Shown here one piece after another: positions 1 to 64,000 of a DNA stretch of 64,000 nucleotides. How positions within the stretch are numbered: position 1 is the stretch's first letter; the number at the start of each line of letters is the position of its first letter. The notes beneath the pieces are model-generated. The model was given only the letters and a program-made list of their open reading frames with translations. It searched no databases and was not told the DNA's origin. The translations under genes and the position numbers were made by a program. Origin of the DNA: a bacterium (lineage in GTDB: Bacteria > Verrucomicrobiota > Verrucomicrobiia > Limisphaerales > UBA11358); the NCBI GenBank assembly GCA_021813325.1, contig JAKALA010000016.1, positions 82 to 64,081 on the forward strand, in the 5' to 3' direction.

Positions 1-94
1 CCACTCCCTTTCTCAAATCCCGGGGGCAGTGTCAAGATGCGCCCAGCCGGGCGCGTTCTTCCATGCCAACTTTGCGGCTTGAAGTTATGGCCAT

Positions 95-128
95 GAAAAA
101 CCGGCAAGCTCCAGTGGAACTTGCCGGT
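95..128 (-). terminator. Rho-independent terminator downstream of the 173..2836 gene
   Basis: 9-bp stem ACCGGCAAG (100-108) / CTTGCCGGT (120-128) with an 11-nt loop. On the minus strand a T-run follows (complement of A96-A100). It lies 45 nt past the stop codon at 173. Confidence 0.6.
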
Positions 129-172
129 GTGTTTCTACCCGGCGTTACTATTTATGCCAAAAGCTGGAACGG

Positions 173-2836
173 TCAGGGTTGCCGCAACAGATAAAAGCGC
201 GTGGAATTGGTCGCCGAACTTGAGTCGCTAAATTGATATTGTCCGGAGCCGGAAGGGGTTTCTATCGCCGTGCCAATCACCGGCCAACTCGCGACTGGCG
301 CCGCCAGATTGTTGGTGGCAAGGATCGAGAAACTCAAGCCCGGCGCATTGGTGAAACTGAAGGACACCATTGCCGACGAACCGGTCCCGGAAATTTTAAC
401 CGATCCGGGCGTGATGCTAATGGGCGTAAGAACCACGGAACCGGAACCCAAGTTGATGGCCGCCGTGGCCGGACTCAGTTGATTGTAAAAATTGGTGCCG
501 CTGGAATTGGCATAGGAATACACGGAGAAATAGCACCACGAGGCCGGCAGATTGGTGACGTCCACCGAGGTTCCTGATCCGGCATAGACCACCACATTCG
601 AGGCCCCGAGATTGGCGCCGAGGCTGAAATCAGCATTCGCAGTGGCCGAAAAATCGTCACCACTCATCGGCTGGCGGGTGGCGCCCATCAGGGGATGCGC
701 GATCACCACGCTGCCCAAACTGCCGGCGCCGGCCACCCAACTGGCAGTCACCTGACCGGGCGCGGAATTGGTGAGTTTCAACCCGTTGGGCGCCGCCGGG
801 GCATGGACATTATTGGTCACGCCACCGTCCAGCGTGAAAACCAGATTATCGAACTCCGACGCGGCGGTGTTGCCGGTGAATGTCTGATCCACAATGCCGA
901 CCTGCATCGCCACCCCGGCATATTCCGGGCGATCTTCGGTTCCGACGAGAATCCAAGGATCCAGCGCGTGAGCCTTTTGATAAAAATTAAACGTGTTGGT
1001 TTGGCGCTGAATCATGATGAAAGGCATGGCCGGCGGGTTTTGGAAATACGTTTCCGCATACGATCCGGAGATGGACCGGCGCGAAAAATTACCGATGCCA
1101 TATTCGTTGAAACCAATCCATTGGAGGAAATTTTCGGTATAGGCCAGATTAAACGGCGCCCGCACCATGAGTCCCGGCATATGGTAGGCATTGGTGCCGT
1201 TATCGGAATCAAATTTCGTGATCTGGATCGCCACGCTGAAATCTCCGCTCACGACGCGATAGAGGAAAAAGCCGGAGTCCGCTCCCACATTAAATCCGCC
1301 ATCGTGGGTGGCCACGCTCAACCGGCCAGGCTGCGTCATCCCGGCGTTGGCAGTCAAAGTTTCCGTCGGGCCTGAGGCGATTTCCCCCGAGGCCAGGTCC
1401 AGATCGTTGGTGTCCAGCAACAGCCCGGACCAGAACGTGCCGGCGAGGCCATCCACCAGATAATTCCTCGGCGCGCTGAAATCATCCGTCACCGGCACTT
1501 TGACCACCGTCAAATTACTGGAAATGGAGAGTGCGCCATAGATGGCCGTGATAGATGCGACTCCCTCGGCGAGGCCCGAAATGAGGCCGGTGGCGGATGG
1601 GGCGGCAATATTTGTTTTATCGGAACTGAAGCTGGCGGTTCCCGTAATATCAACCCTGCCGCCCGTGTCGAAAATCAGATTAACGGTTGCCTGAATGCTG
1701 TCATCCACGGCAACGGCGTTGGTGGAACCATACGAAATCATCAAACCAGTGGGATTGCCGCTCGGCGCCTGGGTGGCAAATGGCGTGTCGTTCAAGGAAT
1801 AAACCGTGGCGGCTCCGGAGCCGGAATACGCATAAACCGCGACCGTATAAGGAATGGTGGGCGTGAGATTCGTGACCGTGACACTGGTGCCACTGCCGGC
1901 GTAAACCACGTAATTGGATTGCCCCAGATCCGTGCCCGCGCCAAAGATCGCGTTGCCAGCGTAAGTATTACCGTCGAGCGGCTGGCGCGTGATCGGCTGA
2001 CTGCGGCGAACAACCACCACGCTACCATCACTCCCCGCGCCCGCCGTCCAACTGACGTCCAGGCTGTTGACCGCCGCGTTTACGACCAGATTGGTGGCCG
2101 CACCGGGCGGCGTGGAGCCGCCAACGCCCGCGCCGGTCAGGCTGAAATTCTGGAACTGCGCCGAACAAGTGTTGCCGCTGAAAGTGGAGTTGAAGATGCC
2201 CACTTGCAAATCGCTGGTCAAGTCCGTGCGCGCGGACTGATAGACCACTTCCCAATTCACGCCATCCGCAGAAGCCGAAGCGGTCAACGTGCCGTTGGTG
2301 CGGGTGATCTCCAGCCAACTGCGCCATGTGGCACTGTTGGTTTCCACATAATTGCTGCCGGAGGAAGTCCCTTCCACGCTCGCCCCATCGGTGGTGTCGC
2401 GCCAGTCCACTTCGACGCCATATTCGGCAAAGATGGAAAGATAAAGCCAGTTGGAAACGGAATTGGGATTGCGAATAAGCAACCCGCCAAAATTGTAATT
2501 GATCTGAGCCAGGCTGCTCACATGCACCGTTGCGGCAAAATCATTGGTGCCTTTCACCTGCGTCCACAGATACGGTCCATCGCCCGCATCCGCCCAGTAA
2601 CCGCCCGTATTGGTGATCGTCAACGTTCCGGGGGCCGTGATGTTCGCATCCCAAGTCGCCACGCTTGCGGGATTAATTTGGCCGGCAGTGACGCCCGCCC
2701 AAGGCGTATCGACCACGCCATTGGTTTTGAAGCTGTGCGAGGAATTAAAATTGTCGGTGAAGGTTCCCGCCTCAAGGACTGTTGCCAGTCCCAAGGCCAA
2801 TGCAAACGTCAGCAGGTTACATGGTTTAAGTTTCAT
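173..2836 (-). CDS. Large secreted multidomain protein (two ConA/LamG-like lectin-type modules, Fn3-like modules, Big_2-like Ig module, conserved C-terminal tail)
   Basis: ORF 173..2908. Start placed at the ATG at 2836 (MKLKPCNLLTFALALGLATVLEA, signal-peptide-like). The two halves are paralogous (VVYAGSGTSVTVTNL vs VVYAGSGTSVDVTNL). A Big_2-like stretch (ASFSSDKTNIAAPSATGLISGLAEGVASITAIYG) sits between them. The C-terminus ends in RFYLLRQP. Confidence 0.7.
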   Translation of the reverse strand: MKLKPCNLLTFALALGLATVLEAGTFTDNFNSSHSFKTNGVVDTPWAGVTAGQINPASVATWDANITAPGTLTITNTGGYWADAGDGPYLWTQVKGTNDFAATVHVSSLAQINYNFGGLLIRNPNSVSNWLYLSIFAEYGVEVDWRDTTDGASVEGTSSGSNYVETNSATWRSWLEITRTNGTLTASASADGVNWEVVYQSARTDLTSDLQVGIFNSTFSGNTCSAQFQNFSLTGAGVGGSTPPGAATNLVVNAAVNSLDVSWTAGAGSDGSVVVVRRSQPITRQPLDGNTYAGNAIFGAGTDLGQSNYVVYAGSGTSVTVTNLTPTIPYTVAVYAYSGSGAATVYSLNDTPFATQAPSGNPTGLMISYGSTNAVAVDDSIQATVNLIFDTGGRVDITGTASFSSDKTNIAAPSATGLISGLAEGVASITAIYGALSISSNLTVVKVPVTDDFSAPRNYLVDGLAGTFWSGLLLDTNDLDLASGEIASGPTETLTANAGMTQPGRLSVATHDGGFNVGADSGFFLYRVVSGDFSVAIQITKFDSDNGTNAYHMPGLMVRAPFNLAYTENFLQWIGFNEYGIGNFSRRSISGSYAETYFQNPPAMPFIMIQRQTNTFNFYQKAHALDPWILVGTEDRPEYAGVAMQVGIVDQTFTGNTAASEFDNLVFTLDGGVTNNVHAPAAPNGLKLTNSAPGQVTASWVAGAGSLGSVVIAHPLMGATRQPMSGDDFSATANADFSLGANLGASNVVVYAGSGTSVDVTNLPASWCYFSVYSYANSSGTNFYNQLSPATAAINLGSGSVVLTPISITPGSVKISGTGSSAMVSFSFTNAPGLSFSILATNNLAAPVASWPVIGTAIETPSGSGQYQFSDSSSATNSTRFYLLRQP

Positions 2837-3161
2837 GATTTGTTGGTATGGGTTGATTGATCGGAGCTGTCGGTTTGAACATGAACGCGGTTTCAAGCCA
2901 TCTGCCATAAGACTGCCTGGCCGGAAATTTTCAATTAACGGATGCTTCAGGCCATGACAATAACTGCCTAGCGCCTACTATCACCGGACTTCGTGGAGAT
3001 GGAATCAGCAAAACCCCCAACGGCATCACCAAAATCCACATTCTCCAACTCCGCGGCTAAATCGCTCTCAACCAAGCGCGAATTTTAGTCAGCCTTTCAC
3101 CAGTCAACGCGCATCAAGTCGGATGCCGCCTGGCTTGCGCTTTCTCGCGGGCAACCTGGCT

Positions 3162-4016
3162 TCACCACCAAAACTCCGGAATTTGGTAGGTGCCGGGCGA
3201 GTCCACTCGCGGATGCATGTTGTCAAACTTTCGCCACTCACCGTGGCCATCCAGCATGCCCACGTTGCCGCCGGACGGAATCGAGCTCTTGGTCAGATGC
3301 GCGGCCCGGTGGGCAAATGGCTGCCCCGTGGCCGGGTCGGTGTAGGACCCGTGGATTTGGGTGTATTTGTATTTATATTTCAAATCATCCATCTTCTGCC
3401 CCTGCAACGAAATCGTGGCATCCGCCAATAAAACCTGGTCCGATGGGCTTGGCGGCGGATAAGTAAAACCACCGCCAGAAAGAGCCTTGGGAATCAGGCT
3501 GACGTTGACGTTCGTGTAACACGCTTGCGTTTCAGGAAATCCCGCCATGCCTTTAAACGTATAGGCGTATCCTGTCACCCGGATCGCGCCGTAATTCCAC
3601 AAATTATCCTGATTTTGTTCGGGAAAGGCCGGACAATACATCACTCCCCGGCTCGTGCCGCTGGCCACCATCATATCCGCCGCCACCTTGGGAAGATCCC
3701 AGTTCCACGGACTGGGCAAGCCGGTCATATCCGGCAGATTGTCGCGATTATCCCCGGCATAAATCGTCAGTCCCAGACACATTTGTTTGACATTGCTGAG
3801 GCATTTGATGCGGATCGCCTTTTCTTTGGCTTTGGCCAAAGCCGGAAGCAACATGGCCGCCAGGATGGCAATGATGGCGATCACCACCAGCAGCTCGATC
3901 AAGGTGAAGCCCCGGCCCGAAGCCCGCGTGACCGGCCTCAACCGGGAAATCTTGGATTGAAACCGGCGGAACAGCAAAAGTGAAGGCCGATCCACCGGAC
4001 AAGACACCGCACTCAT
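3162..4016 (-). CDS. Prepilin-type N-terminal cleavage/methylation domain protein (DUF1559 / H-X9-DG-like pseudopilin)
   Basis: [32 protein letters not shown] is a class III signal / pilin N-terminus. The C-terminal [13 protein letters not shown] resembles the PVC-typical DUF1559 tail. The start is uncertain: ATG at 4016, upstream start at 4064, or TTG at 3941, which would give a short classic leader [11 protein letters not shown]. Confidence 0.85.
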
Positions 4017-4620
4017 GTTAACGATTCTCCGCTCTAATCGTTTCCAGTTCGTCTGCGCATCCATAGTTGCCAGCTTACCGGTTCGGGAAAAATTTCACAT
4101 AAGCGGAATCCACCGTTGGCTATTCCGTTTCACCATCCTTGGGAGACCACGCGGTTCTGGCTTAAGAGTGTGTCTGAAAAATCCAAAATTGCGAAAACCG
4201 CATAAAACGCTTGATTTAGCTTAAGCGCTTGTTTGAAAAAAAACGCCCAAATCGCTTGATTTGACTGGCTATTTTGCGGCTTTCATTCGCGGTTGCGCCC
4301 TTGCGGCGATGAAAATCGCTACCTACGATACCGACCTCCCCCACGGACCAATGGCACTTGCTTCGCCGCTTCCTGCCGCCGCCAAAAAACGCGGCCGCCC
4401 ACGCACCGCCCTGCGCGAGGGGATCGCCGCGTCTTCCAAGACATGACGTGCCACGGCTGCCGGGGTTTTCCCCATTGTCAGGCGACTTGATCAGGCACTT
4501 CAATGGTCGCTTGCAAAACGCTGGGAAGCCGCCCTTCACCAACCTCATGGCGATTGGCATTTGCCGGCTGGAAAGGGACATGTTCATCTCCAAAATCAAT
4601 GAACCGCCAGTTATTTCCTT

Positions 4621-6387
4621 TCAGAGCATCACCAAAGGCGTGGCTTGCGGCTGCCGCACGACGAAAGTCCCGGCGATTTTGTCGTGCCAGCCTTGTTTGT
4701 CCTTGTCCCACGCAATCCACAAATAACCCAGCAGCAACACCACCACGGAAAATGCCGCGGCCAGGCCCCGCACCAGCGCCACAATAAACGTCAGGCGCCG
4801 GTCGTCAGACCGAACAACGCGCAACTTCAGCACCACTCCGCCAATGCTGGTTCCCCGCCAGGCCCACATTCCGGAAAAATAGGCCAGCGCAATCAGCAGC
4901 GACCAGGATTGAAGACGGGCCAGGTTGACCACAATGGCGATTAAGATGATGTCCAGCAACGCCGCCAAAATGCGTTCCCACAGCGCCGCCTTCGGCAATG
5001 AGGACAACCCGGGCATGACCGGAAATGCGCTGGTTTTCGGTGCCGGCTTGGGTTCATTGAGGGGCGCAGTGCCCGCCCCCGGCGGCGTGGCGTTCGGGCG
5101 TGCGCCAGCCTCAGGTGCCGGGGCAAATTGCGGCGCCGGATCAATCAATGGCGGCGCGACTTCAGCAGTGGCCGGCTCACCGCCGGCGAAGGGCGCAGGT
5201 GCGGCCGGTGGCGGAGTCGGCGTGGCCGTAAAGGCCGCGCCCGGCGTTGATGGCGGATTCATATTCCCCGGCGTTTCCCGGCGCAGGCCGCCAAACACAT
5301 AAACCACGCCGACACCCAGGCCCCACACGCCAAACAGTAAAGCGGTTAACCCGCCCACCAGCGGTATCACATAAAGCAACGTCAGCACGGCGGCGCCCAG
5401 GAGAAAGGCCGGCAAGGGCGTTTGAAATCGATCGCCAAAATGTTTTCCCAATTTGCCGCCAATCCATTCCAAAATCGCCACTTTGCCGAGAATGGTGAAG
5501 ACCGTTACCGCCATGCCGATCACGGGTATCAAGATCACCCCCACGCCGGTGACGAATAGGATCAAATACAAAAAAGTCACCACCAGTTTGGCCAGCAATC
5601 CGAACAGGAACATTGTGGCCGCGCGGGTTTTCAAATGCTCCACGCAGGTCGCAACCGGACGGGAGAATCCCAATGCCACCAGCAAATAGAGCAGCAGGTA
5701 AATGGCCGCGATGACCCAGACGAATCCCACCTGGAACGCCAGCGGACGAAACTCGAACAAACAATATTTAATCCAGTTGCGCAGCCAGTCAAAATTGCCC
5801 AAGGGTCCGGGCAAACCGACATTCACCTTGTCGCCGCCAATCTGGGCGCCGTCGGCAACATTCAGTTTGCCGCCCACCGCCACGGTATTGCCTCTCACTT
5901 TGGCTCCAGAGTCGGCCTCAATCGATCCCATCACCGCCACCGTATCTTCGTGAACATGGGCCTTGGGGGTTAATTTCACGTTGCCTAAAACCGCCACGGC
6001 GGACTGGCCGACCTCGCCGTCCACCTCCACATTGCCCCCGATGGAAACCACCGCCTCTTTCACCTTGCCGCGGATCACAGCCGAACCGCCGATCACCACC
6101 ACGGTTTCCGCAGTGTCGTCCGCCTTCAATTCGGCATTTTGCCAAAATAACACGATTGGCTGCGAATGACCGTGGAACGATTTGGCAATGATCGGCACCA
6201 GGTCGTGATTGGGGGCCGGCTCATTGGTGGATTCCAGCGGTGCTGAATGGCTGTCATGCACCTCAGCCACCATCGGTTCAGCCGCGTTGGACTCGGCCGC
6301 ATTATCCTGGGCCAGGGCGTTATGCGTCCAAAGCCAACTGCCGAGCAACACGGAAAACAGCGGCAGGAATTTTCGGGTTCGTTTCAT
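4621..6387 (-). CDS. RDD-family membrane protein with N-terminal beta-helix (bactofilin/DUF583-like) repeat region
   Basis: Signal peptide MKRTRKFLPLFSVLLGSWLW. Repetitive VVVIGGSAVIRGKVKEAVVSIGGNVEVDGEVGQSAVAVLGNVKL... segment. Several hydrophobic helices and a Pro/Ala-rich linker. C-terminal RDD-like domain (RILAALLDIILIAIV...WHDKIAGTFVV). Only 9 nt downstream of the anti-sigma gene. Confidence 0.7.
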   Translation of the reverse strand: MKRTRKFLPLFSVLLGSWLWTHNALAQDNAAESNAAEPMVAEVHDSHSAPLESTNEPAPNHDLVPIIAKSFHGHSQPIVLFWQNAELKADDTAETVVVIGGSAVIRGKVKEAVVSIGGNVEVDGEVGQSAVAVLGNVKLTPKAHVHEDTVAVMGSIEADSGAKVRGNTVAVGGKLNVADGAQIGGDKVNVGLPGPLGNFDWLRNWIKYCLFEFRPLAFQVGFVWVIAAIYLLLYLLVALGFSRPVATCVEHLKTRAATMFLFGLLAKLVVTFLYLILFVTGVGVILIPVIGMAVTVFTILGKVAILEWIGGKLGKHFGDRFQTPLPAFLLGAAVLTLLYVIPLVGGLTALLFGVWGLGVGVVYVFGGLRRETPGNMNPPSTPGAAFTATPTPPPAAPAPFAGGEPATAEVAPPLIDPAPQFAPAPEAGARPNATPPGAGTAPLNEPKPAPKTSAFPVMPGLSSLPKAALWERILAALLDIILIAIVVNLARLQSWSLLIALAYFSGMWAWRGTSIGGVVLKLRVVRSDDRRLTFIVALVRGLAAAFSVVVLLLGYLWIAWDKDKQGWHDKIAGTFVVRQPQATPLVML

Positions 6388-6396
6388 ATAAAAAGT

Positions 6397-6861
6397 TTAA
6401 CGTTTTAAAAAAACGGTTCGGCAATAGAGCGTGCCCAGTCCCAGACACAGGGCGTAGCCCACGCCAGCCGCCACGGCCACGGCCACCAGCAATCCGCTTC
6501 CCAGTTGGTGGAATGCCAGGCCCGCTGAATCGGCCAGAACCTTCAAAGTATTTCCGATGACATCCAAGCCGGCGAACCAGCGATTCGCTTGGTGGGCCGC
6601 ATCCCCGGCAAGCCGGGTTTGCGGCACGTGCGCGCCCGCCAGACACAATCCCGCAAACAAAACCAGCATGACGACCAGCGACATCGCCTGGAGCGCTCCC
6701 GGCCACTCCGCCCAGGACCGGTGATACCACGGAATTTGGGCGCGGCGCGCGATGGCCGCCATGACCTGATCCGCCACCGTAGCGGGCGCCGGCAGCTCCG
6801 GCAGCGTTTTCAATTCACGCTGGATCAGCTTCTCCAGTTGGGTTTCTTGACCAGGCTTCAT
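6397..6861 (-). CDS. Putative membrane anti-sigma factor
   Basis: Immediately follows the ECF sigma gene (sigma stop at 6864, ATG at 6861). Short cytoplasmic N-terminus followed by hydrophobic helices. Called on position and architecture only. Confidence 0.5.
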   Translation of the reverse strand: MKPGQETQLEKLIQRELKTLPELPAPATVADQVMAAIARRAQIPWYHRSWAEWPGALQAMSLVVMLVLFAGLCLAGAHVPQTRLAGDAAHQANRWFAGLDVIGNTLKVLADSAGLAFHQLGSGLLVAVAVAAGVGYALCLGLGTLYCRTVFLKR

Positions 6862-6863
6862 GT

Positions 6864-7412
6864 TCAATTCAACGAATCTTCGGGATCCAGTTTCAGCCGC
6901 AATTTCCGTCGCAAGGCTTCCCGGCCGCGGAACAGGTCCGTTTTCACTTTGCCCAGCGAGATGCCCAATTTGGCAGCGATCTCTTCATAGCCGAGATCTT
7001 CCAGGTGATGCAACACCAAGGGCACGCGCTGAGCGGCGGGCAATTCCTGTAGCGCCCGTTCCACGGCTTCCCGGCGGTCGGACTGATTCAATGCTTCTTC
7101 AATGTTATCCGCCGCAGGAAACTCCGGCTGCGCGGGTTCGTCTTCGGTGCCGCCAAACAGCTCGGAAAAAAAACTCCAGCGCGAGCGGTAGCGGCTCAGG
7201 TGGTTCAGGCAGAGATTGGTGGCCACGGTTTTGAGCCAGCCTCCCGCAGACGGGTTGTCCTGTAGTTGAGCAAAATTCGCGTAAGCCTTCAGGAAAACCT
7301 CCTGCGTCACATCTTCCGCTTCGACTTGTTTGGCGAGCAAACGCATGGCCGTGCTAAACACCATGTTCTGGTAGTTTTGCATGAACGTCTCGAACTGCTG
7401 CGGATTTGTCAT
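6864..7412 (-). CDS. RNA polymerase ECF-type sigma-70 factor
   Basis: Region 2 (DVTQEVFLKAY, GWLKTVATNLCLNHLSRYR) and region 4 HTH (LGYEEIAAKLGISLGKVKTDLFRGREALRRKL). The first ATG is at 7412; the track start at 7430 is TTG. Confidence 0.9.
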   Translation of the reverse strand: MTNPQQFETFMQNYQNMVFSTAMRLLAKQVEAEDVTQEVFLKAYANFAQLQDNPSAGGWLKTVATNLCLNHLSRYRSRWSFFSELFGGTEDEPAQPEFPAADNIEEALNQSDRREAVERALQELPAAQRVPLVLHHLEDLGYEEIAAKLGISLGKVKTDLFRGREALRRKLRLKLDPEDSLN

Positions 7413-7444
7413 GGCTTGGCCGTGACCCAAACGGTTCGGGAGCG

Positions 7445-7474
7445 ATTCTAATTACAAATGATTGTCCGATGCAA
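7445..7474 (-). promoter_or_regulatory. Candidate sigma70-type promoter for the ECF sigma operon
   Basis: Minus strand reads TTGCAT (7474-7469), an 18-nt spacer, then TAGAAT (7450-7445), about 33 nt upstream of the ATG at 7412. Pattern match only. Confidence 0.3.
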
Positions 7475-7704
7475 AATTCTTGCATAACGAATTGGGTTTG
7501 CCGCGCAGCGGTTGATCAGCCGTAACCACCAGTGCCCGGACCGGGCCTGGCACCGGGCAGCCCGGGGAATTATTGTCCAGCGTCTTGGCCGCCACTGCCA
7601 ACGGCGGCAACGCCTGCCACCGCTTGAAAGCCGGGTTTACAATCGGTTTCACGTAAAGTCTGTTCATACCTTGAAGATATAACCCGGCAGCCCGCCGGTT
7701 TGTT

Positions 7705-7736
7705 TCAAAAAAGTTCACCGCCGGTTCGCCCGGCGG
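7705..7736 (-). terminator. Rho-independent terminator after the histidine kinase gene
   Basis: Minus strand: CCGCCGG-GCGAA-CCGGCGG hairpin (7718-7736) followed by TGAACTTTTTT. It lies 14 nt downstream of the stop at 7750. Confidence 0.6.
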
Positions 7737-7749
7737 ATGACGGTGGAGA

Positions 7750-8925
7750 TTAATCCCGCGATGGCAGCGTGCAGTAAAACGTCGCGCCTTTGCCCGGTTC
7801 ACTTTCCGCCCGCACCTCCCCGTTATGCGCATGAATGATGTGCTTCACAATGGACAGCCCCAAGCCGGTGCCGCCCTGGTCGCGGGAACGCGCCTTGTCC
7901 ACCCGGTAAAACCGCTCAAACACGCGGTCCAGCGCTTCTGGGGGAATGCCCGGCCCATCGTCCCGCACAAAAATTTCAATCCGGCCGTCGGCCAGTTTTT
8001 TGCCGCCCACGGTCACCATGCCATTCATGCGGCCATACTTGATGGCATTGTCCACCAGATTGGCGAAGACTTGATCGAGCCGGTGGGGATCGGCGCTGGC
8101 AACCAGTTCGGACATTTCACAAACCAGCCGCGTGCCTTTGCCTTCGGCCTTGGAATGCAAATCGTTTAAAACCCGCTCCGCCAGCGCCCGCAAATTCACC
8201 GGCTGCAAATCCAGTTTCATCCGGCCGGATTCCAAGGCCGAGATCGTCAGCAAATCTTGAATGAGCAAATCCAGCCGGTTGGCGTTGCGCTCGATGGTTT
8301 TGAGAAACCGCTCGGTCACTTCGGGATTGTCACGCGCGCCATCCAGCAGCGTTTCCACATAGCCCTTGATCAGCGACAGCGGCGTGCGCAATTCATGGCT
8401 GACGTTGGCGACAAACTCCTCGCGCTGCCGCTCCAATTGTTTGAGCCGGGTCAAATCGTGAAACACCAGAATGGTGCCTTCGCGCTCGCCGGCGCCGTTG
8501 GTGATCGCGGCGGCGTTCACCTGCAGCCAGCGCTCGTTCATTTCGGGCAGGCGGATGACATAATCCAGCACCTGCTTTTCGGATTCCACGCGTTTGAGCA
8601 GCTCATCCAGCTCATGCAGCCGCAGCGTTTCCACCACGGTTTTGCCCCGCAACTCCACCTTGAGGTCGAACAGATTTTTGAAGGCCCGGTTGGCGAGATA
8701 GATTTTTTTGGTGCGGTCCAGTAGCAGCAGCCCTTCCAGCATCGAATCAAACAGAATCTTTTGCTGCGCCTGCGCTTCCAGCGTGGTCTGCTGCTGGCGC
8801 TGACGCAACGCATCCAGGTCCGCCGTGCGCTGGCTTTGCAGCTCCGCAAAGCGCTGGCGCCACCGGTAGTGCAACCACACCAGAGCCGCCAAGGTCAGGA
8901 TGAATAGCGCCAGCCACACAGACAT
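7750..8925 (-). CDS. Sensor histidine kinase (PhoR-like)
   Basis: N-terminal TM helix and a PAS-like segment. HisKA H-box SHELRTPL. HATPase boxes NLVDNAIKY, DDGPGIPPE, GGTGLGLSIVK. Confidence 0.9.
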   Translation of the reverse strand: MSVWLALFILTLAALVWLHYRWRQRFAELQSQRTADLDALRQRQQQTTLEAQAQQKILFDSMLEGLLLLDRTKKIYLANRAFKNLFDLKVELRGKTVVETLRLHELDELLKRVESEKQVLDYVIRLPEMNERWLQVNAAAITNGAGEREGTILVFHDLTRLKQLERQREEFVANVSHELRTPLSLIKGYVETLLDGARDNPEVTERFLKTIERNANRLDLLIQDLLTISALESGRMKLDLQPVNLRALAERVLNDLHSKAEGKGTRLVCEMSELVASADPHRLDQVFANLVDNAIKYGRMNGMVTVGGKKLADGRIEIFVRDDGPGIPPEALDRVFERFYRVDKARSRDQGGTGLGLSIVKHIIHAHNGEVRAESEPGKGATFYCTLPSRD

Positions 8926-9018
8926 TATTTAGCCACAAACGCCGCGCGGATGAAACCCGGATTCCGGCCGGCGCTTGACGGAAGTTGAGGAGGATTCATC
9001 CGCAAGTCTCTGGGACAA

Positions 9019-9720
9019 TTATTCAACGAATCGATAGCCCACGCCACGCACCGTGTCCAGGTGCTTGGCCGCCGGTCCGATTTTTTCGCGCAGACGGCGC
9101 ATGTGCGTGTCCACCGTGCGGGTGTCGATCAAGCTGTCGTATTCCCACACATCGCGCAGCAACTGGTCGCGCGACTGCACGCGGCCGGAACGCTGGGCGA
9201 GCACGGTCAGCAGCTTGAATTCCGTGGCCGTCAATTCAATCGGCTTGTTTTTCCAACTGGCAACGTGCCGCGGCAGATCAATCATCAAATCGCCAAAGCG
9301 CAATTGTTCCTTGGGCTTTTCCTCCGCCTGGGCGCGGGAGAGAATCTTCTTCACGCGCAACATCAATTCACGCGGGCTGAACGGCTTGGTCAGGTAATCA
9401 TCCGCGCCCAGTTCCAATCCGAGCACGCGGTCGATTTCCGCCGCCTTGGCCGTGAGCATGATGATCGGCACCTTGGCCGTGGCGGCGTCCAGCCGCAGCG
9501 TCTTGCAAATCTCAAAGCCGTCCATCTCCGGCAACATCACATCCAAGACGATCAGATCGGGGGGTTGTGAACGGGCTTTTTTCAGCGCTTCCGCGCCGTC
9601 CATCGCCGTGCTGACGGCATAGCCGGCCTGCTTCAGGTTGAACTCAACGAGTTCCACCGCTTCCGGCTCATCATCCACAACTAAAATTCGCGGTTTCACA
9701 CTTGGAGGATGACATGCCAT
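9019..9720 (-). CDS. OmpR/PhoB-family response regulator
   Basis: Receiver domain (ILVVDDEPE, DLIVLDVMLPEMDG, LTAK) plus winged-helix output (LTATEFKLL, VRGVGYRF). ATG at 9720; the track start at 9762 is further upstream. Confidence 0.9.
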   Translation of the reverse strand: MACHPPSVKPRILVVDDEPEAVELVEFNLKQAGYAVSTAMDGAEALKKARSQPPDLIVLDVMLPEMDGFEICKTLRLDAATAKVPIIMLTAKAAEIDRVLGLELGADDYLTKPFSPRELMLRVKKILSRAQAEEKPKEQLRFGDLMIDLPRHVASWKNKPIELTATEFKLLTVLAQRSGRVQSRDQLLRDVWEYDSLIDTRTVDTHMRRLREKIGPAAKHLDTVRGVGYRFVE

Positions 9721-9929
9721 AGACCGCCGCACAATTTCAATTCCGTGACAACCAGGTGACAATTCCGCAACGAATCCATTTCATCCGCCAAAACCGGCGA
9801 ATATCGTCCACCAGCCAGACCTTCCAGCGTGCCGAAATCGGTTGAACTCAACCGGCGACCGGTCAATTTACGGGCCGGACACTCGACATTTTTGTTTTGT
9901 GCCCGGCTGAATTTTGCCACGCTCGCGGC

Positions 9930-11342
9930 ATGTCGATTCCAGTCCTCAGCGTCCCGCAAATGCGCGAATGGGAACGCGCCACGTGGGCCACCGGCGTCAA
10001 GGAAGAAGAGGTCATCCGCCGCGTGGGCAAACGCGTGGCCCGCCGCGCCCGCAAATTGACCCGGCCCGGCGATACCGTCCTGTTTCTCCTCGGCAAAGGC
10101 CACAACGGCGATGACGCCCGCGCCGCCGCCAAACAATTGGAGGAGCGCCGCGTCAAGCAACTGGAAATGTTTCTGGCCGACAGCAGCCTGCTGCCGCTGG
10201 AAATGGCCCTGGCTGAAAAAACCGCGCTGGTCGTGGATGGACTGTTCGGCATCGGCCTCAACCGGCCGCTTTCCGAAGCGTGGCGCAAAATCATCGACAC
10301 GCTCAACGCCAGCCGCATTCCCGTGCTGGCCATTGATGTTCCCTCCGGGTTGAATGCCGCCACGGGAGAAACTTTTGGGACTGCTGTGCAGGCGGCGGTC
10401 ACGCTCACCGTGGGCGCACCCAAAACCGGCCTGATGACCACTGCGGCGGCTCCATTCGTAGGCCGGCTTGAAGTCACCGAGGACGTGGGGTTGATTCCCT
10501 GCCCGCTGCGCGCGGAACTCAATTGGATTCAGCCGGATGATTTTGAGCATTTTCCCCCGACACGTCCGGTCAACGGCCATAAAGGCACGTTCGGCCACGC
10601 CACGATTGTTGCCGGCAGTTTGGGTTTTCACGGGGCGGCGGTGCTGGCGACCCGCGGCGCGCAACGGGCGCAACCGGGACTCACCACCCTGTTCACGCAG
10701 GAAAATGTTTATCTGCCGATCGCCGCCCAACTGCAATCCGCCATGGTCAACGCATGGTCGGATCAAACCCCTTTGCCCCCAAACACCACCGCCGCACTAG
10801 TCGGGCCTGGCCTGGCCGCACCGGAAACTACCGCCAAGCTGAAACCGTTGGCCCAGCAACTGTGGCGGGAAGCCGGTTTTCCTGTGATCTTTGATGCGAG
10901 CGCGCTTGACTGGCTGGAACCGGCAACGGCGCCGCTGACCGCACCCCGCGTGATCACGCCGCATCCCGGCGAAGCGGCGCGTTTGTTGAACCGCAGTTCG
11001 GCGGCGGTGCAAGCGGATCGCGTGGGCGCGCTCCGCGAGCTTTCCCAAAAATTTGGCGGATGCTCGGTCGTCTTGAAGGGCCATCAGACGCTGATCGGAC
11101 GCGCCACCGGGAATATTTTCGTCAACTCATCCGGCAACCCGCAATTGGCGCAAGGCGGCAGCGGCGATCTGCTGGCCGGTTTCATCACGGGTTTGCTCGC
11201 GCAACCGGCGCTCCAAGCCAACGTGGAACCGACGCTATGCTACGCGGTCTGGCAACATGGCGCCGCAGCGGATAATCTGAGCCTGACCCGACATAACTGG
11301 ACGGTGGAAGACCTGGCGGCGGAAATCGGCAACGCCCGATGA
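9930..11342 (+). CDS. nnr: Bifunctional NAD(P)H-hydrate repair enzyme (epimerase + ADP-dependent dehydratase)
   Basis: YjeF_N part (LLGKGHNGDDA, DGLFGIGL) and carbohydrate-kinase-like part (HKGTFGHATIVAGS, GGSGDLLAG). ATG at 9930. Confidence 0.85.
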   Translation: MSIPVLSVPQMREWERATWATGVKEEEVIRRVGKRVARRARKLTRPGDTVLFLLGKGHNGDDARAAAKQLEERRVKQLEMFLADSSLLPLEMALAEKTALVVDGLFGIGLNRPLSEAWRKIIDTLNASRIPVLAIDVPSGLNAATGETFGTAVQAAVTLTVGAPKTGLMTTAAAPFVGRLEVTEDVGLIPCPLRAELNWIQPDDFEHFPPTRPVNGHKGTFGHATIVAGSLGFHGAAVLATRGAQRAQPGLTTLFTQENVYLPIAAQLQSAMVNAWSDQTPLPPNTTAALVGPGLAAPETTAKLKPLAQQLWREAGFPVIFDASALDWLEPATAPLTAPRVITPHPGEAARLLNRSSAAVQADRVGALRELSQKFGGCSVVLKGHQTLIGRATGNIFVNSSGNPQLAQGGSGDLLAGFITGLLAQPALQANVEPTLCYAVWQHGAAADNLSLTRHNWTVEDLAAEIGNAR

Positions 11343-11361
11343 TCGGCGAAACATTGCGCAG

Positions 11362-12408
11362 CTAATGAATTTTGTCCGTCAGGATTCGCGAGGGATCGTT
11401 GATGCCCAACTGTAGCATGACGGCGTTGGTATAGATTTGAAAATTGGGATGCGCCGGCGGCACGTTGACGTTGTTGCGGGCGCGGGCCAGTTCCCGCAGC
11501 GCGAGTGTATCGAGCGCCACGGGATCGTGCCCCAGCCAAATTTGGTCGAGTTCAGTGGAATATTGCAAAAAACCGGAAGGTCCGCCCTGGTATTGCGCCA
11601 GCAAAGCATCGGTCACCAGCAGGACGACCCGGTCGCTCACCAGCGGCTGCGCATAAATTTCCGGGAGCGCAATGGCCAACCGGTCCGGATCGCCCTCAAA
11701 CCGGCGGGTGTTGTCCACACTGCCCAGCGCCAGGCTGAAAAAATGTCCGCATAAGCTGGCGTCGTTTTCATTGATCAGCGGCGCCACGGAGATGATTTTG
11801 GTCATCTGCTGGCTGACGAGTTTGGAGAAAAAGGATTTTTTCCCCACGGCATCGCCTTTCCGGCCGAATTCAAAATCGCCCCACACCAACATGCCGGTGA
11901 TGGGCGAATCCGGCAGATAATAGTTGGTCGCGTCGTAGCCCGCCTCGACGGCGCCGGCCACCCGCACGCCGAATTGGGCGCCCAGTTTAAAAAATCCGGC
12001 CTGGCGCAGGTCGTAGGCGCGCTTGTCCCAAATGATTATGTGAGACGGCGGCAATCCGGCCCCCAGCAATCCCTGCACGATGGCGGCCACCACCGCCGGG
12101 CGGGTGCCGCACAAAGGCCCGGGCCGGGAAAACACCTTGATGCCCACGAGGTCGTTGGTGGCCACGAGCGTTCGCCAGGCGCCGGCAATGTTGCTGGTAT
12201 GGGTCAATTCCGACAGGCCCCGATTAAACGCGGCGGCGACGCGGCCATTGTCCGCCAGAAAGGCGTTCATCAAATTCTCCCCCTGGACTTGGACGATTTG
12301 AACGGTGGAATTGGTGACCGGCGGCACAAAAAAATCCGCCCCGGCAGCGGACACCAGCCCGCCGAGGAGCGCGATCCAGACGATTTGAAACCGTGCGTAA
12401 CTTGACAC
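11362..12408 (-). CDS. Secreted DUF362-like protein
   Basis: GTG start with signal-like FQIVWIALLGGLVSAAGA. The overall pattern (VGIKV...G..T.P.VV.AIV, GHDPVALDTLALREL) resembles DUF362. Weak, from memory. Confidence 0.45.
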   Translation of the reverse strand: MSSYARFQIVWIALLGGLVSAAGADFFVPPVTNSTVQIVQVQGENLMNAFLADNGRVAAAFNRGLSELTHTSNIAGAWRTLVATNDLVGIKVFSRPGPLCGTRPAVVAAIVQGLLGAGLPPSHIIIWDKRAYDLRQAGFFKLGAQFGVRVAGAVEAGYDATNYYLPDSPITGMLVWGDFEFGRKGDAVGKKSFFSKLVSQQMTKIISVAPLINENDASLCGHFFSLALGSVDNTRRFEGDPDRLAIALPEIYAQPLVSDRVVLLVTDALLAQYQGGPSGFLQYSTELDQIWLGHDPVALDTLALRELARARNNVNVPPAHPNFQIYTNAVMLQLGINDPSRILTDKIH

Positions 12409-12420
12409 TTTCAGGCGCGA

Positions 12421-14199
12421 ATGTTACCACCTCGTTGGATGTCGGCAAAAATAATTTCAGTTCGCAGTGTTCATTTATTGCTTGTGTTGTTGGTCATCGT
12501 CGCCGGCTGCACACCCGCCGGCCCGCGCGCCCTGCTCAAAGGCAAGAAATATCTCGACCAGGGCGATTATCCCGCCGCCGTGGAGCAGTTTAAAACCGCC
12601 GCCTCGCTGATGGCCACCAACGCCGCCGTTTGGAATTACTACGGCGTGGCGCTCCAATATGCCGGCCAGCCGGTGGAATCGGCCAACGCCTACCTCCGCG
12701 CCTTGAGTTTGGATCGCGACTTATTGGAAGCCCGCCTGAACCTCGGCATTTTGCAGTTGGAACAAAATCATCCGGATGCGGCCAAAACCGAACTCACCGC
12801 CTACACGCTGCGGCGGCCCAACGATCCGGGCGGCTGGCTCAAATTAGGCTCCGCCCAGCTTAAACTCGGGGAGACCGCGTCCGCTGAACGCAGTTTCAGC
12901 ACCGTTTATCATCTGGACACCAATAACGTGGAAGCCTTGAACGGCTTTGGGCTGGCCCGGATGCAACGGAATCGACCGCGCGAAGCCGCGCAGTTTTTCG
13001 CCGTGGCCGTCCAGTTGCAGCCGAATTATGGTCCGGCGCTGTTGAATCTGGGCGCGGTTTACGAGCAATATTTTCACGACAACGCCGTGGCCCTGAAATA
13101 TTACCAGGCCTACCTGGCACTGAATCCGCGACCCGCGAATTGGGAAGCAGTCAATGCGCTGGCTCATTCGCTCGAACAATCACTTGCCACCACCTCGACA
13201 CCAACACCCGCCCCGGCACCGGAGCCAGCAACTCCCGCTCCCAAACCGATCACCACCATGGCCGAGACCAGAACTCCAACCAGAACATCGACACCCGCGC
13301 CAGTGCGGTCCGCGCCCGCGCCTCGGGGCGCCGCCGGAAAACCCGAGCCAATCCCGGCACCCCGGACGGCGACACATGTGCCCACCCAAGTCATGCAGGT
13401 CGCGCCTGAACCCAAATTGGTCACGACACCCCAGCCAGCCGCGCCACCAGCCCGGCCAAACCCACCCGCCGCCGCGACAGAACCGGCAACCACCGAACCT
13501 CCGGCGGAACCGGCCGCCAAGCCGGGATTGTGGCAACGGTGGTTCGGCTCGTCCCAACCAGCCACGCCCGCGCCCAGCTCGGAATACATCGCCAATGGCG
13601 TGACCCCCTTGCCGGGCGCATCCGGGAAGGCCGCCGCCGCGCCCGCCAAGCCTGCGCCGGCGCCGGCGCCGACCCCGATAAAACTTTCCCGATATGGTTA
13701 TTTGCACCCCGCCAAGCCGGCACCGGGCAACCGGCGGGCCGCCAGCGGCGCCTTCACCCAGGCCCGCTTGGCTGAACAAAATGAAAAATGGGGCGCCGCT
13801 TTGAACGCCTACCGGCAGGCGGCGGATTTGGATCCTTCCTGGTTTGAAGCCAGTTACAACGCCGCCGTGATGGCTCAACGTCTGCAAAACTATGCCTCCG
13901 CCCTGGCCAGCTATGAACAGGCGCTCGCCATTGAGCCGGATTCGGTCAACGCCCGCTACAACTTTGCGCTGAGTCTCAAAAACGCCGGCTACGCGCTGGA
14001 CGCCGCCAATGAATTGCAGAAAATCCTCGCGGAAAACCCCGCGGAAACACGAGCGCATCTGGCCCTGGCCAACCTTTACGCCCAGCAACTCCACGACCCC
14101 GCGCAAGCCCGGGTGCATTACCAAAAGGTGCTGGAACTGGACCCCAACAACCCGCAAGCCTCGGAAATTCGTTTCTGGCTGGCCGGCAATCCCGGTTGA
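12421..14199 (+). CDS. TPR-repeat lipoprotein with a roughly 200-aa Pro/Ala/Thr-rich linker
   Basis: Lipobox-like LLVIVAGC. TPR repeats at both ends (e.g. AVWNYYGVALQYAGQPVESANAYLRAL, EASYNAAVMAQRLQNYASALASYEQAL). Low-complexity PAPAP-type centre at about 13190-13720. Confidence 0.8.
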   Translation: MLPPRWMSAKIISVRSVHLLLVLLVIVAGCTPAGPRALLKGKKYLDQGDYPAAVEQFKTAASLMATNAAVWNYYGVALQYAGQPVESANAYLRALSLDRDLLEARLNLGILQLEQNHPDAAKTELTAYTLRRPNDPGGWLKLGSAQLKLGETASAERSFSTVYHLDTNNVEALNGFGLARMQRNRPREAAQFFAVAVQLQPNYGPALLNLGAVYEQYFHDNAVALKYYQAYLALNPRPANWEAVNALAHSLEQSLATTSTPTPAPAPEPATPAPKPITTMAETRTPTRTSTPAPVRSAPAPRGAAGKPEPIPAPRTATHVPTQVMQVAPEPKLVTTPQPAAPPARPNPPAAATEPATTEPPAEPAAKPGLWQRWFGSSQPATPAPSSEYIANGVTPLPGASGKAAAAPAKPAPAPAPTPIKLSRYGYLHPAKPAPGNRRAASGAFTQARLAEQNEKWGAALNAYRQAADLDPSWFEASYNAAVMAQRLQNYASALASYEQALAIEPDSVNARYNFALSLKNAGYALDAANELQKILAENPAETRAHLALANLYAQQLHDPAQARVHYQKVLELDPNNPQASEIRFWLAGNPG

Positions 14200-14255
14200 T
14201 TCCCGGCGGATTATTTTCGCTGGAGTTTTTGGCCTTTCGGCAGGATGATTAAAAC

Positions 14256-14924
14256 ATGATTGCCGCTGTGACTGCCGGTAAGACATTCCTAAATTGGTTC
14301 GATGTTGCGCTTGTCGGCGTCATCGCCATCGGCTTCTGGCGTGGTCGTAAAAACGGCATGTCCAAGGAATTTCTGCCCGTTTCGCAGTGGCTGGTCATCG
14401 TCCTTACCGCCGGCCTGTTCAATCCTTTCCTGGGCAATCTGGCGATCAAAACCGGTCTGCTCAGAAACCTTTGCAAAAAGGTGGATGCGGAAAAAACCGC
14501 CGCCTGCATCCTGAGTTATCTGCTGGTCACGCTGGTGGTTTGGATTGTGTTCATCTACATCAAGCGCTATCTGAAACCCAAGTTGGAAGGCAGCAGTGCT
14601 TTTGGCGCGCTGGAATATTATCTGGGCATATTGGCGGGCGTTCTGCGCTACCTTTGCCTGTTGATCTTTGTGCTGGCGTTGCTGAACGCTCCGTATTACA
14701 CGGAGGCGGAAATCGCCGCCAATGCCGCCTACAACAACCGCTGGTATGGCGGCGGGGACAAGGATTTCAAGGGCGATTTCATCCCCAGTCTGGATCAGGT
14801 GCAGGCGAGCGTGTTCCAGCAGTCCCTGCTGGGACCATTCATCAAAGGCTATCTTGGCGCGTTGCTCATCAACACTGTCCCCAATGCGGCCCCGGCCAAG
14901 AAACCCGTCATCTCGTTCCATTGA
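14256..14924 (+). CDS. CvpA-family membrane protein
   Basis: N-terminal WFDVALVGVIAIGFWRGRKNG plus four hydrophobic helices, typical of CvpA-like proteins. Confidence 0.55.
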   Translation: MIAAVTAGKTFLNWFDVALVGVIAIGFWRGRKNGMSKEFLPVSQWLVIVLTAGLFNPFLGNLAIKTGLLRNLCKKVDAEKTAACILSYLLVTLVVWIVFIYIKRYLKPKLEGSSAFGALEYYLGILAGVLRYLCLLIFVLALLNAPYYTEAEIAANAAYNNRWYGGGDKDFKGDFIPSLDQVQASVFQQSLLGPFIKGYLGALLINTVPNAAPAKKPVISFH

Positions 14925-14941
14925 GCGCGCGGTTTTGACCC

Positions 14942-16762
14942 ATGGCTGGCTTCCTTTCTCCCGCGACCCGCGAACAAATCCGGGCGGCCAACGACATCGT
15001 GGACGTCATCGGCTCGTATCTGCCCTTGAAAAAAGCGGGCGGAAACTTTGTGGCGCTCTGTCCTTTTCACAAGGAAAAATCTCCCAGCTTCAACGTCAAT
15101 CCGCACAAACAAACTTTCCATTGCTTTGGCTGCCACAAGGGCGGCGACGTGTTCGCGTTCGTCAAGGAATACGAAAACATTGGTTTCATGGATGCCGTGC
15201 GCCGGCTGGCCGAACGCGCCAAAATCCCGCTGGAATTTGAAAATTCCCCCGGCGAGCAGCAATCCCGGCACATCAAGGAACAATTGCTCGACATCCACGA
15301 GCAACTCACGCAACGCTGGCAAAATTGTCTCTCCAGTGAAGCCGCCGGTCAGCTCGCCCGCGATTATCTGGCCAAGCGCGGCGTGTCCGAAGACGCCATC
15401 AAACTGTTTCGGATCGGCGCGGCCCCGGAATCGTGGGATGACACCGTCAACTGGGCCAGGAGCAAAAACTTCGAACTTGCCACCGCCGAGCAGGCCGGCC
15501 TGATCATCAAGAAAGAGGAAACCGGACGCCACTATGATCGCTTTCGCGGACGGCTCATGTTTCCGATCTGCAACGAACAAGGCCGTGTCATTGGATTCAG
15601 TGGACGCGTCCTCTCCGGCGACGAGAAAACCGCGAAATATGTCAATTCGCCCGAAACGCCGATCTTCACCAAGAGCAAGATTTTCTTCGGCCTCGACAAA
15701 TCCAAACGCGCGATTCTCGATGCCGGATACGCCATCATCTGCGAAGGCCAGTTGGATTTGATTGCCTGCTTCATGGCCGGCGTGCAAAACATCGTCGCCC
15801 CGCAGGGCACCGCTTTTACCGAACAGCACGCGCGCATTCTCAAACGCTACACCAACGAAGTGGTGCTGTGTTTTGATTCCGACAATGCCGGCCAAAACGC
15901 CATCGTCCGCGCCCTGGATCATCTGCTGGCAGCAGAACTCGCCGTGCGCGTCGCCGTCGTTCCGGCACCGCACGATCCCGACAGTTTCATCAAAGCGAAT
16001 GGCGGCGAGGCGTTCCGGCAATTGGTGCAAGGCGCGGAAGGTTTTTTTGATTATTTGCTCAAACGACTCTGCGCCACGAATGATGCCGCCACCGACAAAG
16101 GCCGGCTGGCCGTTTTGCGCGGCATGGCCGAGGCGTTGCATAAAACCGGCAACTCCGTCTTGCTGGACACGCACGCCCAAAAAACCGCGCTGCGCCTGGG
16201 CGTGCCGGCCGAAGCCGTGCGCAAGGAATTTGCCAAAGTCAAAATCACACCAGCCTTTTCGCCCGTGGAAGACGATGGTCCCGATGATGCCGTGCTGGCT
16301 GGCGAAGCCGAGGGTGAAACCATCAGTCGCCCCTCAAGTCTGGAACTGCACCTCTTGAAATTGTTGTTCGTGCATGAAGATCTTGCGCCGTGGCTGACGG
16401 CGCATTTGCATTTGGATTGGATTGCGCACCCGCTTGTAAAGCAAATTGTCGATGCCCGGCTGGCCGCCTGCGAACACGACACCTGGCACAGCTTGACCGA
16501 ATTCCTCGACGGCTGCGAATCGCCCGCTCAACGGGTTTTAATCACCGAAGCCGTGGCCGATGAACGGCAACTGCCGAATGCAGAGATTCAGATCGCCGAC
16601 GTCACCCTGAAATTGCGCAACCAATTTCTGGATCAGCGCATTGGCGCCTTGCTACAAACGATCAGCCTGCCGGAAACGGACGATGCCCGGAAAATCGAAT
16701 TTCTGCACGAACAACAGCGTTTAAAACAACTCAAGCGGCAACCGCTCGCCGCTCTGGAATAA
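14942..16762 (+). CDS. dnaG: DNA primase
   Basis: CHC2 zinc finger CPFHKEKSPSFNVNPHKQTFHCFGCHKGGDVFAFV. TOPRIM motifs (ICEGQLDLI, CFDSDNAGQ). Confidence 0.95.
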   Translation: MAGFLSPATREQIRAANDIVDVIGSYLPLKKAGGNFVALCPFHKEKSPSFNVNPHKQTFHCFGCHKGGDVFAFVKEYENIGFMDAVRRLAERAKIPLEFENSPGEQQSRHIKEQLLDIHEQLTQRWQNCLSSEAAGQLARDYLAKRGVSEDAIKLFRIGAAPESWDDTVNWARSKNFELATAEQAGLIIKKEETGRHYDRFRGRLMFPICNEQGRVIGFSGRVLSGDEKTAKYVNSPETPIFTKSKIFFGLDKSKRAILDAGYAIICEGQLDLIACFMAGVQNIVAPQGTAFTEQHARILKRYTNEVVLCFDSDNAGQNAIVRALDHLLAAELAVRVAVVPAPHDPDSFIKANGGEAFRQLVQGAEGFFDYLLKRLCATNDAATDKGRLAVLRGMAEALHKTGNSVLLDTHAQKTALRLGVPAEAVRKEFAKVKITPAFSPVEDDGPDDAVLAGEAEGETISRPSSLELHLLKLLFVHEDLAPWLTAHLHLDWIAHPLVKQIVDARLAACEHDTWHSLTEFLDGCESPAQRVLITEAVADERQLPNAEIQIADVTLKLRNQFLDQRIGALLQTISLPETDDARKIEFLHEQQRLKQLKRQPLAALE

Positions 16763-16769
16763 ATAAAAC

Positions 16770-16795
16770 GGGTGCAATCCGCAAAGATTGCACCC
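16770..16795. terminator. Hairpin shared by the convergent dnaG and cytochrome genes
   Basis: GGGTGCAATC-CGCAAA-GATTGCACCC. On the minus strand it is followed by GTTTTATTTAT. It lies 8 nt after the dnaG stop and 23 nt after the stop at 16818. Confidence 0.6.
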
Positions 16796-16817
16796 GCTTC
16801 CTGCGGTTCCTCTAAAT

Positions 16818-17228
16818 TTATTTGGCCCCCTGCTTGATCCAGCCGAGGATCAGGCTGATTTCATCTGGCGTCAACGGCTTGATCCCCGCTTTATTGTGCA
16901 ACGGCGGCATCCAGTCATCCGAATCTTTTGAAAGATGGCCAACCGCCTTGACCAGCGGACTTTTACGCGGTTCGCCCGGCAGAACCACCTTGCCGTCCTT
17001 GGAACCTTTCAGCACGCCTTCCAGGGAGTCCAGATGCAACCTCGCCTTGGGCCGGCGACCGCTGTGGCACTTGATGCAGGAAGTGTCGAAAATGGGCTTG
17101 ATATCCGTGGCATAGGTTATTCCGGCCTTTTCGGATGCCGGCGGCAATTTGGCCGGTTCCGCCAGCGCGCTCACCGTCAGGGCAAACGCGGCCAGCCCGA
17201 TCCAAAGGAGTGATTTCTTGTGATTCAT
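16818..17228 (-). CDS. Secreted c-type cytochrome domain protein (PSCyt1-like)
   Basis: ATG at 17228 (MNHKKSLLWIGLAAFALTVSALA). Haem motif CIKCHSG within IKPIFDTSCIKCHSGRRPKARLHLDS, typical of the planctomycete cytochrome C domain. Confidence 0.75.
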   Translation of the reverse strand: MNHKKSLLWIGLAAFALTVSALAEPAKLPPASEKAGITYATDIKPIFDTSCIKCHSGRRPKARLHLDSLEGVLKGSKDGKVVLPGEPRKSPLVKAVGHLSKDSDDWMPPLHNKAGIKPLTPDEISLILGWIKQGAK

Positions 17229-17336
17229 GGCAAATATGGCGGTTTCATCCGCTGGAGAATAAGACCTCCACACTGGGAAAAGGTTTCACTAAATTTGATG
17301 ATTAGCCGGCTTGCCGGCAATCGGGCTTGCGGCAAA

Positions 17337-18203
17337 ATGGTCGGCGTGCATAGTGACGATTTTTCCGACGCCGCGCTGGTGGTGTTGGGGCATGGCACCG
17401 AGTTGAATGCCGGTTCCGCCCTGCCCGCCATCCAACACGCCGCCGCCTTGCGGCGACGCCACCTTTTCCGCGAAGTGCGGGAGGCATTTTGGAAACAATC
17501 GCCCCAGATCAAAACCGTATTAAGCGAACTTCGCTCCGAACGCATCTTTATCGTGCCGCTGTTCATCAGCGAAGGCTACTTCAGCGCCGGAGTCATTCCC
17601 AAAGAATTGGGGTTTTCCTTTCCCGGGGACTTAACCATCAAAACTCAAAACTCGGAACTTCATTACTGCCGCCCGGTTGGTTCGCATGAACGGATGACCA
17701 AAGTGATCTTGGCCCGGGCAACCGAAGTCGTGAAGCAATTTCCCTTTCCCCGCGCGCCCAAACCGGCCGAGACCACGTTGTTCATCGCCGGGCATGGCAC
17801 GGAACGCAACGCCAATTCCCGCAAGGCCATCGAGCATCAGGTCGCGTTGATCCGCGAACAAAAGATCTACGCCGGGGTCCACGCCGTGTTCATGGAGGAA
17901 GATCCGCGTATCGGAGAAATTTACCAACAGACCCAAACCCGCAACCTCGTGGTGGTGCCGTTTTTTATCAGCGACGGTTTGCACGTGGTGGAAGACATTC
18001 CGGTGCTGTTGGGAGAACCGGAAAAACTGGTCAAGGAACGGCACGCGGTCGGACAGCCCACCTGGCGCAATCCGACCGAGAAACACGGCAAGCTCGTTTG
18101 GTATTCCGCATCCGTCGGCACTGAACCGCTACTGAGCGACGTGATCTTGGAACGCGTCAGGGAAGCCAGTCGCGGCGCGGGTGCGGAAGCCCCGCCAAAA
18201 TAA
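17337..18203 (+). CDS. cbiX: Sirohydrochlorin chelatase (two-domain CbiX type)
   Basis: Duplicated halves VVLGHGT...PLFISEGYF and FIAGHGT...PFFISDGLHV. ATG at 17337. Confidence 0.75.
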   Translation: MVGVHSDDFSDAALVVLGHGTELNAGSALPAIQHAAALRRRHLFREVREAFWKQSPQIKTVLSELRSERIFIVPLFISEGYFSAGVIPKELGFSFPGDLTIKTQNSELHYCRPVGSHERMTKVILARATEVVKQFPFPRAPKPAETTLFIAGHGTERNANSRKAIEHQVALIREQKIYAGVHAVFMEEDPRIGEIYQQTQTRNLVVVPFFISDGLHVVEDIPVLLGEPEKLVKERHAVGQPTWRNPTEKHGKLVWYSASVGTEPLLSDVILERVREASRGAGAEAPPK

Positions 18204-18246
18204 AAGTTAGAGCCGCCATTCCGCGTCGCCTACAATCGCCGCACTC

Positions 18247-19326
18247 ATGAAACAACTCCGCATTGGATTTCTCAGCACCGCCGGCATTGCCAGGAGAAAC
18301 TGGAAGGCGATTTTACATTCCGGCAACTGCCTCGTCAGCGCCGTGGCCAGTCGCGATCTCGATAAAAGCCGCCAATTCATAGCCGAATGCCAGGCGGAAC
18401 ACGCTTTTCCAGCGCCGCCCGAGGCGCTCGGCAGTTACGAAGCTTTAATCCAATCGCCGAGCGTGGATGCCATTTATTTTCCCCTGCCCACGGGGCTGCG
18501 GCAGGAATGGGTCCGCCAAGCCGCTGAAGCCGGCAAACACATTCTCTCCGAAAAACCCTGTGCGAACGACCACGCCGAGCTTGCGACCACCCTGTCCATC
18601 TGCCGCGAGCAGCGCGTGCAGTTCATGGACGGCGTGATGTTCATGCACAGTCCGCGGCTGGCCAAAGTCCGGGAAGTGCTGAACGACGAACAACGGATCG
18701 GACGCCTTCGCCACATGGATTCGGCATTCTGTTTTTATGGCGGCGAGCCGTTTTTTCGCAACAACATTCGGCTCGACGGCGATCTCGAACCAACCGGCTG
18801 TCTCGGCGATCTCGGCTGGTATTCCATTCGTTTGGCGCTTTGGGTGATGAACTGGCAACTGCCGGTCAAGGTCACGGGAAAAATTCTCACCGAACTCGCG
18901 GCGGAAAATTGCGGCAAACCGACGCCGGCGGAATTCTCCGGCGAACTGTTTTTTGAGGGCGGCTTTTCCGTTTCGTTTTATTGCTCGTTCATCACCGGCT
19001 ACCAGCAATGGGCACACGTCAGCGGCGAGCGGGGCTGGCTGCGTTTGCCGGACTTTGTGCATCCGCTCGACAGCTACGAACCGGCGTTTGAAGTGAATGA
19101 CGAGTTCATCACCGTGACCGGCGGGATGAAATGTCCGCCGAATACACACGCCAAAATCCAAGGTCATGCCACCGCCCAGGACACGCGGATGTGGCGCCAT
19201 TTCGCCGGCCAGATTTGCTCCGGCCAGCTGAATGACGACTGGCCGATGTGGGCGCTTAAAACCCAGCAAGTGCTGGACGCGTGCCACGCCGCGGCAATTA
19301 AAAAAGAACCCGTCCACCTTGTTTGA
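18247..19326 (+). CDS. Gfo/Idh/MocA-family oxidoreductase
   Basis: N-terminal Rossmann segment LRIGFLSTAGIARRN and the ILSEKPCA (EKP) motif. Confidence 0.8.
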   Translation: MKQLRIGFLSTAGIARRNWKAILHSGNCLVSAVASRDLDKSRQFIAECQAEHAFPAPPEALGSYEALIQSPSVDAIYFPLPTGLRQEWVRQAAEAGKHILSEKPCANDHAELATTLSICREQRVQFMDGVMFMHSPRLAKVREVLNDEQRIGRLRHMDSAFCFYGGEPFFRNNIRLDGDLEPTGCLGDLGWYSIRLALWVMNWQLPVKVTGKILTELAAENCGKPTPAEFSGELFFEGGFSVSFYCSFITGYQQWAHVSGERGWLRLPDFVHPLDSYEPAFEVNDEFITVTGGMKCPPNTHAKIQGHATAQDTRMWRHFAGQICSGQLNDDWPMWALKTQQVLDACHAAAIKKEPVHLV

Positions 19327-20096
19327 TGACGCTGGCCACGGAAATCAGCCTGTTGTTTGCGACCGGACTGGCGGCGGGTTTTGTGGATTCCATCGCCGGC
19401 GGCGGCGGGCTGTTGACCGTGCCGGCGCTGCTGAGCATCTGCCCCAACCCGGTCGTCGCCCTGGGCACCAACAAGCTTCAAGCCACGTTCGGTTCCACGA
19501 GCGCAACCTTTCACTACGCCCGGGCCGGGGCGCTGAATTTACCGGATTGCTGGCGCGCCTGTCTGCTGGCGTTTCTGGGTTCGCTGACAGGAGCCGCGCT
19601 GGTGCAAATGCTCAACGTGCAATTGCTCAAACAAGGGCTGCCCATCCTGCTGCTGTTGGTGGCCATTTTCGTTTGGTGCCGGCCAAAGCTCGGGGAAACC
19701 GATCTGCACCCGCGCATCTCCCGCCGGCAATTTGATTTCACCTTTGCGTTCGGCATTGGATTGTATGACGGCTTTTTCGGGCCCGGCACCGGCACCTTTC
19801 TGGCGCTGGCTTTCATGCTGGGTCTGGGTTTCAACTTAACCCGGGCCACCGCCCATGCCAAAGCCTTGAACTGGGCCAGCAATGTCGCCTCGCTGCTGGT
19901 ATTTCTTCTGGCGCAAAAGGTCTGGTTCGCCGCCGGCATTACCATGGGCGGCGGCCAGTGGCTGGGCGCGCGGCTCGGCAGCCGCCTGGTGGTAAAACGC
20001 GGCACCCGGTTCATCCGCCCGGTTTTTCTCACCATGGTGACCGCCATTACGCTGAAATTAATCTGGGATGAATGGTGGCATTGGCGGGGCGGTTGA
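19326..20096 (+). CDS. TauE/SafE (TSUP) family membrane transporter
   Basis: Polytopic protein. GFVDSIAGGGGLLTVPALL and a second GLYDGFFGPGTGTF repeat. Its ATG overlaps the upstream TGA by 1 nt. Confidence 0.8.
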   Translation: MTLATEISLLFATGLAAGFVDSIAGGGGLLTVPALLSICPNPVVALGTNKLQATFGSTSATFHYARAGALNLPDCWRACLLAFLGSLTGAALVQMLNVQLLKQGLPILLLLVAIFVWCRPKLGETDLHPRISRRQFDFTFAFGIGLYDGFFGPGTGTFLALAFMLGLGFNLTRATAHAKALNWASNVASLLVFLLAQKVWFAAGITMGGGQWLGARLGSRLVVKRGTRFIRPVFLTMVTAITLKLIWDEWWHWRGG

Positions 20097-20141
20097 CGAA
20101 AAAGGTTGAACGCGGATCCAACGGGTCTAATCTGCCGTATC

Positions 20142-20894
20142 ATGAAACGCATCTGGCTGATCTTGGGACTTGCCGTTTTCACGCCCGCCTGGCTTCAAGC
20201 CGAACCCGAACTCAAAGGCACCGCCTCGGACCTGGCTCAAATCATCACGTCCATTCCCCAAACCGTTTTGGTGACGGGCGAATCGGAAGTGCGCATTCCC
20301 GCCTCGCGCGCCGTCGTCAATTTGTCCGTCATTACCGAAAACAAATCCTTGCAGGAGGCGCTTCGGCAAAACGCTGAAGTCCGCTCCAAAATTACGGCCG
20401 AACTAAAGTTGCAGGGCATTCCGCTCGACCGCATTCAGACTTCGCGCTTCTCCTCCACGCCCAAATTCGGCTTGTGGGGCGACAAAGCCAAAAGTTACCG
20501 GGTGGAAAACGTCATGCGGATCTCGGTGCAGGATGAAAAGGAATTTCGCGGCGTCGCCAAGGTGGTGGACAGTTTTGCCGAAGTAAATTATTCCGGCGTC
20601 GAATTTGAATACAGCGATCAGGAAGTCTCCAAAGCCAAGGCCATTGGCCAGGCGTGCGACAATGCGGAAAGCCGCAAGAAAATTTACGAAGAGCATCTCG
20701 GACTCAAGCTCGCCGCCAAACGATTTTCCGAGGGTGCCGTGGCGGAAAAGGAAACCATGCCAGCCCTACGCAAAGCGAATTACGACAGTTTTTCACGGGA
20801 AGCATCGTCCTCAGTGCAGGAATCCGTATCCTCGTTTGGCGAGATGGTTTACACTGCCAAAGTGAGTGTGGAATACCAGGTGGAAGCCCAATAA
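20142..20894 (+). CDS. SIMPL (DUF541) domain periplasmic protein
   Basis: Signal peptide MKRIWLILGLAVFTPAWLQA. VLVTGESEVRIPASRAVVNLSVITENKSLQEAL... matches the SIMPL pattern. Confidence 0.7.
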   Translation: MKRIWLILGLAVFTPAWLQAEPELKGTASDLAQIITSIPQTVLVTGESEVRIPASRAVVNLSVITENKSLQEALRQNAEVRSKITAELKLQGIPLDRIQTSRFSSTPKFGLWGDKAKSYRVENVMRISVQDEKEFRGVAKVVDSFAEVNYSGVEFEYSDQEVSKAKAIGQACDNAESRKKIYEEHLGLKLAAKRFSEGAVAEKETMPALRKANYDSFSREASSSVQESVSSFGEMVYTAKVSVEYQVEAQ

Positions 20895-20925
20895 TCTCAC
20901 ATAACGCGGCAGGCGGGCACGGCGG

Positions 20926-21778
20926 TCAATCCGTCGCTTTTCCGTTGCCCAGCCAGAGCAGGCTGTCGAGGATCAGCCGGTTTTGAATCTCGTTCTTGAA
21001 GGTGAACGATAATTCACGATTGCTGTTGTGCTCGTAGTCAATGTCGTTGTGGCCCATGTTGACGTAGATCATCCGGAAATTTTTGTTCGCCCAAACCACG
21101 GGGTAATATCCGCTGTGCCAAATTTCCCAAGGCTTTGGCCCGGTGCCCAGCGGAAAGCTGGCCGGATCGACGGACAACAGGATTTTGATGTTCGCATTCG
21201 TCCGCAAATCATGCTCCCACCGATACCATTCATTGGGGGACGACGTGAACGTCTTTGGCAAATGCCGCGTGGCTGGATGATCAGCATCTTCCACCCGCAG
21301 CACCGCAGCAGTGGGTCGCCATGTGTTGCTCACATATTGCCCCGATCCCAGAAAAGTTTCGCGATACCAGTCCCAGTTTTGCGGACAGCTTGATGGCGTG
21401 AGCGCAAACGCGGCAAAGTGAAATCCCATCCAGGCTCCGCCATGTTCCATGTAATACTCAAAAGCCTGCCGCTGATCAGTAGCTTCGGGCCGGGGTATCC
21501 AAAAACAAAACCACCTGGTAGCGGGACAGGAAGTTGGTGTTCAGATCGGCCCAATTCGTCGTGGCCTCGTAGCTGAAATGATGTTGTCTGGCCACCCGCA
21601 GAAACCACCGGTTGGCCTCGTGAACAAAGCTGATGTGCGCCTGGTCATTGCGTCCCGTGTGGAACGCAATCACCTTGAACGCCGGCACCGCGCTTGCTTC
21701 CGCCCGCCCGCAAAGGGCAAACAAATTCAGCCCAAGGAACACCATCAACGCCCGCAGCAAGCTCATTTCTAGAGCCAT
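20926..21778 (-). pseudogene. ThuA-like (trehalose-utilisation / class-I glutamine-amidotransferase-like) gene split by a 1-nt frameshift
   Basis: ORFs 21476..21778 (...YQVVLFLDTPARSY*) and 20926..21450 (MEHGGAWMGFHFAAF...). Removing one G from the GGGG run at 21492-21495 gives a continuous ...VVLFLDTRPEATDQRQAFEYYMEHGGAWMGFH..., a normal ThuA-like sequence of about 283 aa. Confidence 0.75.
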
Positions 21779-21812
21779 AAATCGCGATCAGCCAAGGCCA
21801 GCCTTTCTCCGT

Positions 21813-24722
21813 TTACGGCAGGCTCGGGCGCGGCTCGCACGGCTGAGTTTTGACCGTGAGGGTCGCGGGAGTCAGACCATCGGCCGTGGCGGTAAGCTTC
21901 ATTTCGCCGGCGTCTTTGCTGGATTGCACCATGATTTGAGCCAGGCCATTGAACAGACTGCGCGACCAGGGAGACACCGTTTGTTTGCCAACCAGCTCCA
22001 CGTTTACATCAATGTTCAGACCGCCGATGCCCGCATCATTCTTCACCGCCACCGCAATAATGTTGTCGCCGGCGTGCAATGCCTTTTTGATGCCGAACAA
22101 TGGTTGTGCCTGCCAGTCGTGCGATTCGCCCACAAACTGATCGTTCACATAATACCAGCCGTTATCATCGCAACCCGTGAAACGGATTTGAATGTCGGGA
22201 TTATTCAAATCTGCCTCGGTCAACTTCACATGCGCCCGGTAAATGGCGGTTTGATTCTCGCGCAACACCATTTCTCCCGTATCGCCATCCGTTTTGGGCT
22301 TGATAGTATTCCAGCCCGAATCGTCAAAATCAGTGGCAAATTCCGGAGCCGTTGCCCCCTTCGCCGGCAGGCTGGCCAGCTTCCAACGCCAGTCGTTCAC
22401 CGGAACCGCGCGCACCGGCAGCTTGGGCACATACGTGTCCGGCTCGTGACAGCTCGGGTCGCCATTGCCAACACCCAAAATCTTGCCGGCGCCTTCAATC
22501 GCAAAATGAATGTTGTTCTGCGCATCCGGCACGGCGCGGCCTTGCGCATCCAGTGCGGAAACCGTGATCACGCTGACATCCTCCCCGTCGGCGTTGATCG
22601 TCTGACGATCAGGCACGAGCTGGATTTGCGTGGCGGGGCCGGTCGTTTCAACCTGGGCCTGGGCAATTTCATTGCCCGCCGCGTCATAACCCTTGGCGCT
22701 CAATGTCCCCGGCGCGTATTTCACCTGCCAGGTCAACTTGGAATTTGGCTTCATCGTCTGGCGGCCAAGCGATTGGCCATTCAGGAATAACTCCACTTCA
22801 TGGCAGTTGCTCAAGGCGTCCACGCGGATTTCCTGACCTTCCTTGCCCGGCCAGTTCCAGTGCGGCAACAGGTGCAACACGGTGTTGGTGGTCCACCACG
22901 ACTGGTAATAATAAAAGTTGTCCTTCGGGAAGCCGCAGGTGTCGAGAATGCCGAAATGCGAATTGATGCACGGCCACGAATACGGGGTCGGCTCGCCGCG
23001 ATAATCGAAACCGGTCCAGACAAAGCCGCCGCTCAACCACGGACGGGTGGCGAAAACGCTCCACCATTCTTCGGCGGTGTTGGCCCAGCTTGGCGCGTTC
23101 ACGTCGTAGGCGCTCACATAGCCGTGCGCCGTGTCGTTGGCATAAATGCCGCGCGTGCTGACGGTGCTGCCTTGTTCGGTGCCGACTTCCGGCTGGTCGG
23201 GATGCTTGGCGTGATAACTGTCCATGTCCTTCCCATAGTGCGCGGCGTCCTTGCCGACATGATAATTCCAGCCGCGCACTTCGATGACGCCGTTGATCCC
23301 GGCAAACGTGTCCCCTTCCGGCGCCGCATACGTCACCGGCCGGGTCGGGTCCAGGCGCTTCACATAATCCTGCATCGTCCGCGCCACATTCGCGCCCTGC
23401 GGCGAATCCTGCACGGAGAATTCCTCGTTGGCCACGCTCCAGATGGCGACGCTGGCGTGATTGCGGTCACGGCGAATCTGGTCGTCCCACTTCTGGAGAT
23501 TCTGCGCGTCGCTGCCGAGCAGGCGGCTCTCGTCCATGATCAACATGCCAAGTTGATCACAGGCATCCAGCAGTTCCGGCGTGGGCGGATTGTGCGAGGT
23601 GCGGATGGCGTTGCAGCCAAATTCCTTCAATTTCTTCACGCGGAAATATTGCAGCTCATCTGGCAATGCAGCACCGACGCCCGCCATGTCCTGATGATTG
23701 CAGGTGCCTTTCAATTCGTAAGGCTGGCCGTTCAGGAGAAAGCCCTTGTTCGCGTCGAAGGCAAAGGTGCGGATGCCGAAGGTGGTTTCTTTTTGGTCAA
23801 CCACCTTGCCGTCCATCGCCACGGTCGTGATCAATTTGTAAAGCCTGGGCGATTCTGGCGACCAAAGCGTGGGCTGATTGAAAATGACGGCCGATTTGAC
23901 CGCGCTGCTGGAATGGGCTTTGGCCTGGGCATCTTGTTCCAGCTTGGCGACGGATTGACCCTCCGGACTGATGATTTCTTGCGACACGGTCAATTGGGAA
24001 GGATTCTGTTGTGAGTCTAACAAACTGGTTTCGATGGCTACTTCGACCTTGTCCGAGGGCACATTGCGTTCGAATTTGCTATAAACAAACACCCCATTCG
24101 GCGCGATGGCCACCGGACTGGTTTTGTCCAGCCAAACGTGGCGATAAATCCCCGCGCCTTCGTAAAACCAGCCTTCAAACTTGCTCGCATCCACTTCCAC
24201 AGAAATCACGTTCTTGCCGCCAAAATGCACCACGTCCGAAATATCCTCCCGAAACGGGTAATAACCACCATCGTGCTGGGTCACCAGCCAGCCATTAACC
24301 CAAACCGTGGCGTGACGAAACACGCCATCAAACGTCAGCCAGATGCGTTTGCCCGCATCTTCCTTCGACAATTCAAACGTGCGGCGATACCAGCCAATGC
24401 TGTTCTTCGGGAAACCCGGCCCCACGGGTTTAAAACCGTGGCTGCCATCAGCCGATTTGTCGAACGGCAGTTCAATGGCCCAGTCATGCGGCAAATTCAC
24501 CGAACGCCACGAGTTGTCGCTGAATTTCGCCGAGGCCGGACCGCGGCTGTCGCCGGCCTTGGCCAAATCCAGGGCATTGGGCCAGTCATCGCCCAGATGA
24601 AATTTCCAATTGTCGTCCAGCGAAAGATGTTCCCGGGGGGAATCCGCGGCCAAAATGGCCGGAGCCAGCAACACAGCACAGGTCACAGCCAAAATCGAGC
24701 GAAGGAAGGGAGTGATTTGCAT
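21813..24722 (-). CDS. Glycoside hydrolase family 2 (beta-galactosidase-like), secreted
   Basis: True start is the ATG at 24722 (MQITPFLRSILAVTCAVLLAPAILA). GH2 signatures DDNWKFHLGD, WYRRTF, NAIRTSHNPP and HASVAIWSVANEE. Ig-like and discoidin-like C-terminal modules. Confidence 0.9.
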   Translation of the reverse strand: MQITPFLRSILAVTCAVLLAPAILAADSPREHLSLDDNWKFHLGDDWPNALDLAKAGDSRGPASAKFSDNSWRSVNLPHDWAIELPFDKSADGSHGFKPVGPGFPKNSIGWYRRTFELSKEDAGKRIWLTFDGVFRHATVWVNGWLVTQHDGGYYPFREDISDVVHFGGKNVISVEVDASKFEGWFYEGAGIYRHVWLDKTSPVAIAPNGVFVYSKFERNVPSDKVEVAIETSLLDSQQNPSQLTVSQEIISPEGQSVAKLEQDAQAKAHSSSAVKSAVIFNQPTLWSPESPRLYKLITTVAMDGKVVDQKETTFGIRTFAFDANKGFLLNGQPYELKGTCNHQDMAGVGAALPDELQYFRVKKLKEFGCNAIRTSHNPPTPELLDACDQLGMLIMDESRLLGSDAQNLQKWDDQIRRDRNHASVAIWSVANEEFSVQDSPQGANVARTMQDYVKRLDPTRPVTYAAPEGDTFAGINGVIEVRGWNYHVGKDAAHYGKDMDSYHAKHPDQPEVGTEQGSTVSTRGIYANDTAHGYVSAYDVNAPSWANTAEEWWSVFATRPWLSGGFVWTGFDYRGEPTPYSWPCINSHFGILDTCGFPKDNFYYYQSWWTTNTVLHLLPHWNWPGKEGQEIRVDALSNCHEVELFLNGQSLGRQTMKPNSKLTWQVKYAPGTLSAKGYDAAGNEIAQAQVETTGPATQIQLVPDRQTINADGEDVSVITVSALDAQGRAVPDAQNNIHFAIEGAGKILGVGNGDPSCHEPDTYVPKLPVRAVPVNDWRWKLASLPAKGATAPEFATDFDDSGWNTIKPKTDGDTGEMVLRENQTAIYRAHVKLTEADLNNPDIQIRFTGCDDNGWYYVNDQFVGESHDWQAQPLFGIKKALHAGDNIIAVAVKNDAGIGGLNIDVNVELVGKQTVSPWSRSLFNGLAQIMVQSSKDAGEMKLTATADGLTPATLTVKTQPCEPRPSLP

Positions 24723-24866
24723 GATGCTGAAATTAGGCAAAGCCCGTCCGAAAGCAACGCCAAAGCCTGTCACCAAAATTGAGGATAACCGGCTTTCAGC
24801 CTGATCCCCGACGGTTTGCGTGCGGTAATTCGTTGCCAACCGGCGCGGGCCGGGCAAAATACGGCC

Positions 24867-25352
24867 ATGCATTTCCGGGACAAAATCATTGCGTGGGATG
24901 AGCTGCCCGCCTGGCGCCGGACATTTCGCGCCGGCGGCAAAAAACTCGTCGTCACCAACGGCTGCTTTGACATCCTGCATCTGGGTCATGTGACCTACCT
25001 GGAAAACGCCCGCAATTTCGGCGACGCCCTGCTGATCGGCGTGAACAGCGACGCCGCCGTCAAAGGCTTGAAAGGTCCCAGCCGTCCGGTCAATTCGGAA
25101 CAGGACCGCGCCGCCGTGCTGGCGGCGCTGCAAAGCGTGGACGGCGTTTGCATTTTTACCGACACGGCGGCCACCCAATTCCTCGCCGCCGCCCAGCCGG
25201 ACATTTACGTCAAAGGTGGCGATTATACGCTGGAAACCTTGAATCAGGACGAACGCCGGGCGGTCGAGTCGGCTGGCGGGAAGATCGTTTTGGTGCCCTT
25301 CGTTCCAGGCAAATCCACCACCGGCCTGCTCGAAAAAATCTCGCGGTTGTAA
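24867..25352 (+). CDS. hldC: D-beta-D-heptose 1-phosphate adenylyltransferase (stand-alone RfaE domain II)
   Basis: Cytidylyltransferase-fold motif VVTNGCFDILHLGHVTYLENAR. About 160 aa with no kinase domain. ATG at 24867. Confidence 0.8.
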   Translation: MHFRDKIIAWDELPAWRRTFRAGGKKLVVTNGCFDILHLGHVTYLENARNFGDALLIGVNSDAAVKGLKGPSRPVNSEQDRAAVLAALQSVDGVCIFTDTAATQFLAAAQPDIYVKGGDYTLETLNQDERRAVESAGGKIVLVPFVPGKSTTGLLEKISRL

Positions 25353-25367
25353 TTTTGATTTCCGTTC

Positions 25368-26471
25368 ATGCGTTTTCTGATGCTCAACTGGCGCGACCCG
25401 CATAATCCACTTGGCGGCGGCGCCGAACGGGTCACTCACGCCTACCTCAAAGCCCTGGTGGAGCGCGGCCACGAAGCGTATTGGTTCGCCAATGACTTTC
25501 CGGGAGCCGCCCGCGAAGATGTGATTGAAGGCGTCAAAATCGTGCGCGGTGGCGGCAAAGGCACTTCGGTTTTAAAGGCCATTCAGTGGTATCGAACGCA
25601 GCCGCGTTTTGACCTGGTGATCGACCAGCATCACGGCATTCCGTGGTATGCGCCATGGTGGTGCAAGACCCACTGCGTCGCGTTTATCCACGAAGTGCTC
25701 GGGCCGATCTGGTCTTCCTTTTATCCCTGGCCGTTGAGCACCGTTGGCCGCAGCCAGGAACGTTGGACCCACTGGCTTTACCGCCGGGTGCCCTTTTGGA
25801 CGGCGTGCAAAGCGACATACGATTGTTTGACCGAGCATGGCGTGCAATCCATCCAAATGATTCCTTACGGGGTGGACACCACCGCCATCCCGGAACTGGA
25901 CGAAAAGCCATTAAATTTGCCGCTGCGTCTGGTGGCCGTCTCACGGCTCGCGCCCAACAAACGCATCGATCACGCCGTCCGCACCATGCGATGCCTGAAG
26001 GATCGAAATATTCCGGCACAATTGACCATTGTCGGCACGGGCGAAACGGAAGGTCTGTTGCGCGGCCTGGTGAAAACCTTGCAATTGGAAGAATGCGTGA
26101 CATTCGCCGGCACCCTTTCAGAAATAGCCAAGGACGAAACGTTGCGCCAGGCACATTTTCTTCTCCACACCTCGGTGCGGGAAGGCTGGGGATTAAACGT
26201 GATCGAAGCCAATGCCATGGGCACCAGCGCCGTGGTGTATCCGGTGGCTGGCCTGGTGGAATCCACCCTGCACGATCAAACCGGCATCGTTGCCGCCAAC
26301 GAAACCCCTGAAGCCATTGCAGAAGCCCTGGCCGGCATTTTAAAACAGCCCGAAAAATATCAACTCTATCGCCGGCAAGCCTGGGAACGCGCCAAAACGT
26401 TTCATTGGAGCCAGGTGCTCGCCAACTCCAGCGCCTGGCTGGAAAAAATGGCCGCCGGAAAATCAAAATAA
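25368..26471 (+). CDS. GT-B glycosyltransferase (family 4-like)
   Basis: N-terminal GGGAERV and the C-terminal EX7E region SVREGWGLNVIEANAMG. Confidence 0.85.
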   Translation: MRFLMLNWRDPHNPLGGGAERVTHAYLKALVERGHEAYWFANDFPGAAREDVIEGVKIVRGGGKGTSVLKAIQWYRTQPRFDLVIDQHHGIPWYAPWWCKTHCVAFIHEVLGPIWSSFYPWPLSTVGRSQERWTHWLYRRVPFWTACKATYDCLTEHGVQSIQMIPYGVDTTAIPELDEKPLNLPLRLVAVSRLAPNKRIDHAVRTMRCLKDRNIPAQLTIVGTGETEGLLRGLVKTLQLEECVTFAGTLSEIAKDETLRQAHFLLHTSVREGWGLNVIEANAMGTSAVVYPVAGLVESTLHDQTGIVAANETPEAIAEALAGILKQPEKYQLYRRQAWERAKTFHWSQVLANSSAWLEKMAAGKSK

Positions 26472-26520
26472 TCCGGCGGCGAAATCTGAAGAACGCCGGC
26501 AGCCGCGCCGACGTTGATGC

Positions 26521-27243
26521 CTACAACTTGAACCCGGCGGCGTGTGCGTCATTGGCAAACATTTTCACCGTGTCGAGCGAAAGTTCGCCAAGATCCATGC
26601 CCGCCATTTTGAGCGCCTTGGCCAGCACGTCGTGGGTGGCGGTGACAATGTGACAGCCGCAATCATTGGCCTGGAAAATATTCAGCACCTCGCGCACGCT
26701 CGCCCAGAGCAGTTCCGCCTGCGGCAATCCGGCAAGGATCTTTTTGCTCTCCGCCATCACGCCGACCGGATCAACCCCCGTGTCCGCGATGCGGCCGGCA
26801 AAGACCGAAACCACCGCCGGAACCGCCGGATTCAATGCAGCCGCGACACCGCGCACCTGGTCCAGAGTCAAAATCGCCGTCACATTCAACTTCACGCCTT
26901 CGCTGGCCAGATCTTTCACCAGCGGCAGCGAGGATTCACCGCGTGTGTTGGTGATGGGAATTTTGACGTAAACGTTCTTCGCCCAGCTGTTGATCTTCAG
27001 CGCCTGACGCTTCATCTCGGGAAATTCATCCGAAAAAACTTCCAGCGACAACGGCTTGACCGTGATCGTTTGGAGCACGTCGCGCGCAAACGCCTCGAAA
27101 TCCGTCAGCCCCGCCTTGCGCATGAGCGTGGGGTTGGTCGTCATGCCCTGGATCAGCGGATTGGCATTCAGTTCGAGCATGCCTTGTTTGTCCGCGCCGT
27201 CGGCAAAAATCTTGATCGTCAAATCTTTCAGCGTTCGCTTCAT
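26521..27243 (-). CDS. Transaldolase-family protein (short Fsa/TalC-like type)
   Basis: IFADGAD, GMTTNPTL, Schiff-base lysine context YVKIPIT, VSVFAGRI. ATG at 27243. Confidence 0.8.
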   Translation of the reverse strand: MKRTLKDLTIKIFADGADKQGMLELNANPLIQGMTTNPTLMRKAGLTDFEAFARDVLQTITVKPLSLEVFSDEFPEMKRQALKINSWAKNVYVKIPITNTRGESSLPLVKDLASEGVKLNVTAILTLDQVRGVAAALNPAVPAVVSVFAGRIADTGVDPVGVMAESKKILAGLPQAELLWASVREVLNIFQANDCGCHIVTATHDVLAKALKMAGMDLGELSLDTVKMFANDAHAAGFKL

Positions 27244-27247
27244 AAAA

Positions 27248-27838
27248 CTAAAAACCACGTTGCGTTTGGGTCAGAATAATGTCAGCAGCTTCCCCCAGAT
27301 TGCGAGCGGAAAAATCAGGTTTTTGCTTCAATTCCTCGGCATATCCCCGATTGATGAAAATGGTCCGGCAACCGGCCGCATGACCGCAATCCACATCGCG
27401 CCAGCGGTCACCCACCATCCAGCTTTGCGCCAGGTCGATGTTCCACTCCCGCGCCGCGCGCAGCAACATGCCCGGCTTGGGTTTGCGACAGTCGCATTCT
27501 GACAGCCCCTTGCCCGGATGAAAACACACCTCCACCCGGTCAATGGGCAATTGTTTCAGCATGTGGGCATGAATTCCGTCCACCACTTCCTGCCGCAGCG
27601 TGCCGCGGCCCACGTCAGGTTGGTTGGTGGCCACCACCAGCAAAAAACCGGCAGCCTTCAACCTGGCGCACGCCGCCGGAACTTCGGAAAGAATCTGAAA
27701 GTCTGCCAGCGTGGTGGGCGGATAGGGTTTTCCTTCGTGCTCCAGAGCGCGATTAACCACGCCATCGCGGTCGAGAAACACAGCCTTATTCACCAGTTGC
27801 AACTTATTTGGTTTTAACACACAAAATGGCGGCGGCAT
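27248..27838 (-). CDS. gmhB: D-glycero-D-manno-heptose 1,7-bisphosphate phosphatase (HAD-IIIA)
   Basis: AVFLDRDGVVN, VVATNQPDVGRG, a C-x-C-RKP zinc-loop region and MVGDRWRD. Start at 27838 is uncertain and overlaps the upstream methyltransferase gene. Confidence 0.85.
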   Translation of the reverse strand: MPPPFCVLKPNKLQLVNKAVFLDRDGVVNRALEHEGKPYPPTTLADFQILSEVPAACARLKAAGFLLVVATNQPDVGRGTLRQEVVDGIHAHMLKQLPIDRVEVCFHPGKGLSECDCRKPKPGMLLRAAREWNIDLAQSWMVGDRWRDVDCGHAAGCRTIFINRGYAEELKQKPDFSARNLGEAADIILTQTQRGF

Positions 27839-28463
27839 GCGAGGGGGACCAACGCGTCCACAAAGCATGACAGAGGAGGCTCAACGCACCCCAGAACAAT
27901 TTGGGGCGCTTTTTCAGCACGTGTTGCTCCCCGCGCATCGCTTTGGGTCCCAACATGCCAGTCACCACATAACCAAACGCTTCCATTTCTTTGGCTTCCC
28001 ACCCTGAAAGATGCTCTTGAAGATTGTTATTCTCGAAGCTGTGCTGTGGCAAAAACCCGTTTGGAGTGAAAAAAACAACCTTCTTCCCGGCAATAGCCTC
28101 CATGCTCCTCATCATGCGCAACCCATCCGCCTTTGTCAGATGCTCGATGACATCCAGGGCAATCACCGTATCGAACTGCCCAGGCCTGAAGTATTGCTCC
28201 AAATCGCGCACATCACCCCATACCACTTCGGCGTGCAACTTTTCTTTGCGCGCCACTTCCAGATAGGGTTCAAACCCATCGATTCCAGTCGAGTGGCTCA
28301 CGCCAATCCATTTCATGTTTGATGACTTGCCACAGCCGACCTCAAGAACCCGTTCCGACCCAGCGAGGGTTTTCCGCAACCACAGCCGATACAAGATTTG
28401 GGCCGGATCCAACCCTAACCTGGCCAAAGTCCAAATAATTGTCCTGCGGCTGTTCATATTCAT
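27804..28463 (-). CDS. Class I SAM-dependent methyltransferase
   Basis: Motif I VLEVGCGKSS and post-I/II FDTVIALDVIEH. Embedded in the heptose operon. Confidence 0.8.
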   Translation of the reverse strand: MNMNSRRTIIWTLARLGLDPAQILYRLWLRKTLAGSERVLEVGCGKSSNMKWIGVSHSTGIDGFEPYLEVARKEKLHAEVVWGDVRDLEQYFRPGQFDTVIALDVIEHLTKADGLRMMRSMEAIAGKKVVFFTPNGFLPQHSFENNNLQEHLSGWEAKEMEAFGYVVTGMLGPKAMRGEQHVLKKRPKLFWGALSLLCHALWTRWSPSHAAAILCVKTK

Positions 28464-28475
28464 TGCGTTAAGACC

Positions 28476-29072
28476 TTATTTTGTCGATTCCCACTTCGTC
28501 TGCGCCATTTTCAATTTCGGGTGCGACACAAGCAAATGCCAGATAACGCCTTGAAACGCCTCGCTGTGCGGCGTGACATGCGAGGGATTCACCGTCGGCA
28601 CGATGACACACGCGGCGGCTTCCTTGGCGGTGTAACCACCGTCGCGGCCGACAATGCCGATGACCGTCGCGCCGACTTGCTTGGCAATCTGGATGGCGTT
28701 GACGAGATTCGGACTGACATTTTTTCCGAGGTTGCCGCCGCCGACGGAAAAGATCAGCAGACCGTCTTTGGCCTTGAGTCGCGAGCCTTTCAGCCATTCG
28801 GCAAAAATCGTCGGCCAGCCCTCATCGTTGGTGCGCGCGGTCAGTTCAGAAACGTTGTCCGTGGGCGCGTAGGCTTCAAAACCACAAATCTTGCGAAAAT
28901 CGTTCACCGCATGACCGGCGTTGCCCGCGCTCCCGCCGACGCCGAGGATGAAGAGCCGTCCGCCACGCGCGCGAATGGCCGCCAGTTCGTCCGCGCATTT
29001 TTCAATGGCGGCCTCGTTCAATTGCGCCGTGACCTGCTGGACTTCGGCCAAAAATTGCTTGGTAAAACTCAT
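28476..29072 (-). CDS. gmhA: Phosphoheptose (sedoheptulose-7-P) isomerase, SIS domain
   Basis: LFILGVGGSAGNAGHAVNDF, LLIFSVGGG, and a length of about 198 aa. Confidence 0.8.
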   Translation of the reverse strand: MSFTKQFLAEVQQVTAQLNEAAIEKCADELAAIRARGGRLFILGVGGSAGNAGHAVNDFRKICGFEAYAPTDNVSELTARTNDEGWPTIFAEWLKGSRLKAKDGLLIFSVGGGNLGKNVSPNLVNAIQIAKQVGATVIGIVGRDGGYTAKEAAACVIVPTVNPSHVTPHSEAFQGVIWHLLVSHPKLKMAQTKWESTK

Positions 29073-29199
29073 GGGGCATCCAAATTACAGGCGGAAAATT
29101 ACGCATTTTGCCGGACGATTGAAAGCGAAGTTTGAACCAAACCGCCAAATCGCGCCCATCGTCGCCAATTAATCAGCGAAGATGGGCGGCAATCAGCGG

Positions 29200-29916
29200 T
29201 TAAAGTTTCTGTTTCCGTAAAAGCGCTTCCAGTTCCGCCAAGCCCGCCGGCGAGCCTATTTCGTGGAAGCGCTCCGGCACTTCGCAGCCCGCGAGCTGCT
29301 TTGCGCGGACGAGCTTGCCCATGACTTCGGCGAGGTCAAACCGCTCATCTGCCGCGTAGCCATCAAAGACGCCCGCCTTGAACAGGCTCAAGCCATAGTC
29401 AATGTGCCGCATCTCTGGCCGGCGGACTTTCTTATCGTAAACCTTGATCTCGCCGTCGGCGAAAACCACGTTGCTCGCATCGTAAAGCCCCTCGTTGCGA
29501 TAGACTGTCATCAGGCCGGGCTTGCCGCTGCGATGAAAAAACTCCGCGACCGGCGCGTATGGGAGGGGCAGATACGAATCGCCGTAGAGGATGAAAAACT
29601 CCTCGCCCAGCTTGGGCAACGCGCGTTTGATGGCGCCACCGGTGCCGAGCAATTTCTCGCCGTCGAAAGAATATTCCAGTTTGATGCCGTAAGCCTCGCT
29701 GCCGAATTCCTGCTGGATCATCTCGCCGAGGTGGCCAAGGCACAGCACCACCTTGCGAATGCCCTGTGCGTGGAGCATTTCCAGTTGACGCGCGAGCATG
29801 GGCCGGCCGGCGACGGGCACCAACGACTTGGGAATTTTCTCCGTGATGGGCCGCAGCCGCGTGGCAAGTCCGCCGGCGAGAATGGCGACGGGAATTTCTG
29901 AAATGGCCTTTGTCAT
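29200..29916 (-). CDS. Sugar-phosphate nucleotidyltransferase (HddC/GDP-heptose-type candidate)
   Basis: N-terminal AILAGGLATRLRPITEKIPKSLVPV (G-x-G-T-R-L). About 238 aa. First gene of the gmhA/gmhB operon. Confidence 0.75.
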   Translation of the reverse strand: MTKAISEIPVAILAGGLATRLRPITEKIPKSLVPVAGRPMLARQLEMLHAQGIRKVVLCLGHLGEMIQQEFGSEAYGIKLEYSFDGEKLLGTGGAIKRALPKLGEEFFILYGDSYLPLPYAPVAEFFHRSGKPGLMTVYRNEGLYDASNVVFADGEIKVYDKKVRRPEMRHIDYGLSLFKAGVFDGYAADERFDLAEVMGKLVRAKQLAGCEVPERFHEIGSPAGLAELEALLRKQKL

Positions 29917-29940
29917 TTTACAGTCGTGTGCAACATTTGG

Positions 29941-30011
29941 CGCGCTCCCTCACCTTTGTCCTCCCGAAGTAAATGTTGGTATGACTACACGCACACATCA
30001 GCATGAATATA
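29941..30011. repeat. Left arm of a 71-bp inverted repeat flanking the IS core
   Basis: By hand count, 61 of 71 positions equal the reverse complement of 31046-31116. The inner 50 bp are nearly identical (...GAAGTAAATGTTGGTATGACTACACGCACACATCAGCATGAATATA). Confidence 0.8.
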
Positions 30012-31045
30012 TTAGAAACGCCACGTTTGGCAAATTAAATGAAACTATAGCCGCACGAGGCGAACCCGTTGGCGGCGTCTCGAACGGTGACGGTGGCCAG
30101 GGCGGCGGCGATGGCCGCTGGGAGTTCCTCGCCGGTGCGGGCCTCGGCGCGGCGCAAAAACCGCCTCACCTTGCTCCACATTTTTCCCATCGGGTTCGGG
30201 TCCGCCGAATAGGCTGGCAGGAAACAAACCGCAGCCCCGGTTTGCCCGATCAGGCGCGGGGTGGCTTCATTTTTGTGGGGTGCCAGATTATTCATCACCA
30301 CCAGATCGCCCGGGCGCAAGGTGGGGCAAAGCACGTCCCGGACACAGGTCTGGAACACCTCCGTGTCAGTCGCCCCGGCAATGGTCATGCAGGCGGTCGT
30401 GCCAGCGGCACGGATGGAGGACAACATGGTCCTGGTCTGCCAGTGTCCGGCGGGCGCGCAGGCAGGGACGCGCTCCCCACGCGGGGAACGCCCGCGCAAG
30501 CGGGTCAGGTTGGTTTTTGCCGCCGATTCATCAAGGAAGACGAGCCTGGCCGGATCAAGGCTGGGTTGCTGCCGCCGCCGCGTCCGCCGGGCTTGCCGGA
30601 TGTCGGGACGGTCTTGTTCGCTGGCGCGGAGTGTCTTTTTTTATGTGTCAGCCCCAGCTTGACCAGCACGTAATGGATGGCTGGAAGCGTGCAGTTCAAT
30701 CCGGTGGCCGCGCGCAGTTCCTTGAGGGTCAGGTCGGGCTTGCGGGCCAGCAAGGTCCGCAACTGCTGCCGGTGACTGGCCACGATGCGGGGTTTGCTGC
30801 CAGAACGATGGTGCTGGGGGCGGAGGTCGCCAATCCGGCGGCGCTGCTGGAGAAGTTTCTTGACCATGCCCACGGAAACCTGGAAGCGTCGGGCCACCGC
30901 CGCCCGCGTCTCCTCGCCCTGATCGTAAGTCGTCAGTATTCGTTCGCGCAAATCCACCGAAATGGTCTTCATGCCCCAACTCTGCCATACCCCGCCACAA
31001 ACGGCTACAGCTTTATTTAATTTGCTCTAAACGCGGCATTTCTAA
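30012..31045 (-). mobile_element. IS630-family insertion sequence core (TA-flanked, about 44-bp imperfect terminal inverted repeats)
   Basis: TA at 30010-30011 and at 31046-31047. Ends are TTAGAAACGCCACGTTTGGCAAATTAAATGAAACTATAGCCG and the reverse complement TTAGAAATGCCGCGTTTAGAGCAAATTAAATAAAGCTGTAGCCG (about 36 of 44 match). Encodes an IS630-type transposase. The element could instead extend to 29941..31116. Confidence 0.8.
30035..30972 (-). CDS. IS630-family transposase in two frames (orfA 30505..30972, orfB 30035..about 30630), joined by a -1 shift at an A7 run
   Basis: orfA has the HTH part (MKTISVDLRERILTTYDQGEE...). Reading -1 from CAT AAA AAA AGA (T-run 30626-30632 on the plus strand) gives HKKKTLRASEQDRPDIRQ...LVFLDESAAKTNLTRLRGRSPRGERV, then orfB. 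The expected second D and the E of the DDE triad read N (VVMNNLAPHK) and G (NPMGKMW). Confidence 0.8.
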
Positions 31046-31116
31046 TATATTCATGCTGATGTATGCGTGTAGTCAGACCCACATTTACTTCGAGAGGGCC
31101 GGAGTGAGGGAGAGCG
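31046..31116. repeat. Right arm of the 71-bp inverted repeat flanking the IS core
   Basis: Reverse complement of 29941-30011 (61 of 71 by hand count). Ends 35 bp before the ATG of the ABC-2 permease gene. Confidence 0.8.
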
Positions 31117-31150
31117 AATTCTAAAAAAACTGCTCCGCGCACTTTGTCAT

Positions 31151-32290
31151 ATGACCCGCCCTGCTTTCAATTTCGCGCGCTTCTTCGCCATCGTGCTGAA
31201 GGAATTCATCCAGATGCGGCGCGATCGCGTGACGTTTGCCATGATGGTCGGCATCCCGATGATCCAGCTCATCCTGTTCGGTTACGCCATCAACTCGAAC
31301 CCCAAGCATCTGCCCACGGCGGTTTACGCGGCGGATAACAGCCCGTTCTCGCGCGCCATCGTCTGGGCGCTGCACAACAGCAGTTATTTTGATCTCACCC
31401 GCGAGGCGCACAGCGAGGCGGAAATCCAGCGCTGGCTGGCGGAAGGAAAAATCCAATTTGCCCTGACCGTGCCGGTGGATTTCTCGCGCCAGTTGCTGCG
31501 CGGCGAAAAACCGGATTTGTTGATTGAAGCGGACGCCACCGACCCCTCGGCCGTCGGCTACGCGTCGGCCACGATTTCCGCGCTGGTGACTTTCGTTCTG
31601 AACCGCGACCTCACCGGACCACTGACCCGCTTGCGCGCCGGCGACACGCCGTTCCATCTGATCGCGCACCAGCATTACAATCCCGAGAGCATCACCCAAT
31701 ACAACATCGTGCCCGGCTTGATGGGCGTGATGCTGACAATGACCATGATCATCATTACCGGCCTGGCCATCACCCGCGAACGCGAACGCGGCACCATGGA
31801 AAACCTGCTTTCCACGCCGGTGCATCCCGGCGAAGTCATCATCGGCAAAATCATTCCCTACATCATGGTGGGCTACGTGCAGGTGTTCCTGATTTTGCTC
31901 GCCTCGAAATTCCTGTTCGACGTGCCGATGCTCGGCAGCGTGCCACTGTTGCTGGCGCTGGTGCTGCTGTTCATCGTGGCCAACCTCGCGGTCGGCATCA
32001 CGTTTTCGACCATTGCCAAGAACCAGTTGCAGGCGGTGCAAATGGCGTTTTTCTTCTTCCTGCCGTCGCTGCTGCTTTCGGGCTACATGTTCCCGTTTCG
32101 CGGGATGCCCGGCTGGGCGCAAGACATCGGCGAATGCCTGCCGCTCACGCATTTTTTGCGCATCGTGCGCGGCATCCTGCTGAAGGGCAACGGCCTCACG
32201 GAATGCGCGCCGGATCTGTGGCCCATTGCCTTGTTTGTGGCCGTCCTGCTCACCATCGGCATCAAGCGCTACCGGCAAACTTTGGATTAA
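31151..32290 (+). CDS. ABC-2 type transporter permease (YhhJ/YbhR-like), no adjacent ATPase gene
   Basis: N-terminal FARFFAIVLKEFIQMRRDRVTFAMM, a large extracytoplasmic loop and five C-terminal TM helices with the ABC-2 signature region. Confidence 0.85.
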   Translation: MTRPAFNFARFFAIVLKEFIQMRRDRVTFAMMVGIPMIQLILFGYAINSNPKHLPTAVYAADNSPFSRAIVWALHNSSYFDLTREAHSEAEIQRWLAEGKIQFALTVPVDFSRQLLRGEKPDLLIEADATDPSAVGYASATISALVTFVLNRDLTGPLTRLRAGDTPFHLIAHQHYNPESITQYNIVPGLMGVMLTMTMIIITGLAITRERERGTMENLLSTPVHPGEVIIGKIIPYIMVGYVQVFLILLASKFLFDVPMLGSVPLLLALVLLFIVANLAVGITFSTIAKNQLQAVQMAFFFFLPSLLLSGYMFPFRGMPGWAQDIGECLPLTHFLRIVRGILLKGNGLTECAPDLWPIALFVAVLLTIGIKRYRQTLD

Positions 32291-32348
32291 CCTGCCGCCC
32301 GCCGACGGGACAATGGCGGTTCGCTGGTCTCGCTTTGGCAATGCCCGC

Positions 32349-32936
32349 TCACGCCTTCAGCCGTTTCAACCAGTCGTTGATTTCGTCCAGATCAAACCGC
32401 GCGGCGTCCCACTCGCCGCCGATCCATGCCTGGAGATGTTCGTGTTCTTCGTGCTGGGGATCCGCCAGGGCTTCCAGCATTTGGTAATAACCGCCCAGGC
32501 CGCCGCAATCGTCCGGCGGACAGGCATTCGCCCCGGCCAGGCACACCGGATGTTTAAAATCCGCGTCCGGCGGCAAAATCTTTTCAAGGACAATTTCATG
32601 TTCCCAACTGTCGCCGAAGTCATACTCGTAAATGAACTTTTTCTTCGCGGCGGGCGCAAGATCAGCCACGGTGTAATGCTTCTCGTTCAACGTCTTCTGC
32701 TGGCCCAGGCCAAAAAACTCCGGATCCGGCGTGCCGTAATACGCCTGGCCGGCGACAAACTGGTGCAAATGCGAATCCGTCCACGGCAGCACACGCTGGA
32801 TCACCTGATGCAGCCGGTTTAATTTCAGGTCCGCCCGCACCACCACCCGCCGCCAGATGGCCGGTCGCGACCATTTCAAAGTGATTTTCAATTGATACAG
32901 CGGCACGCCGCCGCCGGTTTCGTTTAGGCGAATCAT
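32349..32936 (-). CDS. PRiA4_ORF3 (MM3350-like) family protein
   Basis: YQLKITLKWSRPAIWRRVVV, WTDSHLHQF, YEYDFGDSWEHEIVLEKI and CPPDDCGGLGGYYQMLEALADPQHEEHE are all hallmark segments of the plasmid pRiA4b ORF-3-like family. Confidence 0.85.
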   Translation of the reverse strand: MIRLNETGGGVPLYQLKITLKWSRPAIWRRVVVRADLKLNRLHQVIQRVLPWTDSHLHQFVAGQAYYGTPDPEFFGLGQQKTLNEKHYTVADLAPAAKKKFIYEYDFGDSWEHEIVLEKILPPDADFKHPVCLAGANACPPDDCGGLGGYYQMLEALADPQHEEHEHLQAWIGGEWDAARFDLDEINDWLKRLKA

Positions 32937-32958
32937 GGTTTTTATTGGGTTAAAAAGT

Positions 32959-33117
32959 TCATTTCAACGGCCAGCCGCCGCGCGTCTCGATGGATTTATC
33001 TATCCCGCCCATGAGCCGCCGGGCTTCCAACAGCGCCCGGATGATGCGGCCATATTCCTCCCGCTCGTCATAGCCGAGCGGGCGGCCGGTGCGGTCTTTG
33101 AGCCAACTTTTCACAAC
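32959..33117 (-). pseudogene. Relic 3' fragment (52 codons) of a second Type ISP/IIG-like enzyme C-terminal domain
   Basis: Minus-strand translation VVKSWLKDRTGRPLGYDEREEYGRIIRALLEARRLMGGIDKSIETRGGWPLK* aligns with the C-terminus of the 33862..37185 gene (...RWLNDR...YARIVYALSETERLMPEIDRAIGKHGGWPLK*). No upstream body exists. It begins directly after, and in frame with, the stop of the 243-aa ORF. Confidence 0.7.
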
Positions 33118-33849
33118 TTAAATTTCATTTTGCAACCCGTCCTTAAACATGGATGAGAAAACATCCCCAAAGCGCTGCCAGCCTTCATGCTCAAGATGCT
33201 CGAAATGATAGTAATCAAAAATGGGTGACCGGACCGTGTGCCCGCGTTTCTTTTCGGCAACATCTTTGATCAAGCCGCCAAAGGCTGCCATTAACGCTTC
33301 GTTTCGTTTGATGGTTTTAACCAGCCGGGTCTCGTCGCGGTCCGCCCAATAATCGCTTTCATCGCGCACAGCCACGTCCAGACCGGCCTTGCGGCAAAAA
33401 TCCAGCAAGCTGATGACCGTCTTATGGCAGCGGATGAAATGCGCCAGCCCATGTCGTCCTGCGAACTGCGTTTTACAAAACCAACTGAACTGCCAGTTGG
33501 CGCTGATTTTGGTCGGATGCCAGCGGTGCATGGAGCGTCCGTGCCGGCATTTCCACCGGCTGGGATAACAACACAAGGCGAGCATGAAAGGTTCACAGCC
33601 CGCGCCGATTTCAATCGGCAATATCCAACCGCCGTGGGCATGAATGGCCACCCAGCGCACGTCCAGCCCGCGCCCAATCTGGTGGAGCTTGTCGGTGACA
33701 TCCTGCCTTTTATGAGCGGGCAGCACTTCGCCCACGTTATCGCAGCCGAGATGCCGGGCGTAATCTCCGAGCACTTCCAATCGCGCCCGGACTTCTTCAT
33801 CCGTCCAGTCGGCTTGGGTGTCTAATTGATAATGGATGGTCAGGCCCAT
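33118..33849 (-). CDS. Hypothetical protein, Cys/His-rich, no family recognised
   Basis: 243-aa ORF with an ATG at 33849, 12 nt after the stop of the nuclease-methyltransferase gene. Protein-like composition with GC-rich third positions. Core HAHGGW...CCYPSRWKCRHGRSMHRWH...FIRCHKT. Confidence 0.65.
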   Translation of the reverse strand: MGLTIHYQLDTQADWTDEEVRARLEVLGDYARHLGCDNVGEVLPAHKRQDVTDKLHQIGRGLDVRWVAIHAHGGWILPIEIGAGCEPFMLALCCYPSRWKCRHGRSMHRWHPTKISANWQFSWFCKTQFAGRHGLAHFIRCHKTVISLLDFCRKAGLDVAVRDESDYWADRDETRLVKTIKRNEALMAAFGGLIKDVAEKKRGHTVRSPIFDYYHFEHLEHEGWQRFGDVFSSMFKDGLQNEI

Positions 33850-33861
33850 ATTGGTTTGGAT

Positions 33862-36800
33862 TTATTTCAGCGGCCAGCCGCCGTGTTTCCCGATGGCGCG
33901 GTCAATCTCCGGCATCAATCGTTCCGTCTCGGACAGGGCATAAACTATCCGCGCATAGGTGGTGATGTCTTCAAAGGTCAATTTCCGCTTGGGCTTGTTT
34001 TTTCCCCTGATCCAACGGTCGTTCAACCAGCGTTGCGCGGGCAAATAACCGCCCACCGGGAAATTCCAGACAGATTCCGGCACGTCTTCAAAATACTGCT
34101 TATCGTTGATCCAGACGCGGCTCTTGTCCCGGCCTTGGGCGGGCTGGTAACGCACCGAGTTGACTTCGTTGTCGCCGGGAATTGGGAAAACCGGCCCCTG
34201 GCCTGCGCCTTCATTGCGGGCGTGCAGGTTCACCAACTCGCCGCCGAGTTTGGCCAGCGTGCGGAACAATTCAAAATCCGCCGTCAAGGGCAGGCGGGGA
34301 AAATCCGCGCGGAGAAACTCCGCATAACGCTCGCGGTAGGCGGGACTGTGGAAGATGGCGTAGGCGTAATTGAAAATGAGTTCCGGCCCCACCTGCCGCT
34401 TGGACGGATTGCCCAAGCCCTCCGGCACGAACTTGACCGACAATTTTTGCTCAAACTCCTGGATGAACTCCGCGCTCAAGTTGGGCCGCCGCCCGTTGTC
34501 GTGGGCAAATAAATCGGCCTCGGGGAGTTTGCCGTTGGGGTAAAGGTAAAGCGGGAAAACTGTTCCAATGTCAAACGGGGAAACGATATCTTTGCAAACA
34601 AGTTCTTGAACCGCAAAGAAACCGTCAATTTGACCGCGCCTTGCCTGTCGTAGGCAGCATAAACCAAGATTGCCTTCCTGAATCATGTGGTGCATCAAAC
34701 TGCTGGCTGGCGTCCCAATGAAACCTTTCCCTCGTCCGCTATACCAAGTGTGGCGGACATCAAAAGGCCGATAAACAATCGGGTAGAACAAATGTTGCTT
34801 GGCATTTTCTCGCACATCGGCTTGAGCGCGTTCGATTGACCAGTCACGACTGTCGGAGCCAAGCTCGTATTTTCTTCTCAGTTCTTCGGTGTCACCAATT
34901 TTGAAATCAGCAACGACATTGTTAATTTCTTTTTCACTGAATTGAATAGAAACGCGATCTCTTTCAGTTTTGATTGCATTGCCCGACAATGGAAACAAAT
35001 CACGAACGCTCCACAATTTTCTGAATTCTTTTTCCAGCGACACATTTCTAGGAACAAAATAAAAACCAGGGGATTCGGGCTGAAGCTTTTGCCATTTTGT
35101 ATTGTCCGTGTAGTGATCATCCAGCCACTCATATTTGTCAGAGCGTCTTCCCCATAAATCCGCGTAACGCACCGTTGCCAGCTTCTTTTTGTCTTTGCCT
35201 CCCGGCAATTTCACAAAGAGCGCAATGGAAACACCCACGGTGATGTCGAACACATTGTCATCCTTGCCGCCGCCCGGTGTAGTTTCCTGCTTCTTGGCCG
35301 ACCCGTGGAGATTGACAATGTAGATTTCGTCGAAGGCCTCCAGCAAACATTCGCGCATCCGGCGGTGCGTTAGGCCGTCGAGATAAACATTGTTGGTGAT
35401 GTAGCCGATGATGCCGCTGCCGGTCTGCTCAATGCGCCATTGCGCCCAGCGGACAAACTTGATGAAGTCATCGTTGAGGTTGAGCTTCTTTTCATTCAGC
35501 CCGCGCTTGTAGTCCTCCAGCAAATTGAGAATCCAAGGGTTTTTATTCTGCTGGCCGAAATTGGAATACGGCGGGTTACCCAGCACCACCAAGACAGGTT
35601 TATGCTTTTTGACCTCGTAGGCGGAGTTGGCTTCGTCGCTCAGGGCGCGGAGTGGGCCAAGCTGTTCGCTGGTCTTTTCCAAATCTTCCAGCGTATTGGT
35701 GAGATAGACGTTCACGCGCTCATTGCCCTGCGGCTCGTAGCTCCATTGCTGGCGGAACAGCGGTTCCTCATCCATCGCGGCGAGGGCGAGGCCGAGCTTG
35801 AAATGCGCCACGGCGTAAGGCGCCATGAGCAGTTCAAATCCGAACAGGCGCGGCAGCAGATGCTCATGCACATAGCTGCCCCATTGCCCGGCGTTTTTCT
35901 TCTTCTGAAACTGCGCGCGGATGAAGTCAAGGACAGTGTAAAGAAACGTGGCGGTGCCGGTGGCCGGATCGAGGATGAGCACGCGATGCGATTCATCAAC
36001 AATCTCCTTGTCGCCTTCCTTGCGTTTGACGGTGATTTTAGAATGGTCGGCCAACCCGGCCTTGAGGCCGAACTTGTCTTTCAACAGCCGGTCAATGCTT
36101 TGGACGATGTAATTGACGACGGGTTCGGGCGTGTAATAGACGCCGCGCAATTCCCGCAGCTTGGGGTCGTAGGCTTGCAGGAAGGTTTCGTAGAAGTGAA
36201 CGACGGGGTCGCGGCGGCGGTTGCGTTTGCCGAAATCTTCCATAACCCGCGCCATGTCCGCATGGTCGAGCGTCTGGATCAAATCCTCGACGAAACCGGC
36301 AAAGGGTTCATCGTCCAGCGCCGCGCCGGTGATCTGCTCGAAGAACGTGCGAAGAAACGGATTGGTGCGGGGAATAAGTTTCTGCGCCTTTTCGCGGGTA
36401 AATTTAATCGTGGGGCTGGCGGCGCGGGCGCTGAACAAACCGTAGGTCAACGTCTGCGCGAACATGTCGGCAAACTCGGCGACGGCTGCCGCCTCCTTTT
36501 TCCGGTCGGCGTGCCCGGCGAGTTCGGGCAGGAGCGTGGCGGCAAAGGCCGCGCGCCAGTCGCGCAACTGTTGGGAAGCGTTGCCGGTGAGAAACGCGCC
36601 GACGATGATGCCGCGGATGTTGTGGGAAAGATTGGCCAGCCGGCGGGCCAGTTCCTCGGCCGACGCAATATCGAGCGGATCTTTGGTGAGAAAGCTGATG
36701 AGCAGATGCCGGGCGCGTTCCAGTTCATCGGGCGCAACCGGAACCACCTTGCCGCCGCCGGCGACCGTGCCGAGCCGGAAGATTTCCCGGCGTTTGCCTT

Positions 36801-37185
36801 CCACGAACCAGCGGAATTCCAGATAATCGGTCAAGAGCAGGTTGGCGAGCGACGGAAGGTAGCGCTCGAGCTGTTCGCTTTTCTCAACTTCGCCAAGTTC
36901 CACGCCCACATCCTTGGCTTCAACGTAACCGACAGAAAGCGTATCGCGTTTGCGGGAGATGACATAGTCGGGCGCACCGCAGGCGGAGCGCTTCGGCTCG
37001 TTGGTCGCGATGATTTTGGGTTCGAGCGTTTCCAGCAACGTCTGCAAGGCGGCGCGGTGCGTGTGTTCGGTGGCGTCGCCGCGCTTGAGGGCGCGTTCCA
37101 AGGTGCGGAGATAGTCAAGCAACGGCGAGGGCTTGCCACCACCGTAAGCGGGCGGTTCTTCGTGCAAAAAGTCAGGTTGTGTCAT
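33862..37185 (-). CDS. Single-polypeptide restriction-modification-type enzyme: N-terminal PD-(D/E)xK nuclease + gamma-class N6-adenine DNA methyltransferase + TRD + Type-ISP-like C-terminal domain (Type IIG/IIL-like, no helicase module)
   Basis: Nuclease motif GAPDYVISRKRDTLSVGYVEAKDVG. AdoMet motif ILDPATGTATFL. Catalytic VLGNPPYSNFGQ. C-terminal FPVGGYLPAQRWLNDR...GGWPLK. ATG at 37185; the track start at 37245 is TTG. Confidence 0.85.
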   Translation of the reverse strand: MTQPDFLHEEPPAYGGGKPSPLLDYLRTLERALKRGDATEHTHRAALQTLLETLEPKIIATNEPKRSACGAPDYVISRKRDTLSVGYVEAKDVGVELGEVEKSEQLERYLPSLANLLLTDYLEFRWFVEGKRREIFRLGTVAGGGKVVPVAPDELERARHLLISFLTKDPLDIASAEELARRLANLSHNIRGIIVGAFLTGNASQQLRDWRAAFAATLLPELAGHADRKKEAAAVAEFADMFAQTLTYGLFSARAASPTIKFTREKAQKLIPRTNPFLRTFFEQITGAALDDEPFAGFVEDLIQTLDHADMARVMEDFGKRNRRRDPVVHFYETFLQAYDPKLRELRGVYYTPEPVVNYIVQSIDRLLKDKFGLKAGLADHSKITVKRKEGDKEIVDESHRVLILDPATGTATFLYTVLDFIRAQFQKKKNAGQWGSYVHEHLLPRLFGFELLMAPYAVAHFKLGLALAAMDEEPLFRQQWSYEPQGNERVNVYLTNTLEDLEKTSEQLGPLRALSDEANSAYEVKKHKPVLVVLGNPPYSNFGQQNKNPWILNLLEDYKRGLNEKKLNLNDDFIKFVRWAQWRIEQTGSGIIGYITNNVYLDGLTHRRMRECLLEAFDEIYIVNLHGSAKKQETTPGGGKDDNVFDITVGVSIALFVKLPGGKDKKKLATVRYADLWGRRSDKYEWLDDHYTDNTKWQKLQPESPGFYFVPRNVSLEKEFRKLWSVRDLFPLSGNAIKTERDRVSIQFSEKEINNVVADFKIGDTEELRRKYELGSDSRDWSIERAQADVRENAKQHLFYPIVYRPFDVRHTWYSGRGKGFIGTPASSLMHHMIQEGNLGLCCLRQARRGQIDGFFAVQELVCKDIVSPFDIGTVFPLYLYPNGKLPEADLFAHDNGRRPNLSAEFIQEFEQKLSVKFVPEGLGNPSKRQVGPELIFNYAYAIFHSPAYRERYAEFLRADFPRLPLTADFELFRTLAKLGGELVNLHARNEGAGQGPVFPIPGDNEVNSVRYQPAQGRDKSRVWINDKQYFEDVPESVWNFPVGGYLPAQRWLNDRWIRGKNKPKRKLTFEDITTYARIVYALSETERLMPEIDRAIGKHGGWPLK

Positions 37186-37439
37186 GTCCCGGTTTAATCG
37201 TGTGCCCGCCAGTTGTCCAAAATGGGCAGCAGCTGCATGGCTCAAGCGAGTGTGGGCCTAAAAAACGGCATCGTCAATGGGGGTTGCTCTCCCATTGGGC
37301 CGGATTATCCGTCGTCGGCGCCCCCCCGTTTTCAGGAGCCACCGGCTAACTTTGGATTGACAAATGGCGGGAAACCGCTCCCGCCATTGGCCGCGCCGCG
37401 CTTGCAAAATCAGGCGTTTTGGGCTTTCCTTGGGCCAAG

Positions 37440-39014
37440 ATGTTTCGACTCTGTGGCCTGCTGGTAATCATTGGTAGCTTGCTGACCGCCGCGGTTGGTT
37501 TGGGCGCGGAGTCCGCCGAGGTGAACCTTGCTTATGTGGCCCATCGCGCCTTGGAACGCGCCAAACACCCCTTCCACTCTCCGCGCGCCGATCTGCCGAA
37601 GGTGCTCAACCAGGATAATCTGAATTACGATAAATACCGCGAAATCCGCTTTCGCCGCAACCGCGCGCTGTGGGCTTCGGAATTTCTCCCGTTTCAGGTG
37701 GAATTTTTTCATCCGGGCTATTTGTATCAGGAGCCGGTGCGGATCAATGAATTCACCGCCATGCACGTTCAGCCCATCCGGTTTGTGCAGGATTTCTTTG
37801 ACTACGGCCACCTGAACATTGCCAGCCAGATTCCGGCCAACACCGGCTACGCGGGCTTCCGCGTGTTGTATGCGCTCAACAACCCCGGGCAAATGGATGA
37901 GTTGGGCGCGTTCCTTGGCGCGAGTTATTTTCGATTGCTGGGCAAAGGCCAGCGCTACGGTCAATCGGCCCGCGGCCTGGCCATCGACAGCGGCGAGAGC
38001 GATCGCCCCGAAGAATTTCCCATCTTCACCGACTGGTGGCTGGGCAAACCCGGTTACGGCGAGAAAGACCTGCGGCTGTATGCCATTCTCGACAGCGTGA
38101 GCTGTGCGGGAGCGTATGAATTTTTCATCAAACCCGGCGAAACCACCACCGCCAGCATCCGCGCCGTGCTCTATTTCCGCGCCACCAACAACATTGCCGC
38201 CGTGAACAAAGACCGGAAACCGATCAAAACCATCGGCCTGGCACCGCTCACCAGCATGTTCTGGTTTGGCAAAGACACGGAACGCAAATTTGACGATTAC
38301 CGCCCGGAAGTCCACGACAGCGACGGCCTGCTGATGCACATGGGCAACGGCGAAGTCTTGTGGCGTCCGCTGGACAATCCCCCCGCCATGCGCCATCAAA
38401 TCTTTCACGCGCCCGACATCAAAGGCTATGGCTTGCTGCAACGCGAACGCGACTTCGCCGCTTATCAGGACATGTTCAACCTGTATCACGAGGTGCCCAG
38501 TGTCTGGGTGGAACCCCAGGGCAACTGGGGCGATGGCGATCTGCATCTCGTGGAATTGAGCACCAGCTACGAAGGGCTGGATAACATCGTCGTGTTCTGG
38601 GATCCCAAACAAAAACCCGCGCCGCTCCAGCCGTTCCGCTTTGCCTACACCCTGCATTGGGAAGGCGGTTTGGCCGATCTGCACCGCTCCGAAAACCGGG
38701 TCATTGCCACCCGCATCGGGTCGGACACTCAATTCCCCGGCGCCCGGCAGTTCGTGCTGGATTTTGACGGCCCGACCTTTGACCAAATGGCCGACGACAG
38801 CAGCAAACCGCCCACCGCCATCGTCAGTTGCAGTCCCAACGCGCACATCGCCAACACGCTGGTTTTGCGCAATCCCTTTCTCGGCACCTGGCGCGTGATC
38901 ATCAAAATGATGCCCCAGACGGGCAATTCCAACCCGGTTGATCTGCGCTGCACCCTGCAACAAGGGACCAACGTGATCGGCGAAACCTGGACCTATCAAT
39001 GGAGCCCTCCCTGA
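37440..39014 (+). CDS. opgG: Osmoregulated periplasmic glucan biosynthesis protein G/D family
   Basis: Signal peptide MFRLCGLLVIIGSLLTAAVG. MdoG-family segments FRVLYALN, GASYFRLLGKGQRYGQSARGLAID and WVEPQGNWGDG. Confidence 0.9.
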   Translation: MFRLCGLLVIIGSLLTAAVGLGAESAEVNLAYVAHRALERAKHPFHSPRADLPKVLNQDNLNYDKYREIRFRRNRALWASEFLPFQVEFFHPGYLYQEPVRINEFTAMHVQPIRFVQDFFDYGHLNIASQIPANTGYAGFRVLYALNNPGQMDELGAFLGASYFRLLGKGQRYGQSARGLAIDSGESDRPEEFPIFTDWWLGKPGYGEKDLRLYAILDSVSCAGAYEFFIKPGETTTASIRAVLYFRATNNIAAVNKDRKPIKTIGLAPLTSMFWFGKDTERKFDDYRPEVHDSDGLLMHMGNGEVLWRPLDNPPAMRHQIFHAPDIKGYGLLQRERDFAAYQDMFNLYHEVPSVWVEPQGNWGDGDLHLVELSTSYEGLDNIVVFWDPKQKPAPLQPFRFAYTLHWEGGLADLHRSENRVIATRIGSDTQFPGARQFVLDFDGPTFDQMADDSSKPPTAIVSCSPNAHIANTLVLRNPFLGTWRVIIKMMPQTGNSNPVDLRCTLQQGTNVIGETWTYQWSPP

Positions 39015-39643
39015 AAATCCTTCCCGACGTCTCCGGCCAGATTGCCGGGCGTTCGCTGGACGAATGGAATGCGGCTTACGTGAAGGTGGAAAATTACTTT
39101 CACGCCCTCCGGATTCGCAACAAGCCCCTGCTCGGCCAGCTCGTGCTCCGCGTGCTGGAACGCGCCCAGCACCGCGCCGCGCATGAGCCACACCGGTCCG
39201 CCACCGAACTTGCCGCCGAAGAGATGGATCACATCGTCACCGATTGGTTTGCCGAAGTGCTGCAAACCTCGCCCATCGGCAGCGAGCAAACCCTTTCCAC
39301 CCGCGGGCGGCTGGCGTTGCTGCTGGCGGACATGCCGGGCAAATGGCAGGACCAGTTTCTGCGTCCCGGACCGTGGCCGGAGGGATTTGTCAACGCCATG
39401 CGGGAAACCTTCCTGCGGTCGGGGCCCGATTTTCAATTGTCCAAAATGACGCCGCGTCCGCTCGACCTCGGGCCCATCACCACGCTGACCAATCTGGGCA
39501 ACCTGCCTTATGTTCGCATGGCGCTGGCCTGGCTGATGTTTGCGCTCCTTTTGGTGCTGATTTTCTGGCTCACCCACGGCGGCTTTGACCAGTTGCAAAA
39601 CCGGATTCATCTGTTGATCGATTGGTTCAAACAAAATGGCTGA
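38999..39643 (+). CDS. Hypothetical membrane-anchored protein encoded between opgG and opgH
   Basis: 214-aa ORF overlapping opgG by 16 nt and opgH by 8 nt. GC-rich third positions. A single C-terminal hydrophobic helix LAWLMFALLLVLIFWL. No family recognised. Confidence 0.6.
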   Translation: MEPSLKILPDVSGQIAGRSLDEWNAAYVKVENYFHALRIRNKPLLGQLVLRVLERAQHRAAHEPHRSATELAAEEMDHIVTDWFAEVLQTSPIGSEQTLSTRGRLALLLADMPGKWQDQFLRPGPWPEGFVNAMRETFLRSGPDFQLSKMTPRPLDLGPITTLTNLGNLPYVRMALAWLMFALLLVLIFWLTHGGFDQLQNRIHLLIDWFKQNG

Positions 39644-41783
39644 CGCCCCCTCCATCACCACGCTGCCGCCTTCGCCTTACCGGCACGGCTGGCGGCTGTT
39701 CTGCTTTTTCAGCTCCGCGTTCGCGCTCACCGGACTGGTTTCGCTGCTGTTCGCGGATCTGCTTTGGCGGACGGGCTGGAGCACATCGCGCACAGTGCTG
39801 CTGGTGCTGTTCATCGTTTTGTTTCTGCTCACGGCCATTGGCTGCATGCACGGGCTTTATGGATTTTTCATCCGGATTTTCGGCACGCAAACCCGGATCA
39901 CCGCGTTAAAACCCTTCAAGGACCAGCCGCTGGAAAGCAGCACGGCCATCATTTTTCCCATCTACAACGAGGATTCCTTCCGCGTGCTGGCGGGATTGCA
40001 GGCCACCTACGAATCGCTGGAGCGCACAGGCAAACTGGACAAGTTTGATTTTTTCATCCTGAGCGACTCCACCAATCCCGACTGCTGGATCGAGGAGGAA
40101 CGGCGCTGGTCCGAACTGGTGCGCGACCTCGACGCGCTCGGCAAAATTTATTACCGCCGCCGCCTCTTCAATGAGGAACGCAAGAGCGGCAACGTGCGCG
40201 ATTTCCTGAACACCTGGGGCAAACGCTACCGCTATTTTGTGTGTTGCGACGCCGACAGCGTGATGCGCGGCGAAACCCTGGTGGATTTGGTCAAAATGAT
40301 GGAAGCGCATCCGACCGTTGGGCTGATCCAAACCGTCCCGGCGCTGGTCAATGCCGAATCGCTGTTTGGGCGCATCCAGCAATTCGCCAACCGGCTTTAC
40401 GCGCCGGTTTTCATTGCCGGCCTGAACTACTGGGCGCTCGATCTCGGCAACTACTGGGGCCACAACGCCATCATTCGCACCGAGCCGTTCATGCAATTTT
40501 GCGATCTGCCGCAGTTGCCCGGACGCAAACCGTTCGGCGGGCAAATCCTGAGCCATGATTTCGTGGAAGCCGCCCTGATGCTGCGCGCAAACTGGGAAGT
40601 CTGGATGGCCTACGATCTCGAAGGCAGCTACGAGGAAGCCCCGCAGGCGCTCATTGAAAATGCCCAGCGCGAACGCCGCTGGTGCCAGGGCAATTTGCAG
40701 CACAGCCTCGTGCTGTTTGCGAAAGGCTTGCGCGGCGTCAGCCGCGTGCATTTGCTGCTGGGGATTTTCGGCTATCTCGCCAGCCCGCTCTGGCTGGCGT
40801 TTTTGATCGCGTTTTATTGGATCTATTGCGTGCAGAAACTTTCCGGACTTTCGAACATTTCGGTGCGGGCTTTTAATCCTTATCTGAAAAACTGGAGCGG
40901 CACGGCGCACGCATTTCTGATCTTCGTCATTTGCATGGCGGTCATCATGCTGCCCAAACTGCTGTCATTGATTGATCTTTCGCGCGATCAGGCGCGGCGA
41001 AAGCAATTTGGCGGATTGTTCAGCGCCACGGCCGGCGTGGTTGGCGAAACCATTTTTTCCACGCTCCACGCGCCCCTGCTGATGCTCTGGCACACGCGCT
41101 TTGTGCTGAACAATATCGGCGGACTAAGCGTGGCCTGGACCACGCAAAAACGCAGCGCCGACGGCACCGACTGGCTGTATGCCTTTCAACGCCATTGGGG
41201 CCACACGCTGATTGGCCTGGCCTGGGGCTGGTTTACCTGGCAACTGGAACCCGGCTTGTTTTGGTGGTTTATCCCCGTGCTGGCGGGCATGGTTCTCTCC
41301 ATCCCGGTCAGCGTGTGGACGAGCCGCCGCAGTTTGGGCGCGCGCGCCAAATCGCTCGGACTTTTTTTAACGCCCGAAGAAACCCGGCCGCCGCTGGAAC
41401 TGGTTTCGCTGCGCTCGCAGATCAAAATCCATGAACTGACCGGAGGCGAACCCCGGGAACTGGCGCATCGCGGGCTGGCCGAAGCCGTGCTGGATCCGTA
41501 TGTCAATGCCGTCCATGTGACGTTGCTGCGTGAAAAGCAGATGAATCCCGTTTATGCCGAGCATCTTTCCCGGCTGGGCGCCGGCACCGAGGCTGTCCGG
41601 GAACTTGGCGAAAAACTTCTGGCCGCCGGCCCCGCAAAATTAACCGTTCGCGAGCGCATGGCGGTGCTGGCCGATCAAAAAGTTTTGGTTTGGCTGCACC
41701 AGCAGGCCTGGGTGCGCCCGGAGGAAAAACTGGCGCCCTGGTGGAAAGCCATGATCCGCGAATTCAGCCAGCGCGAAATCTAA
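39636..41783 (+). CDS. opgH: Glucans biosynthesis glucosyltransferase H (GT2)
   Basis: IIFPIYNED, CCDADSVM and the QxxRW-type motif QRERRWCQGNLQH. Multiple TM helices at both ends. Confidence 0.9.
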   Translation: MADAPSITTLPPSPYRHGWRLFCFFSSAFALTGLVSLLFADLLWRTGWSTSRTVLLVLFIVLFLLTAIGCMHGLYGFFIRIFGTQTRITALKPFKDQPLESSTAIIFPIYNEDSFRVLAGLQATYESLERTGKLDKFDFFILSDSTNPDCWIEEERRWSELVRDLDALGKIYYRRRLFNEERKSGNVRDFLNTWGKRYRYFVCCDADSVMRGETLVDLVKMMEAHPTVGLIQTVPALVNAESLFGRIQQFANRLYAPVFIAGLNYWALDLGNYWGHNAIIRTEPFMQFCDLPQLPGRKPFGGQILSHDFVEAALMLRANWEVWMAYDLEGSYEEAPQALIENAQRERRWCQGNLQHSLVLFAKGLRGVSRVHLLLGIFGYLASPLWLAFLIAFYWIYCVQKLSGLSNISVRAFNPYLKNWSGTAHAFLIFVICMAVIMLPKLLSLIDLSRDQARRKQFGGLFSATAGVVGETIFSTLHAPLLMLWHTRFVLNNIGGLSVAWTTQKRSADGTDWLYAFQRHWGHTLIGLAWGWFTWQLEPGLFWWFIPVLAGMVLSIPVSVWTSRRSLGARAKSLGLFLTPEETRPPLELVSLRSQIKIHELTGGEPRELAHRGLAEAVLDPYVNAVHVTLLREKQMNPVYAEHLSRLGAGTEAVRELGEKLLAAGPAKLTVRERMAVLADQKVLVWLHQQAWVRPEEKLAPWWKAMIREFSQREI

Positions 41784-42928
41784 ACCAGCTCCAGCACGCG
41801 TTGCAGTTCCTCGTCGGTGTTGTAGAAGTGCGGCGAAAGCCGGATGTATTTCTGGCCCTTGCGGTCCGTGCGCAAGGAGGTGACCACGCCGGCGGCCGCG
41901 AGCTTTTGATGCAGCCCGGAAAGCTCCTGCCCCGGTAAAAAGAACGAAGTGATGCCGCTGGCGTTTTCTGTTTTCGGCTCGCCATTCAATACCGCGTAAC
42001 CCCTGGCTTTCAGCGCCGGCACCAGCCACTCGCGTTTGCGCAGCAGTTCACGCGCGATGTTCTCCACGCCAATTTCCAAGGCCAGTTCCATGGCCGCCAG
42101 CAAGCCCACGAGGCCGACCAGGTTGTGCGTGCCGGCCTCAAACTTGGCCGCGCCAGCGCGATATTCAATGGTTTCCTGCGCCACAAAATTGGGATTGCTC
42201 ACATTGTGCCAGCCGTATAGGGGCGGATTCAACTTATCCTGCAAATCCTTGCGCACGTAAAGCAATCCGGCGCCGCAAGGTCCGAGCATCCACTTGTGCG
42301 AATCAGCCGCCAGAAAATCCACGTGCTCAACGCTGGTTGGAAATGCGCCCACCGTTTGAATGCCATCCACGCAGAACAAGATGCCGCGTTCGCGCAAATA
42401 TTTTCCAATGACGTCATGCTCCAAACGATAGCCGCTGATGAAGTGATTCGAAGCCAGCGCCACCAGTTTCGTGTCTTCATCCACCTGGCCCATGACGTCG
42501 ATCGCGCGGATAATGCCAAGGCCACGCGTGTTGAGCAGGCGCACTTTGACGCCTTTTTCGGCCAGCGCCATCCACGGATAGACATTGGACGGATAATCAT
42601 CGTGATAAATCAAAATGTTATCGCCCTTGCGGAACCGGAGTCCCGCCGCCACCAGACTCAAAGCCAGGGACGTCGGCCCCACGATGGCAATTTCATCGGG
42701 CTGGCAATGCAACAACTTCGCCCCCGCCTGGCGCGTGTCGTCGATCCGGTGCATGACAAATTCCTCCTGATCGCCCAGCGTGCCTGCGGCGGCGCAATCG
42801 CCCATGGCTTGGGCCACCCGTTGCGGCAGCGGGCAGACTCCGGCGTGGCCCAGGAAAATTCGGCCGCGGGTAACGGGGAATTCCTGTTGGCGCAATCCCG
42901 GATTGGAGAGGATTTCGGGCAGATTCAT
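41780..42928 (-). CDS. Class V aminotransferase / cysteine-desulfurase-like PLP enzyme
   Basis: PLP-lysine context FLAADSHKWMLGPCGAGLLYV. About 380 aa. Confidence 0.8.
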   Translation of the reverse strand: MNLPEILSNPGLRQQEFPVTRGRIFLGHAGVCPLPQRVAQAMGDCAAAGTLGDQEEFVMHRIDDTRQAGAKLLHCQPDEIAIVGPTSLALSLVAAGLRFRKGDNILIYHDDYPSNVYPWMALAEKGVKVRLLNTRGLGIIRAIDVMGQVDEDTKLVALASNHFISGYRLEHDVIGKYLRERGILFCVDGIQTVGAFPTSVEHVDFLAADSHKWMLGPCGAGLLYVRKDLQDKLNPPLYGWHNVSNPNFVAQETIEYRAGAAKFEAGTHNLVGLVGLLAAMELALEIGVENIARELLRKREWLVPALKARGYAVLNGEPKTENASGITSFFLPGQELSGLHQKLAAAGVVTSLRTDRKGQKYIRLSPHFYNTDEELQRVLELV

Positions 42929-42943
42929 CGGGGAAAGTTAGCG

Positions 42944-42988
42944 TAAAAAGCAAGACGGCAAAGCGGAAATGAGATCCGCCTTGCCGTC
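42944..42988 (-). terminator. Rho-independent terminator after trxA
   Basis: Minus strand: GACGGCAAGGCGGA-loop-TCCGCTTTGCCGTC (one mismatch), followed by TTGCTTTTTAC. It lies 16 nt after the stop at 43004. Confidence 0.65.
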
Positions 42989-43003
42989 GATTGAAAGCAA
43001 AAG

Positions 43004-43336
43004 TCAGGCGATGGCTCGGTCGAGGCTGGCCTTTAAATCGCGCTTGCTCTTGGCGCCGACCATTTGCTCCACGACCTGGCCGTTCTTGATCACCAGCAAC
43101 GTGGGAATGGCCCGGACGCCATATTGCGCGGCGAGACCCTGATGCTCGTCAATGTTCACCTTGCCGATTTTGGCTTTGCCGGCGAATTCTGCGGCCAGTT
43201 CGTCCAATACGGGAGCGATCATTTTGCACGGTCCGCACCATTCGGCCCAAAAATCCACCAGCACCGGCGTGGTAGATTTGAGCGCTTCAGCTTCAAAATT
43301 GTCCTGCGTGAGTGTTGCAATCAAGGGTGAGGCCAT
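43004..43336 (-). CDS. trxA: Thioredoxin
   Basis: [18 protein letters not shown] active site. 110 aa. Confidence 0.95.
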
Positions 43337-43339
43337 AAG

Positions 43340-43804
43340 TTAACTGGTGAAACTGGTTACGATGTCGTTCAACTTGTAAAAAACAAAGCCTACCATGCCC
43401 GTGCCGATGAGACCGAAGACCGCCGCGCAGTAAATTAAAGCCTTGTCCATCGTTTTGATGGTGGGCACCACTGGCGCCGCCGAACGGGGTGCCGCCGGGC
43501 GCGGCGTGCCAGCCGCCGGAGCAATGCCGGGGCGACCAGCGGCGGGAGAAGCGGCGGCGGCGGCCGGGGCGGCTTTGGCCAAAGCGGGAATCGCCGGGGC
43601 GGACGCCGGAGCCGGGCCGGGCACGCCGGTCGGACCACCGGGAGGCAAAGTCGGCAGCTTGATGGTCGGGGCCGCCGTGGGCTTGGGCGGCAAACTGATG
43701 CGAACCGTTTCTTTTTTAGGTTGAACCTTGCCGGTTTCCTTTTTGGGTGGTTGGACCACCCCGCCGGGCGGCGGGACAGGATTGGACGGAGGAATGTCAG
43801 CCAT
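43340..43804 (-). CDS. Pro-rich protein with a C-terminal membrane anchor
   Basis: ATG at 43804 (MADIPPSNPVPPPGG...). Low-complexity Pro/Ala region, then a single helix ALIYCAAVFGLIGTGMVGFVFY near the C-terminus. The longer track ORF to 43999 overlaps the RRM gene. Confidence 0.5.
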   Translation of the reverse strand: MADIPPSNPVPPPGGVVQPPKKETGKVQPKKETVRISLPPKPTAAPTIKLPTLPPGGPTGVPGPAPASAPAIPALAKAAPAAAAASPAAGRPGIAPAAGTPRPAAPRSAAPVVPTIKTMDKALIYCAAVFGLIGTGMVGFVFYKLNDIVTSFTS

Positions 43805-43910
43805 AATATTGTTTGCCGTCCAAGATATGCCGGACGGTGGGGGTGTCAAATTTAATTCTGAAACAAATCCGCCGGACGGGCGACGGCCAATCCGGCTTGG
43901 CGCAAATGGA

Positions 43911-44234
43911 TTAGTAACGTTCCCGGCGTTCGCCTTGGGCGCGACGGTCCCCACCGAAGCGGTCGCCCCGCGGCGCCCGCTCTTCCCGCGGCCGGGCAAT
44001 GTTCACGGTGATTTTGCGTCCCTGAAATTCCTTGTCATGGAACTGCTCAATCGCCTTCTGGGCATCTTCCGGCGTGCCATATTCCACAAAGGCAAAGCCG
44101 CGTGACCGCCCGCTCATTTTATCCACCATCAGGTTGACTGACACCACGGCACCCGCTTGGGAGAAATAGTCTTCCAGGTCGGTTTCTCCAGTCTGAAAAG
44201 ACAGGTTCCCCACAAATAATCTGGCTTGGCTCAT
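43911..44234 (-). CDS. RRM-type RNA-binding protein with Arg/Gly-rich tail
   Basis: RNP2 LFVGNL and RNP1 RGFAFVEY. Tail is RGDRFGGDRRAQGERRERY. ATG at 44234. Confidence 0.9.
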   Translation of the reverse strand: MSQARLFVGNLSFQTGETDLEDYFSQAGAVVSVNLMVDKMSGRSRGFAFVEYGTPEDAQKAIEQFHDKEFQGRKITVNIARPREERAPRGDRFGGDRRAQGERRERY

Positions 44235-44396
44235 AATCGCAACGCTCAAAGGACTGCGGAGGAGGACTGCTTTTGCAGAATCGCTGAAGGTCGTTTTAAT
44301 TTAATTTACGGTTCACTGACCATTCTGTCGGACTGACACCACGTTCGCTCTTTGAACAAAACATGTTTTTTCTAGCAAAAGGCGACTTCAAGTCAA

Positions 44397-45779
44397 TCAG
44401 GTTTTTTCCTCGATCAACTCGCGCCGGGCTCCGCCAAGCAGTTGTTCCACGAAATTGGTCGAATAAACCCCGCGGCGGAAATTGGGATCCTGCATGATGG
44501 CCTGCTGGAACGAAATGGTCGTCTTCACTCCGGTGATGAGAAATTCACTTAAAGCCCGGTTGGTGCGATCAATCGCTTCGCGGCGGTCTTCGCCCTTGGC
44601 GACCAGTTTGCCGATCATGGAATCATAGGTGGGCGGAATGGTGTAGCCGGCGTAGGCGTGGGTATCCACCCGCACGTCGCGTCCGCCCGGCTGATAATAC
44701 ATTTCAATGCGTCCGGGGCTTGGACGGAAATCGCCGAAAGGATCTTCCGCGTTAATCCGACATTCGATGGCGTGCCCCTTGATAGTGATGTCGCTCTGCG
44801 ACAAACGCAACGGCTCGCCCATCGCAATTTCAATCTGCGCGCGAACCAAATCCACCCCGGTAACTTCCTCGGTAACCGGGTGCTCGACCTGAATACGCTT
44901 GTTCACTTCCAGGAAATAAAAACTACCGTGGTCATCCACGATGAATTCCACAGTTCCCGCATTGGTGTATCGCGCCGCTTCCGCGATCCGCACCGCCGCC
45001 TTGCCGATTTTGTCGCGCAATTTCCGGAACTTGAATTCCAACAACGGCGAGGGCGACTCCTCAATCAACTTTTGATTCCTTCGCTGAACGGAACAATCGC
45101 GCTCACCCAAATGAATGATCTTGCCCTTGTTGTCACCGAGGATCTGGATCTCGATATGATGGGGGTTTTCAATAAATTTCTCGATATAAACCCCGGAATT
45201 GCCAAACGCCTTTTCGGCTTCGCTGCGCGCTGTATGGTAGCCTTTAACCAATGAAATGTCGTTGTGCGCAATGCGCATTCCCCGACCACCACCACCAGCC
45301 ACAGCCTTGATCATGACCGGGTAGCCAATCTTCTTGGCAATGGTCAAAGCATCCTTTTCATTTTCAACTGTCCCTTCGGAACCGGGCGGAATTTCAACTC
45401 CGGCCTTCTTGGCCAAAGCGCGACTCACCGCCTTGTCTTCCAAGGCATTCATCGCCCGCGGGCTGGGGCCAATGAATCGAATATTACAACTCTCGCAAAC
45501 CTCGGCGAAATGGGCGTTTTCGGAAAGAAAGCCGTAGCCAGGATGGATCGCATCCACATCAGCAATTTCCGCCGCACTAATGATCCGGTCAATCCGAAGA
45601 TAGCTTTCAGAAGAGGGAGCCTTACCGATACAGATGGCCTCATCAGCCATCTGCACATGCATGGAATTGGCATCCACCTCAGAATAGACGGCAACCGTGC
45701 GAATGTTGAGTTCTTTGCACGCACGGATAATGCGAACGGCAATTTCGCCACGATTGGCGACCAAGATTTTTTCGAACAT
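44397..45779 (-). CDS. accC: Acetyl-CoA carboxylase biotin carboxylase subunit
   Basis: [20 protein letters not shown] and the ATP-grasp motif [15 protein letters not shown] at 45779. Confidence 0.95.
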
Positions 45780-45818
45780 GATTATTGGGTTGGAAACCGT
45801 TAGCTCCGTTTGGGCCAA

Positions 45819-46295
45819 TCAAGCCGGACGGACTTTGAAAAGCGGTTGGCCGAATTCAACCGGCTTGCCATTTTCGACCAAAATTTGGGTGACGACGCCC
45901 TTCACCTCAGCCTTGATTTCATTCATCACCTTCATTGCCTCAATAATGCAGACGACGCTTTCGAGTCCAACTTCGCTGCCAACTTCAACGTAAGCAGCAG
46001 ATTCCGGAGAAGGTGAACGATAAAAAGTTCCAATCATCGGCGATTTTATGTCAATCTCGCCAGAGTTCGCCACCGAAGCTGCCATCGGAGCACCAACCGG
46101 AATTCCCGACACAACAGCCACCGGGGGCATCGGCATTGCCGCATACTGAACCGAATCTTCAGATTGAACAACCTGCCCGCCGCCGCTAATGCCACGCTTG
46201 AGTCGCAGCTTGGAATCTTTCTCTTCCAATTCAAACTCCGTGATGGAGTTTTTCTTCATCAAATCAATGATGGCTTTGATATCTTTGAGTTCCAC
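45819..46295 (-). CDS. accB: Biotin carboxyl carrier protein
   Basis: Biotinylation motif IIEAMKVMNEI. GTG start at 46295. Confidence 0.9.
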   Translation of the reverse strand: MELKDIKAIIDLMKKNSITEFELEEKDSKLRLKRGISGGGQVVQSEDSVQYAAMPMPPVAVVSGIPVGAPMAASVANSGEIDIKSPMIGTFYRSPSPESAAYVEVGSEVGLESVVCIIEAMKVMNEIKAEVKGVVTQILVENGKPVEFGQPLFKVRPA

Positions 46296-46403
46296 AAGAC
46301 GTTGTCGTTAAAGGGTTGTTAAAACTGCAATTTAATCGGCTTTTACAGCAATATGGGACCAAACGGTAAATCTTATGTTTAATCAAAGCCGACTGAATGC
46401 CAG

Positions 46404-46432
46404 AGTCTATTTTTTAAAATTCAATTGGTCAA
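46404..46432 (-). promoter_or_regulatory. Candidate sigma70 promoter for accBC in an AT-rich spacer
   Basis: Minus strand reads TTGACC (46432-46427), a 17-nt spacer, then TAGACT (46409-46404), about 110 nt upstream of the accB start. Confidence 0.35.
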
Positions 46433-46485
46433 GCATTAAAAAAAACTCATAACAGAGGCGAATTTGAATATAATTGGCCAAAAAT

Positions 46486-46917
46486 TTACACTTTAACGTA
46501 AATTGCCGCTTCAAGTCCTAAAACGTATGAGTATGCTCCAAAACCGCAAATTTGGCCACGGCAGACGGGCGCGATCAACGATTTATGGCGAAATTCTTCC
46601 CGCGCATGAATATTCGAAAGGTGAATTTCAATAGTTGGAATACCAATTGCAGAGATCGCATCCCGCAACGCAACGCTGGTGTGCGTGTATGCCGCCGCGT
46701 TGATCACAATCGAATCAAATGTGCCTTTGGCCGCTTGAATCCAATTCACCAATTCACCTTCGGTGTTGGACTGGCGAAAATCCACTTCCACATCCAATTC
46801 CTTGGCGCGCTTCCGAACATTATTTTCAATATCAGAAAGCGTGGTCCGGCCATAAACTTCCGGCTCACGCGCGCCAAGCAAATTGAGATTCGGACCGTTT
46901 AGAAACAAAACCTTCAT
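46486..46917 (-). CDS. aroQ: Type II 3-dehydroquinate dehydratase
   Basis: [20 protein letters not shown] and [16 protein letters not shown]. Confidence 0.95.
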
Positions 46918-46927
46918 TGGGATTAAA

Positions 46928-48319
46928 CTACCGATTCCGTGTAATTTTGTCGATTTGATTTATATTTTGTCCAACCAAGCCGCCCAATAACGTAAAAGCC
47001 ATCCAAGACAGTGCGGGAATATACAAGCCAAACTCACCCAAGCCTTGAGCGAACCAACCCAATAATCCCAACAAAATGGCAACAGCCAGTTTTTCGTCTG
47101 TCCTCCAATTTTTTTTCCTCACGGTTGTCAAAGCAGCCAAAATCCACCCCGCGTAGGTTAAGCCGCCAACCACACCAGAATCCGAAAATTGTTCGAGGTA
47201 ATCATTATGCGTGAGGCGGGCCATTTCGGCGTCAGGAGCTTTGATGCGCGCGTAAGAGCGTTGAAAAGTTCCCGGACCGCTGCCAAACATTGGATTGGCA
47301 ACTGTCGTCTGAACCGCTGCCCGCCAATAATCGATTCGGGCGCTGGCACTGGTGGCTCCCGCAGCAAAATAGTGATGGAATCGCAGGCCAAAAACGCCCA
47401 GACCGAACACAAGCACAAGCATGACCGAGCAGCATTTCAGTTTTTTCGACCAATTAAACCGTAAAAGGAACAGCCCTAGGAGTCCAATACCGATCAACCA
47501 ACCAAGTTTGGATCCACTCCAATAAAAACCGGCGCTTCCAAGAAAAACCAACAACCCCATGGCTGGAAAACGCACAATTGGCTTCATGCCTTGAAACCAT
47601 TCAAAGGCCAACACCAAGGAAAGCGGCCACAGCAACAAAACGATACCCGCCAGCGCGTTAGGATAGACCAGCGTGCCAGAAACCCGACCGCTGGCGAACT
47701 TGTCCAATATCACCGGGTTGGCGACATCGACGCCGTTGGTCGTGATAATGATGCGTTCGCTTTTCATGGCCGCAACGGCCTCCGGGAGAAAATTCGTCCA
47801 CCCACAATGTTCCCCTTCCATCAACATCTGATGGTTTTGGGGAAATTCATAAACATGCTGTTCGACACTGCGGACCAGGCAAAAAACAAACGCCGCCAGC
47901 ACCCCCGGCAACAGCCAGCGCCAAAGCCCCGCTTGGGACAAAATGAATGCTCCAACGAAATAGCACGCCACACATCCGGCAAATTGCCAGAGCGTCGCAA
48001 CCGTTAACCGAGCATCAACCGATTGCGTGGCGGACAAAATTTGCCAGCCCAACCAAACCAGCGGCAGCAACCACAGCCATCTGGAAGGCCATATTTTCTT
48101 TGCGCCACCGCCCACCAATAGCCCCCCGACAGCCGCCAGCGGCAGCAAACACCATTTGGCCCAATGAGTCGGCCAAGGTTCACTGAGAAATTGGGCAGGC
48201 GTAACCGGAGAAGGAATGATCCGATCCAGAATGACCGGATTGCCAAATTTCCAGATGCAAAGCCCCAGAAACAGTCCAAATGCCAGCGCGTAAAGTTTCG
48301 ACGCGGAGAGATTTTTCAT
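46928..48319 (-). CDS. O-antigen ligase-like (Wzy_C) polytopic membrane protein
   Basis: At least 10 hydrophobic helices and a periplasmic loop with [13 protein letters not shown] (the Wzy_C-type H-N-x-Y-L motif). Confidence 0.7.
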
Positions 48320-48323
48320 CGCG

Positions 48324-49349
48324 TCAAAGCTGAAGTTTCAGCAATCCAACTTCCAGTGCCAGTGCCTCCTGCACGTTGGTGTAAAGCAGTCGTTGAGTTT
48401 GTTCCAAAACCGCCAAATTTTCCCGGGCCTGCCGGGGACTGATCCGCTTGGCCACCTCTTCAGCCCCGGGGATCTGTGGTAAATGCAGCAGCGCTTCGCC
48501 CGCCGACAAGGTGTAAAGCCAGACATCGCGCAGCCACCATTGCACCAGCAACAACAAATCCGCGCGCTGACGGCGATATTCCGCTTCCACTGCGGCGGTC
48601 AATTCATCCTCCCATTTTTCACGCAGATCCTTTTCGGCATCAGCGTATTTTTCCAGCGGCGAACGCGCGGACAAAATTTCCTCCGTGCCGGCGCGGATTT
48701 CCGCCAGCCGTTGCAGCAATGAATCCAGCAAGCGATAGCGGCTGAACAAACTTTTTTGTTCGGCGGCGGCGATGCCACTAAATTTGTGCAACCATTCCGA
48801 TTGGGCCGGAGCAAGCTGGCGTTTCCCTTCAGCCGAAAAATTCAAGCGCAGGCAGCGCGACAAGATGGTCTCCAAAATCCGTGACGGCTCGGTGGAAATA
48901 AGAATCAACACCGACTTGGAAGGCGGTTCCTCCAGGGTTTTAAGGAAAGCGTTGGCCGCTTGCGTATTCAGCCGGTCGGCACCAACAATGACCGCCACTT
49001 TAAACTGCGCCTCCGTCGGCTTCAGTTGGATTTGTTGCATCAAATCGCGGGTTTGATCGATCGTAATGATGCGCGATTTGGATTCCGGTCTCGCCCAATG
49101 AACATCGGCGTGGTTTTCGCCTTCAATTTTCCGGCAACTCAGGCATACATCGCAACAATCCGTGGCAATTCCCGAAGTCAGAACGGGGTTTTGGCAATTC
49201 AGCGTCTTGGCCAGCGTGCGCGCCAGGATTTCCAATTCCTCCACCTGATGGCCGGTAAACAGGTAAGCGTGGCCCAGCCTTCCCCGGGCAAGCGAACGCT
49301 GCAAAAGCTGCACACCTTGGGTTTGCTCTGGGAGATGTTTGAAGGCCAT
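48324..49349 (-). CDS. holB: DNA polymerase III delta-prime subunit
   Basis: GRLGHAYLFTG, Zn-module CCDVCLSC and NAFLKTLEEPP. The ATG at 49349 is 13 nt after the tRNA 3' end; the longer track ORF would overlap the tRNA. Confidence 0.85.
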   Translation of the reverse strand: MAFKHLPEQTQGVQLLQRSLARGRLGHAYLFTGHQVEELEILARTLAKTLNCQNPVLTSGIATDCCDVCLSCRKIEGENHADVHWARPESKSRIITIDQTRDLMQQIQLKPTEAQFKVAVIVGADRLNTQAANAFLKTLEEPPSKSVLILISTEPSRILETILSRCLRLNFSAEGKRQLAPAQSEWLHKFSGIAAAEQKSLFSRYRLLDSLLQRLAEIRAGTEEILSARSPLEKYADAEKDLREKWEDELTAAVEAEYRRQRADLLLLVQWWLRDVWLYTLSAGEALLHLPQIPGAEEVAKRISPRQARENLAVLEQTQRLLYTNVQEALALEVGLLKLQL

Positions 49350-49362
49350 TCGCTTTGCCAGG

Positions 49363-49449
49363 TGGTGCCGATGGAGGGGGTCGAACCCACACATCCTTCC
49401 GGATACCAGATTTTGAGTCTAGCGCGTCTGCCAATTCCGCCACATCGGC
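49363..49449 (-). tRNA. tRNA-Leu (anticodon CAA), class II with long variable arm, CCA encoded
   Basis: Minus strand GCCGATGTGGCGGAATTGGCAGACGCGCTAGACTCAAAATCTGGTATCCGGAAGGATGTGTGGGTTCGACCCCCTCCATCGGCACCA. Acceptor stem GCCGATG/CATCGGC, anticodon loop CTCAAAA, T-loop GGTTCGA. Confidence 0.9.
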
Positions 49450-49483
49450 CACCGAGGCCGAACTGTAACACAGCCAGATTCAA

Positions 49484-49523
49484 GGAAAAGAAAAAACGCC
49501 AATGGAAAATCTCCCATTGGCGT
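49484..49523 (-). terminator. Rho-independent terminator ending the lipoprotein operon
   Basis: Minus strand: ACGCCAATGG-GAGATTTT-CCATTGGCGT followed by TTTTTTCTTTTCC. It lies 24 nt after the stop at 49547. Confidence 0.75.
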
Positions 49524-49546
49524 CGGTTTATTATCAATTGATCTGC

Positions 49547-50137
49547 CTAGAATCCCACGGTGCTTTTGCTGCCTTGTTTGGTGATCTGCTTTTCGCCTTC
49601 CCACACGGCAATGCCTTGTTGATCGGTCAGCGAGAGCTGGAATGAATAGGTGGCCTGACTCGTATTGCCCGCCTTGGCCGTGGTTTCAATAATCTTTCCG
49701 GAGAGCGTGAAATCCGGCAAACGCGCCGGTTTCTGATCATTCATGAATTCCTGCTGTTGTTGAATGCCTTTGGCGAGTGGATCTTCTGCCTGGCCGCCCA
49801 ACCCAAATGTCGTCGTGGTCACCGCCTTGCCGCTTTGATTGAGCGCCACCCGGATTTTTTTGGTCAGCAAATCAATATCAATCTGCTGGCCGGTGTTGTT
49901 CACGATCCGGCTCATGGCCAAAACGGCGGGCGGATTCTTCACCCGATCCAACACGCCCGACGCCAGCAAATCGCTGGCAGCCGAGTCGGCCGCCTGAATA
50001 AAATCCTGATCGTTGATGCTGCCAACCGAAACAATGCTCTCGCGGCCGCCGGTTTGGATGTAATGGGCGTTGGTGCCGCAGCCGGTCAAAATGGCCGCAC
50101 TGACGGCAATGATGGGAAGTAGGACGATTTTTTTCAT
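49547..50137 (-). CDS. LpoB-like lipoprotein (COG3417-type)
   Basis: Lipobox AAILTGC. DFIQAADSAASDLLASGVL...AMSRIVNNTGQQIDIDLLTKKIRVALNQSGK matches the LpoB/YcfM family pattern. Confidence 0.65.
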   Translation of the reverse strand: MKKIVLLPIIAVSAAILTGCGTNAHYIQTGGRESIVSVGSINDQDFIQAADSAASDLLASGVLDRVKNPPAVLAMSRIVNNTGQQIDIDLLTKKIRVALNQSGKAVTTTTFGLGGQAEDPLAKGIQQQQEFMNDQKPARLPDFTLSGKIIETTAKAGNTSQATYSFQLSLTDQQGIAVWEGEKQITKQGSKSTVGF

Positions 50138-50157
50138 GTCAGTATTGGGCTAAAAAT

Positions 50158-50574
50158 TCAATGAGCTTCCAGCAATTTTAAACGAAAATCCCGGCACGCC
50201 GGCGTGGGCGCGACAGCCGAGACGAACTTGCTTTCACCGCCCTCGATTTGGTCCGGAACGGTGGCGGAAACCACGTTGTCGATTTGCATGCCGTTCTCGT
50301 CAAACCACTCAAAATGATAGGAGAAACGGTGAAATGATCGAGTGCGATTAAACAACTCCACCTGCACTTTGAGAAAACCGCCCGGCGTCATGCCGGTATT
50401 CACGCCCGCCACATAAACACTCCGGTTCAGCCCCATGTCGTTGACCACCCGCTGGTCGGCAATCATGTTCCGCTGCCCTTCTTTTTGGGCGTTTTCCACC
50501 GAATTCATCGGGTTGTGACAGCCAGCCATCAGCAGGGCGATGGCGGAAATCGCGGCGAGTTTGGTTTTGATCAT
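50158..50574 (-). CDS. YcfL-family (DUF1425) lipoprotein
   Basis: Lipobox LLMAGC. LKVQVELFNRTRSFHRFSYHFEWFDENGMQI...AVAPTPACRDFRLKLLE matches the DUF1425 pattern. Confidence 0.65.
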   Translation of the reverse strand: MIKTKLAAISAIALLMAGCHNPMNSVENAQKEGQRNMIADQRVVNDMGLNRSVYVAGVNTGMTPGGFLKVQVELFNRTRSFHRFSYHFEWFDENGMQIDNVVSATVPDQIEGGESKFVSAVAPTPACRDFRLKLLEAH

Positions 50575-50577
50575 AGT

Positions 50578-52050
50578 CTAAAGTTTAAACTGACTGACTA
50601 TTAACGGCGTGCCGGACGTGATGGATTTCACATAAACGACACTCACCGGTCGGCCTGAGTTCAAAGTTGCTTGCGCATTGTCCGAGGTCAAATCATTTTT
50701 GGCTCCGGTGCTGGCGCCGAGAGTGACGGCGACCTTCATCCCGTTGGGCGTGCTCAATTCGATTTTACCATCCGCCGGCGTGGGCAAGCGGCAAATCTGA
50801 AATTCCTTCGGCAACGTGGTCCACGTGCGGGTATCCGCAATGTTAACCGCCATTTCATACGCCGTCGTGGCGAATTGCGCCAAAAGCCCCACAATATCCC
50901 CCCCCTGGCGTCCGGTGTCATTCAGCGCATACGCCGCCACGGCTTTTGTGACCGTCGCCGCCACGGTTTTGGTGATGACCACAGGCATTTCATTTTTGAA
51001 ATCCAGCGCGACCATGCTGTCCATGCTGGCCACGGGTTCGGTTCGATAATCTTTGCCGTCGGCGGCAACCGTCAACATCGGCTGAAAGTCGCCCTGTGGC
51101 AGGAGCGTGGGAAACGCCGCGCCGACATAGGAAACTTTCGAGAGAATAATGGGAATATCGATCCGCGCCTGTCCCCGAATCGGGGCGCAGCCCGTTTCAA
51201 AAATCACATAGGTCGTGGGCGGCAGCGGCTTGCCATCAATCAAATCATTCACCGTCGCGATGTCGGCCTGCACATACGAATTTTCAGGCACCACGCTGGC
51301 AACCCGTTCCAGCGATTTATGCGCGCGTTCCAGGTCCGAGGCGTCCGTTGCATCGGCCATGAAAAACAACCCGTCGAGATACACCGTGAACGGATTCACG
51401 TAATCGGCATATACCCTGATGTTGTTGATTCCGGACATGGAATTTTGCACTGCGGTTTGAAACTTGGAATCAGCTTCGGCTTTATCAATGGTTTTGCTGT
51501 CCTTGCTATCGGCGGCCGCATCCTTCGCTTTTTCGATGCGCCGCTGGTTGGCTTGGACGGCATCTTCTTGACGTTGATAGGCGCGGATAATTTCCGGGCG
51601 CGCCTTGTCCGGCTCCCCCATGGCCAGATAATTCAACGCCTCGTAAGTGTTTAGCATGATCCCGTCATAGGAACGTCCTTCGTAGGCCAAATTTGCCTGA
51701 TTGGACAATAGAGCCGCTGTTTCCTGTCCCAGCCGCACATCCGCCTTTTGGGCGTAGTCATCAATCTTTTCCTGCGCCTGATCGAAAGCCTGATTGCTCT
51801 TCTCGAATTGTCCGGCAGCCCGCAACGCGGCTCCCTGTTCCAGGCGCCAAACGATGGCGTCTTTGCTGTCGGCATTCTGGTTGGCCTTGTCCGTGGCCTC
51901 ATTCACTGCGCCGGGAATATCGCCCCGACGCCAGTAGCTGATGACCTTGTTTTTTTGCTCGTAAGTCTGGCAACCCGTGGTGAACATGGCAGCGCCCAAT
52001 ACCGGCAAAAGCAGCCAGACAAGCTTTTTGAAACTGGGTTGCCCTTCCAT
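50578..52050 (-). CDS. Large lipoprotein with N-terminal TPR-like region (COG3014-like)
   Basis: Lipobox MFTTGC. 490 aa. Stop is 3 nt from the ycfL-like start. Gene order matches the COG3014 / DUF1425 / LpoB-like triad recalled from other bacteria. Confidence 0.5.
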   Translation of the reverse strand: MEGQPSFKKLVWLLLPVLGAAMFTTGCQTYEQKNKVISYWRRGDIPGAVNEATDKANQNADSKDAIVWRLEQGAALRAAGQFEKSNQAFDQAQEKIDDYAQKADVRLGQETAALLSNQANLAYEGRSYDGIMLNTYEALNYLAMGEPDKARPEIIRAYQRQEDAVQANQRRIEKAKDAAADSKDSKTIDKAEADSKFQTAVQNSMSGINNIRVYADYVNPFTVYLDGLFFMADATDASDLERAHKSLERVASVVPENSYVQADIATVNDLIDGKPLPPTTYVIFETGCAPIRGQARIDIPIILSKVSYVGAAFPTLLPQGDFQPMLTVAADGKDYRTEPVASMDSMVALDFKNEMPVVITKTVAATVTKAVAAYALNDTGRQGGDIVGLLAQFATTAYEMAVNIADTRTWTTLPKEFQICRLPTPADGKIELSTPNGMKVAVTLGASTGAKNDLTSDNAQATLNSGRPVSVVYVKSITSGTPLIVSQFKL

Positions 52051-52077
52051 GTTAACCGTGTCCTTCGCGGTAAATAA

Positions 52078-53037
52078 TTATTTCGCCTTGCGCAAAACCG
52101 CGCCTTTGTCGATGCCGGAATCTTCAATCACTTGGGCTTGCGAAGTTTTGGGGTTGACCTGGGTGATCTTGACCTGGCCCACCTTGACTTCTTCACGGCC
52201 CAGAGATTCCTTGGTGTCCGGATCAATCAACTCCTCGCCCAACGCATAAACGTTGAACACATCTCCCGGCGCCACCCCACCGCCTTCGCCCCGGTTGATG
52301 GTCACGATGTCATCCCGCCGGATCAGCACCTTTGCCGGAAAAATCACGTCGGCCACGTGAAGGGCGATTTTCTCCGCCATGCTGCGGGCGATTGCCACCA
52401 TCATTTCATCGCTCAATTCGCCGCTCTTGACCGAATAACTGCGATCCATCTGGATTTGTTTGAACTCGTCGTTGCCCGTCTGAAAATTGGCCGACTCCAG
52501 CAGCTTGCCGGTGCTGGAATCATAAATTTTGCCCACCACGGAAAACCGAAACACCCGCTTGGTCGCAGTCTGGCCGGTGCCCTCAAACGTGGCTTTTTCA
52601 AGGTAATCATCAAAATCATCCACCGTGGCCACCAACAAGTATTTGGCGCCTGCCAGCTTGCCGGATTGCGCGGCCGTTTTGGCGTCCACATTGCCGGATG
52701 CGCCCAAATCCTGCTCCTTGATGACGTCCGCCAGATCGCTGCGGCTCACCACCTCAAATTTCCGCGTCGCATTTACGCGGTCGATCAACTGGCTGTCCAA
52801 CGATTCGATGATGCGATTCAACTCCTGCTTGTTGTTGAACTCAATGCGTTCGCGCTTGGTATCGGTCGCGGTCGTGGCGACGGTTTTGGTGCTGGACGCA
52901 TCCAGCAGTGCCGGCGTGGCCTTGATGGACGAAATGGCCAGCGTCGCTTTCTCCTGTGCGCCCGCCACCGGCGGCAGCAAACCCAGGACGCCCGCGGCCA
53001 GGGCAATTTTTAAAACTGATTTTTTCATGGGAATCAT
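52078..53037 (-). CDS. CsgG/HfaB-like (COG1462-type) periplasmic protein with a C-terminal beta-barrel-like domain
   Basis: Signal peptide. LDSQLIDRVNATRKFEVVSRSDLADVIKEQDLGASGNVDAKTAAQSGKLAGAKYLLVATVDDFDD follows the CsgG-family N-terminal pattern. The C-terminus VLIRRDDIVTINRGEGGGVAPGDVFNVYALGEE...VKITQVNPKTSQAQV is FlgT_C-like. Confidence 0.5.
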   Translation of the reverse strand: MIPMKKSVLKIALAAGVLGLLPPVAGAQEKATLAISSIKATPALLDASSTKTVATTATDTKRERIEFNNKQELNRIIESLDSQLIDRVNATRKFEVVSRSDLADVIKEQDLGASGNVDAKTAAQSGKLAGAKYLLVATVDDFDDYLEKATFEGTGQTATKRVFRFSVVGKIYDSSTGKLLESANFQTGNDEFKQIQMDRSYSVKSGELSDEMMVAIARSMAEKIALHVADVIFPAKVLIRRDDIVTINRGEGGGVAPGDVFNVYALGEELIDPDTKESLGREEVKVGQVKITQVNPKTSQAQVIEDSGIDKGAVLRKAK

Positions 53038-53061
53038 TCGTTGGTTGAAACTAAAACCGGC

Positions 53062-54279
53062 TTAATAAAGGCTCTTGTAAATTTTGGTTCCTTCCGTGGT
53101 ATCCACGCGATAGTGGCTATTCTTGAAAAATTCCGCGACGCCTTCAATGCGCTTCACCTCGGCATCGGTCAACTTGCGATTGTTGTCCAGCGTCGCCAGG
53201 AAATCGGTTGTATCCTTCCATTTCGCGTAACCCTCCGGGCTCATCTGCAACGCCACGCGCAGGGTCTGGCCGTCGTAAATGTTCACGGTGCGCGCCCAGT
53301 CGGAGAAGCCTTCGCGCGACAGCCGCAGCTTGTGCAATCCAGGCCGCGCCTTGAATTCGCCCGGTGCGGAACCCAACGCCACGCCATCCAGTTCCACCGT
53401 CACATCCATCGGCTGGACCGCCATGGGATGGTTGGTGACAATGACTTGATTGTCGGCGGAAAGGTTGATGTCCGGCACCAGAATCGGTTGCAAGCGCGGA
53501 TCGGTCATGGTGCAGGCAATGTTGAAACTCACCAGCGCAGCCTTGGCCACGCTGGCTGGCAGTGTTTTGCCGCTCTCTGTTATCGCGGCGGCGAGCTGAT
53601 CTGCCGCGTCGTCCAACAATTGATTAATAATATCGCTGCTGTCTGTCTGCAACGCGCTCGTGTCGCGCACGTTTTTTTCGGAAATCACCGTGCCGCCGCG
53701 CTCGGCGCCCCCTTCACCGGCTCCAATAATCCGGTAGTTCAAGCGCAGGCGATACGTGGTGTTCAACGTTTTGATGCCGTTGCCTGCATACGATTTTTTC
53801 TCCGTGCCATAGCTCGTAATCGCGGGAATCAAAATGTAGTCCACGCCCAAATTTTGCGCCAGGCGCAACGCCGAAGTGTTGTTGCTCAACTCGCGATCCA
53901 GCGGCGTCGCTTCGATCCCGCCCGAGGTGTTCGCCCGCTCGGCGGTTCGCAGCGCATTGACGGCCACGTCCCGGCTGACCACGGCGAAACCCCGGCCCGC
54001 CACCCGGCTGCTGACCAAATCCTCCAAGGCTGGAACCTGGTCGTTCAAAGTCGCGCTGGCGCGGTTCTCCACCACGATGAGCACTTTGCGCTGGCCTTTG
54101 GGTTTGATGACCTCCGTAATCTGAGTGTGCGGTGTGACATTGGTCGTAAACCACGTGTTGGTCGTCCTGACCGTCTCGTTCTGATTCGCATCCGATGGAA
54201 CCGCCGCGTTCTGAGCGTGCGAAAAGGTGAAATTTAAGAGCACACCAAGGGCGACTAATAAAAACTGAATTCGTTTCAT
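53062..54279 (-). CDS. Secreted protein with a CsgG-like N-terminal module and a PEGA domain
   Basis: Signal peptide MKRIQFLLVALGVLLNFTFSHA. VLIVVENRAS...LEDLVSSRVAGRGFAVVSRDVAVNAL...LGVDYILIPAITSY. PEGA-like VTVELDGVALGSAPGEFKARPGLHKLRLSREGFSDWARTVNIYDGQTLRVALQM. Confidence 0.5.
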   Translation of the reverse strand: MKRIQFLLVALGVLLNFTFSHAQNAAVPSDANQNETVRTTNTWFTTNVTPHTQITEVIKPKGQRKVLIVVENRASATLNDQVPALEDLVSSRVAGRGFAVVSRDVAVNALRTAERANTSGGIEATPLDRELSNNTSALRLAQNLGVDYILIPAITSYGTEKKSYAGNGIKTLNTTYRLRLNYRIIGAGEGGAERGGTVISEKNVRDTSALQTDSSDIINQLLDDAADQLAAAITESGKTLPASVAKAALVSFNIACTMTDPRLQPILVPDINLSADNQVIVTNHPMAVQPMDVTVELDGVALGSAPGEFKARPGLHKLRLSREGFSDWARTVNIYDGQTLRVALQMSPEGYAKWKDTTDFLATLDNNRKLTDAEVKRIEGVAEFFKNSHYRVDTTEGTKIYKSLY

Positions 54280-54306
54280 AATGCCTGATAATTGAAAGTT
54301 TCCCGA

Positions 54307-54678
54307 CTACTTGACCGGCGGCGGCGCGGGATTCCCGGTGGGCGCGGGCATTTTGACGGGCCGGCCATATTGATCCACCAGCACGTCATAGGGCACCTGA
54401 ATCGAGCGGCCATCTGCCGTCGTTTCCGTTTTCCAATAGCGCACCATGCGGTAGCTGGGATCCAAAACTTTTCCCATGCCGGAAACCGTGCCGCCCACCA
54501 CGCCCGCGCCAAAGCCCACCGCATTGCCCGCCACCACGCCCACGCCCGTGCCGATGGCCGTGCCGGCCACCGGTCCAGGCTGATACGGACTGCCATTTCG
54601 ATCGCTGCTACAACCAGCCACCACAAAACCAACGCCCATGCCGGCGACGACGACGCGAAGAAAATTCGTGTTGTTCAT
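54307..54678 (-). CDS. Glycine-zipper lipoprotein
   Basis: ATG at 54678 is preceded by AAGAGGTG (a good SD). Lipobox FVVAGC. Glycine zipper GTAIGTGVGVVAGNAVGFGAGVVGGTVSG. Confidence 0.65.
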   Translation of the reverse strand: MNNTNFLRVVVAGMGVGFVVAGCSSDRNGSPYQPGPVAGTAIGTGVGVVAGNAVGFGAGVVGGTVSGMGKVLDPSYRMVRYWKTETTADGRSIQVPYDVLVDQYGRPVKMPAPTGNPAPPPVK

Positions 54679-54872
54679 AAAACACCTCTTCATTTCAAAT
54701 GCCGGTCAATTCTTGCGGCGATTGAGCCAAACAAACAAGTAAAATGTGGACGGCAACCGCTTGGCTGTGCTTCAGTCCCTGACCGGAATGACAGGCGGAA
54801 ATGGCTCCCCGCCCTTGATCCCATGAGCCTGGAGCCAACCAGCGTCACAACCCAGGCCCGTTTCTGCGGAAT

Positions 54873-56303
54873 TCAGACCTTGGGCTGCGGCTTCTCGCCA
54901 TCCACTTCGGCGCGGAAGCGGGGCAGACTGTGCGGATGATGCTGCTGGATATAGGCGATGAGTTTTTCGCGGACGTCGCAGCGCAAATCCCAGGATTTGG
55001 AGGAATCCGCGGAAGTGGCGAGCACGCGGATCTGCATGGTTTTTTCCGTGGCGTCGGTCACCTGCAAATTCCAGAAACGTTTGTCCCACAGCGGATGCGG
55101 TTCGATGATTTCTTTCAGCGCCTTGCGGATTTCCTCCAGCGGCAGGGTGTAATCCACCCATACGAACACGGAGCCAAGCAGATCAGCGGAGGTGCGGGTC
55201 CAGTTTTGGAACGGCTTTTCGATGAAGTAACCGAGCGGAACGATCAGGCGGCGCTCGTCCCAGATGCGGATGACCACATAGGTAAGGGTGATTTCCTCCA
55301 CGCGGCCCCATTCGCCTTCGACAATGACCACGTCGTCCAGCCGGATGGGCTGCGTCATGGCCAGTTGAAAACCGGCGAACAGGTTGGCAATGGTTTTTTG
55401 CGCGGCAAAGCCAATGATGATGCCCACCACGCCGGCGGAGGCGAGAATGCTGGTGCCGAACTGGCGGACTTCTTGAAACAGCATCAGCACCGAGGCAATG
55501 GTGAAAATGCCGATGATGGCGTAAAGCAGTTTGCTGATGACATGAACCTGCGTGTAAATCTTGCGGGCGTGCAGGTTGTCGGCGGCACTGATGTCGAACT
55601 GGGTCAGCACGGCCTTCTCGCCAAGATGCACCGACTCGAACAGGATGATGGCCACCGCGACGATGAGCATGATGCTGGTGCCTTTGCCCACGACTCCGGC
55701 AAATTCCGCCGGCAGCCCCAGCAGGGGCAGGGCAAAGATAATGCCCACCACGGGCACGATGACCCGCAGGCTCTTGCCGACCAACGGCACAAACAAGTCG
55801 TCCAATTTGCTTTCAGATTTGGCCGCCCAGATCGCGAGCCGCGCCTCCAGCACGTGGGTGAACCGGAAGAACAGCCAAAACAGAATGGCAAAAACGCCCA
55901 GGTCAAACACTTTGCTGAACAATTCGGTGATGAAGCGCAATCCCGCGTTGGGATTCATCTTCACGAGAAACGGTGTGGCGGCGAAGTAGATGCCGTATAT
56001 CCAGATCAAAACGTAGAGGGGGCGTCCCAACGCATGGAAAACATGGTGCTGCACACCTTTGTCCGGCGTGGCGGCAGCCTGCCGCATGCGGCGGCGCACG
56101 ATGGAGAGGGCCAGCCCGTTCACCAGCAGCATGAGCAGCACAAACCCGGTCATCACGGCCAAATCGGCCCAGGTGACCGGGCCGAAGACGGCTTTGCCGG
56201 CGCCTTCGCCAAACATCGCCTTGAGGCCGTGATTCATCGCGTTGGCCAGAGCAGCCGAGAAGCTGTCCAGAAAGTCTTTGCCGGTCAGATGGGTGTTCGT
56301 CAT
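54873..56303 (-). CDS. Mechanosensitive ion channel family protein (MscS-like)
   Basis: Several TM helices, then the MscS beta-domain PIRLDDVVIVEGEWGRVEEITLTYVVIRIWDERRLIVP. Confidence 0.85.
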   Translation of the reverse strand: MTNTHLTGKDFLDSFSAALANAMNHGLKAMFGEGAGKAVFGPVTWADLAVMTGFVLLMLLVNGLALSIVRRRMRQAAATPDKGVQHHVFHALGRPLYVLIWIYGIYFAATPFLVKMNPNAGLRFITELFSKVFDLGVFAILFWLFFRFTHVLEARLAIWAAKSESKLDDLFVPLVGKSLRVIVPVVGIIFALPLLGLPAEFAGVVGKGTSIMLIVAVAIILFESVHLGEKAVLTQFDISAADNLHARKIYTQVHVISKLLYAIIGIFTIASVLMLFQEVRQFGTSILASAGVVGIIIGFAAQKTIANLFAGFQLAMTQPIRLDDVVIVEGEWGRVEEITLTYVVIRIWDERRLIVPLGYFIEKPFQNWTRTSADLLGSVFVWVDYTLPLEEIRKALKEIIEPHPLWDKRFWNLQVTDATEKTMQIRVLATSADSSKSWDLRCDVREKLIAYIQQHHPHSLPRFRAEVDGEKPQPKV

Positions 56304-56318
56304 TGCTGTCGTCGTCGC

Positions 56319-59708
<3,390 letters not shown>

Positions 59709-59720
59709 AGCGCGTTTGGT

Positions 59721-61949
59721 TTATTGGAAACTCGGCTTGGCGGCGGAGCCGCCGGCCAATTCGTGCAACATGCGCCGCACGGTGGCCGGGCCGCTCAGGT
59801 AATAACGGGCGGAGGTGTTGGCCAAACCCACGCGCACGGAATACGCCGACAGCGGCAAGGCGCGAAACAAGTCTTCATCCGTCCAGTCGTCGCCAATGCC
59901 GAGAATGAATTCCGGCGACTGCCCCGACAGCCATTCTTTCCCGGCGGAACCTTTGTTGACGCCGGAGTTGCGCAGTTCGACAACCTTGTCGCCCTCGAAC
60001 ACCTGCACGTCAATGTTGCGCGTGTAACCCGTCAGATCGTCAATCAATTCCTTGGCGCATTCCGACGCTTGTTCCGGGTCGGCGCGCCGGTAATGCCACG
60101 CCAGTGAAAAATCCTTTTCCTCCATCAGCGCGCCGGGCAGGCGGTCCACATAAAGTTGAAGCAGCGGGCGCACGCGGTCTTTCCAATCGGCCGTCATGTT
60201 TTTAATCATGCGCCAGTCGGCGCCTTTGTCGCGCAACCACACACCGTGTTCCGCAATCAAGGAAATGGGCAGCTGGCCGAACCATTCCTCCAGCGTGCGG
60301 CGCGGCCGACCGCTGATGATGGTCACCTCGTTCGCCGGATCGGAGCCGAGCGCGGTGAGCGTCCCGACCAGGTCCGCGTCCGGTTGCGCGAGTTTCGGTT
60401 CCGCGGCAAAGGGCACCAGCGTGCCGTCGTAATCGAGCAGCAACGCCCGGCGGGGGGCGGCGCGGTATTGTTGAACCATGCCCGAATACGCCTTGCCGGT
60501 AAGCAACCGTGCGCGGCGGGCGTCCTCGGTCTTTTGCGTGGAAATCAAAGTTTGCACGAAATCATCCGCCCAGCGGACGACGTTGTAACGCCGCAACCGT
60601 TCCTGCATAAGCTGGTTGCGGCGGATTTGTTCCTCGACGGGCATGACCAGCGCCTGCTCCAACGCCTTGGCGAAATCCTCGCGGTGAAATGGATTGATGA
60701 TCATCGCCTCGCCCATTTCCTTGGCCGCGCCGGCCATTTCGCTCAAAACCAGCACGCCGGTCTGGTCGGGCCGCGAGGCCATGAATTCCTTCGCCACCAG
60801 ATTCATGCCGTCGCGCAACGGCGTGATGAGCGCCACATCGCACAGGCGGTAAAGCGGCACGATTTCGTCGAACGTCAGATTGCGGAATTGATAGACCAGC
60901 GGCGTCCAATGGACGTTGCCGTAATCGCCGACGATACGTCCGACGGTCTGCTCCAGTTCCTGCTTCATCGCCTGGTAACTGTCCACGCCAATGCGCGACG
61001 GCGCGACGGAAATGATGAACACGACCTTGCCGTGCCACTGCGGATTGTTCTTGAGAAACAATTCGTAGCCGCGCAGCCGGTTGATGAGGCCCTTCGTGTA
61101 ATCCAGCCGGTCCACGGAAAAAACCACCTTTTGCCCGACGCACTTTTCGCGCAGTTCCTCGACGCGCAGTTCGGTTTCCCGCGTGGTGGCGGCGGCGGCG
61201 AACCGGTCAAACTCCACGCCCATTGGCAGCGTTTCCACCTGCACCACGCGGTCGCGCAACGTGAGATTGCCGAGCTGATGTTCGTAGCCGGCCGTGCGCA
61301 GCACCGAGGTCAGAAAATCCCGGGCATAATCGTGCGTGTGAAAACCAATCAGGCTGGAACCGAGCAGCCCTTCGATGATCTCCTCGCGCCAGGAACGCGG
61401 CAGCATCCGGAAAATTTCCCAGGACGGAAACGGAATGTGCAGAAAAAAGCCGATGGGCATGTCCGGAAATTTCGCGCGCGCCAGCTTGGGCAGCAGCAGC
61501 AGGTGGTAATCGTGAATCCAGAGCACGTCGTCCGGACGCAGCGCGCTGACGACCGCCTCCGCAAACACGCGGTTGACGTTGCGATATTCCTGCCAGTTTT
61601 CCTCCTCGTAATGCGTCAGCATCGGGAAATAGTGGAACAACGGCCAGATGGTCTTGTTGCAAAAACCGAGATAAAACCGGTCCATGCTTTTCTCGGGCAG
61701 ATAAACCGGACGCGATTTAAACTTTTCCTCGCTGAACGCGCTCACTGCCGCTTCGTGTTCGGGCGGAATGCTGGTTCCCGGCCAGCCCATCCACAAATGG
61801 TCCGGCCGCTCCGTTCCGGACGGAAGCGGACGGTCCAGATAACTCCACAAGCCCGTGGTTAAACCGCCAGCACTGGGTTTGAACTGCGGCGAACCTTCCC
61901 GAAACGAAACCGTGAATGGCAGCCGGTTTGAAACGATAACTAACCTCAT
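59721..61949 (-). CDS. otsA: Bifunctional trehalose-6-phosphate synthase (GT20) / trehalose-6-phosphate phosphatase
   Basis: [24 protein letters not shown], then the HAD part [12 protein letters not shown] ... [12 protein letters not shown]. Confidence 0.9.
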
Positions 61950-62110
61950 AATTTCATCATGTGATGCTGATACTCATTTTTCAAGCCGCTGGTTCAAAAA
62001 ATTTCCCCGCCACCGGTTTGCGGCGTTCAAGCGCAATCAAACCAACCCAAGCCACCGCGCCAACCGCACGTTTGATTTACTTTCGTGGTTTCCGCTGCTA
62101 ATACTGTCCC

Positions 62111-62926
62111 GTGCTCAATGCCGCCGCCATTTGGAAAAATCTGAATACGCCGAACCGCCTGTTTCTCATCGCCGGACCGTGCGTGATCGAAAACGAAAAG
62201 CTCTGCCGCCAGGTGGCCGCTTCGCTGGTCAAGACCTGCCGCCAACTCGGCATTTTTTACGTCTTCAAGGCGAGCTTCGACAAGGCGAACCGCACCTCCG
62301 GCAAGGCGTTTCGCGGGCCGGGGATCGACGACGGTTTGCGCATCCTGGCCGGCATCCGCGAAGAATTTGACGTGCCGGTGCTGACCGACGTGCATACGGA
62401 AACGCAGGCTGGCGCCGCCGGCGAAGTGGTGGACATCTTGCAAATCCCGGCGTTTCTCTGCCGGCAGACGGATTTGATCGACGCGGCCGTGGCCACAGGC
62501 AAAATTGTGAACCTTAAAAAAGGACAATTCCTTTCGCCAGCGGAAATGGGGCGCGTCGCCGAAAAGGCGCGAATGGCGGGCGGCCAACGAATTTTGCTGA
62601 CCGAACGCGGCACGACCTTTGGTTACAACAACCTGGTGGCGGACATGCGCTCGATTCCGATCATGAAAGCGTTTGGCTTCCCGGTCGTGTTCGACGCCAC
62701 GCACTCGGTGCAGTTGCCCGGCGGCGGCGGCGACAAGTCCGCCGGCCAGCGCGAATTTGCGCCCGTGCTCGCCAAAGCGGCGCTCGCGGTGGGGGCGAGC
62801 GGCCTGTTTATTGAAACGCATCCCAAGCCCGATGAAGCGTTGAGCGACGGGCCGAACATGATTCCGCTGGGTGAAATGGCGGCCACGTTGAAGCGCTTGT
62901 TAAAAGTTTACAAAGCCGTTCATTAA
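62111..62926 (+). CDS. kdsA: 3-deoxy-8-phosphooctulonate (KDO8P) synthase
   Basis: [29 protein letters not shown] and DATHSVQ. GTG start. Confidence 0.9.
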
Positions 62927-62927
62927 A

Positions 62928-63470
62928 ATGGCAAAAGCAACCTCATCTTCGCTAAAAGCTCGGCTGAATCGCATCAAACTGTTTTTGTGCGATGTGGACG
63001 GCGTATTGACGGATGGTTCGATTTTCATTGGCGGCGAACGCGAGTTCAAACGATTCAACATTCGCGACGGGCTCGGGCTGGTTCTGGCGCGGCGGGCGGG
63101 TTTGAAAGTTGGCTGGGTTTCCGCCCGTCCATCGCTGGCCACCAAACTGCGTGCCGAAGAGCTTAAGATCGATTTTCTGGTTCAACAGGGTGACAAGACC
63201 AGCAAAACCGCGGCGATTGAGCAGTTGCTGGCGCAGGAAAAATTGAACTGGAGGGAGACATGTTTTGTCGGAGATGATGTGATTGATCTGGGGCCGCTGA
63301 CGCGCGCCGGCCTGGCCGTGGCCGTGGGCGATGCGGTGCCGGAAGTAAAGCGGGCGGCGCATTACGTGGCCAAAGCCGTGGGCGGCCGGGGCGCGGTGCG
63401 GGAAACCATTGAATTAATTTTGCGGGCAAAAGGTGAATGGCAGCCATTTGTGGAAAAATATTCCGAATGA
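62928..63470 (+). CDS. kdsC: KDO 8-phosphate phosphatase (HAD-IIIA YrbI family)
   Basis: FLCDVDGVLTDG, FNIRDGLG, GDDVIDL and GGRGAVRE. Confidence 0.85.
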   Translation: MAKATSSSLKARLNRIKLFLCDVDGVLTDGSIFIGGEREFKRFNIRDGLGLVLARRAGLKVGWVSARPSLATKLRAEELKIDFLVQQGDKTSKTAAIEQLLAQEKLNWRETCFVGDDVIDLGPLTRAGLAVAVGDAVPEVKRAAHYVAKAVGGRGAVRETIELILRAKGEWQPFVEKYSE

Positions 63471-63928
63471 AACCGGGCGCGGCAACGATCCGTTTGATGC
63501 TGGGAACGGCCGCCGTTCTTCTGGCGGCGGGATTGAATTACGCCCAGCAAATCCCGGCGGCCCGGGCCAAAAATTTCACTTCGCACACGTATTACGAACC
63601 GCCGAATGAGCGTCAAATGAAGCTCAAACTCTCGGGGGCAGAAGCGTCGCCGCTGCCCGGCGGCTTGCAGGACATCCGGGAACTGACCATTGAAACCTAT
63701 GACGTTTCGGGGAAGACTGAAGCGATCGTGAAAGCACCGCAATGCACGTATTCCCTGTTTGATGGCGTGGCCAGTTCACCGGGACATATTGAGTTGAAGA
63801 GCGGCGATGGCCGGTTCTTCACCGAAGGCGACGGTTTTTTGTGGCGGCAGGCCGATTCGCTGCTCATCATTTCCAACCACGTTCACACCGTCATCAAAGG
63901 CGGGACGTTTAAATTTAGCGCACCATGA
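63467..63928 (+). CDS. LptC-like periplasmic LPS-export protein (positional call)
   Basis: ATGA overlap with kdsC. N-terminal anchor LMLGTAAVLLAAGL. Beta-rich sequence of about 150 aa in the kdsC-lptC-lptA position. Confidence 0.4.
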   Translation: MKPGAATIRLMLGTAAVLLAAGLNYAQQIPAARAKNFTSHTYYEPPNERQMKLKLSGAEASPLPGGLQDIRELTIETYDVSGKTEAIVKAPQCTYSLFDGVASSPGHIELKSGDGRFFTEGDGFLWRQADSLLIISNHVHTVIKGGTFKFSAP

Positions 63929-64000
63929 AAATTGTATTTGCCCTGTTGCTGGCCGGCAGTTGCAGCCTCTTGTGGGCGCAAACCAACGCGCCGGTTGAAC
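63925..64000 (+). CDS. Partial 5' end of a secreted protein (LptA/OstA-like by position)
   Basis: ATGA overlap with the previous gene. MKIVFALLLAGSCSLLWAQTNAPV is a signal peptide. Truncated by the window end. Confidence 0.35.
   Translation, partial: MKIVFALLLAGSCSLLWAQTNAPVE

Follow-up and report, generated by a model that had tools for sequence, protein, structure and literature searches.

Layout of the locus and its RM enzyme

The window, i.e., the whole 64,000-nt stretch of verrucomicrobial DNA that we analysed, contains three genes on the minus strand, here called A, B and C. The last two are separated by a relic that resembles the end of the first. The features are as follows.

33862..37245, minus strand: gene A, restriction-modification (RM) enzyme, 1127 aa from a TTG or 1107 aa from the ATG at 37185
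34575..35115, minus strand: mosaic target-recognition segment of A, low GC, around residues 690-870
33861..33896: direct repeat D1, left copy, 36 nt, end of the tail of A (HGGWPLK plus stop)
33850..33861, minus strand: A-B spacer, 12 nt from the stop codon of A to the ATG of B
33118..33849, minus strand: gene B, 243 aa, member of a large unnamed family
32959..33117, minus strand: RM-tail relic ("type-1") of 52 codons and a stop, continuing the frame of B past one TAA
32958..32993: direct repeat D1, right copy, 36 nt, end of the relic tail
32349..32936, minus strand: gene C, 195 aa, PRiA4_ORF3/MM3350-like

The start of C lies 22 nt from the stop of the relic. The ORF layout and its translation place the three minus-strand genes, the 12-nt gap and the relic RM tail where the first-pass annotation had put them. 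Domain matches also agree with the flanks it had described: an IS630-type relic (HTH and DDE_3 in two ORFs) and an ABC-2 permease on one side, MdoG/OpgG and the GT2 OpgH on the other. No Rfam RNA was found between 30000 and 38000.

Judged from its sequence, A is an intact single-chain RM enzyme of a known, DrdV-like kind (Type IIL/IIG). It probably starts at the ATG at 37185; the database copy of the protein (P0387) also has 1107 aa. A PD..EAK nuclease at the N-terminus is followed in the same chain by an NPPY methyltransferase and a Type_ISP_C target-recognition region. The nuclease motif (GAPDYVI...GYVEAKD, around residues 70-100 of the 1107-aa form) is conserved across homologues, and the NPPY motif of gamma-class N6-adenine methyltransferases is intact (GNPPYS at residue 536). 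Searches of Pfam matched Type_ISP_C (1e-82, residues 749-1111), with N6_Mtase and Eco57I above their cut-offs, and PADLOC matched REase_MTase_IIG (5e-242). Motifs, Pfam and PADLOC therefore concur with the initial description of a PD-(D/E)xK nuclease, an NPPY N6-adenine methyltransferase and a Type-ISP-like tail. The nearest solved structures are those of DrdV (7lo5, 7e-36, residues 349-836), LlaBIII and LlaGI.

Other assignments of A were rejected. The methyltransferase and the Type_ISP_C region are common to A and the Type ISP enzymes LlaGI and LlaBIII, whose matches to A are confined to this methylase and recognition part. Yet Type ISP enzymes have a helicase-like ATPase motor, whereas Pfam revealed no helicase or ATPase domain in A, which is also shorter (1107 aa vs 1578 aa for LlaBIII and 1406 aa for LlaGI). 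The match to the BREX protein PglX was marginal (E = 0.007) and the flanks are opgGH, the ABC-2 permease and the IS relic, while the NCBIfam score for the MADS protein MAD2 was 18 bits against a cut-off of 720.

The target-recognition segment of A (34575..35115) has a GC content of 0.46-0.50, against about 0.58 in the flanking sequence. It is 80-87% identical to its counterparts in two homologous loci (L179, L183) and 22-30% identical to those in four others (L172, L174, L176, L186). The segment is mosaic among homologues, consistent with domain swapping. The body and recognition domain of A resemble those of L179, which lacks B, and its last ~150 aa are nearest to the B-linked gene of L172.

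In characterised Type IIL/IIG relatives, a single polypeptide binds an asymmetric recognition site, modifies one adenine by methylation and cleaves close by. By analogy with these relatives, A would work without a partner. Like A, DrdV (PDB 7lo5/7lvv) and the MmeI family have a nuclease, a helical connector, a gamma-class NPPY methyltransferase and a C-terminal recognition domain. DrdV is a single polypeptide that modifies one strand and is active alone when purified (bioRxiv 10.1101/2021.01.06.425610), and the available part of the MmeI report also describes a single polypeptide with one strand modified (PMC2731913). In the portions available, these reports describe no accessory gene for either enzyme (bioRxiv 10.1101/2021.01.06.425610; PMC2731913). 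Unlike in those descriptions, the gene for A is followed at its 3' end by B and another copy of the tail.

Gene C and the case for a three-gene system

C matches PF07929 (PRiA4_ORF3) over its full length (2e-66, 223 bits vs a cut-off of 26.6, profile positions 2-173 of 173) and PDB 2i1s (3e-36), in line with its annotation as PRiA4_ORF3/MM3350-like. The motifs DFGDxWxH and CPPxDCGG are invariant in PRiA4.

An earlier proposal joined A, B and C, as a single transcription unit, into a composite defence system in which the small proteins would be specificity, regulatory or abortive-infection partners. The genes do share a strand, with a spacing of 12 nt from A to B and of 22 nt from the relic stop to C, a promoter/terminator scan found no terminator-like site between them on the minus strand, and close PRiA4 relatives lie inside Type III RM operons elsewhere. 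Co-occurrence nevertheless largely refutes a three-gene system, which we find barely credible. No PRiA4 gene was found in the 84 B loci that we first gathered or in five sister loci identified later, and none of the 84 loci around close PRiA4 relatives contained A, B or the relic tail. In these 168 related loci, C never occurred together with A or B. In sister loci the relic tail is followed by unrelated genes, e.g., those encoding a SEC-C protein or MlaE. A comparison of B with C showed no homology. Neither protein matched an HTH, and we rejected both as controller (C) proteins. In place of a single three-gene system, the locus combines two things that are independent of each other.

PRiA4_ORF3 genes have been described as passengers on transposons, in the Mutator-like ISAzba1 group (PMC3942029), and our literature search on PRiA4 function returned nothing beyond this role. 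C is a full-length PRiA4_ORF3 but, unlike these passengers, it has no transposase beside it: none accompanies it in the window, where the IS630 relic is 1.4 kb away, past a convergent permease gene. Relatives elsewhere have Type III mod and res genes on either side, or lie amid pieces of thiC. The adjacency of C and the ABC-2 gene is not a synteny conserved with another PRiA4 locus (L086), as the two permeases are not homologous. C is an independent, promiscuous passenger gene that lies beside the relic tail and outside the A-B module.

The B family and its linkage to RM genes

B belongs to an unnamed family of 2,155 cluster representatives, whose members number in the thousands across Verrucomicrobiota, Planctomycetota and cyanobacteria. 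The 243-aa protein had been described as being of no recognisable family, and our searches of Pfam, PADLOC, NCBIfam and PHROGs were indeed empty, as were a profile search of the PDB (0 matches), a search of 48 members against Pfam at E < 5 and one of 50,697 phage records. The AlphaFold2 model (pLDDT 93.2, pTM 0.85) predicts an alpha+beta domain with long C-terminal helices. Foldseek, from which a clue to the family had been hoped, found no analogue for two models in the PDB or for one in BFVD (no E-value better than 0.02, TM-scores of at most 0.29 when normalised by query length); weak matches were AdoMetDC, carbamoylase and S10-like. The predicted fold is thus a confident one, without a solved analogue.

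The family is defined by the motifs MGLTIHY, GxGCEP, CKTQ[FY]A, DExxYWxxRD and FEHLE. It has sixteen invariant residues, mostly polar, a set that looks more enzyme-like and in this counts against B as an inhibitor. The label "Cys/His-rich" given to B in the first-pass annotation suits this copy (8 C, 16 H) but not the family (medians of 6 C and 7 H). Since only C125 and H142 are conserved, the richness is a trait of this copy, and we rejected B as a Cys/His zinc protein. A C-terminal zinc ribbon is added in some relatives only, and one member is fused to DUF2958, on which a literature search gave nothing useful.

ArdA, ArdB/KlcA, Ocr and lambda Ral are small anti-restriction or alleviation proteins on mobile DNA, some of them encoded near ssb in early-entry regions. 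Some B contexts resemble theirs: B is found on cyanobacterial conjugative plasmids, with one copy ~3 kb from ssb among small ORFs. B differs from these proteins in that no Pfam or PADLOC model matches it and its pI is near-neutral (7.7; family median 5.9). It was rejected as an ArdA, ArdB/KlcA or Ocr (no profile match, no fold match, not acidic) and, given this pI, as a DNA mimic.

The tree of B separates an RM-linked clade from one tied to mobile elements. In the verrucomicrobial clade, B lies directly downstream, on the same strand, of N6-adenine methylase or Type IIG genes (median gap of 54 nt). An RM or methylase gene precedes B in 13 of the 84 loci and relics of such genes in 7 more; these represent five architectures and are always co-oriented with B. 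The probability of this fixed side and strand by chance is ~1e-10 in a naive count, and 5e-5 when counting five independent events. Among relatives with 50-62% identity, a Type_ISP_C-type RM gene was found upstream in all five loci whose upstream flank was readable on contigs (the sister loci). Four of them have RM-B gaps of 5-10 nt, in differing genomic contexts; in L001 the gap is 216 nt and the RM gene has a shifted tail frame. Farther relatives follow MmeI-type, two Eco57I-type, and D12 Dam-like methylase genes. The suspected linkage of the 243-aa gene to the RM enzyme is therefore supported by five of five close relatives, and the proposed search for B homologues near Type-ISP-C methyltransferases found them co-occurring, always with B downstream and on the same strand. 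The link between A and B is real and undescribed, and members of the family repeatedly occupy this position, after restriction and DNA-methylase genes that are unrelated to each other.

B is not an obligatory partner of A, since the three closest A homologues on long contigs (75-80% identity; n=3 inspected) lack it. Nor is it a specificity subunit or a cognate nuclease: one conserved family accompanies five methylase families of differing specificity, and B can be intact beside a decayed methylase. We also rejected a general tie to SAM-dependent methyltransferases, as only one extra lineage (L046/L066) has a methylase of the small-molecule type upstream, which was not significant. Our best guess is that B is a sequence-independent accessory whose target is single-chain methylase-nuclease enzymes or the effects that these have.

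B might instead be an autonomous defence or anti-defence gene that shares hot spots and mobile DNA with RM systems without functional interplay. It persists intact where the RM gene has decayed (L007, L009, L013, L014, L025) or is absent. The larger planctomycete and cyanobacterial clade showed no methylase neighbour and occupies plasmid- or element-like islands, next to genes for an AAA ATPase, a DNA ligase, a PD-(D/E)xK nuclease or DUF932 (adjoining B in L074). L172 itself qualifies as a defence island, encoding a BsuBI/PstI RM system together with LmuB_C, MC3 and CTD7 domains. But co-localisation alone predicts neither a fixed side and strand with gaps of 5-100 nt over five architectures, nor co-transfer with the RM gene's own 3' end, and we consider a fully autonomous B unlikely.

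There is a precedent for accessory genes in such positions, behind Type IIG genes for B and between Type III mod and res for PRiA4. The anticodon nuclease PrrC is, in the part of the report available, encoded within the Type Ic EcoprrI locus and functionally tied to its RM enzyme (PMC1484252). PrrC combines an ABC-ATPase and an RNase, however, and B and C share no domain with it. According to another report, prrC is "always linked" to an RM locus (PMC3458546); B, by contrast, is often retained with no such locus beside it.

The second RM tail and the proposed spread of B

The relic that follows B (33117..32959) reads VVKSWLKDRTGRPLGYDEREEYGRIIRALLEARRLMGGIDKSIETRGGWPLK up to its stop and is ~45-46% identical to the last 46 residues of A. 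Its GTG at 33114 is a possible start for a 51-aa ORF. A second RM tail was found after B in the window and in L172, L174/175, L176 and L178; L001 and L006 have degenerate copies, and in L005 its last 9 aa are fused to B. An MmeI-type tail follows B in two MmeI-linked loci, L035 (1e-14) and L019 (5e-7), whereas the other 53 loci tested showed no second tail. Such relics are associated with B in two of the five RM architectures only. The relic trails B in sister loci without C. We therefore rejected the readings that it arose by chance in this window alone or that it belongs with C. The D1 copies are 83% identical and 903 nt apart, and bracket a 0.9-kb segment that contains B.

We read the relic as the displaced native tail of a gene entered by a B segment. 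B would travel with a replacement copy ("type-2" tail) of the last ~100-150 codons of the RM gene. Two tail classes speak for this: the relics match the functional tails of L179 and L186, genes without B, at 63-88%, whereas the window relic reaches only 45% with the tail of its own A, whose last ~150 aa are nearest to B-linked L172. On entering a resident RM gene, the segment would push the gene's own "type-1" tail downstream of B, where it becomes the relic. In homologous recombination between resident RM genes, the conserved methylase body may provide the left homology arm and the tail the right one, and the nested B would then be read from the RM promoter. The RM-B-tail architecture is directly visible, and from it we infer this route of transfer. 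The insertion junction was likewise placed by inference, since no empty-site allele was recovered. RM-linked DNA has been found inserted with direct target duplications of tens to hundreds of bp and no transposase or integrase (Furuta et al. 2010, PMC2853133). The tail - B - tail arrangement resembles these insertions, but the cargo of those insertions is an RM system, and here it is a small non-RM gene whose duplicated target is an RM 3' coding end.

We give a probability of about one half to the whole account, in which A stands alone, B is nested in the RM 3' end and C is an unrelated neighbour.

B could also be the mobility enzyme, e.g., a small recombinase or homing-type nuclease, of a selfish 0.9-kb cassette that targets the 3' ends of methylase or RM genes. 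This would suit the RM-tail repeats that bracket the segment, the many invariant polar residues of B and an RM - B - RM-tail architecture that arose in two RM families. RM genes have also been swapped upstream of a stable B: L001 has MmeI_N relics before its Type_ISP_C gene, and in L005 a D12 methylase precedes the B that still bears the end of an ISP tail. Yet B has no likeness to known recombinase, transposase or homing-nuclease folds, and the tail duplication is missing from the 53 other loci. Moreover, the repeats are diverged, unlike identical att-like cores, and insertion of RM-linked DNA with long target duplications is known without a dedicated enzyme (PMC2853133). A mobility enzyme is on these grounds quite unlikely.

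The relic keeps an open frame, so it might have a functional role instead of being a footprint. It would then be a third gene, translated through coupling to B or by read-through into a 51-62-aa mimic of the RM C-terminal helices that acts with B on the enzyme tail. In the window, L172, L176 and L178 no stop interrupts the frame, gene callers predict a 61-62-aa ORF overlapping the stop of B by 4 nt in L172 and L176, and in the window a single TAA separates the relic from B, with which it shares the frame. Synonymous differences are lower between relics than between the B genes (0.41-0.54 vs 0.62-0.78), and the relic dN/dS is 0.2-0.75. This lower divergence had suggested that the relic is more conserved than B and hence selected, but the functional type-1 tails of genes without B (L179, L186) are as similar to the relics (63-88% identity) as the relics are to each other. 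Repeated refreshment by recombination explains such conservation, and synonymous divergence is similarly lowered in the last 48 codons of functional A genes. Furthermore, the L174/175 relics carry in-frame stops, those of L001 and L006 are degenerate, L005 retains 9 codons, and the 51-aa ORF has no match in Pfam. We regard a working relic as very unlikely, and keep to its reading as a displaced tail.

For the role of a nested B, the candidates are restriction alleviation or an antitoxin-like brake, and the same activity on plasmids and integrative elements would serve anti-restriction. B would then be a new family and fold that modulates single-chain methylase-nucleases, as a brake or antitoxin in cis and as plasmid anti-restriction, and that spreads nested in RM 3' ends with RM sequence as portable homology arms. 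We put this forward tentatively, as an idea that may well fail. If true, this would be a previously undescribed way for genes to parasitise RM systems.

Single-chain Type IIG/IIL enzymes are regarded as self-contained, and they cannot be controlled by a separate timing of methylase and nuclease genes. Methylation by DrdV is far slower than its cleavage (bioRxiv 10.1101/2021.01.06.425610). How Type IIG/IIL genes establish safely in a new host and stabilise themselves is therefore an open question. For this question, a conserved accessory gene in the 3' ends of enzyme genes from several unrelated families is a concrete, testable candidate. Should B be anti-restriction or purely selfish, a sizeable unannotated family would join the catalogue of defence and counter-defence, and the case would document a novel means by which small genes ride along with RM systems. 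A second and unrelated example of this nested lifestyle could be PRiA4, with its genes placed inside Type III mod-res pairs or amid pieces of thiC.

The module in the window

We found the module laid out as in the first-pass annotation: three minus-strand genes, a 12-nt gap between the first two, and a relic of a second restriction-modification (RM) tail. The noted flanks were also recovered, i.e., an IS630-type relic in two pieces, an ABC-2 permease and opgG/opgH. The split of the transposase reflects either a frameshift or decay.

Features of the module and its IS630-type flank
37245..33862, minus strand: A, nuclease-methyltransferase RM enzyme; 1127 aa from a TTG, 1107 aa from the ATG at 37185, which is the length of the database copy
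33849..33118, minus strand: B, 243 aa, 12 nt after A
33117..32959, minus strand: relic tail between B and C, 52 codons of a second RM tail, ending in GGWPLK and a stop
32936..32349, minus strand: C, 195 aa, full-length PRiA4_ORF3
30035-30972: IS630-type transposase relic in two pieces, an HTH ORF (155 aa) and a DDE_3 ORF (154 aa)

A had been read as a nuclease, an NPPY methyltransferase and a Type-ISP-like tail, and this reading held. The PD..EAK and NPPY motifs are intact, the domain matches are to Type_ISP_C (1e-82), N6_Mtase and Eco57I, and the PADLOC Type IIG model aligns end to end (5e-242). The closest solved structures are DrdV (7lo5, 7e-36) and the Type ISP enzymes LlaBIII and LlaGI. 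All three matches are confined to the methylase and recognition part, in which the Type ISP enzymes resemble A; A differs in that no helicase was found among its domain matches. For these reasons we class it, from its sequence, as a DrdV-like Type IIL/IIG enzyme and not as a Type ISP enzyme. DrdV, a single chain of 1029 residues, has been purified and is active by itself; its cutting is much faster than its methylation (bioRxiv 10.1101/2021.01.06.425610). A is likewise a single chain. A's family, with at least 7,930 members at E < 1e-100, is both very large and mosaic: the methylase body is over 90% identical across homologues, whereas the segment 34575..35115 (residues about 690-870) is 80-87% identical to some and 22-30% to others. 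GC inside A falls to 0.46-0.50 (window 34500-35500) from about 0.58 around it. This dip coincides with the recognition-domain segment common to only some homologues, which suggests a swapped specificity domain.

B resembles, as noted, no recognisable family: it had no match in Pfam, PADLOC, NCBIfam or PHROGs. Its supposed Cys/His-rich character did not hold for the family, since this richness is peculiar to the window copy. A word-indexed search gave 133 relatives and an exhaustive one 2,155 cluster representatives at E < 1e-3, named only "hypothetical protein" in their source records. The family is well conserved: members nearly always start at residue 1, and the alignment has 16 invariant columns, including M1, G2, K126, T127, Q128, H142, D163, R171, D196, E217 and E220. 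Pairs differ far less at non-synonymous sites (0.23-0.34) than at synonymous ones, where most pairs approach saturation (0.62-0.78); by this measure B is a real, constrained gene. Added zinc ribbons aside, Pfam recognised none of 48 members at E < 5, and a PDB profile search was empty. The structure search proposed earlier gave a confident AlphaFold2 model (pLDDT 93, pTM 0.85) and no analogue of it in the PDB or among viral structure models; the PDB gave none for a 394-aa long-form relative either. Across these searches the best E-value was 0.01, with TM ≤ 0.29 normalised to query length. Some variants carry a C-terminal zinc ribbon (P0098, P0108, about 290 aa), a roughly 150-aa insertion (P0083, P0089 and relatives, about 390 aa; model pLDDT 81, no PDB analogue) or a fused DUF2958 domain (P0291, 591 aa).

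B behind diverse methylase genes

We scanned the neighbourhood of B in one genome per species, finding 211 loci and fetching 80 (L-numbers denote loci collected around homologues). Neighbour clustering and Pfam revealed five architectures of methylase-containing genes directly upstream of B and co-oriented with it. An A-like gene is found upstream only in B's closest relatives.

Methylase genes directly upstream of B
Type_ISP_C-type gene: window, L001; relic in L006
MmeI-family gene: L010, L019, L029, L035, L072; fragments in L025, L045
Eco57I + N6_Mtase gene (about 1,140 aa): L008, L012
Eco57I + TaqI_C gene: L011, L021, L048; decayed copy in L007
D12 Dam-like methylase gene (332 aa): L005

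Further RM remnants precede an intact B in L009, L013 and L014 (tblastn). Contig look-up added four sister loci (L172/173, L174/175, L176/177, L178), all with a Type_ISP_C gene 5-10 nt upstream of B, in unrelated genomic settings. Given gaps of 5-12 nt, A and B would be co-transcribed. Housekeeping genes lie downstream of B, which therefore closes the module. The neighbourhood statistics suggested earlier revealed an enrichment: methylase genes adjoin B in 13/84 loci, against a background rate of methylase-like ORFs in B loci of 1.35% (P about 1e-10). Counted as five independent events the association has P = 5e-5, and the constant side and strand of the methylase gene contribute about 1e-3 more. 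The small genes had been proposed as partners of the RM enzyme; this recurrent pairing supports a link to the RM enzyme for B, and no such link was found for C.

One sister A-B locus (L172 1-12723) lies inside a defence island with an Eco57I-type methylase, a BsuBI/PstI nuclease and genes with LmuB_C, MC3 and CTD7 domains. Several metagenome contigs break off 100-170 nt before B (L002-L004, B at about 150-170; L058, B at 108), as expected if a variable or repeated upstream RM gene breaks the assembly.

In a neighbour-joining tree every RM-linked copy of B falls in one, mainly verrucomicrobial, clade. In the other (Planctomycetota, cyanobacteria) the settings resemble mobile elements: B follows an AAA ATPase in the vicinity of a DNA ligase and a PD-(D/E)xK nuclease, adjoins DUF932 (L074), or lies on cyanobacterial conjugative plasmids, in one case about 3 kb from ssb amid small ORFs. 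B was absent from phage records. In Planctomycetota (L017, L020, L027, L032-L034, L047, L059, L069, L073, L078, L079) the roughly 504-aa AAA ATPase lies 57-58 nt before B, in a conserved island with an ATP-dependent DNA ligase with a WGR domain, the PD-(D/E)xK nuclease and a number of unknown proteins. Three copies occur in one assembly, and the island is probably a mobile element.

B is optional, and can do without the RM gene. No B, nor any remnant of it, accompanies the three A homologues that come closest among those on long contigs (75-80% identity), nuclease and methylase motifs are equally intact in homologues with and without B, and B is intact where the RM gene has been deleted down to a fragment. 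These observations rule out B as an obligatory subunit of A, and also argue against B being a nuclease that needs the protection of a neighbouring methylase. B follows methylases that differ in specificity, these do without it, and it persists when they are lost and also rides plasmids; our guess is therefore that it modulates methylase-nuclease enzymes, or their damage, independently of sequence. It might act in cis, by restriction alleviation or as an antitoxin-like brake, and in trans, as anti-restriction. An enzyme would account for its many invariant polar residues no less well than an inhibitor. That B functions autonomously, with no interplay with A, is a serious alternative. The pairing with A and the tail footprint described below are real and recurrent. 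In L186/L187 (7300-7734) a 144-aa ORF without Pfam match lies 2 nt after a B-less A homologue; it could be a further unknown accessory of these enzymes.

Duplicated tails and a proposed route of spread for B

The relic tail is 46% identical to A's own end. A second RM tail also follows B in L172, L174/175 (with stops), L176 and L178, and in degenerate form in L001 and L006. In L005, behind the D12 methylase, the last nine tail residues are fused to the C-terminus of B, and MmeI-type C-terminal fragments lie downstream of B in the MmeI-linked L035 (1e-14) and L019 (5e-7). The other 53 loci tested had no tail duplication. Every B-linked A gene has a "type-2" tail (KRKL[TGS]FE[DE]I..YA.IV.AL.ET), whereas the relics are of "type-1" (GRTLG[YF].EQ.EY.RIIWAL.ET.RLMAEID). 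In the B-less genes L179 and L186 the functional tail is of type-1 as well. The relic of L172 is 88% identical to the L186 tail, that of L178 79%, that of L174 72% and that of the window 63%. A resembles L179 in body and recognition domain, and over roughly its last 150 residues its nearest match is the B-linked gene of L172 (78-80%), a mosaic that fits the tail classes. A 36-nt direct repeat (83% identity) at both tail ends brackets 903 bp around B.

That the relic is still functional is a minor alternative. The frame is open in four loci; in L172 and L176 gene calling yields an ORF of 61-62 aa that overlaps the stop of B, and in the window the relic continues in frame with B past one TAA. 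The synonymous divergence of the relic (0.41-0.54) is lower than that of B. Yet other copies are truncated or carry stops, and functional tails of B-less genes are equally similar to the relic, so that repeated refreshment explains its conservation.

In the simplest reading, a segment made of a replacement tail and B sits inside an ancestral type-1-tailed RM gene, whose native tail would have been displaced downstream of B. With the methylase body (left) and the tail (right) as homology arms, we infer that such a nested segment could pass from one resident RM gene to another by homologous recombination. Among RM-linked rearrangements, insertion with long target duplication has been documented (PMC2853133); the cargo here, however, is not an RM gene, and its target is the coding end of the RM gene itself. 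MmeI_N-type nuclease fragments immediately precede the Type_ISP_C-type gene in the unrelated loci L001 (4402-4593) and L186/L187 (3311-3985), which points to replacement of one RM family by another, either upstream of B or at one and the same site. We found no published description of the A-B pairing, in which an RM gene of a known kind carries an uncharacterised nested accessory. The pairing merits experimental follow-up.

C, an independent passenger

The third gene is, as annotated, a PRiA4_ORF3 gene (full-length Pfam match, 2e-66). The proposed three-gene system found no support: C was absent from the fetched B loci, and 84 loci of close C relatives contained no A, B or Type_ISP_C relic. 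As the contexts of its relatives are varied and unlinked to A or B, C itself behaves like a promiscuous nested passenger. A place 22 nt behind the displaced RM tail fits this habit and is no ground for membership in the A-B module. The family is huge and highly conserved (over 5,000 matches at E < 1e-20). C matches PDB 2i1s, deposited as a "hypothetical protein". In the papers we found, PRiA4 is mentioned solely as a plasmid marker and as a passenger ORF carried by ISAzba1-group transposons.

Two settings occur repeatedly. Close PRiA4 relatives (60-78% identity) lie between Type III mod and res in seven or eight loci, and res starts 7-17 nt after their stop (L085 3463-9277; L088 4143-9114; L092/L093; L102; L114; L130/L132; also L089, L091). 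The RM genes are sometimes decayed to fragments around an intact PRiA4 gene. In several others (L101, L105, L121, L123, L127/L128, L136) a C-terminal piece of thiC (MNIAPGYDHITS..., ThiC residues from about 438) begins with an ATG that overlaps the PRiA4 stop codon, and a stretch for residues about 341-400 immediately precedes the PRiA4 gene. From these sequences, the thiC-linked PRiA4 looks like a selfish gene moving with pieces of a host gene; one PRiA4 locus holds several partial thiC copies.

What the first reader, a model, noticed from the sequence alone, without database searches (positions are those of the whole stretch)
33118..33849. Orphan 243-aa Cys/His-rich ORF wedged between an RM gene and an RM-tail relic
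I recognise no conserved family. The core is rich in His, Cys and Trp (HAHGGW, CCYPSRWKCRHGRSMHRWH, FCKTQFAGRHGLAHFIRCHKT), which suggests metal binding. It starts 12 nt after the RM stop, with no obvious SD. Its own stop codon (33118-33120) is followed in the same frame by 52 codons of a Type-ISP-like C-terminal tail. The gene therefore looks like cargo brought in by the event that replaced the older RM gene. Alternatively, stop-codon read-through could append that tail; the shared frame has a 1 in 3 chance of being coincidental.
Basis: seen in the sequence. Interest (0 to 1): 0.65.

Follow-up and report, generated by a model that had tools for sequence, protein, structure and literature searches.

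The report
Unknown-family gene riding on restriction enzymes
The 243-residue gene is real but not an orphan: it belongs to a large, uncharacterised protein family with no known fold that repeatedly sits just behind restriction-modification genes, and it reached this locus in a recombination that swapped the 3' end of the resident restriction gene and left that gene's old tail behind.

Summary
A 243-codon ORF (33118-33849, minus strand) starts 12 nt after a 1127-aa Type IIG restriction-methylase (RM). In the same frame it is followed by 52 codons homologous to that enzyme's C-terminal tail.

The interpretation needs correction on four points.

1. The gene is not an orphan. There are 133 close homologues and 758 clusters at 50% identity, mostly from Verrucomicrobiota and Planctomycetota. 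No Pfam, NCBIfam, PADLOC or PHROG model matches. A confident AlphaFold model (pLDDT 92.6) has no significant PDB or BFVD fold match.

2. The Cys/His-rich core is lineage-specific. The family-wide conserved residues are MG(LTIHY), E86, C125-K-T-Q, C141-H142, D163-E164, R171 and F-E217-x-L-E220.

3. The order "RM, ORF, tail relic" recurs in at least 8 independent metagenomic loci. The relic has the standard tail type of this RM family (T2). RMs linked to the ORF carry a minority tail type (T1). The window's RM is a mosaic: residues 1 to about 950 resemble T2-type RMs and the end resembles T1-type RMs. So a segment of T1 3' end plus ORF entered a resident RM gene and displaced its own tail.

4. 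Read-through is not conserved: the relic is in frame in 3 of 7 loci.

Distant homologues follow other Type IIG subfamilies and AAA, HerA or SbcC-like ATPases. The function is unknown. My best guess is an enzymatic defence accessory.

The parts
33118..33849 (-). ORF243: 243-aa protein of a large uncharacterised family. Family-wide conserved residues are M1-G2, H6, Y7, E86, C125-K126-T127-Q128, C141-H142, D163-E164, R171, E217 and E220.
   Evidence: AlphaFold2 model has pLDDT 92.6 and pTM 0.86. No Pfam, NCBIfam, PADLOC or PHROG hit. No PDB or BFVD fold hit.
33850..33861 (-). 12-nt spacer between the RM stop and the ORF243 start. It has no Shine-Dalgarno-like motif. Close relatives have a 10-12 nt spacer.
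34341..37245 (-). Resident body of the Type IIG RM gene: PD-(D/E)XK-type N-terminus, gamma-class N6-adenine methyltransferase and target-recognition region. It is closest to RMs that carry the T2-type tail.
   Evidence: Best 100-residue-window matches are T2-type RMs (P0359, P0307, P0338 and others, 0.84-0.98) up to about residue 950 of the 1107-aa annotation.
33862..34340 (-). 3' segment of the RM gene with the T1-type tail (...WIRGKNKPKRKLTFEDITTYARIVYAL...GGWPLK*). It is closest to T1-tailed RMs, including the ORF-linked P0270 and P0269. The inferred imported segment, together with ORF243, starts here. The breakpoint is approximate (residues ~900-1000).
32959..33117 (-). T2 relic: 52 codons plus stop, homologous to the standard C-terminal tail of this RM family. 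It is most like the tail of full-length P0305 (73%; shared YDEREEY and LMGGID variants). dN/dS is raised against other relics (0.34-0.59).
32349..32936 (-). PRiA4_ORF3-family gene (195 aa), co-directional and 22 nt after the relic. It is not found next to ORF243 homologues elsewhere, so it is probably not part of the module.
   Evidence: PF07929, 2.2e-66. (no PRiA4 hit in any related locus).

Best explanation
ORF243 is a functional gene of a widespread, uncharacterised protein family with a confidently predicted fold that matches nothing solved. In this lineage it forms a two-gene unit with a single-polypeptide Type IIG restriction-methylase, starting 10-12 nt after the RM stop. Shown here: this RM family is normally a solitary gene with a 'T2' tail. 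ORF243-type genes occur behind a subset of RMs with the alternative 'T1' tail. The window's RM is a mosaic with a resident T2-type body and a T1-type 3' end. The 52-codon stretch after ORF243 is a T2-type tail. Inferred: a donor segment of T1-type 3' end plus ORF243 recombined into a resident T2-type RM gene. The left crossover lay inside the RM body. The right boundary lay at or in the resident tail, which was pushed downstream and is now decaying. The same architecture, with different T2 sub-alleles, recurs in other loci. This suggests the unit spreads among RM genes by homologous recombination, using the RM body and the T2 tail as arms. Function is inferred at low confidence. The invariant polar set (C125/H142/D163 with E86, K126, Q128, R171, E217, E220) points to an enzyme rather than a structural metal-finger protein. 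It recurs directly behind four different Type IIG subfamilies and behind AAA, HerA and SbcC-like ATPases. That suggests an accessory or effector component of defence modules that works with, or is triggered through, the upstream enzyme. It does not need the relic, and it is not made by read-through.
For: The family is large and conserved, and ORF243 is under purifying selection. The model has pLDDT 92.6. Foldseek against PDB and BFVD gives no E<=0.001 and TM<0.3. Profile searches of the PDB find nothing. RM lies directly upstream in the window, L004, L085/86, L087/88, L089, L090 and L091. A T2 relic lies downstream in the window, L085, L087, L089, L090, L091, L092, L096 and L097. Of 120 RM relatives, 96 score as T2-like and 24 as T1-like, and all ORF-linked RMs are T1. 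T1-tailed RMs are scattered across the body tree, and the nearest bodies to the window's RM are T2-type at about 83%. Sliding windows show the switch to T1-type relatives at about residue 950 in the window, and likewise in P0270, L087 and P0269. The relic sub-alleles match those of the nearest-body RMs. Six RMs checked without the ORF have no relic either. Among distant homologues, at least 9 of 33 close co-directional upstream genes are Type IIG RMs of other PADLOC models, and others are AAA (8 loci), HerA or SbcC-like. Distribution is patchy: 2 of 24 genomes of the same genus.
Against: Most of the 80 species-representative loci do not have an RM next to the gene. ORF243-type genes persist where the RM is internally deleted (L092) or absent (L093/94, L001). 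T1-tailed RMs also exist without the ORF. So the two genes do not strictly depend on each other. The whole RM family is highly mosaic, so the breakpoint is approximate and rests on protein, not nucleotide, comparisons. A single ancient insertion followed by gene conversion with resident RMs would give a similar picture. Homologues on cyanobacterial conjugative plasmids sit beside an ssb cluster of small genes, which fits an anti-defence or establishment role as well as a defence role.
Confidence: 0.6

Rival explanations
1. Selfish, homing-like cassette. ORF243 would be a site-specific nuclease or recombinase of a new fold that targets DNA encoding the T2-type tail of this RM family. The linked T1 tail would be a cleavage-resistant replacement that keeps the RM intact. 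The cassette would drive itself into resident RM genes.
For: The unit of T1 3' end plus ORF has entered RM bodies of different lineages, leaving different T2 sub-alleles behind at the same junction region. The ORF survives after the RM decays (L092, L093, L001). Conserved acidic, His, Lys and Cys residues would suit a nuclease. Some genomes hold two copies (L074/L079, L047/L048).
Against: There is no similarity to LAGLIDADG, GIY-YIG, HNH, His-Cys-box or PD-(D/E)XK families by sequence or fold. True homing replaces the target rather than duplicating it. Distant homologues behind other RM types show no tail relic. T1 tails exist in five RMs without the ORF. The RM family recombines heavily anyway.
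Confidence: 0.12
2. RM modulator or anti-restriction-like establishment factor. ORF243 would bind or modify the fused R-M enzyme, possibly through its C-terminal tail, to damp restriction while a newly acquired enzyme methylates the genome. On plasmids it would blunt the recipient's restriction.
For: The gene always lies immediately downstream of, and co-oriented with, single-chain R-M fusions, which cannot be regulated by separate R and M expression. It travels with the tail segment of the RM. Homologues on conjugative or mobilizable cyanobacterial plasmids lie next to an ssb-containing block of small genes that resembles a leading region. One family member is fused to DUF2958.
Against: There is no similarity to ArdA, KlcA, Ocr or C-proteins. 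The protein is not acidic (pI 7.7). It was not found in 50,697 phage records. Partners also include ATPases unrelated to RM.
Confidence: 0.15
3. The downstream 'relic' is a functional small protein of 50-90 aa, a free-standing RM-tail module translated by coupling to ORF243.
For: In L085, L087, L092 and L096 an ATG overlaps the ORF's TGA (ATGA) and opens the T2 frame. dN/dS among T2 copies of L085, L087, L091, L092 and L096 is 0.02-0.28. The window copy is open for 52 codons with a GTG 3 nt after the stop.
Against: The low dN/dS is equally explained by recent descent from functional full-length RM tails, which the copies match at up to 98%. L087 has two in-frame stops. L097 is frameshifted, L090 is cut to 34 aa, L001 keeps 7 residues and L004 has none. 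The window copy shows relaxed constraint (0.34-0.59) and has changes at family-invariant positions.
Confidence: 0.12
4. Stop-codon read-through appends the tail to ORF243, giving a 296-aa fusion.
For: The relic is in the same frame in the window, L089 and L091. In L001 the ORF product actually ends in ...HGGWPLK.
Against: The frame is +2 in L085, L087, L090 and L092, so 3 of 7 in frame matches chance. The stop context is TAA-G. The L001 fusion comes from a deletion, not read-through. No recoding signal was seen.
Confidence: 0.03
5. Passenger gene. ORF243 has a function unrelated to restriction or defence and merely lies in a recombination-prone accessory patch.
For: Most distant homologues have no RM neighbour, and downstream neighbours are unrelated. 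The ORF persists without the RM.
Against: Adjacency to four different Type IIG subfamilies and to three ATPase classes typical of defence islands is far above what a random gene would show. Close relatives keep a tight 10-12 nt spacing.
Confidence: 0.15

Closest known systems
Allelic substitution and domain or segment exchange at RM loci (Furuta, Abe and Kobayashi 2010, PMC2853133; Furuta et al. 2011, PMC3077401)
   Same: RM genes change by recombination with other RM alleles. [quoted passage not shown]
   Different: Here the exchanged piece is the 3' tail segment plus an extra non-RM gene. The displaced resident tail remains as a diverged direct repeat (45-50% amino-acid identity), not as a near-identical 'long target duplication'. 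The same architecture recurs in several lineages.
Type IIG / Type ISP-like single-chain restriction-methylases (Pfam PF18135 Type_ISP_C; PADLOC REase_MTase_IIG; MmeI-like enzymes)
   Same: The upstream gene and the 52-codon relic belong to this class.
   Different: From my own knowledge, these enzymes are described as solitary genes with no accessory subunit. Here a subset carries a conserved downstream partner of unknown family. The enzyme lacks the helicase motor of true Type ISP enzymes: no helicase domain was detected.
PrrC/RloC-type latent effectors embedded in Type I RM loci (from my own knowledge, not tested)
   Same: A non-RM gene genetically tied to an RM enzyme. This would be a precedent for a second-line effector that is held or triggered by the RM protein.
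   Different: There is no sequence or fold similarity and no ATPase or anticodon-nuclease motifs. The partner is a Type IIG fusion, not a Type I complex. The analogy is functional speculation only.
Integrative elements that insert into the 3' end of a gene and supply a replacement 3' end (tRNA-gene-type integration; mentioned in PMC2853133)
   Same: The target gene stays intact because the incoming DNA carries a substitute 3' end, and the original 3' end is displaced to the far side of the insert.
   Different: No integrase or att-like identical repeats are present. The insert is only about 1.2 kb with a single ORF. The mechanism looks like homologous recombination between diverged RM alleles.

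Membership tests
Any curated protein family (Pfam-A, NCBIfam, PADLOC, PHROGs) | Significant HMM match of ORF243 or of its relatives | tested here: not met
   ORF243 matches 0 families at E<=0.1. Among 111 family members no family is shared; there are only single stray hits.
Known protein fold (PDB, BFVD) | Foldseek E<=0.001 or TM>0.5 to a solved or viral predicted structure; or a profile hit to a PDB sequence | tested here: not met
   The best PDB match has E=0.03 with TMq 0.13-0.26, and the best BFVD match E=0.027 with TMq 0.24. hmmsearch of A1 and A4 against the PDB finds 0 hits at E<=10. AlphaFold DB was not available.
   The highlighted stretch 93-111 is not conserved: C94 1/111, C101 3/111, H103 6/111, H108 4/111, H111 1/111. 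But C85 (82/111), C125 (103/111), C141 (87/111) and H142 (111/111) are conserved and could form either a metal site or a Cys-His-Asp centre with D163 (111/111). The geometry could not be inspected.
Type IIG / Type ISP C-terminal tail (relic at 32959-33117) | Homology to the last ~50 residues ending in GGWP(L/M)K | tested here: met
   PADLOC REase_MTase_IIG 1e-4 at profile positions 1032-1074 of 1096. 73% identity to the tail of full-length P0305. 96 of 120 family RMs carry this tail type.
Homing endonucleases (LAGLIDADG, GIY-YIG, HNH/His-Me, His-Cys box, PD-(D/E)XK) | Family motif or fold; insertion at a conserved target with an empty-site allele | tested here: not met
   No Pfam or fold match. 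T2-type RMs without an insert exist, but the target is duplicated, not replaced, and no activity data exist.
Programmed stop-codon read-through | Downstream extension kept in frame and open in relatives | tested here: not met
   The extension is in frame 0 in 3 of 7 loci and +2 in 4. There are stops in L087 and truncations elsewhere.
Anti-restriction proteins (ArdA, KlcA/ArdB, Ocr-like DNA mimics) | HMM match; strongly acidic DNA-mimic composition | tested here: not met
   No Pfam, NCBIfam or PHROG hits. pI 7.7 with 32 acidic against 33 basic residues. Absent from phage records.
Conserved RM-accessory operon partner (two-gene system) | Same-strand adjacency to RM genes conserved across divergent homologues | tested here: met
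   All seven close loci where the upstream region is intact have the RM 10-216 nt upstream. Among homologues at 30-41% identity, at least 9 of 33 co-directional upstream genes are Type IIG enzymes of other PADLOC models, at 3-75 nt. Not universal: other partners are AAA, HerA and SbcC-like ATPases or unrelated genes.

The most novel reading that the evidence does not exclude
The ORF243 family is a new-fold enzyme that acts as a portable add-on to single-chain restriction-methylases and defence ATPases. It would be either a second-line effector or guard triggered through the RM's C-terminal tail, or a self-propagating cassette that uses the conserved RM body and the displaced T2 tail as homology arms to invade resident RM genes.
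Probability: 0.2. Interest if true: 0.8.

Novelty: new variant of a known kind. Interest (0 to 1): 0.58.

Why it matters
Type IIG restriction-methylases are treated as self-sufficient single genes. A conserved partner gene would mean these enzymes can work as two-component systems. That partner has no known fold, is spread over hundreds of sequence clusters, and also pairs with AAA, HerA and SbcC-type ATPases. It would add a candidate family to the defence-island repertoire of Verrucomicrobiota and Planctomycetota, phyla where defence biology is little studied. The locus also gives a clean example of how an accessory gene can spread between diverged alleles of a defence gene. It carries a replacement 3' end and leaves a datable relic. 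Such relics could serve as markers to trace recombination between RM alleles in metagenomes.

Tried and rejected
- Pfam, NCBIfam, PADLOC and PHROG scans of ORF243 found nothing. A Pfam scan of 111 family members gave only single stray hits.
- PDB sequence-profile searches with two alignments found nothing.
- Foldseek against the PDB and BFVD gave nothing significant. The weak hits are generic ferredoxin-like beta-alpha-beta pieces.
- tblastn against 50,697 phage records found no match.
- I searched for relics of the upstream gene's tail behind distant homologues and found none, so the relic is specific to this RM family.
- I tested whether the PRiA4_ORF3 neighbour belongs to the module. It is absent from all related loci.
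- I tested whether T1-type tails are always linked to the ORF. They are not: five T1-tailed RMs lack it.
- I looked for mobility in multi-copy genomes. L026/L030/L039 share more than 10 kb and are probably strain variants. L074/L079 share about 2.3 kb. This was inconclusive.
- I looked in the window's own genome for a second copy of the ORF or a T2-type RM that could be a gene-conversion donor. There is none.
- The promoter and terminator scan was uninformative. No minus-strand sites lie between the genes, and counts were at shuffle level.
- I considered using the second structure job for a read-through fusion. I dropped it because the tool returns no inter-residue error map, so docking could not be judged.
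Full report
**1. The observation**

The minus strand holds an ATG-to-TAA ORF of 243 codons at 33118-33849. It begins 12 nt (ATCCAAACCAAT, no Shine-Dalgarno-like motif) after the TAA of a 1127-codon ORF at 33862-37245. That upstream ORF matches Pfam Type_ISP_C (1.4e-82), N6_Mtase and Eco57I, and PADLOC REase_MTase_IIG at 5e-242. It is a single-chain Type IIG restriction-methylase with no helicase domain.

After the ORF's TAA the same frame stays open for 52 codons, VVKSWLKDR...ETRGGWPLK*, at 32959-33117. This stretch matches the extreme C-terminus of Type IIG enzymes (PADLOC 1e-4). It is 42-46% identical to the neighbouring enzyme's own tail. A PRiA4_ORF3-family gene follows 22 nt later.

**2. 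Not an orphan**

A word-indexed search found 133 homologues. They range from 79% to about 30% identity and are nearly all 215-260 aa. An exhaustive HMMER search of 1.84 billion cluster representatives found 758 clusters at E<=0.001 and 403 at E<=1e-10. Named sources are mostly Verrucomicrobiota and Planctomycetota, with some Gemmatimonadota, Cyanobacteria and others.

The gene is under purifying selection. Against L089, dN is 0.126 and dS 0.853. It is patchily distributed: only 2 of 24 genomes of the same genus hold even a distant relative. The window's own genome has a single copy.

None of Pfam, NCBIfam, PADLOC or PHROGs matches it. None matches the family at large either.

**3. Conserved residues and fold**

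Across 111 diverse members the conserved positions are as follows.

| Residue(s) | Conserved in (of 111) |
|---|---|
| M1 / G2 | 108 / 107 |
| H6 | 77 |
| Y7 | 90 |
| C85 | 82 |
| E86 | 107 |
| P96 | 99 |
| W119 | 102 |
| C125 / K126 / T127 / Q128 | 103 / 109 / 110 / 103 |
| C141 | 87 |
| H142 | 111 |
| D163 | 111 |
| E164 | 95 |
| R171 | 105 |
| E217 | 106 |
| E220 | 107 |

C94, C101, H103, H108 and H111 each occur in 6 or fewer of 111 members. HAHGGW is likewise not conserved. The conserved polar set looks like an active site. It could be a C125/H142/D163 triad or a Cys/His/carboxylate metal site. That reading is an inference, because I could not inspect coordinates.

AlphaFold2, run with a 33-sequence alignment, gives a confident model with pLDDT 92.6 and pTM 0.86. 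It has an N-terminal beta-alpha unit, a seven-strand meander, a long helix, one more strand and a helical C-terminal part.

Foldseek found nothing significant in the PDB (best E=0.03, TM<0.3) or in BFVD. Two profile searches of PDB sequences were empty. AlphaFold DB was not available, so 'no known fold' means no solved or viral-predicted fold.

**4. Recurrent architecture**

Contigs carrying close homologues (55-79% identity) show the same order.

- A ~1100-aa Type_ISP_C/N6_Mtase gene sits upstream, with a 10-12 nt spacer to the ~240-aa gene, in L085/86, L087/88, L089, L090 and L091. L004 has the same RM upstream, but its tail is frameshifted and the called stop lies 216 nt from the ORF.
- A tail-like stretch lies behind the small gene in the window, L085, L087, L089, L090, L091, L092, L096 and L097. 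It is up to 87 codons long and starts at the RM motif ...GRVWIND....
- In L001-L003 only ...HGGWPLK remains, fused to the end of the small protein, and the upstream gene is a D12 methyltransferase.
- In L092, L095/L006 and L097 the RM is reduced to its first ~185 residues. In L092 and L097 these are joined to its last 24 residues. The small gene is still intact in L092.
- In L093/94 only the last 20 codons of the RM remain upstream.

**5. Read-through**

Relative to the small gene's stop, the tail stretch is in frame 0 in the window, L089 and L091. It is in frame +2 in L085, L087, L090 and L092. That is what chance gives. L087 has two in-frame stops, L097 a frameshift and L090 an internal deletion. 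Read-through is therefore not a conserved feature.

**6. What the relic is**

I collected the 120 best relatives of the RM's C-terminal region, out of 994 at E<=1e-5. I then compared their tails.

- 96 score as 'T2-like' (...RIGRTLGYEEQAEYQRIIWALIETRRLMGEIDASIKQHGGWPLK), the same type as the relics.
- 24 score as 'T1-like' (...KKRKLxFEDIxxYARIVxAL...), the type carried by every RM that has the small gene behind it.

With the last 95 residues removed, T1-tailed RMs are scattered over the body tree (23 parsimony changes with a rough classifier). The nearest bodies to the window's RM are all T2-type (P0307, P0279, P0276, about 83%).

Sliding 100-residue windows show that the window's RM is closest to T2-type RMs (0.84-0.98) up to about residue 950. 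It is closest to T1-type RMs over the last 150-200 residues. Those T1-type relatives are P0270 (the L085 RM), P0269 (which shares a contig length of 4721 nt with small-gene homologue P0011) and P0271. The same switch appears in P0270, the L087 RM and P0269.

The relics carry three distinct T2 sub-alleles. Each matches the sub-allele of the full-length RMs whose bodies are nearest.

| Locus | Relic sub-allele | Matching full-length RMs |
|---|---|---|
| Window, L089 | YDEREEY (window relic also ..LMGGID) | P0305 (73% to the window relic), in the same body clade |
| L085 | GFIEQDEYM | P0318, P0332 and P0343, 91-94% identical over the N-terminal 200 residues |
| L087, L091, L092, L096 | YEEQAEYQ | P0330 and P0290; the L091 relic is 98% identical to P0290's tail |

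The simplest reading is that body and relic belong together, and that the T1 3' segment plus the small gene is the incomer.

This also explains the coding-like divergence of the relics. dN/dS is 0.02-0.28 among L085, L087, L091, L092 and L096, and for L091 versus L096, 23 of 28 differences are at third positions. They inherited that pattern from functional tails. The window's relic shows relaxed constraint (0.34-0.59) and has changes at otherwise invariant positions, as expected for a decaying remnant.

Six RMs without the small gene have no relic either: five T1-type and one T2-type, the latter being the nearest body P0307. The family is normally a solitary gene, and T1 tails also move by clean exchange.

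The window's genome has no other T2-type RM that could act as a conversion donor. Remnants of this RM family's 3' end are also common in related genomes, which shows high turnover.

I cannot separate repeated independent insertions from one founding event followed by homologous-recombination spread. In the second case the RM body would be the left arm and the relic the right arm. The shared junction region favours the second.

**7. A functional mini-ORF?**

In L085, L087, L092 and L096 an ATG overlapping the small gene's TGA opens the T2 frame. The window has a GTG 3 nt after the stop. This keeps a 'free tail peptide' possible. The stops, truncations and losses listed above, together with the explanation in section 6, make it the less likely reading (about 0.12).

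**8. Context of distant homologues**

I examined 80 species-representative loci. Of these, 35 have a close co-directional upstream gene, and 33 of them, after dropping two near-duplicate loci, were scanned.

- At least 9 of the 33 are Type IIG enzymes: Eco57I domain in 9, N6_Mtase in 8, MmeI_Mtase in 6. The strongest PADLOC IIG hits are to PDLC03630 (2e-303), 03604 (3e-230) and 03599 (E=0), none of them the window's best model, PDLC03610. One more is a D12 methyltransferase. Gaps are 3-75 nt.
- No tail relic follows the small gene in these loci.
- Another recurrent partner is a ~504-aa AAA ATPase (8 loci, mostly Planctomycetaceae).
- Single cases have a HerA-like or an SbcC-like ATPase.
- Downstream neighbours are unrelated.
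- The family is absent from 50,697 phage records.
- It occurs on five cyanobacterial plasmids, some of them conjugative or mobilizable. On two Gloeothece plasmids it sits beside a syntenic block of small genes, which in Gloeothece verrucosa PCC 7822 includes ssb, with HicAB next to the gene.

The adjacency to four Type IIG subfamilies is far beyond chance and argues for a functional link. The other contexts, and survival of the gene next to dead RMs, show that the link is not obligatory.

**9. Mechanism, with shown and inferred steps marked**

- Shown: a real conserved gene; no known family or fold; tight operon-like linkage to Type IIG RMs; a mosaic RM with a T1-type 3' end; the relic is a T2-type tail; no conserved read-through.
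- Inferred, moderate confidence: a segment of T1 3' end plus ORF243 recombined into a resident T2-type RM gene and displaced its tail. The architecture spreads among RM alleles by homologous recombination.
- Inferred, low confidence: the protein is an enzyme using C125/H142/D163 with surrounding carboxylates, and serves as an accessory or effector of defence modules.
- Alternatives: a homing-like selfish nuclease, an RM modulator or establishment factor, or an unrelated passenger. These are listed with odds in the rival explanations.

**10. Comparison with what is known**

Recombinational substitution at RM loci, and allelic exchange of Type IIG domains, are documented (PMC2853133). The variant here is exchange of a 3' tail segment together with an extra gene, leaving a diverged tail relic, seen repeatedly. 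I found no described accessory partner for Type IIG enzymes in two literature searches. Absence from those searches is weak evidence.

**11. Limits**

- All relatives are metagenomic.
- Recombination was analysed at the protein level.
- No coordinates or error maps were available for the model.
- AlphaFold DB was not searchable.

Noticed in passing
window 34500-35250: There is a GC trough (0.45-0.50 against ~0.57-0.60 nearby) inside the RM gene. It roughly coincides with the part of the protein that is least conserved across the family (about residues 700-850 of the 1107-aa annotation; mean identity 0.30-0.38). That part is 0.84-0.86 identical to P0307. It is probably a swapped target-recognition module, so P0307 probably shares the specificity.
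   Followed up: partly
L092 5384-5986; L095/L006 5483-5968; L097 482-1084: Three independent relatives carry the same kind of RM remnant, the first ~185 residues. In L092 and L097 these are joined to the last 24 residues. The small gene remains behind it. In L095/L006 the small gene itself is truncated at residue 67.
   Followed up: partly
L113 (G018), L114 (G011), L115 (G028), L117 (G023), L112 (G005): Isolated 3'-end remnants of this RM family (45-160 residues) lie in unrelated contexts in 5 of 40 related genomes. No ORF243 homologue is nearby. The family turns over quickly and tends to leave its tail behind.
   Followed up: partly
own genome, contig C91 3570-3809 (L120): The window's genome holds a second weak fragment of a Type ISP_C-like region (35% identity, one in-frame TAA).
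   Followed up: no
L052, L053, L054, L072, L071, L084 (upstream gene): In Planctomycetaceae the ORF243-family gene sits about 56 nt behind a conserved ~504-aa AAA ATPase (PF00004, 1e-25). This could be a separate two-gene module.
   Followed up: partly
L074 5805-8474 vs L079 5806-8137: Two contigs of one Thermoguttaceae MAG share a ~2.3-kb block (93-96% identity) that starts ~195 nt upstream of the family gene. It could be a duplication or a small mobile unit.
   Followed up: no
L085 1297-4267: Just upstream of the RM-ORF pair in L085 lie fragments of a second system (MmeI_N 146 aa, Eco57I 494 aa) and a BsuBI/PstI-type restriction gene. Downstream lie LmuB_C, MC3 and CTD7 genes. This is a dense defence island.
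   Followed up: no
P0098, P0108 (family members): Some family members carry a C-terminal CPxCG...CxxCG zinc-ribbon or rubredoxin-like extension. A group of ~380-395-aa members (P0083, P0089, P0097) has a ~150-residue insertion before the CKTQ motif.
   Followed up: no
window 33850-33864 and 33115-33120: The RM gene, ORF243 and the relic are all in one reading frame, separated only by TAA stops (RM...PLK*IQTN-MGLT... and ...NEI*VVKSW...). Relatives do not keep this arrangement (10-nt spacer in L085 and L087), so it is probably coincidence.
   Followed up: yes

Follow-up and report, generated by a model that had tools for sequence, protein, structure and literature searches.

What might be built from six consecutive genes that all encode exported proteins, none of them an enzyme? 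The window (the whole stretch of DNA that was analysed, 64,000 nucleotides from a contig of a soil or freshwater verrucomicrobium) carries such a group, here numbered g1 to g6, which the original prediction singled out as a candidate envelope system.

Organization of the operon

The ORF listing returns six minus-strand ORFs between 49547 and 54693, with coordinates exactly as predicted; the successive gaps from g1 to g6 (27, 24, 27, 3 and 20 nt) are likewise the same. The features are as follows.

54694–54872, minus strand: spacer from the MscS stop codon to the g1 start codon, 179 nt, presumed promoter and 5′ UTR
54307–54693, minus strand: g1, small lipoprotein, 128 aa, lipobox VAG↓C, Cys28
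53062–54279, minus strand: g2, exported protein, 405 aa, signal-peptidase-I signal SHA↓Q
52078–53037, minus strand: g3, exported protein, 319 aa, signal-peptidase-I signal AGA↓Q
50578–52050, minus strand: g4, TPR-like lipoprotein, 490 aa, invariant G26-C27
50158–50574, minus strand: g5, YcfL/DUF1425 Ig-like lipoprotein, 138 aa, lipobox MAG↓C
49547–50137, minus strand: g6, LpoB-fold lipoprotein, 196 aa, lipobox LTG↓C
49485–49524, minus strand: intrinsic terminator at the operon end, 13-bp stem, 4-nt loop, T run

The upstream MscS gene has its stop at 54873, and the spacer of 179 nt agrees with the roughly 180 bp predicted. A promoter scan found no sigma-70-type site on its minus strand and an Rfam search no Rfam element; read-through from mscS into the operon may occur. 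The strong terminator that was expected at the other end is present, with its 13-bp stem at 49495–49524 followed by the T run. It is the sole strong terminator in the region, and the 12 weak terminator-like matches within the genes are no excess over shuffled sequences (9.0 ± 2.8). Beyond it lies tRNA-Leu(CAA) at 49363–49449.

As predicted, every product carries a signal peptide, four with a lipobox (g1, g4, g5 and g6) and two of the signal-peptidase-I type (g2 and g3). The lipobox is retained in 70 of 72 homologues of g4, 55 of 55 of g5 and 47 of 47 of g6, and almost never occurs in those of g2 and g3. Profile searches detect no enzyme, ATPase or transporter domain among the six products, again in line with what had been proposed. 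Judged from the sequence, g1–g6 are a single operon, with its genes tightly packed and every product an exported protein or lipoprotein.

The first gene is a loosely attached accessory: depending on the genome, it precedes g2, immediately precedes g4 or follows g6. The gene callers used for identical contigs take its second ATG, giving 123 aa. The protein contains a Gly-rich segment of the GxxxG type, and at its C-terminus the motif DPSYxMVRxWxTExTxDGRxIQVP is conserved. It had been described as a glycine-zipper lipoprotein; the lipoprotein part stands, while the zipper is a sequence pattern only, as no Pfam family is matched at E ≤ 0.1 and the homologues show only sub-threshold Gly-zipper matches.

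The g4–g5–g6 core

The g4 protein matches no Pfam or NCBIfam family. It consists of a helical TPR-like N-terminal half and a β-rich C-terminal half that includes a helical hairpin rich in Ala, Thr and Val. Its AlphaFold monomer model (pLDDT 64, pTM 0.67) and weak Foldseek matches to generic TPR folds such as NlpI, PilF and BamD are in agreement with the TPR-like lipoprotein that was predicted. The family counts 3262 clusters at 50% identity (E ≤ 1e-3) and carries a signature.

50806–50838, minus strand: g4-family signature ADxRxWxxLPK, aa 405–415, from alignments A3 and A4

Residues Asp406, Arg408, Trp410, Leu413 and Pro414 are invariant in both alignments, and the signature is present in 69 of the 72 locus homologues. 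BLASTP relates g4 to Cj0089 of Campylobacter jejuni (3e-33), where the signature reads ADVRSWRGLPK, and to an Aeromonas protein (1e-27), and hhalign relates it to an Endozoicomonadaceae protein (100%, E 3e-68).

The assignment of g5 to YcfL/DUF1425 is borne out by Pfam (1.2e-16, 60.8 bits versus a cut-off of 28.3), and its family profile matches the structures 3o0l (2e-14) and 4GIO, which is Cj0090 (2.5e-5).

In enterobacteria LpoB activates PBP1B from the outer membrane, and one explanation is that the operon is a verrucomicrobial counterpart of this activation system, with g6 a true LpoB that stimulates a class A PBP directly and the other five proteins accessories. The predicted LpoB likeness is evident from Pfam across the whole domain (5.8e-22), yet with 89.1 bits g6 misses the cut-off of the NCBIfam LpoB equivalog TIGR02722, which is 110.55. 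A profile of the g6 family, built from alignment A5 with E. coli LpoB included, matches the LpoB structures 2mii, 4q6z and 4q6l, but g6 itself is only 23% identical to E. coli LpoB, compared with 34% over the full length to Cj0091 (BLASTP 9e-29). Gene order is suggestive: g5–g6 mirrors ycfL–lpoB, and in Aeromonas the order g4-like, DUF1425, LpoB, thiK-like places the trio at the canonical lpoB–thiK locus, equivalent to E. coli hinT–ycfL–lpoB–thiK. However, g6 lacks the disordered Pro-rich linker of about 50 aa, which spans 145 Å and which LpoB requires to get through the wall to the UB2H domain (PMC6220978), LpoB and UB2H have been reported from enterobacteria only (PMC3060616), and no peptidoglycan enzyme or PBP is a conserved neighbour among 80 loci. 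A direct PBP activator is therefore an unlikely description of g6. Its C-terminal G-F/W tail is invariant, with a terminal Phe or Trp in 47 of 47 homologues.

Campylobacter and Helicobacter counterparts

The C. jejuni locus was found via a published primer, and its gene lengths and signal-peptidase-II cleavage sites agree with those reported (PMC3100323). By our alignments, g4–g5–g6 are orthologous to cj0089–cj0090–cj0091; Cj0090 matches DUF1425 at 1.2e-18, and cj0092, the gene after cj0091, encodes a DUF6844 protein. The three C. jejuni genes are co-transcribed; Cj0091 fractionates with the outer membrane and Cj0089 with the inner membrane (PMC3100323). Because a cj0091 mutant adheres less well to INT 407 cells and colonizes chicks poorly at early times, and because Cj0091 is abundant and immunogenic, the proteins could, in line with the conclusion drawn for Cj0091, be adhesins or antigens of the surface or outer membrane and not parts of an envelope-building complex (PMC3100323). 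The evidence for Cj0091 in C. jejuni nevertheless stops short of surface exposure, and an envelope defect would lower adherence indirectly. The folds are of the periplasmic-scaffold type, and the cluster is widespread among free-living Verrucomicrobia of soil and fresh water, anammox Planctomycetes and Azospirillum, where host adhesion is irrelevant. We consider adhesins very unlikely. A cj0089 mutant is normal in adherence and colonization, the phenotypes that were scored (PMC3100323).

By similarity, g4 also belongs to the family of Helicobacter pylori HP0018 (PMC11394524). Deletion of HP0018 leads to chains of outer-membrane vesicles and a changed cell shape, and AmiA and MltD co-immunoprecipitate with the protein (PMC11394524). 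HP0018 and HP1457 of H. pylori are the Helicobacter counterparts of the C. jejuni lipoprotein operon. The absence of an assigned function had been claimed for the ensemble: profile, structure and literature searches indeed assign it to no already characterized machine, but the trio itself is known: it is the C. jejuni operon, takes in the HP0018 family and represents the ancestral setting of E. coli ycfL–lpoB.

The FlgT-like pair g2 and g3

Two domains in g2 and g3 are relevant here.

53239–53412, minus strand: PEGA β-sandwich of g2, aa 290–347, Pfam PF08308 (7e-11, 42.3 bits versus a cut-off of 20.8)
52117–52305, minus strand: FlgT_C/TsaP-like C-terminal domain of g3, aa 245–307, from Pfam and profiles versus structures

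In g2 an N-terminal CsgG/LpoB/FlgT-like α/β domain (about aa 45–240) is followed by PEGA and by a conserved helical C-terminal tail. Pfam does not detect CsgG in g2; the CsgG-like part of the predicted CsgG-like plus PEGA protein comes from the kinship of its N-domain with g3 (hhalign 94% probability, E 1e-7; HMM 2.7e-6) and from Foldseek. The AlphaFold monomer model (pLDDT 66) matches FlgT best (8z5n, 1.5e-8; 3w1e, 2.7e-7), then GNA1162, HpaA, CsgG, LptE and PelC, although the TM-scores against FlgT are low (0.27–0.31) and the multi-domain match is thus loose. g2 is a paralogue of g3 confined to Verrucomicrobia and Planctomycetes.

For g3 the predicted CsgG/HfaB-like domain is above the Pfam cut-off (5.9e-13, aa 76–191, 49.1 bits versus 20.8) and the FlgT_C-like barrel just under it (1.7e-5, 25.6 bits versus 27); LpoB is matched weakly (7.5e-5). 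The family profile matches the TsaP C-domain (6ve2_O, 3.3e-8, TsaP residues 265–326; 3jc8, 1.2e-3). On these profiles g3 is a non-flagellar FlgT-like protein composed of a CsgG/LpoB-fold domain and a FlgT_C/TsaP-like β-barrel.

The original prediction linked the families to curli and holdfast channels as well as to H-ring-like rings, and g3 together with g2 could indeed make up an oligomeric channel of the CsgG/HfaB type in the outer membrane, for the export of a fibre or polymer, with the lipoproteins as CsgE/CsgF-like periplasmic adaptors. Apart from the CsgG score of g3, CsgG structures are in the Foldseek list of g2 (E about 5e-6), but FlgT ranks above them; proteobacterial homologues are auto-annotated as 'CsgG/HfaB family', but have signal-peptidase-I signals, and like nearly all homologues g2 and g3 lack the lipobox of CsgG. 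The β-strands of the g2 model are unusually long (15–19 residues) with alternating polarity, a pattern read from the sequence. The Pfam match of g3 nevertheless spans only positions 36–154 of 210, its profile finds E. coli CsgG non-significantly (E 0.024, probability 2%), and no substrate, amyloid subunit, csgE/csgF or polysaccharide-synthesis gene is conserved nearby. About a third of the relatives, moreover, have the trio without g2–g3 inside 8 kb. A channel is improbable. Because of the signal-peptidase-I signals without a lipobox, FlgT as the best fold, the TsaP-like C-domain of g3 and the non-significant CsgG match, the label FlgT-like fits g2 and g3 better than curli-channel-like.

If g2 and g3 resemble FlgT, they might instead be accessory rings, in the style of FlgT or TsaP, belonging to a flagellar motor or to the secretin of a type IV pilus or of type II secretion, with the adjacency of the trio fortuitous. 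The best folds of g2 are from FlgT of the LPHT ring, the C-domain of g3 matches TsaP from PilQ complexes, and HP0018, which enhances motility, is conserved among Helicobacter species whose flagella are sheathed (PMC11394524). Yet neither flagellar nor pilus nor secretin genes are conserved nearby (80 loci and seven proteobacterial neighbourhoods), and across phyla g3-like genes go together with LpoB-like and g4-like ones. We give this possibility very little weight.

Conservation and distribution

Synteny of the trio holds in 75 of 75 relatives. The arrangement is not due to chance, being conserved in relatives whose g4 homologues are 42–69% identical to the one in the window. The g2–g3 pair is found in 41 of the 64 loci with enough upstream sequence and is missing in 21. 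The six-gene ensemble of the original prediction is thus fixed in its trio, but variable in g2–g3 and mobile in g1. Since about a third of the relatives have the trio without it within 8 kb, the FlgT-like pair is dispensable for the core or encoded elsewhere. Besides the operon genes, the 80 loci have no further conserved neighbour.

Nor is the grouping specific to the PVC phyla, a distribution that phylogenetic profiling was proposed to assess. Azospirillum, Endozoicomonadaceae, Roseococcus and three other contigs carry g3-like genes that adjoin ones of the g4-like and LpoB-like kinds, and the proteobacterial g3 homologues beside LpoB-like genes align with g3 at 97–98% in hhalign (E 1.8e-11 and 1.2e-14). 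They have a three-domain layout, signal-peptidase-I signals and, in some, FlgT_M matches. These clusters of Alpha- and Gammaproteobacteria usually have a DUF6844 gene where g2 would be. The comparison shows that g4–g5–g6 is an ancient invariant core of a modular unit and that g3 is its recurrent fourth partner in Proteobacteria, Verrucomicrobia and Planctomycetes.

Possible function

The trio matches the little-studied Campylobacter operon and ycfL–lpoB, and g2 and g3 resemble FlgT; for these reasons we favour an envelope scaffold. Of the readings considered, the two ideas of the original prediction, an outer-membrane-associated structure or regulation of peptidoglycan synthesis, remain the best candidates. 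By analogy, and with a likelihood that we place close to but short of even, the operon would encode an outer-membrane-tethered, periplasm-facing assembly that is non-flagellar and has no catalytic subunit, and through which peptidoglycan remodelling is linked to the outer membrane. The g2 fold and the C-domain of g3, as modelled and profiled, resemble the ring-building FlgT, FlgT_C and TsaP, and the pair may oligomerize beneath the outer membrane as in the Vibrio H ring. Tethering of the assembly to the membrane would fall to the lipoproteins g6 (LpoB fold), g5 (Ig-like) and g4 (TPR scaffold), with the invariant aromatic tail of g6 likely serving as a docking peptide. Most plausibly, the assembly would control, from the side of the outer membrane, enzymes that remodel peptidoglycan, and would thereby couple outer membrane and wall; precedents are LpoB acting on PBP1B and the action proposed for HP0018 together with AmiA and MltD.

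Counted against a scaffold are the middling confidence of the two monomer models (pLDDT 64 and 66), the low g2–FlgT TM-scores, the inner-membrane location of Cj0089, the normal adherence and colonization of the cj0089 mutant, the third or so of loci without g2–g3, the lack of a peptidoglycan-enzyme neighbour and the missing wall-crossing linker in g6.

Comparison with known systems

C. jejuni cj0089–cj0091 shares with the window the three families, their order and comparably short gaps, with a TPR-like lipoprotein of about 450–490 aa; Cj0089 and g4 share ADxRxWxxLPK, and Cj0091 and g6 both end in an aromatic residue. Genes g1, g2 and g3 upstream of the trio are the addition of the window. In E. 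coli the genes for the DUF1425 and LpoB-domain lipoproteins are adjacent in the order of g5–g6, but no g4-like gene is present, and LpoB has the linker and no aromatic C-terminus, the reverse of g6.

TsaP, a peptidoglycan-binding periplasmic protein whose ring encircles PilQ, the secretin of the type IV pilus, has a β-domain matched by the C-terminus of g3, but g3 has no LysM domain and no secretin gene is nearby. CsgG/HfaB is alike in the Pfam score of g3 and the fold matches of g2, and differs in its lipobox and in having no FlgT_C and PEGA C-terminal domains; equivalents of csgA, csgB, csgE and csgF are absent from the locus.

In the Vibrio H ring, FlgT, which is not lipidated, forms a ring around which lie those of the small lipoproteins FlgP and FlgO; N-terminal cysteines anchor these lipoproteins, and their C-terminal loops interlock (bioRxiv 10.64898/2025.12.02.691832). 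The H ring differs from the present operon in its flagellar context and in having no counterpart of g4 or g5. Both combine non-lipidated multi-domain FlgT-like proteins with small outer-membrane-anchored α/β lipoproteins, and neither includes an enzyme.

Organization and surroundings of the operon

The six genes, numbered g1 to g6 in the order of transcription, form one compact predicted operon without catalytic domains. The original prediction was largely correct in its description: the ORF listing returns all six minus-strand reading frames as claimed, and no enzyme, ATPase or transporter domain was found in any of the products.

Genes of the operon (ORF listing)
54307-54693, minus strand: g1, 128 aa, Gly-rich lipoprotein
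53062-54279, minus strand: g2, 405 aa, exported PEGA-domain protein
52078-53037, minus strand: g3, 319 aa, exported CsgG/FlgT_C-type protein, paralogue of g2
50578-52050, minus strand: g4, 490 aa, TPR-like lipoprotein
50158-50574, minus strand: g5, 138 aa, DUF1425/YcfL lipoprotein
49547-50137, minus strand: g6, 196 aa, LpoB-fold lipoprotein

The intergenic gaps from g1 to g6 are 27, 24, 27, 3 and 20 nt. A spacer of 179 nt, in which no sigma-70-type promoter was recognized, separates g1 from an MscS-type channel gene upstream on the same strand (end at 54873). A stem-loop of 13 bp followed by a run of T residues (49495-49524 plus tail) closes the operon at its 3' end, and beyond it lies tRNA-Leu(CAA) at 49363-49449. 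The terminator scan found no strong terminator inside the operon, and weak terminator-like sites within the genes are not enriched (12, compared with 9.0 +/- 2.8 expected from shuffled sequence). Except for the tRNA, no riboswitch or other RNA element was found in the operon region, and none of the six families was found a second time within the 64-kb window. Several metagenome contigs carry identical copies of the operon, in which gene callers use the second ATG for g1. By the names of its closest relatives, the source bacterium belongs to subdivision 3 of the Verrucomicrobia (Limisphaerales) and is uncultured.

Directly upstream of the operon, the minus strand encodes an MscS-type channel, a 1129-aa TreS-like protein of the alpha-amylase family and an OtsA-OtsB fusion (54873-61949). 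This block looks like an osmoprotection unit that combines trehalose with a mechanosensitive channel. The mscS, treS and otsAB context is not kept beside the operon in relatives, and a link to osmotic stress was therefore rejected. On the other side, a holB-like gene (DNA polymerase III delta') is listed at 48324-49394; this ORF overlaps the tRNA by 32 nt and its true start is therefore probably an internal Met. Two genes downstream of the operon lies a gene for a Wzy_C (O-antigen ligase-like) membrane protein (46928-48319). In at least one relative (L028), too, holB and Wzy_C genes come next after the operon.

Export signals and the first gene

All six products carry a hydrophobic signal sequence at the N-terminus and are predicted to be exported, four of them lipid-anchored and two soluble. 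The lipobox cysteine of g1, g4, g5 (Cys19) and g6 (Cys20) is kept in 28 of 33, 70 of 72, 55 of 55 and 47 of 47 homologues, respectively, the five g1 homologues that lack it being contaminant ORFs. The signals of g2 and g3 are of the signal-peptidase-I type, and a lipobox-like motif occurs in only one of 43 g2 and three of 43 g3 homologues.

In g1 a Gly-rich stretch of the GxxxG type can be seen by eye, together with a conserved C-terminal motif. Its predicted placement among the glycine-zipper lipoproteins was not borne out: g1 of the window has no match at E <= 10 to Gly-zipper_Omp, Gly-zipper_YMGG or Rick_17kDa_Anti, and its homologues reach E values of 0.12-1.5 at best with the glycine-zipper models. 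'Glycine zipper' is therefore a description and not an assignment. In E. coli, ycfJ, which belongs to the glycine-zipper family PF05433 (L087 7600-8001), is located some 4 kb beyond the 3' end of ycfL-lpoB, either coincidentally or perhaps as an echo of the small Gly-rich lipoprotein g1.

The g4-g5-g6 trio belongs to a family described in Campylobacter

A three-lipoprotein operon, cj0089-cj0090-cj0091, has been described in Campylobacter jejuni (PMC3100323), and HP0018 of Helicobacter pylori is a homologue of Cj0089 (PMC11394524). The C. jejuni locus was taken from a metagenome contig and located by a published primer, and the recovered ORFs agree with the published lengths and signal-peptidase-II cleavage sites. 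Its three consecutive, co-oriented lipoprotein genes have the same order as g4-g5-g6, with gaps of 9 and 23 nt compared with 3 and 20 nt in the window. With BLASTP, g4 matches Cj0089 at 3e-33 (29% identity over 400 residues, signature motif included) and g6 matches Cj0091 over its full length at 9e-29 (34% identity). The pairwise comparison of g5 with Cj0090 is not significant; both pass Pfam DUF1425, and the g5-family profile matches the crystal structure of Cj0090 (PDB entry 4GIO) at 2.5e-5. The BLASTP matches, the shared DUF1425 and the gene order thus identify the trio as the cj0089-cj0091 family.

Annotated plasmid records were also searched by tblastn. A plasmid record of Azospirillum contains the trio annotated as 'hypothetical - YcfL family - LpoB', and an Aeromonas chromosome filed as a plasmid contains a g4 homologue (BLASTP 1e-27) followed by DUF1425, LpoB and thiK-like kinase genes. 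The Aeromonas locus corresponds to the hinT-ycfL-lpoB-thiK locus of E. coli with an extra first gene. The trio is orthologous both to cj0089-cj0091 and to ycfL-lpoB.

Half of the ensemble therefore has a published counterpart, the cj0089-cj0091 operon, which is itself poorly understood. Upstream of this part the window has g1, g2 and g3 in addition. We found no functional study of YcfL, DUF1425, DUF6844, cj0092 or cj0093 in the literature.

No Pfam or NCBIfam family covers g4, and searches of solved structures with both the single sequence and the profile were empty. The predicted model (pLDDT 64, pTM 0.67) suggests a helical, TPR-like N-terminal half. A fold search with this model returned only generic TPR proteins with weak scores (NlpI, PilF and BamD, E of about 1e-2) and no structural match for the C-terminal domain. 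The beta-rich C-terminal half includes an Ala/Thr/Val helical hairpin of moderate hydrophobicity, along with the invariant ADxRxWxxLPK motif. The family comprises 3262 clusters at 50% identity (E <= 1e-3). Split tblastn matches and longer ORFs indicate an insertion of about 230 aa in the C-terminal half of some verrucomicrobial homologues (loci L039, L041, L052, L054, L061, L067 and L073, with the g4 homologues at about 8001-9700). Fusions of g4-like regions to a Ser/Thr kinase with TPR, to SurA_N or to HEAT (proteins P0247, P0249 and P0108) are probably artefacts of gene calling or assembly and were not used; the SurA_N-like fusion could instead hint at a periplasmic chaperone link.

Comparison of g5 and g6 with YcfL and LpoB

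g5 scores 60.8 bits with Pfam DUF1425 (gathering score 28.3; E = 1.2e-16) and can be aligned with E. coli YcfL. g6 matches Pfam LpoB (PF13036) at 78.6 bits (cut-off 22.3; E = 5.8e-22) over the entire profile (1-147 of 147). LpoB is the activator of PBP1B in enterobacteria (PMC3060616), and the Pfam match would agree with g6 being a true activator of this type, but we consider this unlikely. With the NCBIfam LpoB equivalog TIGR02722, g6 reaches 89.1 bits, under the cut-off of 110.55, and its identity to E. coli LpoB is just 23%. Only about 25 residues lie between Cys20 and the domain of g6, and the Pro-rich insert of about 50 aa of E. coli LpoB is absent from it in an alignment of the g6 family that includes E. 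coli LpoB (A5). It is this linker, of about 145 A, that lets E. coli LpoB reach PBP1B through the wall (PMC6220978). LpoB and UB2H are moreover reportedly restricted to enterobacteria (PMC3060616). No PBP is found among the conserved neighbours of g4-type loci.

The C-termini differ as well. E. coli LpoB ends in ...VSQQ, whereas g6 ends in an aromatic residue, and the ending G/S-[F/W]-COOH is present in 47 of 47 g6 homologues and in Cj0091 and the Azospirillum and Aeromonas proteins. This ending separates the Cj0091 type cleanly from the enterobacterial LpoB type.

Proteins with the G/S-[F/W] tail
Window, 49547-49582: C-terminus of g6
L089 (C. jejuni), 3031-3654: Cj0091
L085 (Azospirillum), 8759-9391: LpoB-like protein
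L086 (Aeromonas), 8760-9356: LpoB-like protein

Conservation in Verrucomicrobia and Planctomycetes

We compared 80 genome loci whose g4 homologues are 42-69% identical to that of the window; they belong to Verrucomicrobia and to Planctomycetes, anammox members among them. In each of the 75 loci that extend far enough downstream, g4 is followed by g5 and g6. The g2-g3 pair precedes g4 in 41 of the 64 loci with at least 2.5 kb of upstream sequence and is missing from 21 of these 64, its absence being confirmed by HMM searches. g1 has no constant position and is found ahead of g2, immediately before g4 or after g6. No further conserved neighbour gene exists across the 80 loci. With an invariant trio, an optional g2-g3 pair and a mobile g1, the six genes are therefore a composite. 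Of the six-gene ensemble that was originally envisaged, the synteny of the trio stands, but the ensemble as a whole is modular.

g2 and g3, a probable FlgT/CsgG-like pair

g3 passes Pfam CsgG with 49.1 bits (gathering score 20.8), at profile positions 36-154 of 210 only, and scores 25.6 bits with FlgT_C, just below the cut-off of 27. The FlgT_C match is supported by the homologous C-terminal domain of TsaP, which is hit by the g3-family profile at 3.3e-8; TsaP forms a ring that encircles the secretin of type IV pili. g2 contains a PEGA domain (Pfam 42.3 bits, gathering score 20.8; E = 7e-11) and has no direct Pfam CsgG match. Pfam does not detect its N-terminal domain, which is a paralogue of the g3 N-terminal domain (hhalign 94%, E = 1e-7; HMM 2.7e-6). 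Pairwise BLASTP of g2 with g3 and of g3 with g6 is not significant and profiles were required; hhalign of g2 or g3 with g6 or g5 shows no relationship.

A search of solved structures with the single sequence of g2 returned nothing. For its AlphaFold monomer model the closest fold is FlgT of the Vibrio H ring (Foldseek E = 1.5e-8 for 8z5n and 2.7e-7 for 3w1e, 339-374 aligned columns), with TM-scores of 0.27-0.31 for a model with a pLDDT of 66. FlgT is followed by GNA1162, HpaA, CsgG, LptE and PelC, and all of these share a common alpha/beta superfold of outer-membrane-associated periplasmic proteins.

The predicted likeness to CsgG holds for the Pfam match of g3 but probably does not extend to the curli channel. 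In hhalign the g3 profile aligns with E. coli CsgG at E = 0.024 (probability 2%, CsgG residues 75-192 only) and g2 at E = 0.14. A secretion channel of the CsgG/HfaB type, to which the Pfam match would point, is improbable, as g2 and g3 lack a lipobox, the match to E. coli CsgG is not significant and there are no substrate genes: neither csgE, csgF, csgA/csgB nor holdfast genes occur in the operon or among its conserved neighbours. g2 and g3 are better termed FlgT-like than curli-channel-like. The similarities to FlgT and TsaP might suggest an accessory ring of a flagellum or secretin. This is scarcely probable given the lack of flagellar or secretin neighbours; flagellar genes are absent from the conserved neighbourhood of the 80 loci and from the proteobacterial clusters.

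A g3-like partner and DUF6844 in Proteobacteria

Downstream of the Azospirillum trio come genes for a DUF6844 protein and then for a 402-aa homologue of g3 (hhalign 97%, E = 1.8e-11). Five of six contig neighbourhoods of homologues of this 402-aa protein (Endozoicomonadaceae, Roseococcus and three other contigs) share one gene order: a protein of about 360-470 aa without a Pfam domain, sometimes a small protein about as long as YcfL, then an LpoB-domain protein, in most cases DUF6844, and finally the g3-like protein. In Endozoicomonadaceae hhalign identifies the first of these as homologous to g4 (probability 100%, E = 3e-68) and the last as homologous to g3 (98%, E = 1.2e-14). The sixth neighbourhood contains just two of the genes, those for DUF6844 and the g3-like protein. 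A FlgT/CsgG-like protein is thus recurrently linked to the trio across phyla. The cluster is not confined to the PVC phyla, as g3-like, g4-like and LpoB-like genes also occur together in Azospirillum, Endozoicomonadaceae and Roseococcus. An additional N-terminal domain gives the proteobacterial g3-like proteins a FlgT-like layout of three domains; their signals are of the signal-peptidase-I type.

The proteobacterial DUF6844 gene sits between the LpoB-like and g3-like genes, the place that g2 takes immediately ahead of g3 in Verrucomicrobia and Planctomycetes. The C. jejuni gene cj0092, directly downstream of cj0091, codes for a DUF6844 protein as well. The idea that DUF6844 might be homologous to g2 or g3 was dropped, there being no detectable relationship.

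DUF6844 genes in the compared loci
L089 (C. jejuni), about 3735-4334: start of cj0092
L085 (Azospirillum), 9391-10737
L090, 5282-6982
L091, 5628-7001
L092, 5928-6998

On a metagenome contig (L094 2837-7248) the DUF6844 and g3-like pair lies beside a Peptidase_C14 (caspase-like) gene. No LpoB-like or g4-like gene was found near this pair, which can therefore occur apart from the trio.

Proposed function

By analogy with known systems we tentatively propose, with slightly less than even confidence, that the products form a scaffold on the inner face of the outer membrane that controls peptidoglycan enzymes and couples the outer membrane to the wall. The g1-g6 products would assemble tethered to this face. 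g2 and g3 would oligomerize, as in the Vibrio H ring, and g6, g5, g4 and g1 would anchor their assembly. A partner protein may serve as docking site for the aromatic tail of g6; terminal peptides are common ligands of TPR domains. Such enzyme control and membrane-to-wall coupling are the likely output because of the LpoB-PBP1B precedent and because of HP0018: when hp0018 is deleted, outer-membrane vesicles form chains and the cells become less helical, and HP0018 co-precipitates the peptidoglycan hydrolases AmiA and MltD (PMC11394524). In C. jejuni, Cj0089 was recovered in the inner-membrane fraction (PMC3100323), which is a poor fit to a simple outer-membrane model. That the products are adhesins is very unlikely, as the cluster is widespread in free-living bacteria.

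If the products do form one complex, this scaffold would be a widespread envelope module with a reach comparable to that of other outer-membrane-to-wall tethers, and it would provide a framework for the vesicle chains and shape change of H. pylori and for the adherence defect of C. jejuni. LpoB is the textbook case of outer-membrane control of cell-wall synthesis and had been reported as a recent enterobacterial invention; its fold is now placed within a much older conserved gene cluster that spans Verrucomicrobia, anammox Planctomycetes, Alpha- and Gammaproteobacteria and Campylobacterota. The other members (the Cj0089/HP0018 family, YcfL and the FlgT/CsgG-like protein) have no established function. 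LpoB and YcfL are placed in a phylum-spanning envelope gene cluster, and the analysis yields concrete predictions that can be tested in tractable hosts.

A wider and rather doubtful reading takes the cluster (g4-like, optional YcfL, LpoB-fold and FlgT/CsgG-like proteins with a lineage-specific DUF6844 or g2) to encode an ancient cross-phylum machine that had not been recognised before. This would be a scaffold unrelated to flagellar function, built as a ring beneath the outer membrane and linking it to peptidoglycan. Enterobacterial LpoB-PBP1B activation would have arisen from it late and in reduced form, and the H-ring proteins of Vibrio may be its relatives.

Among structurally understood systems, the Vibrio H ring comes closest to the scaffold proposed here. 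In it a ring of non-lipidated, three-domain FlgT is surrounded by rings of two small lipoproteins, FlgP and FlgO, each of which has an N-terminal Cys anchor and interlocking C-terminal loops (bioRxiv 10.64898/2025.12.02.691832).
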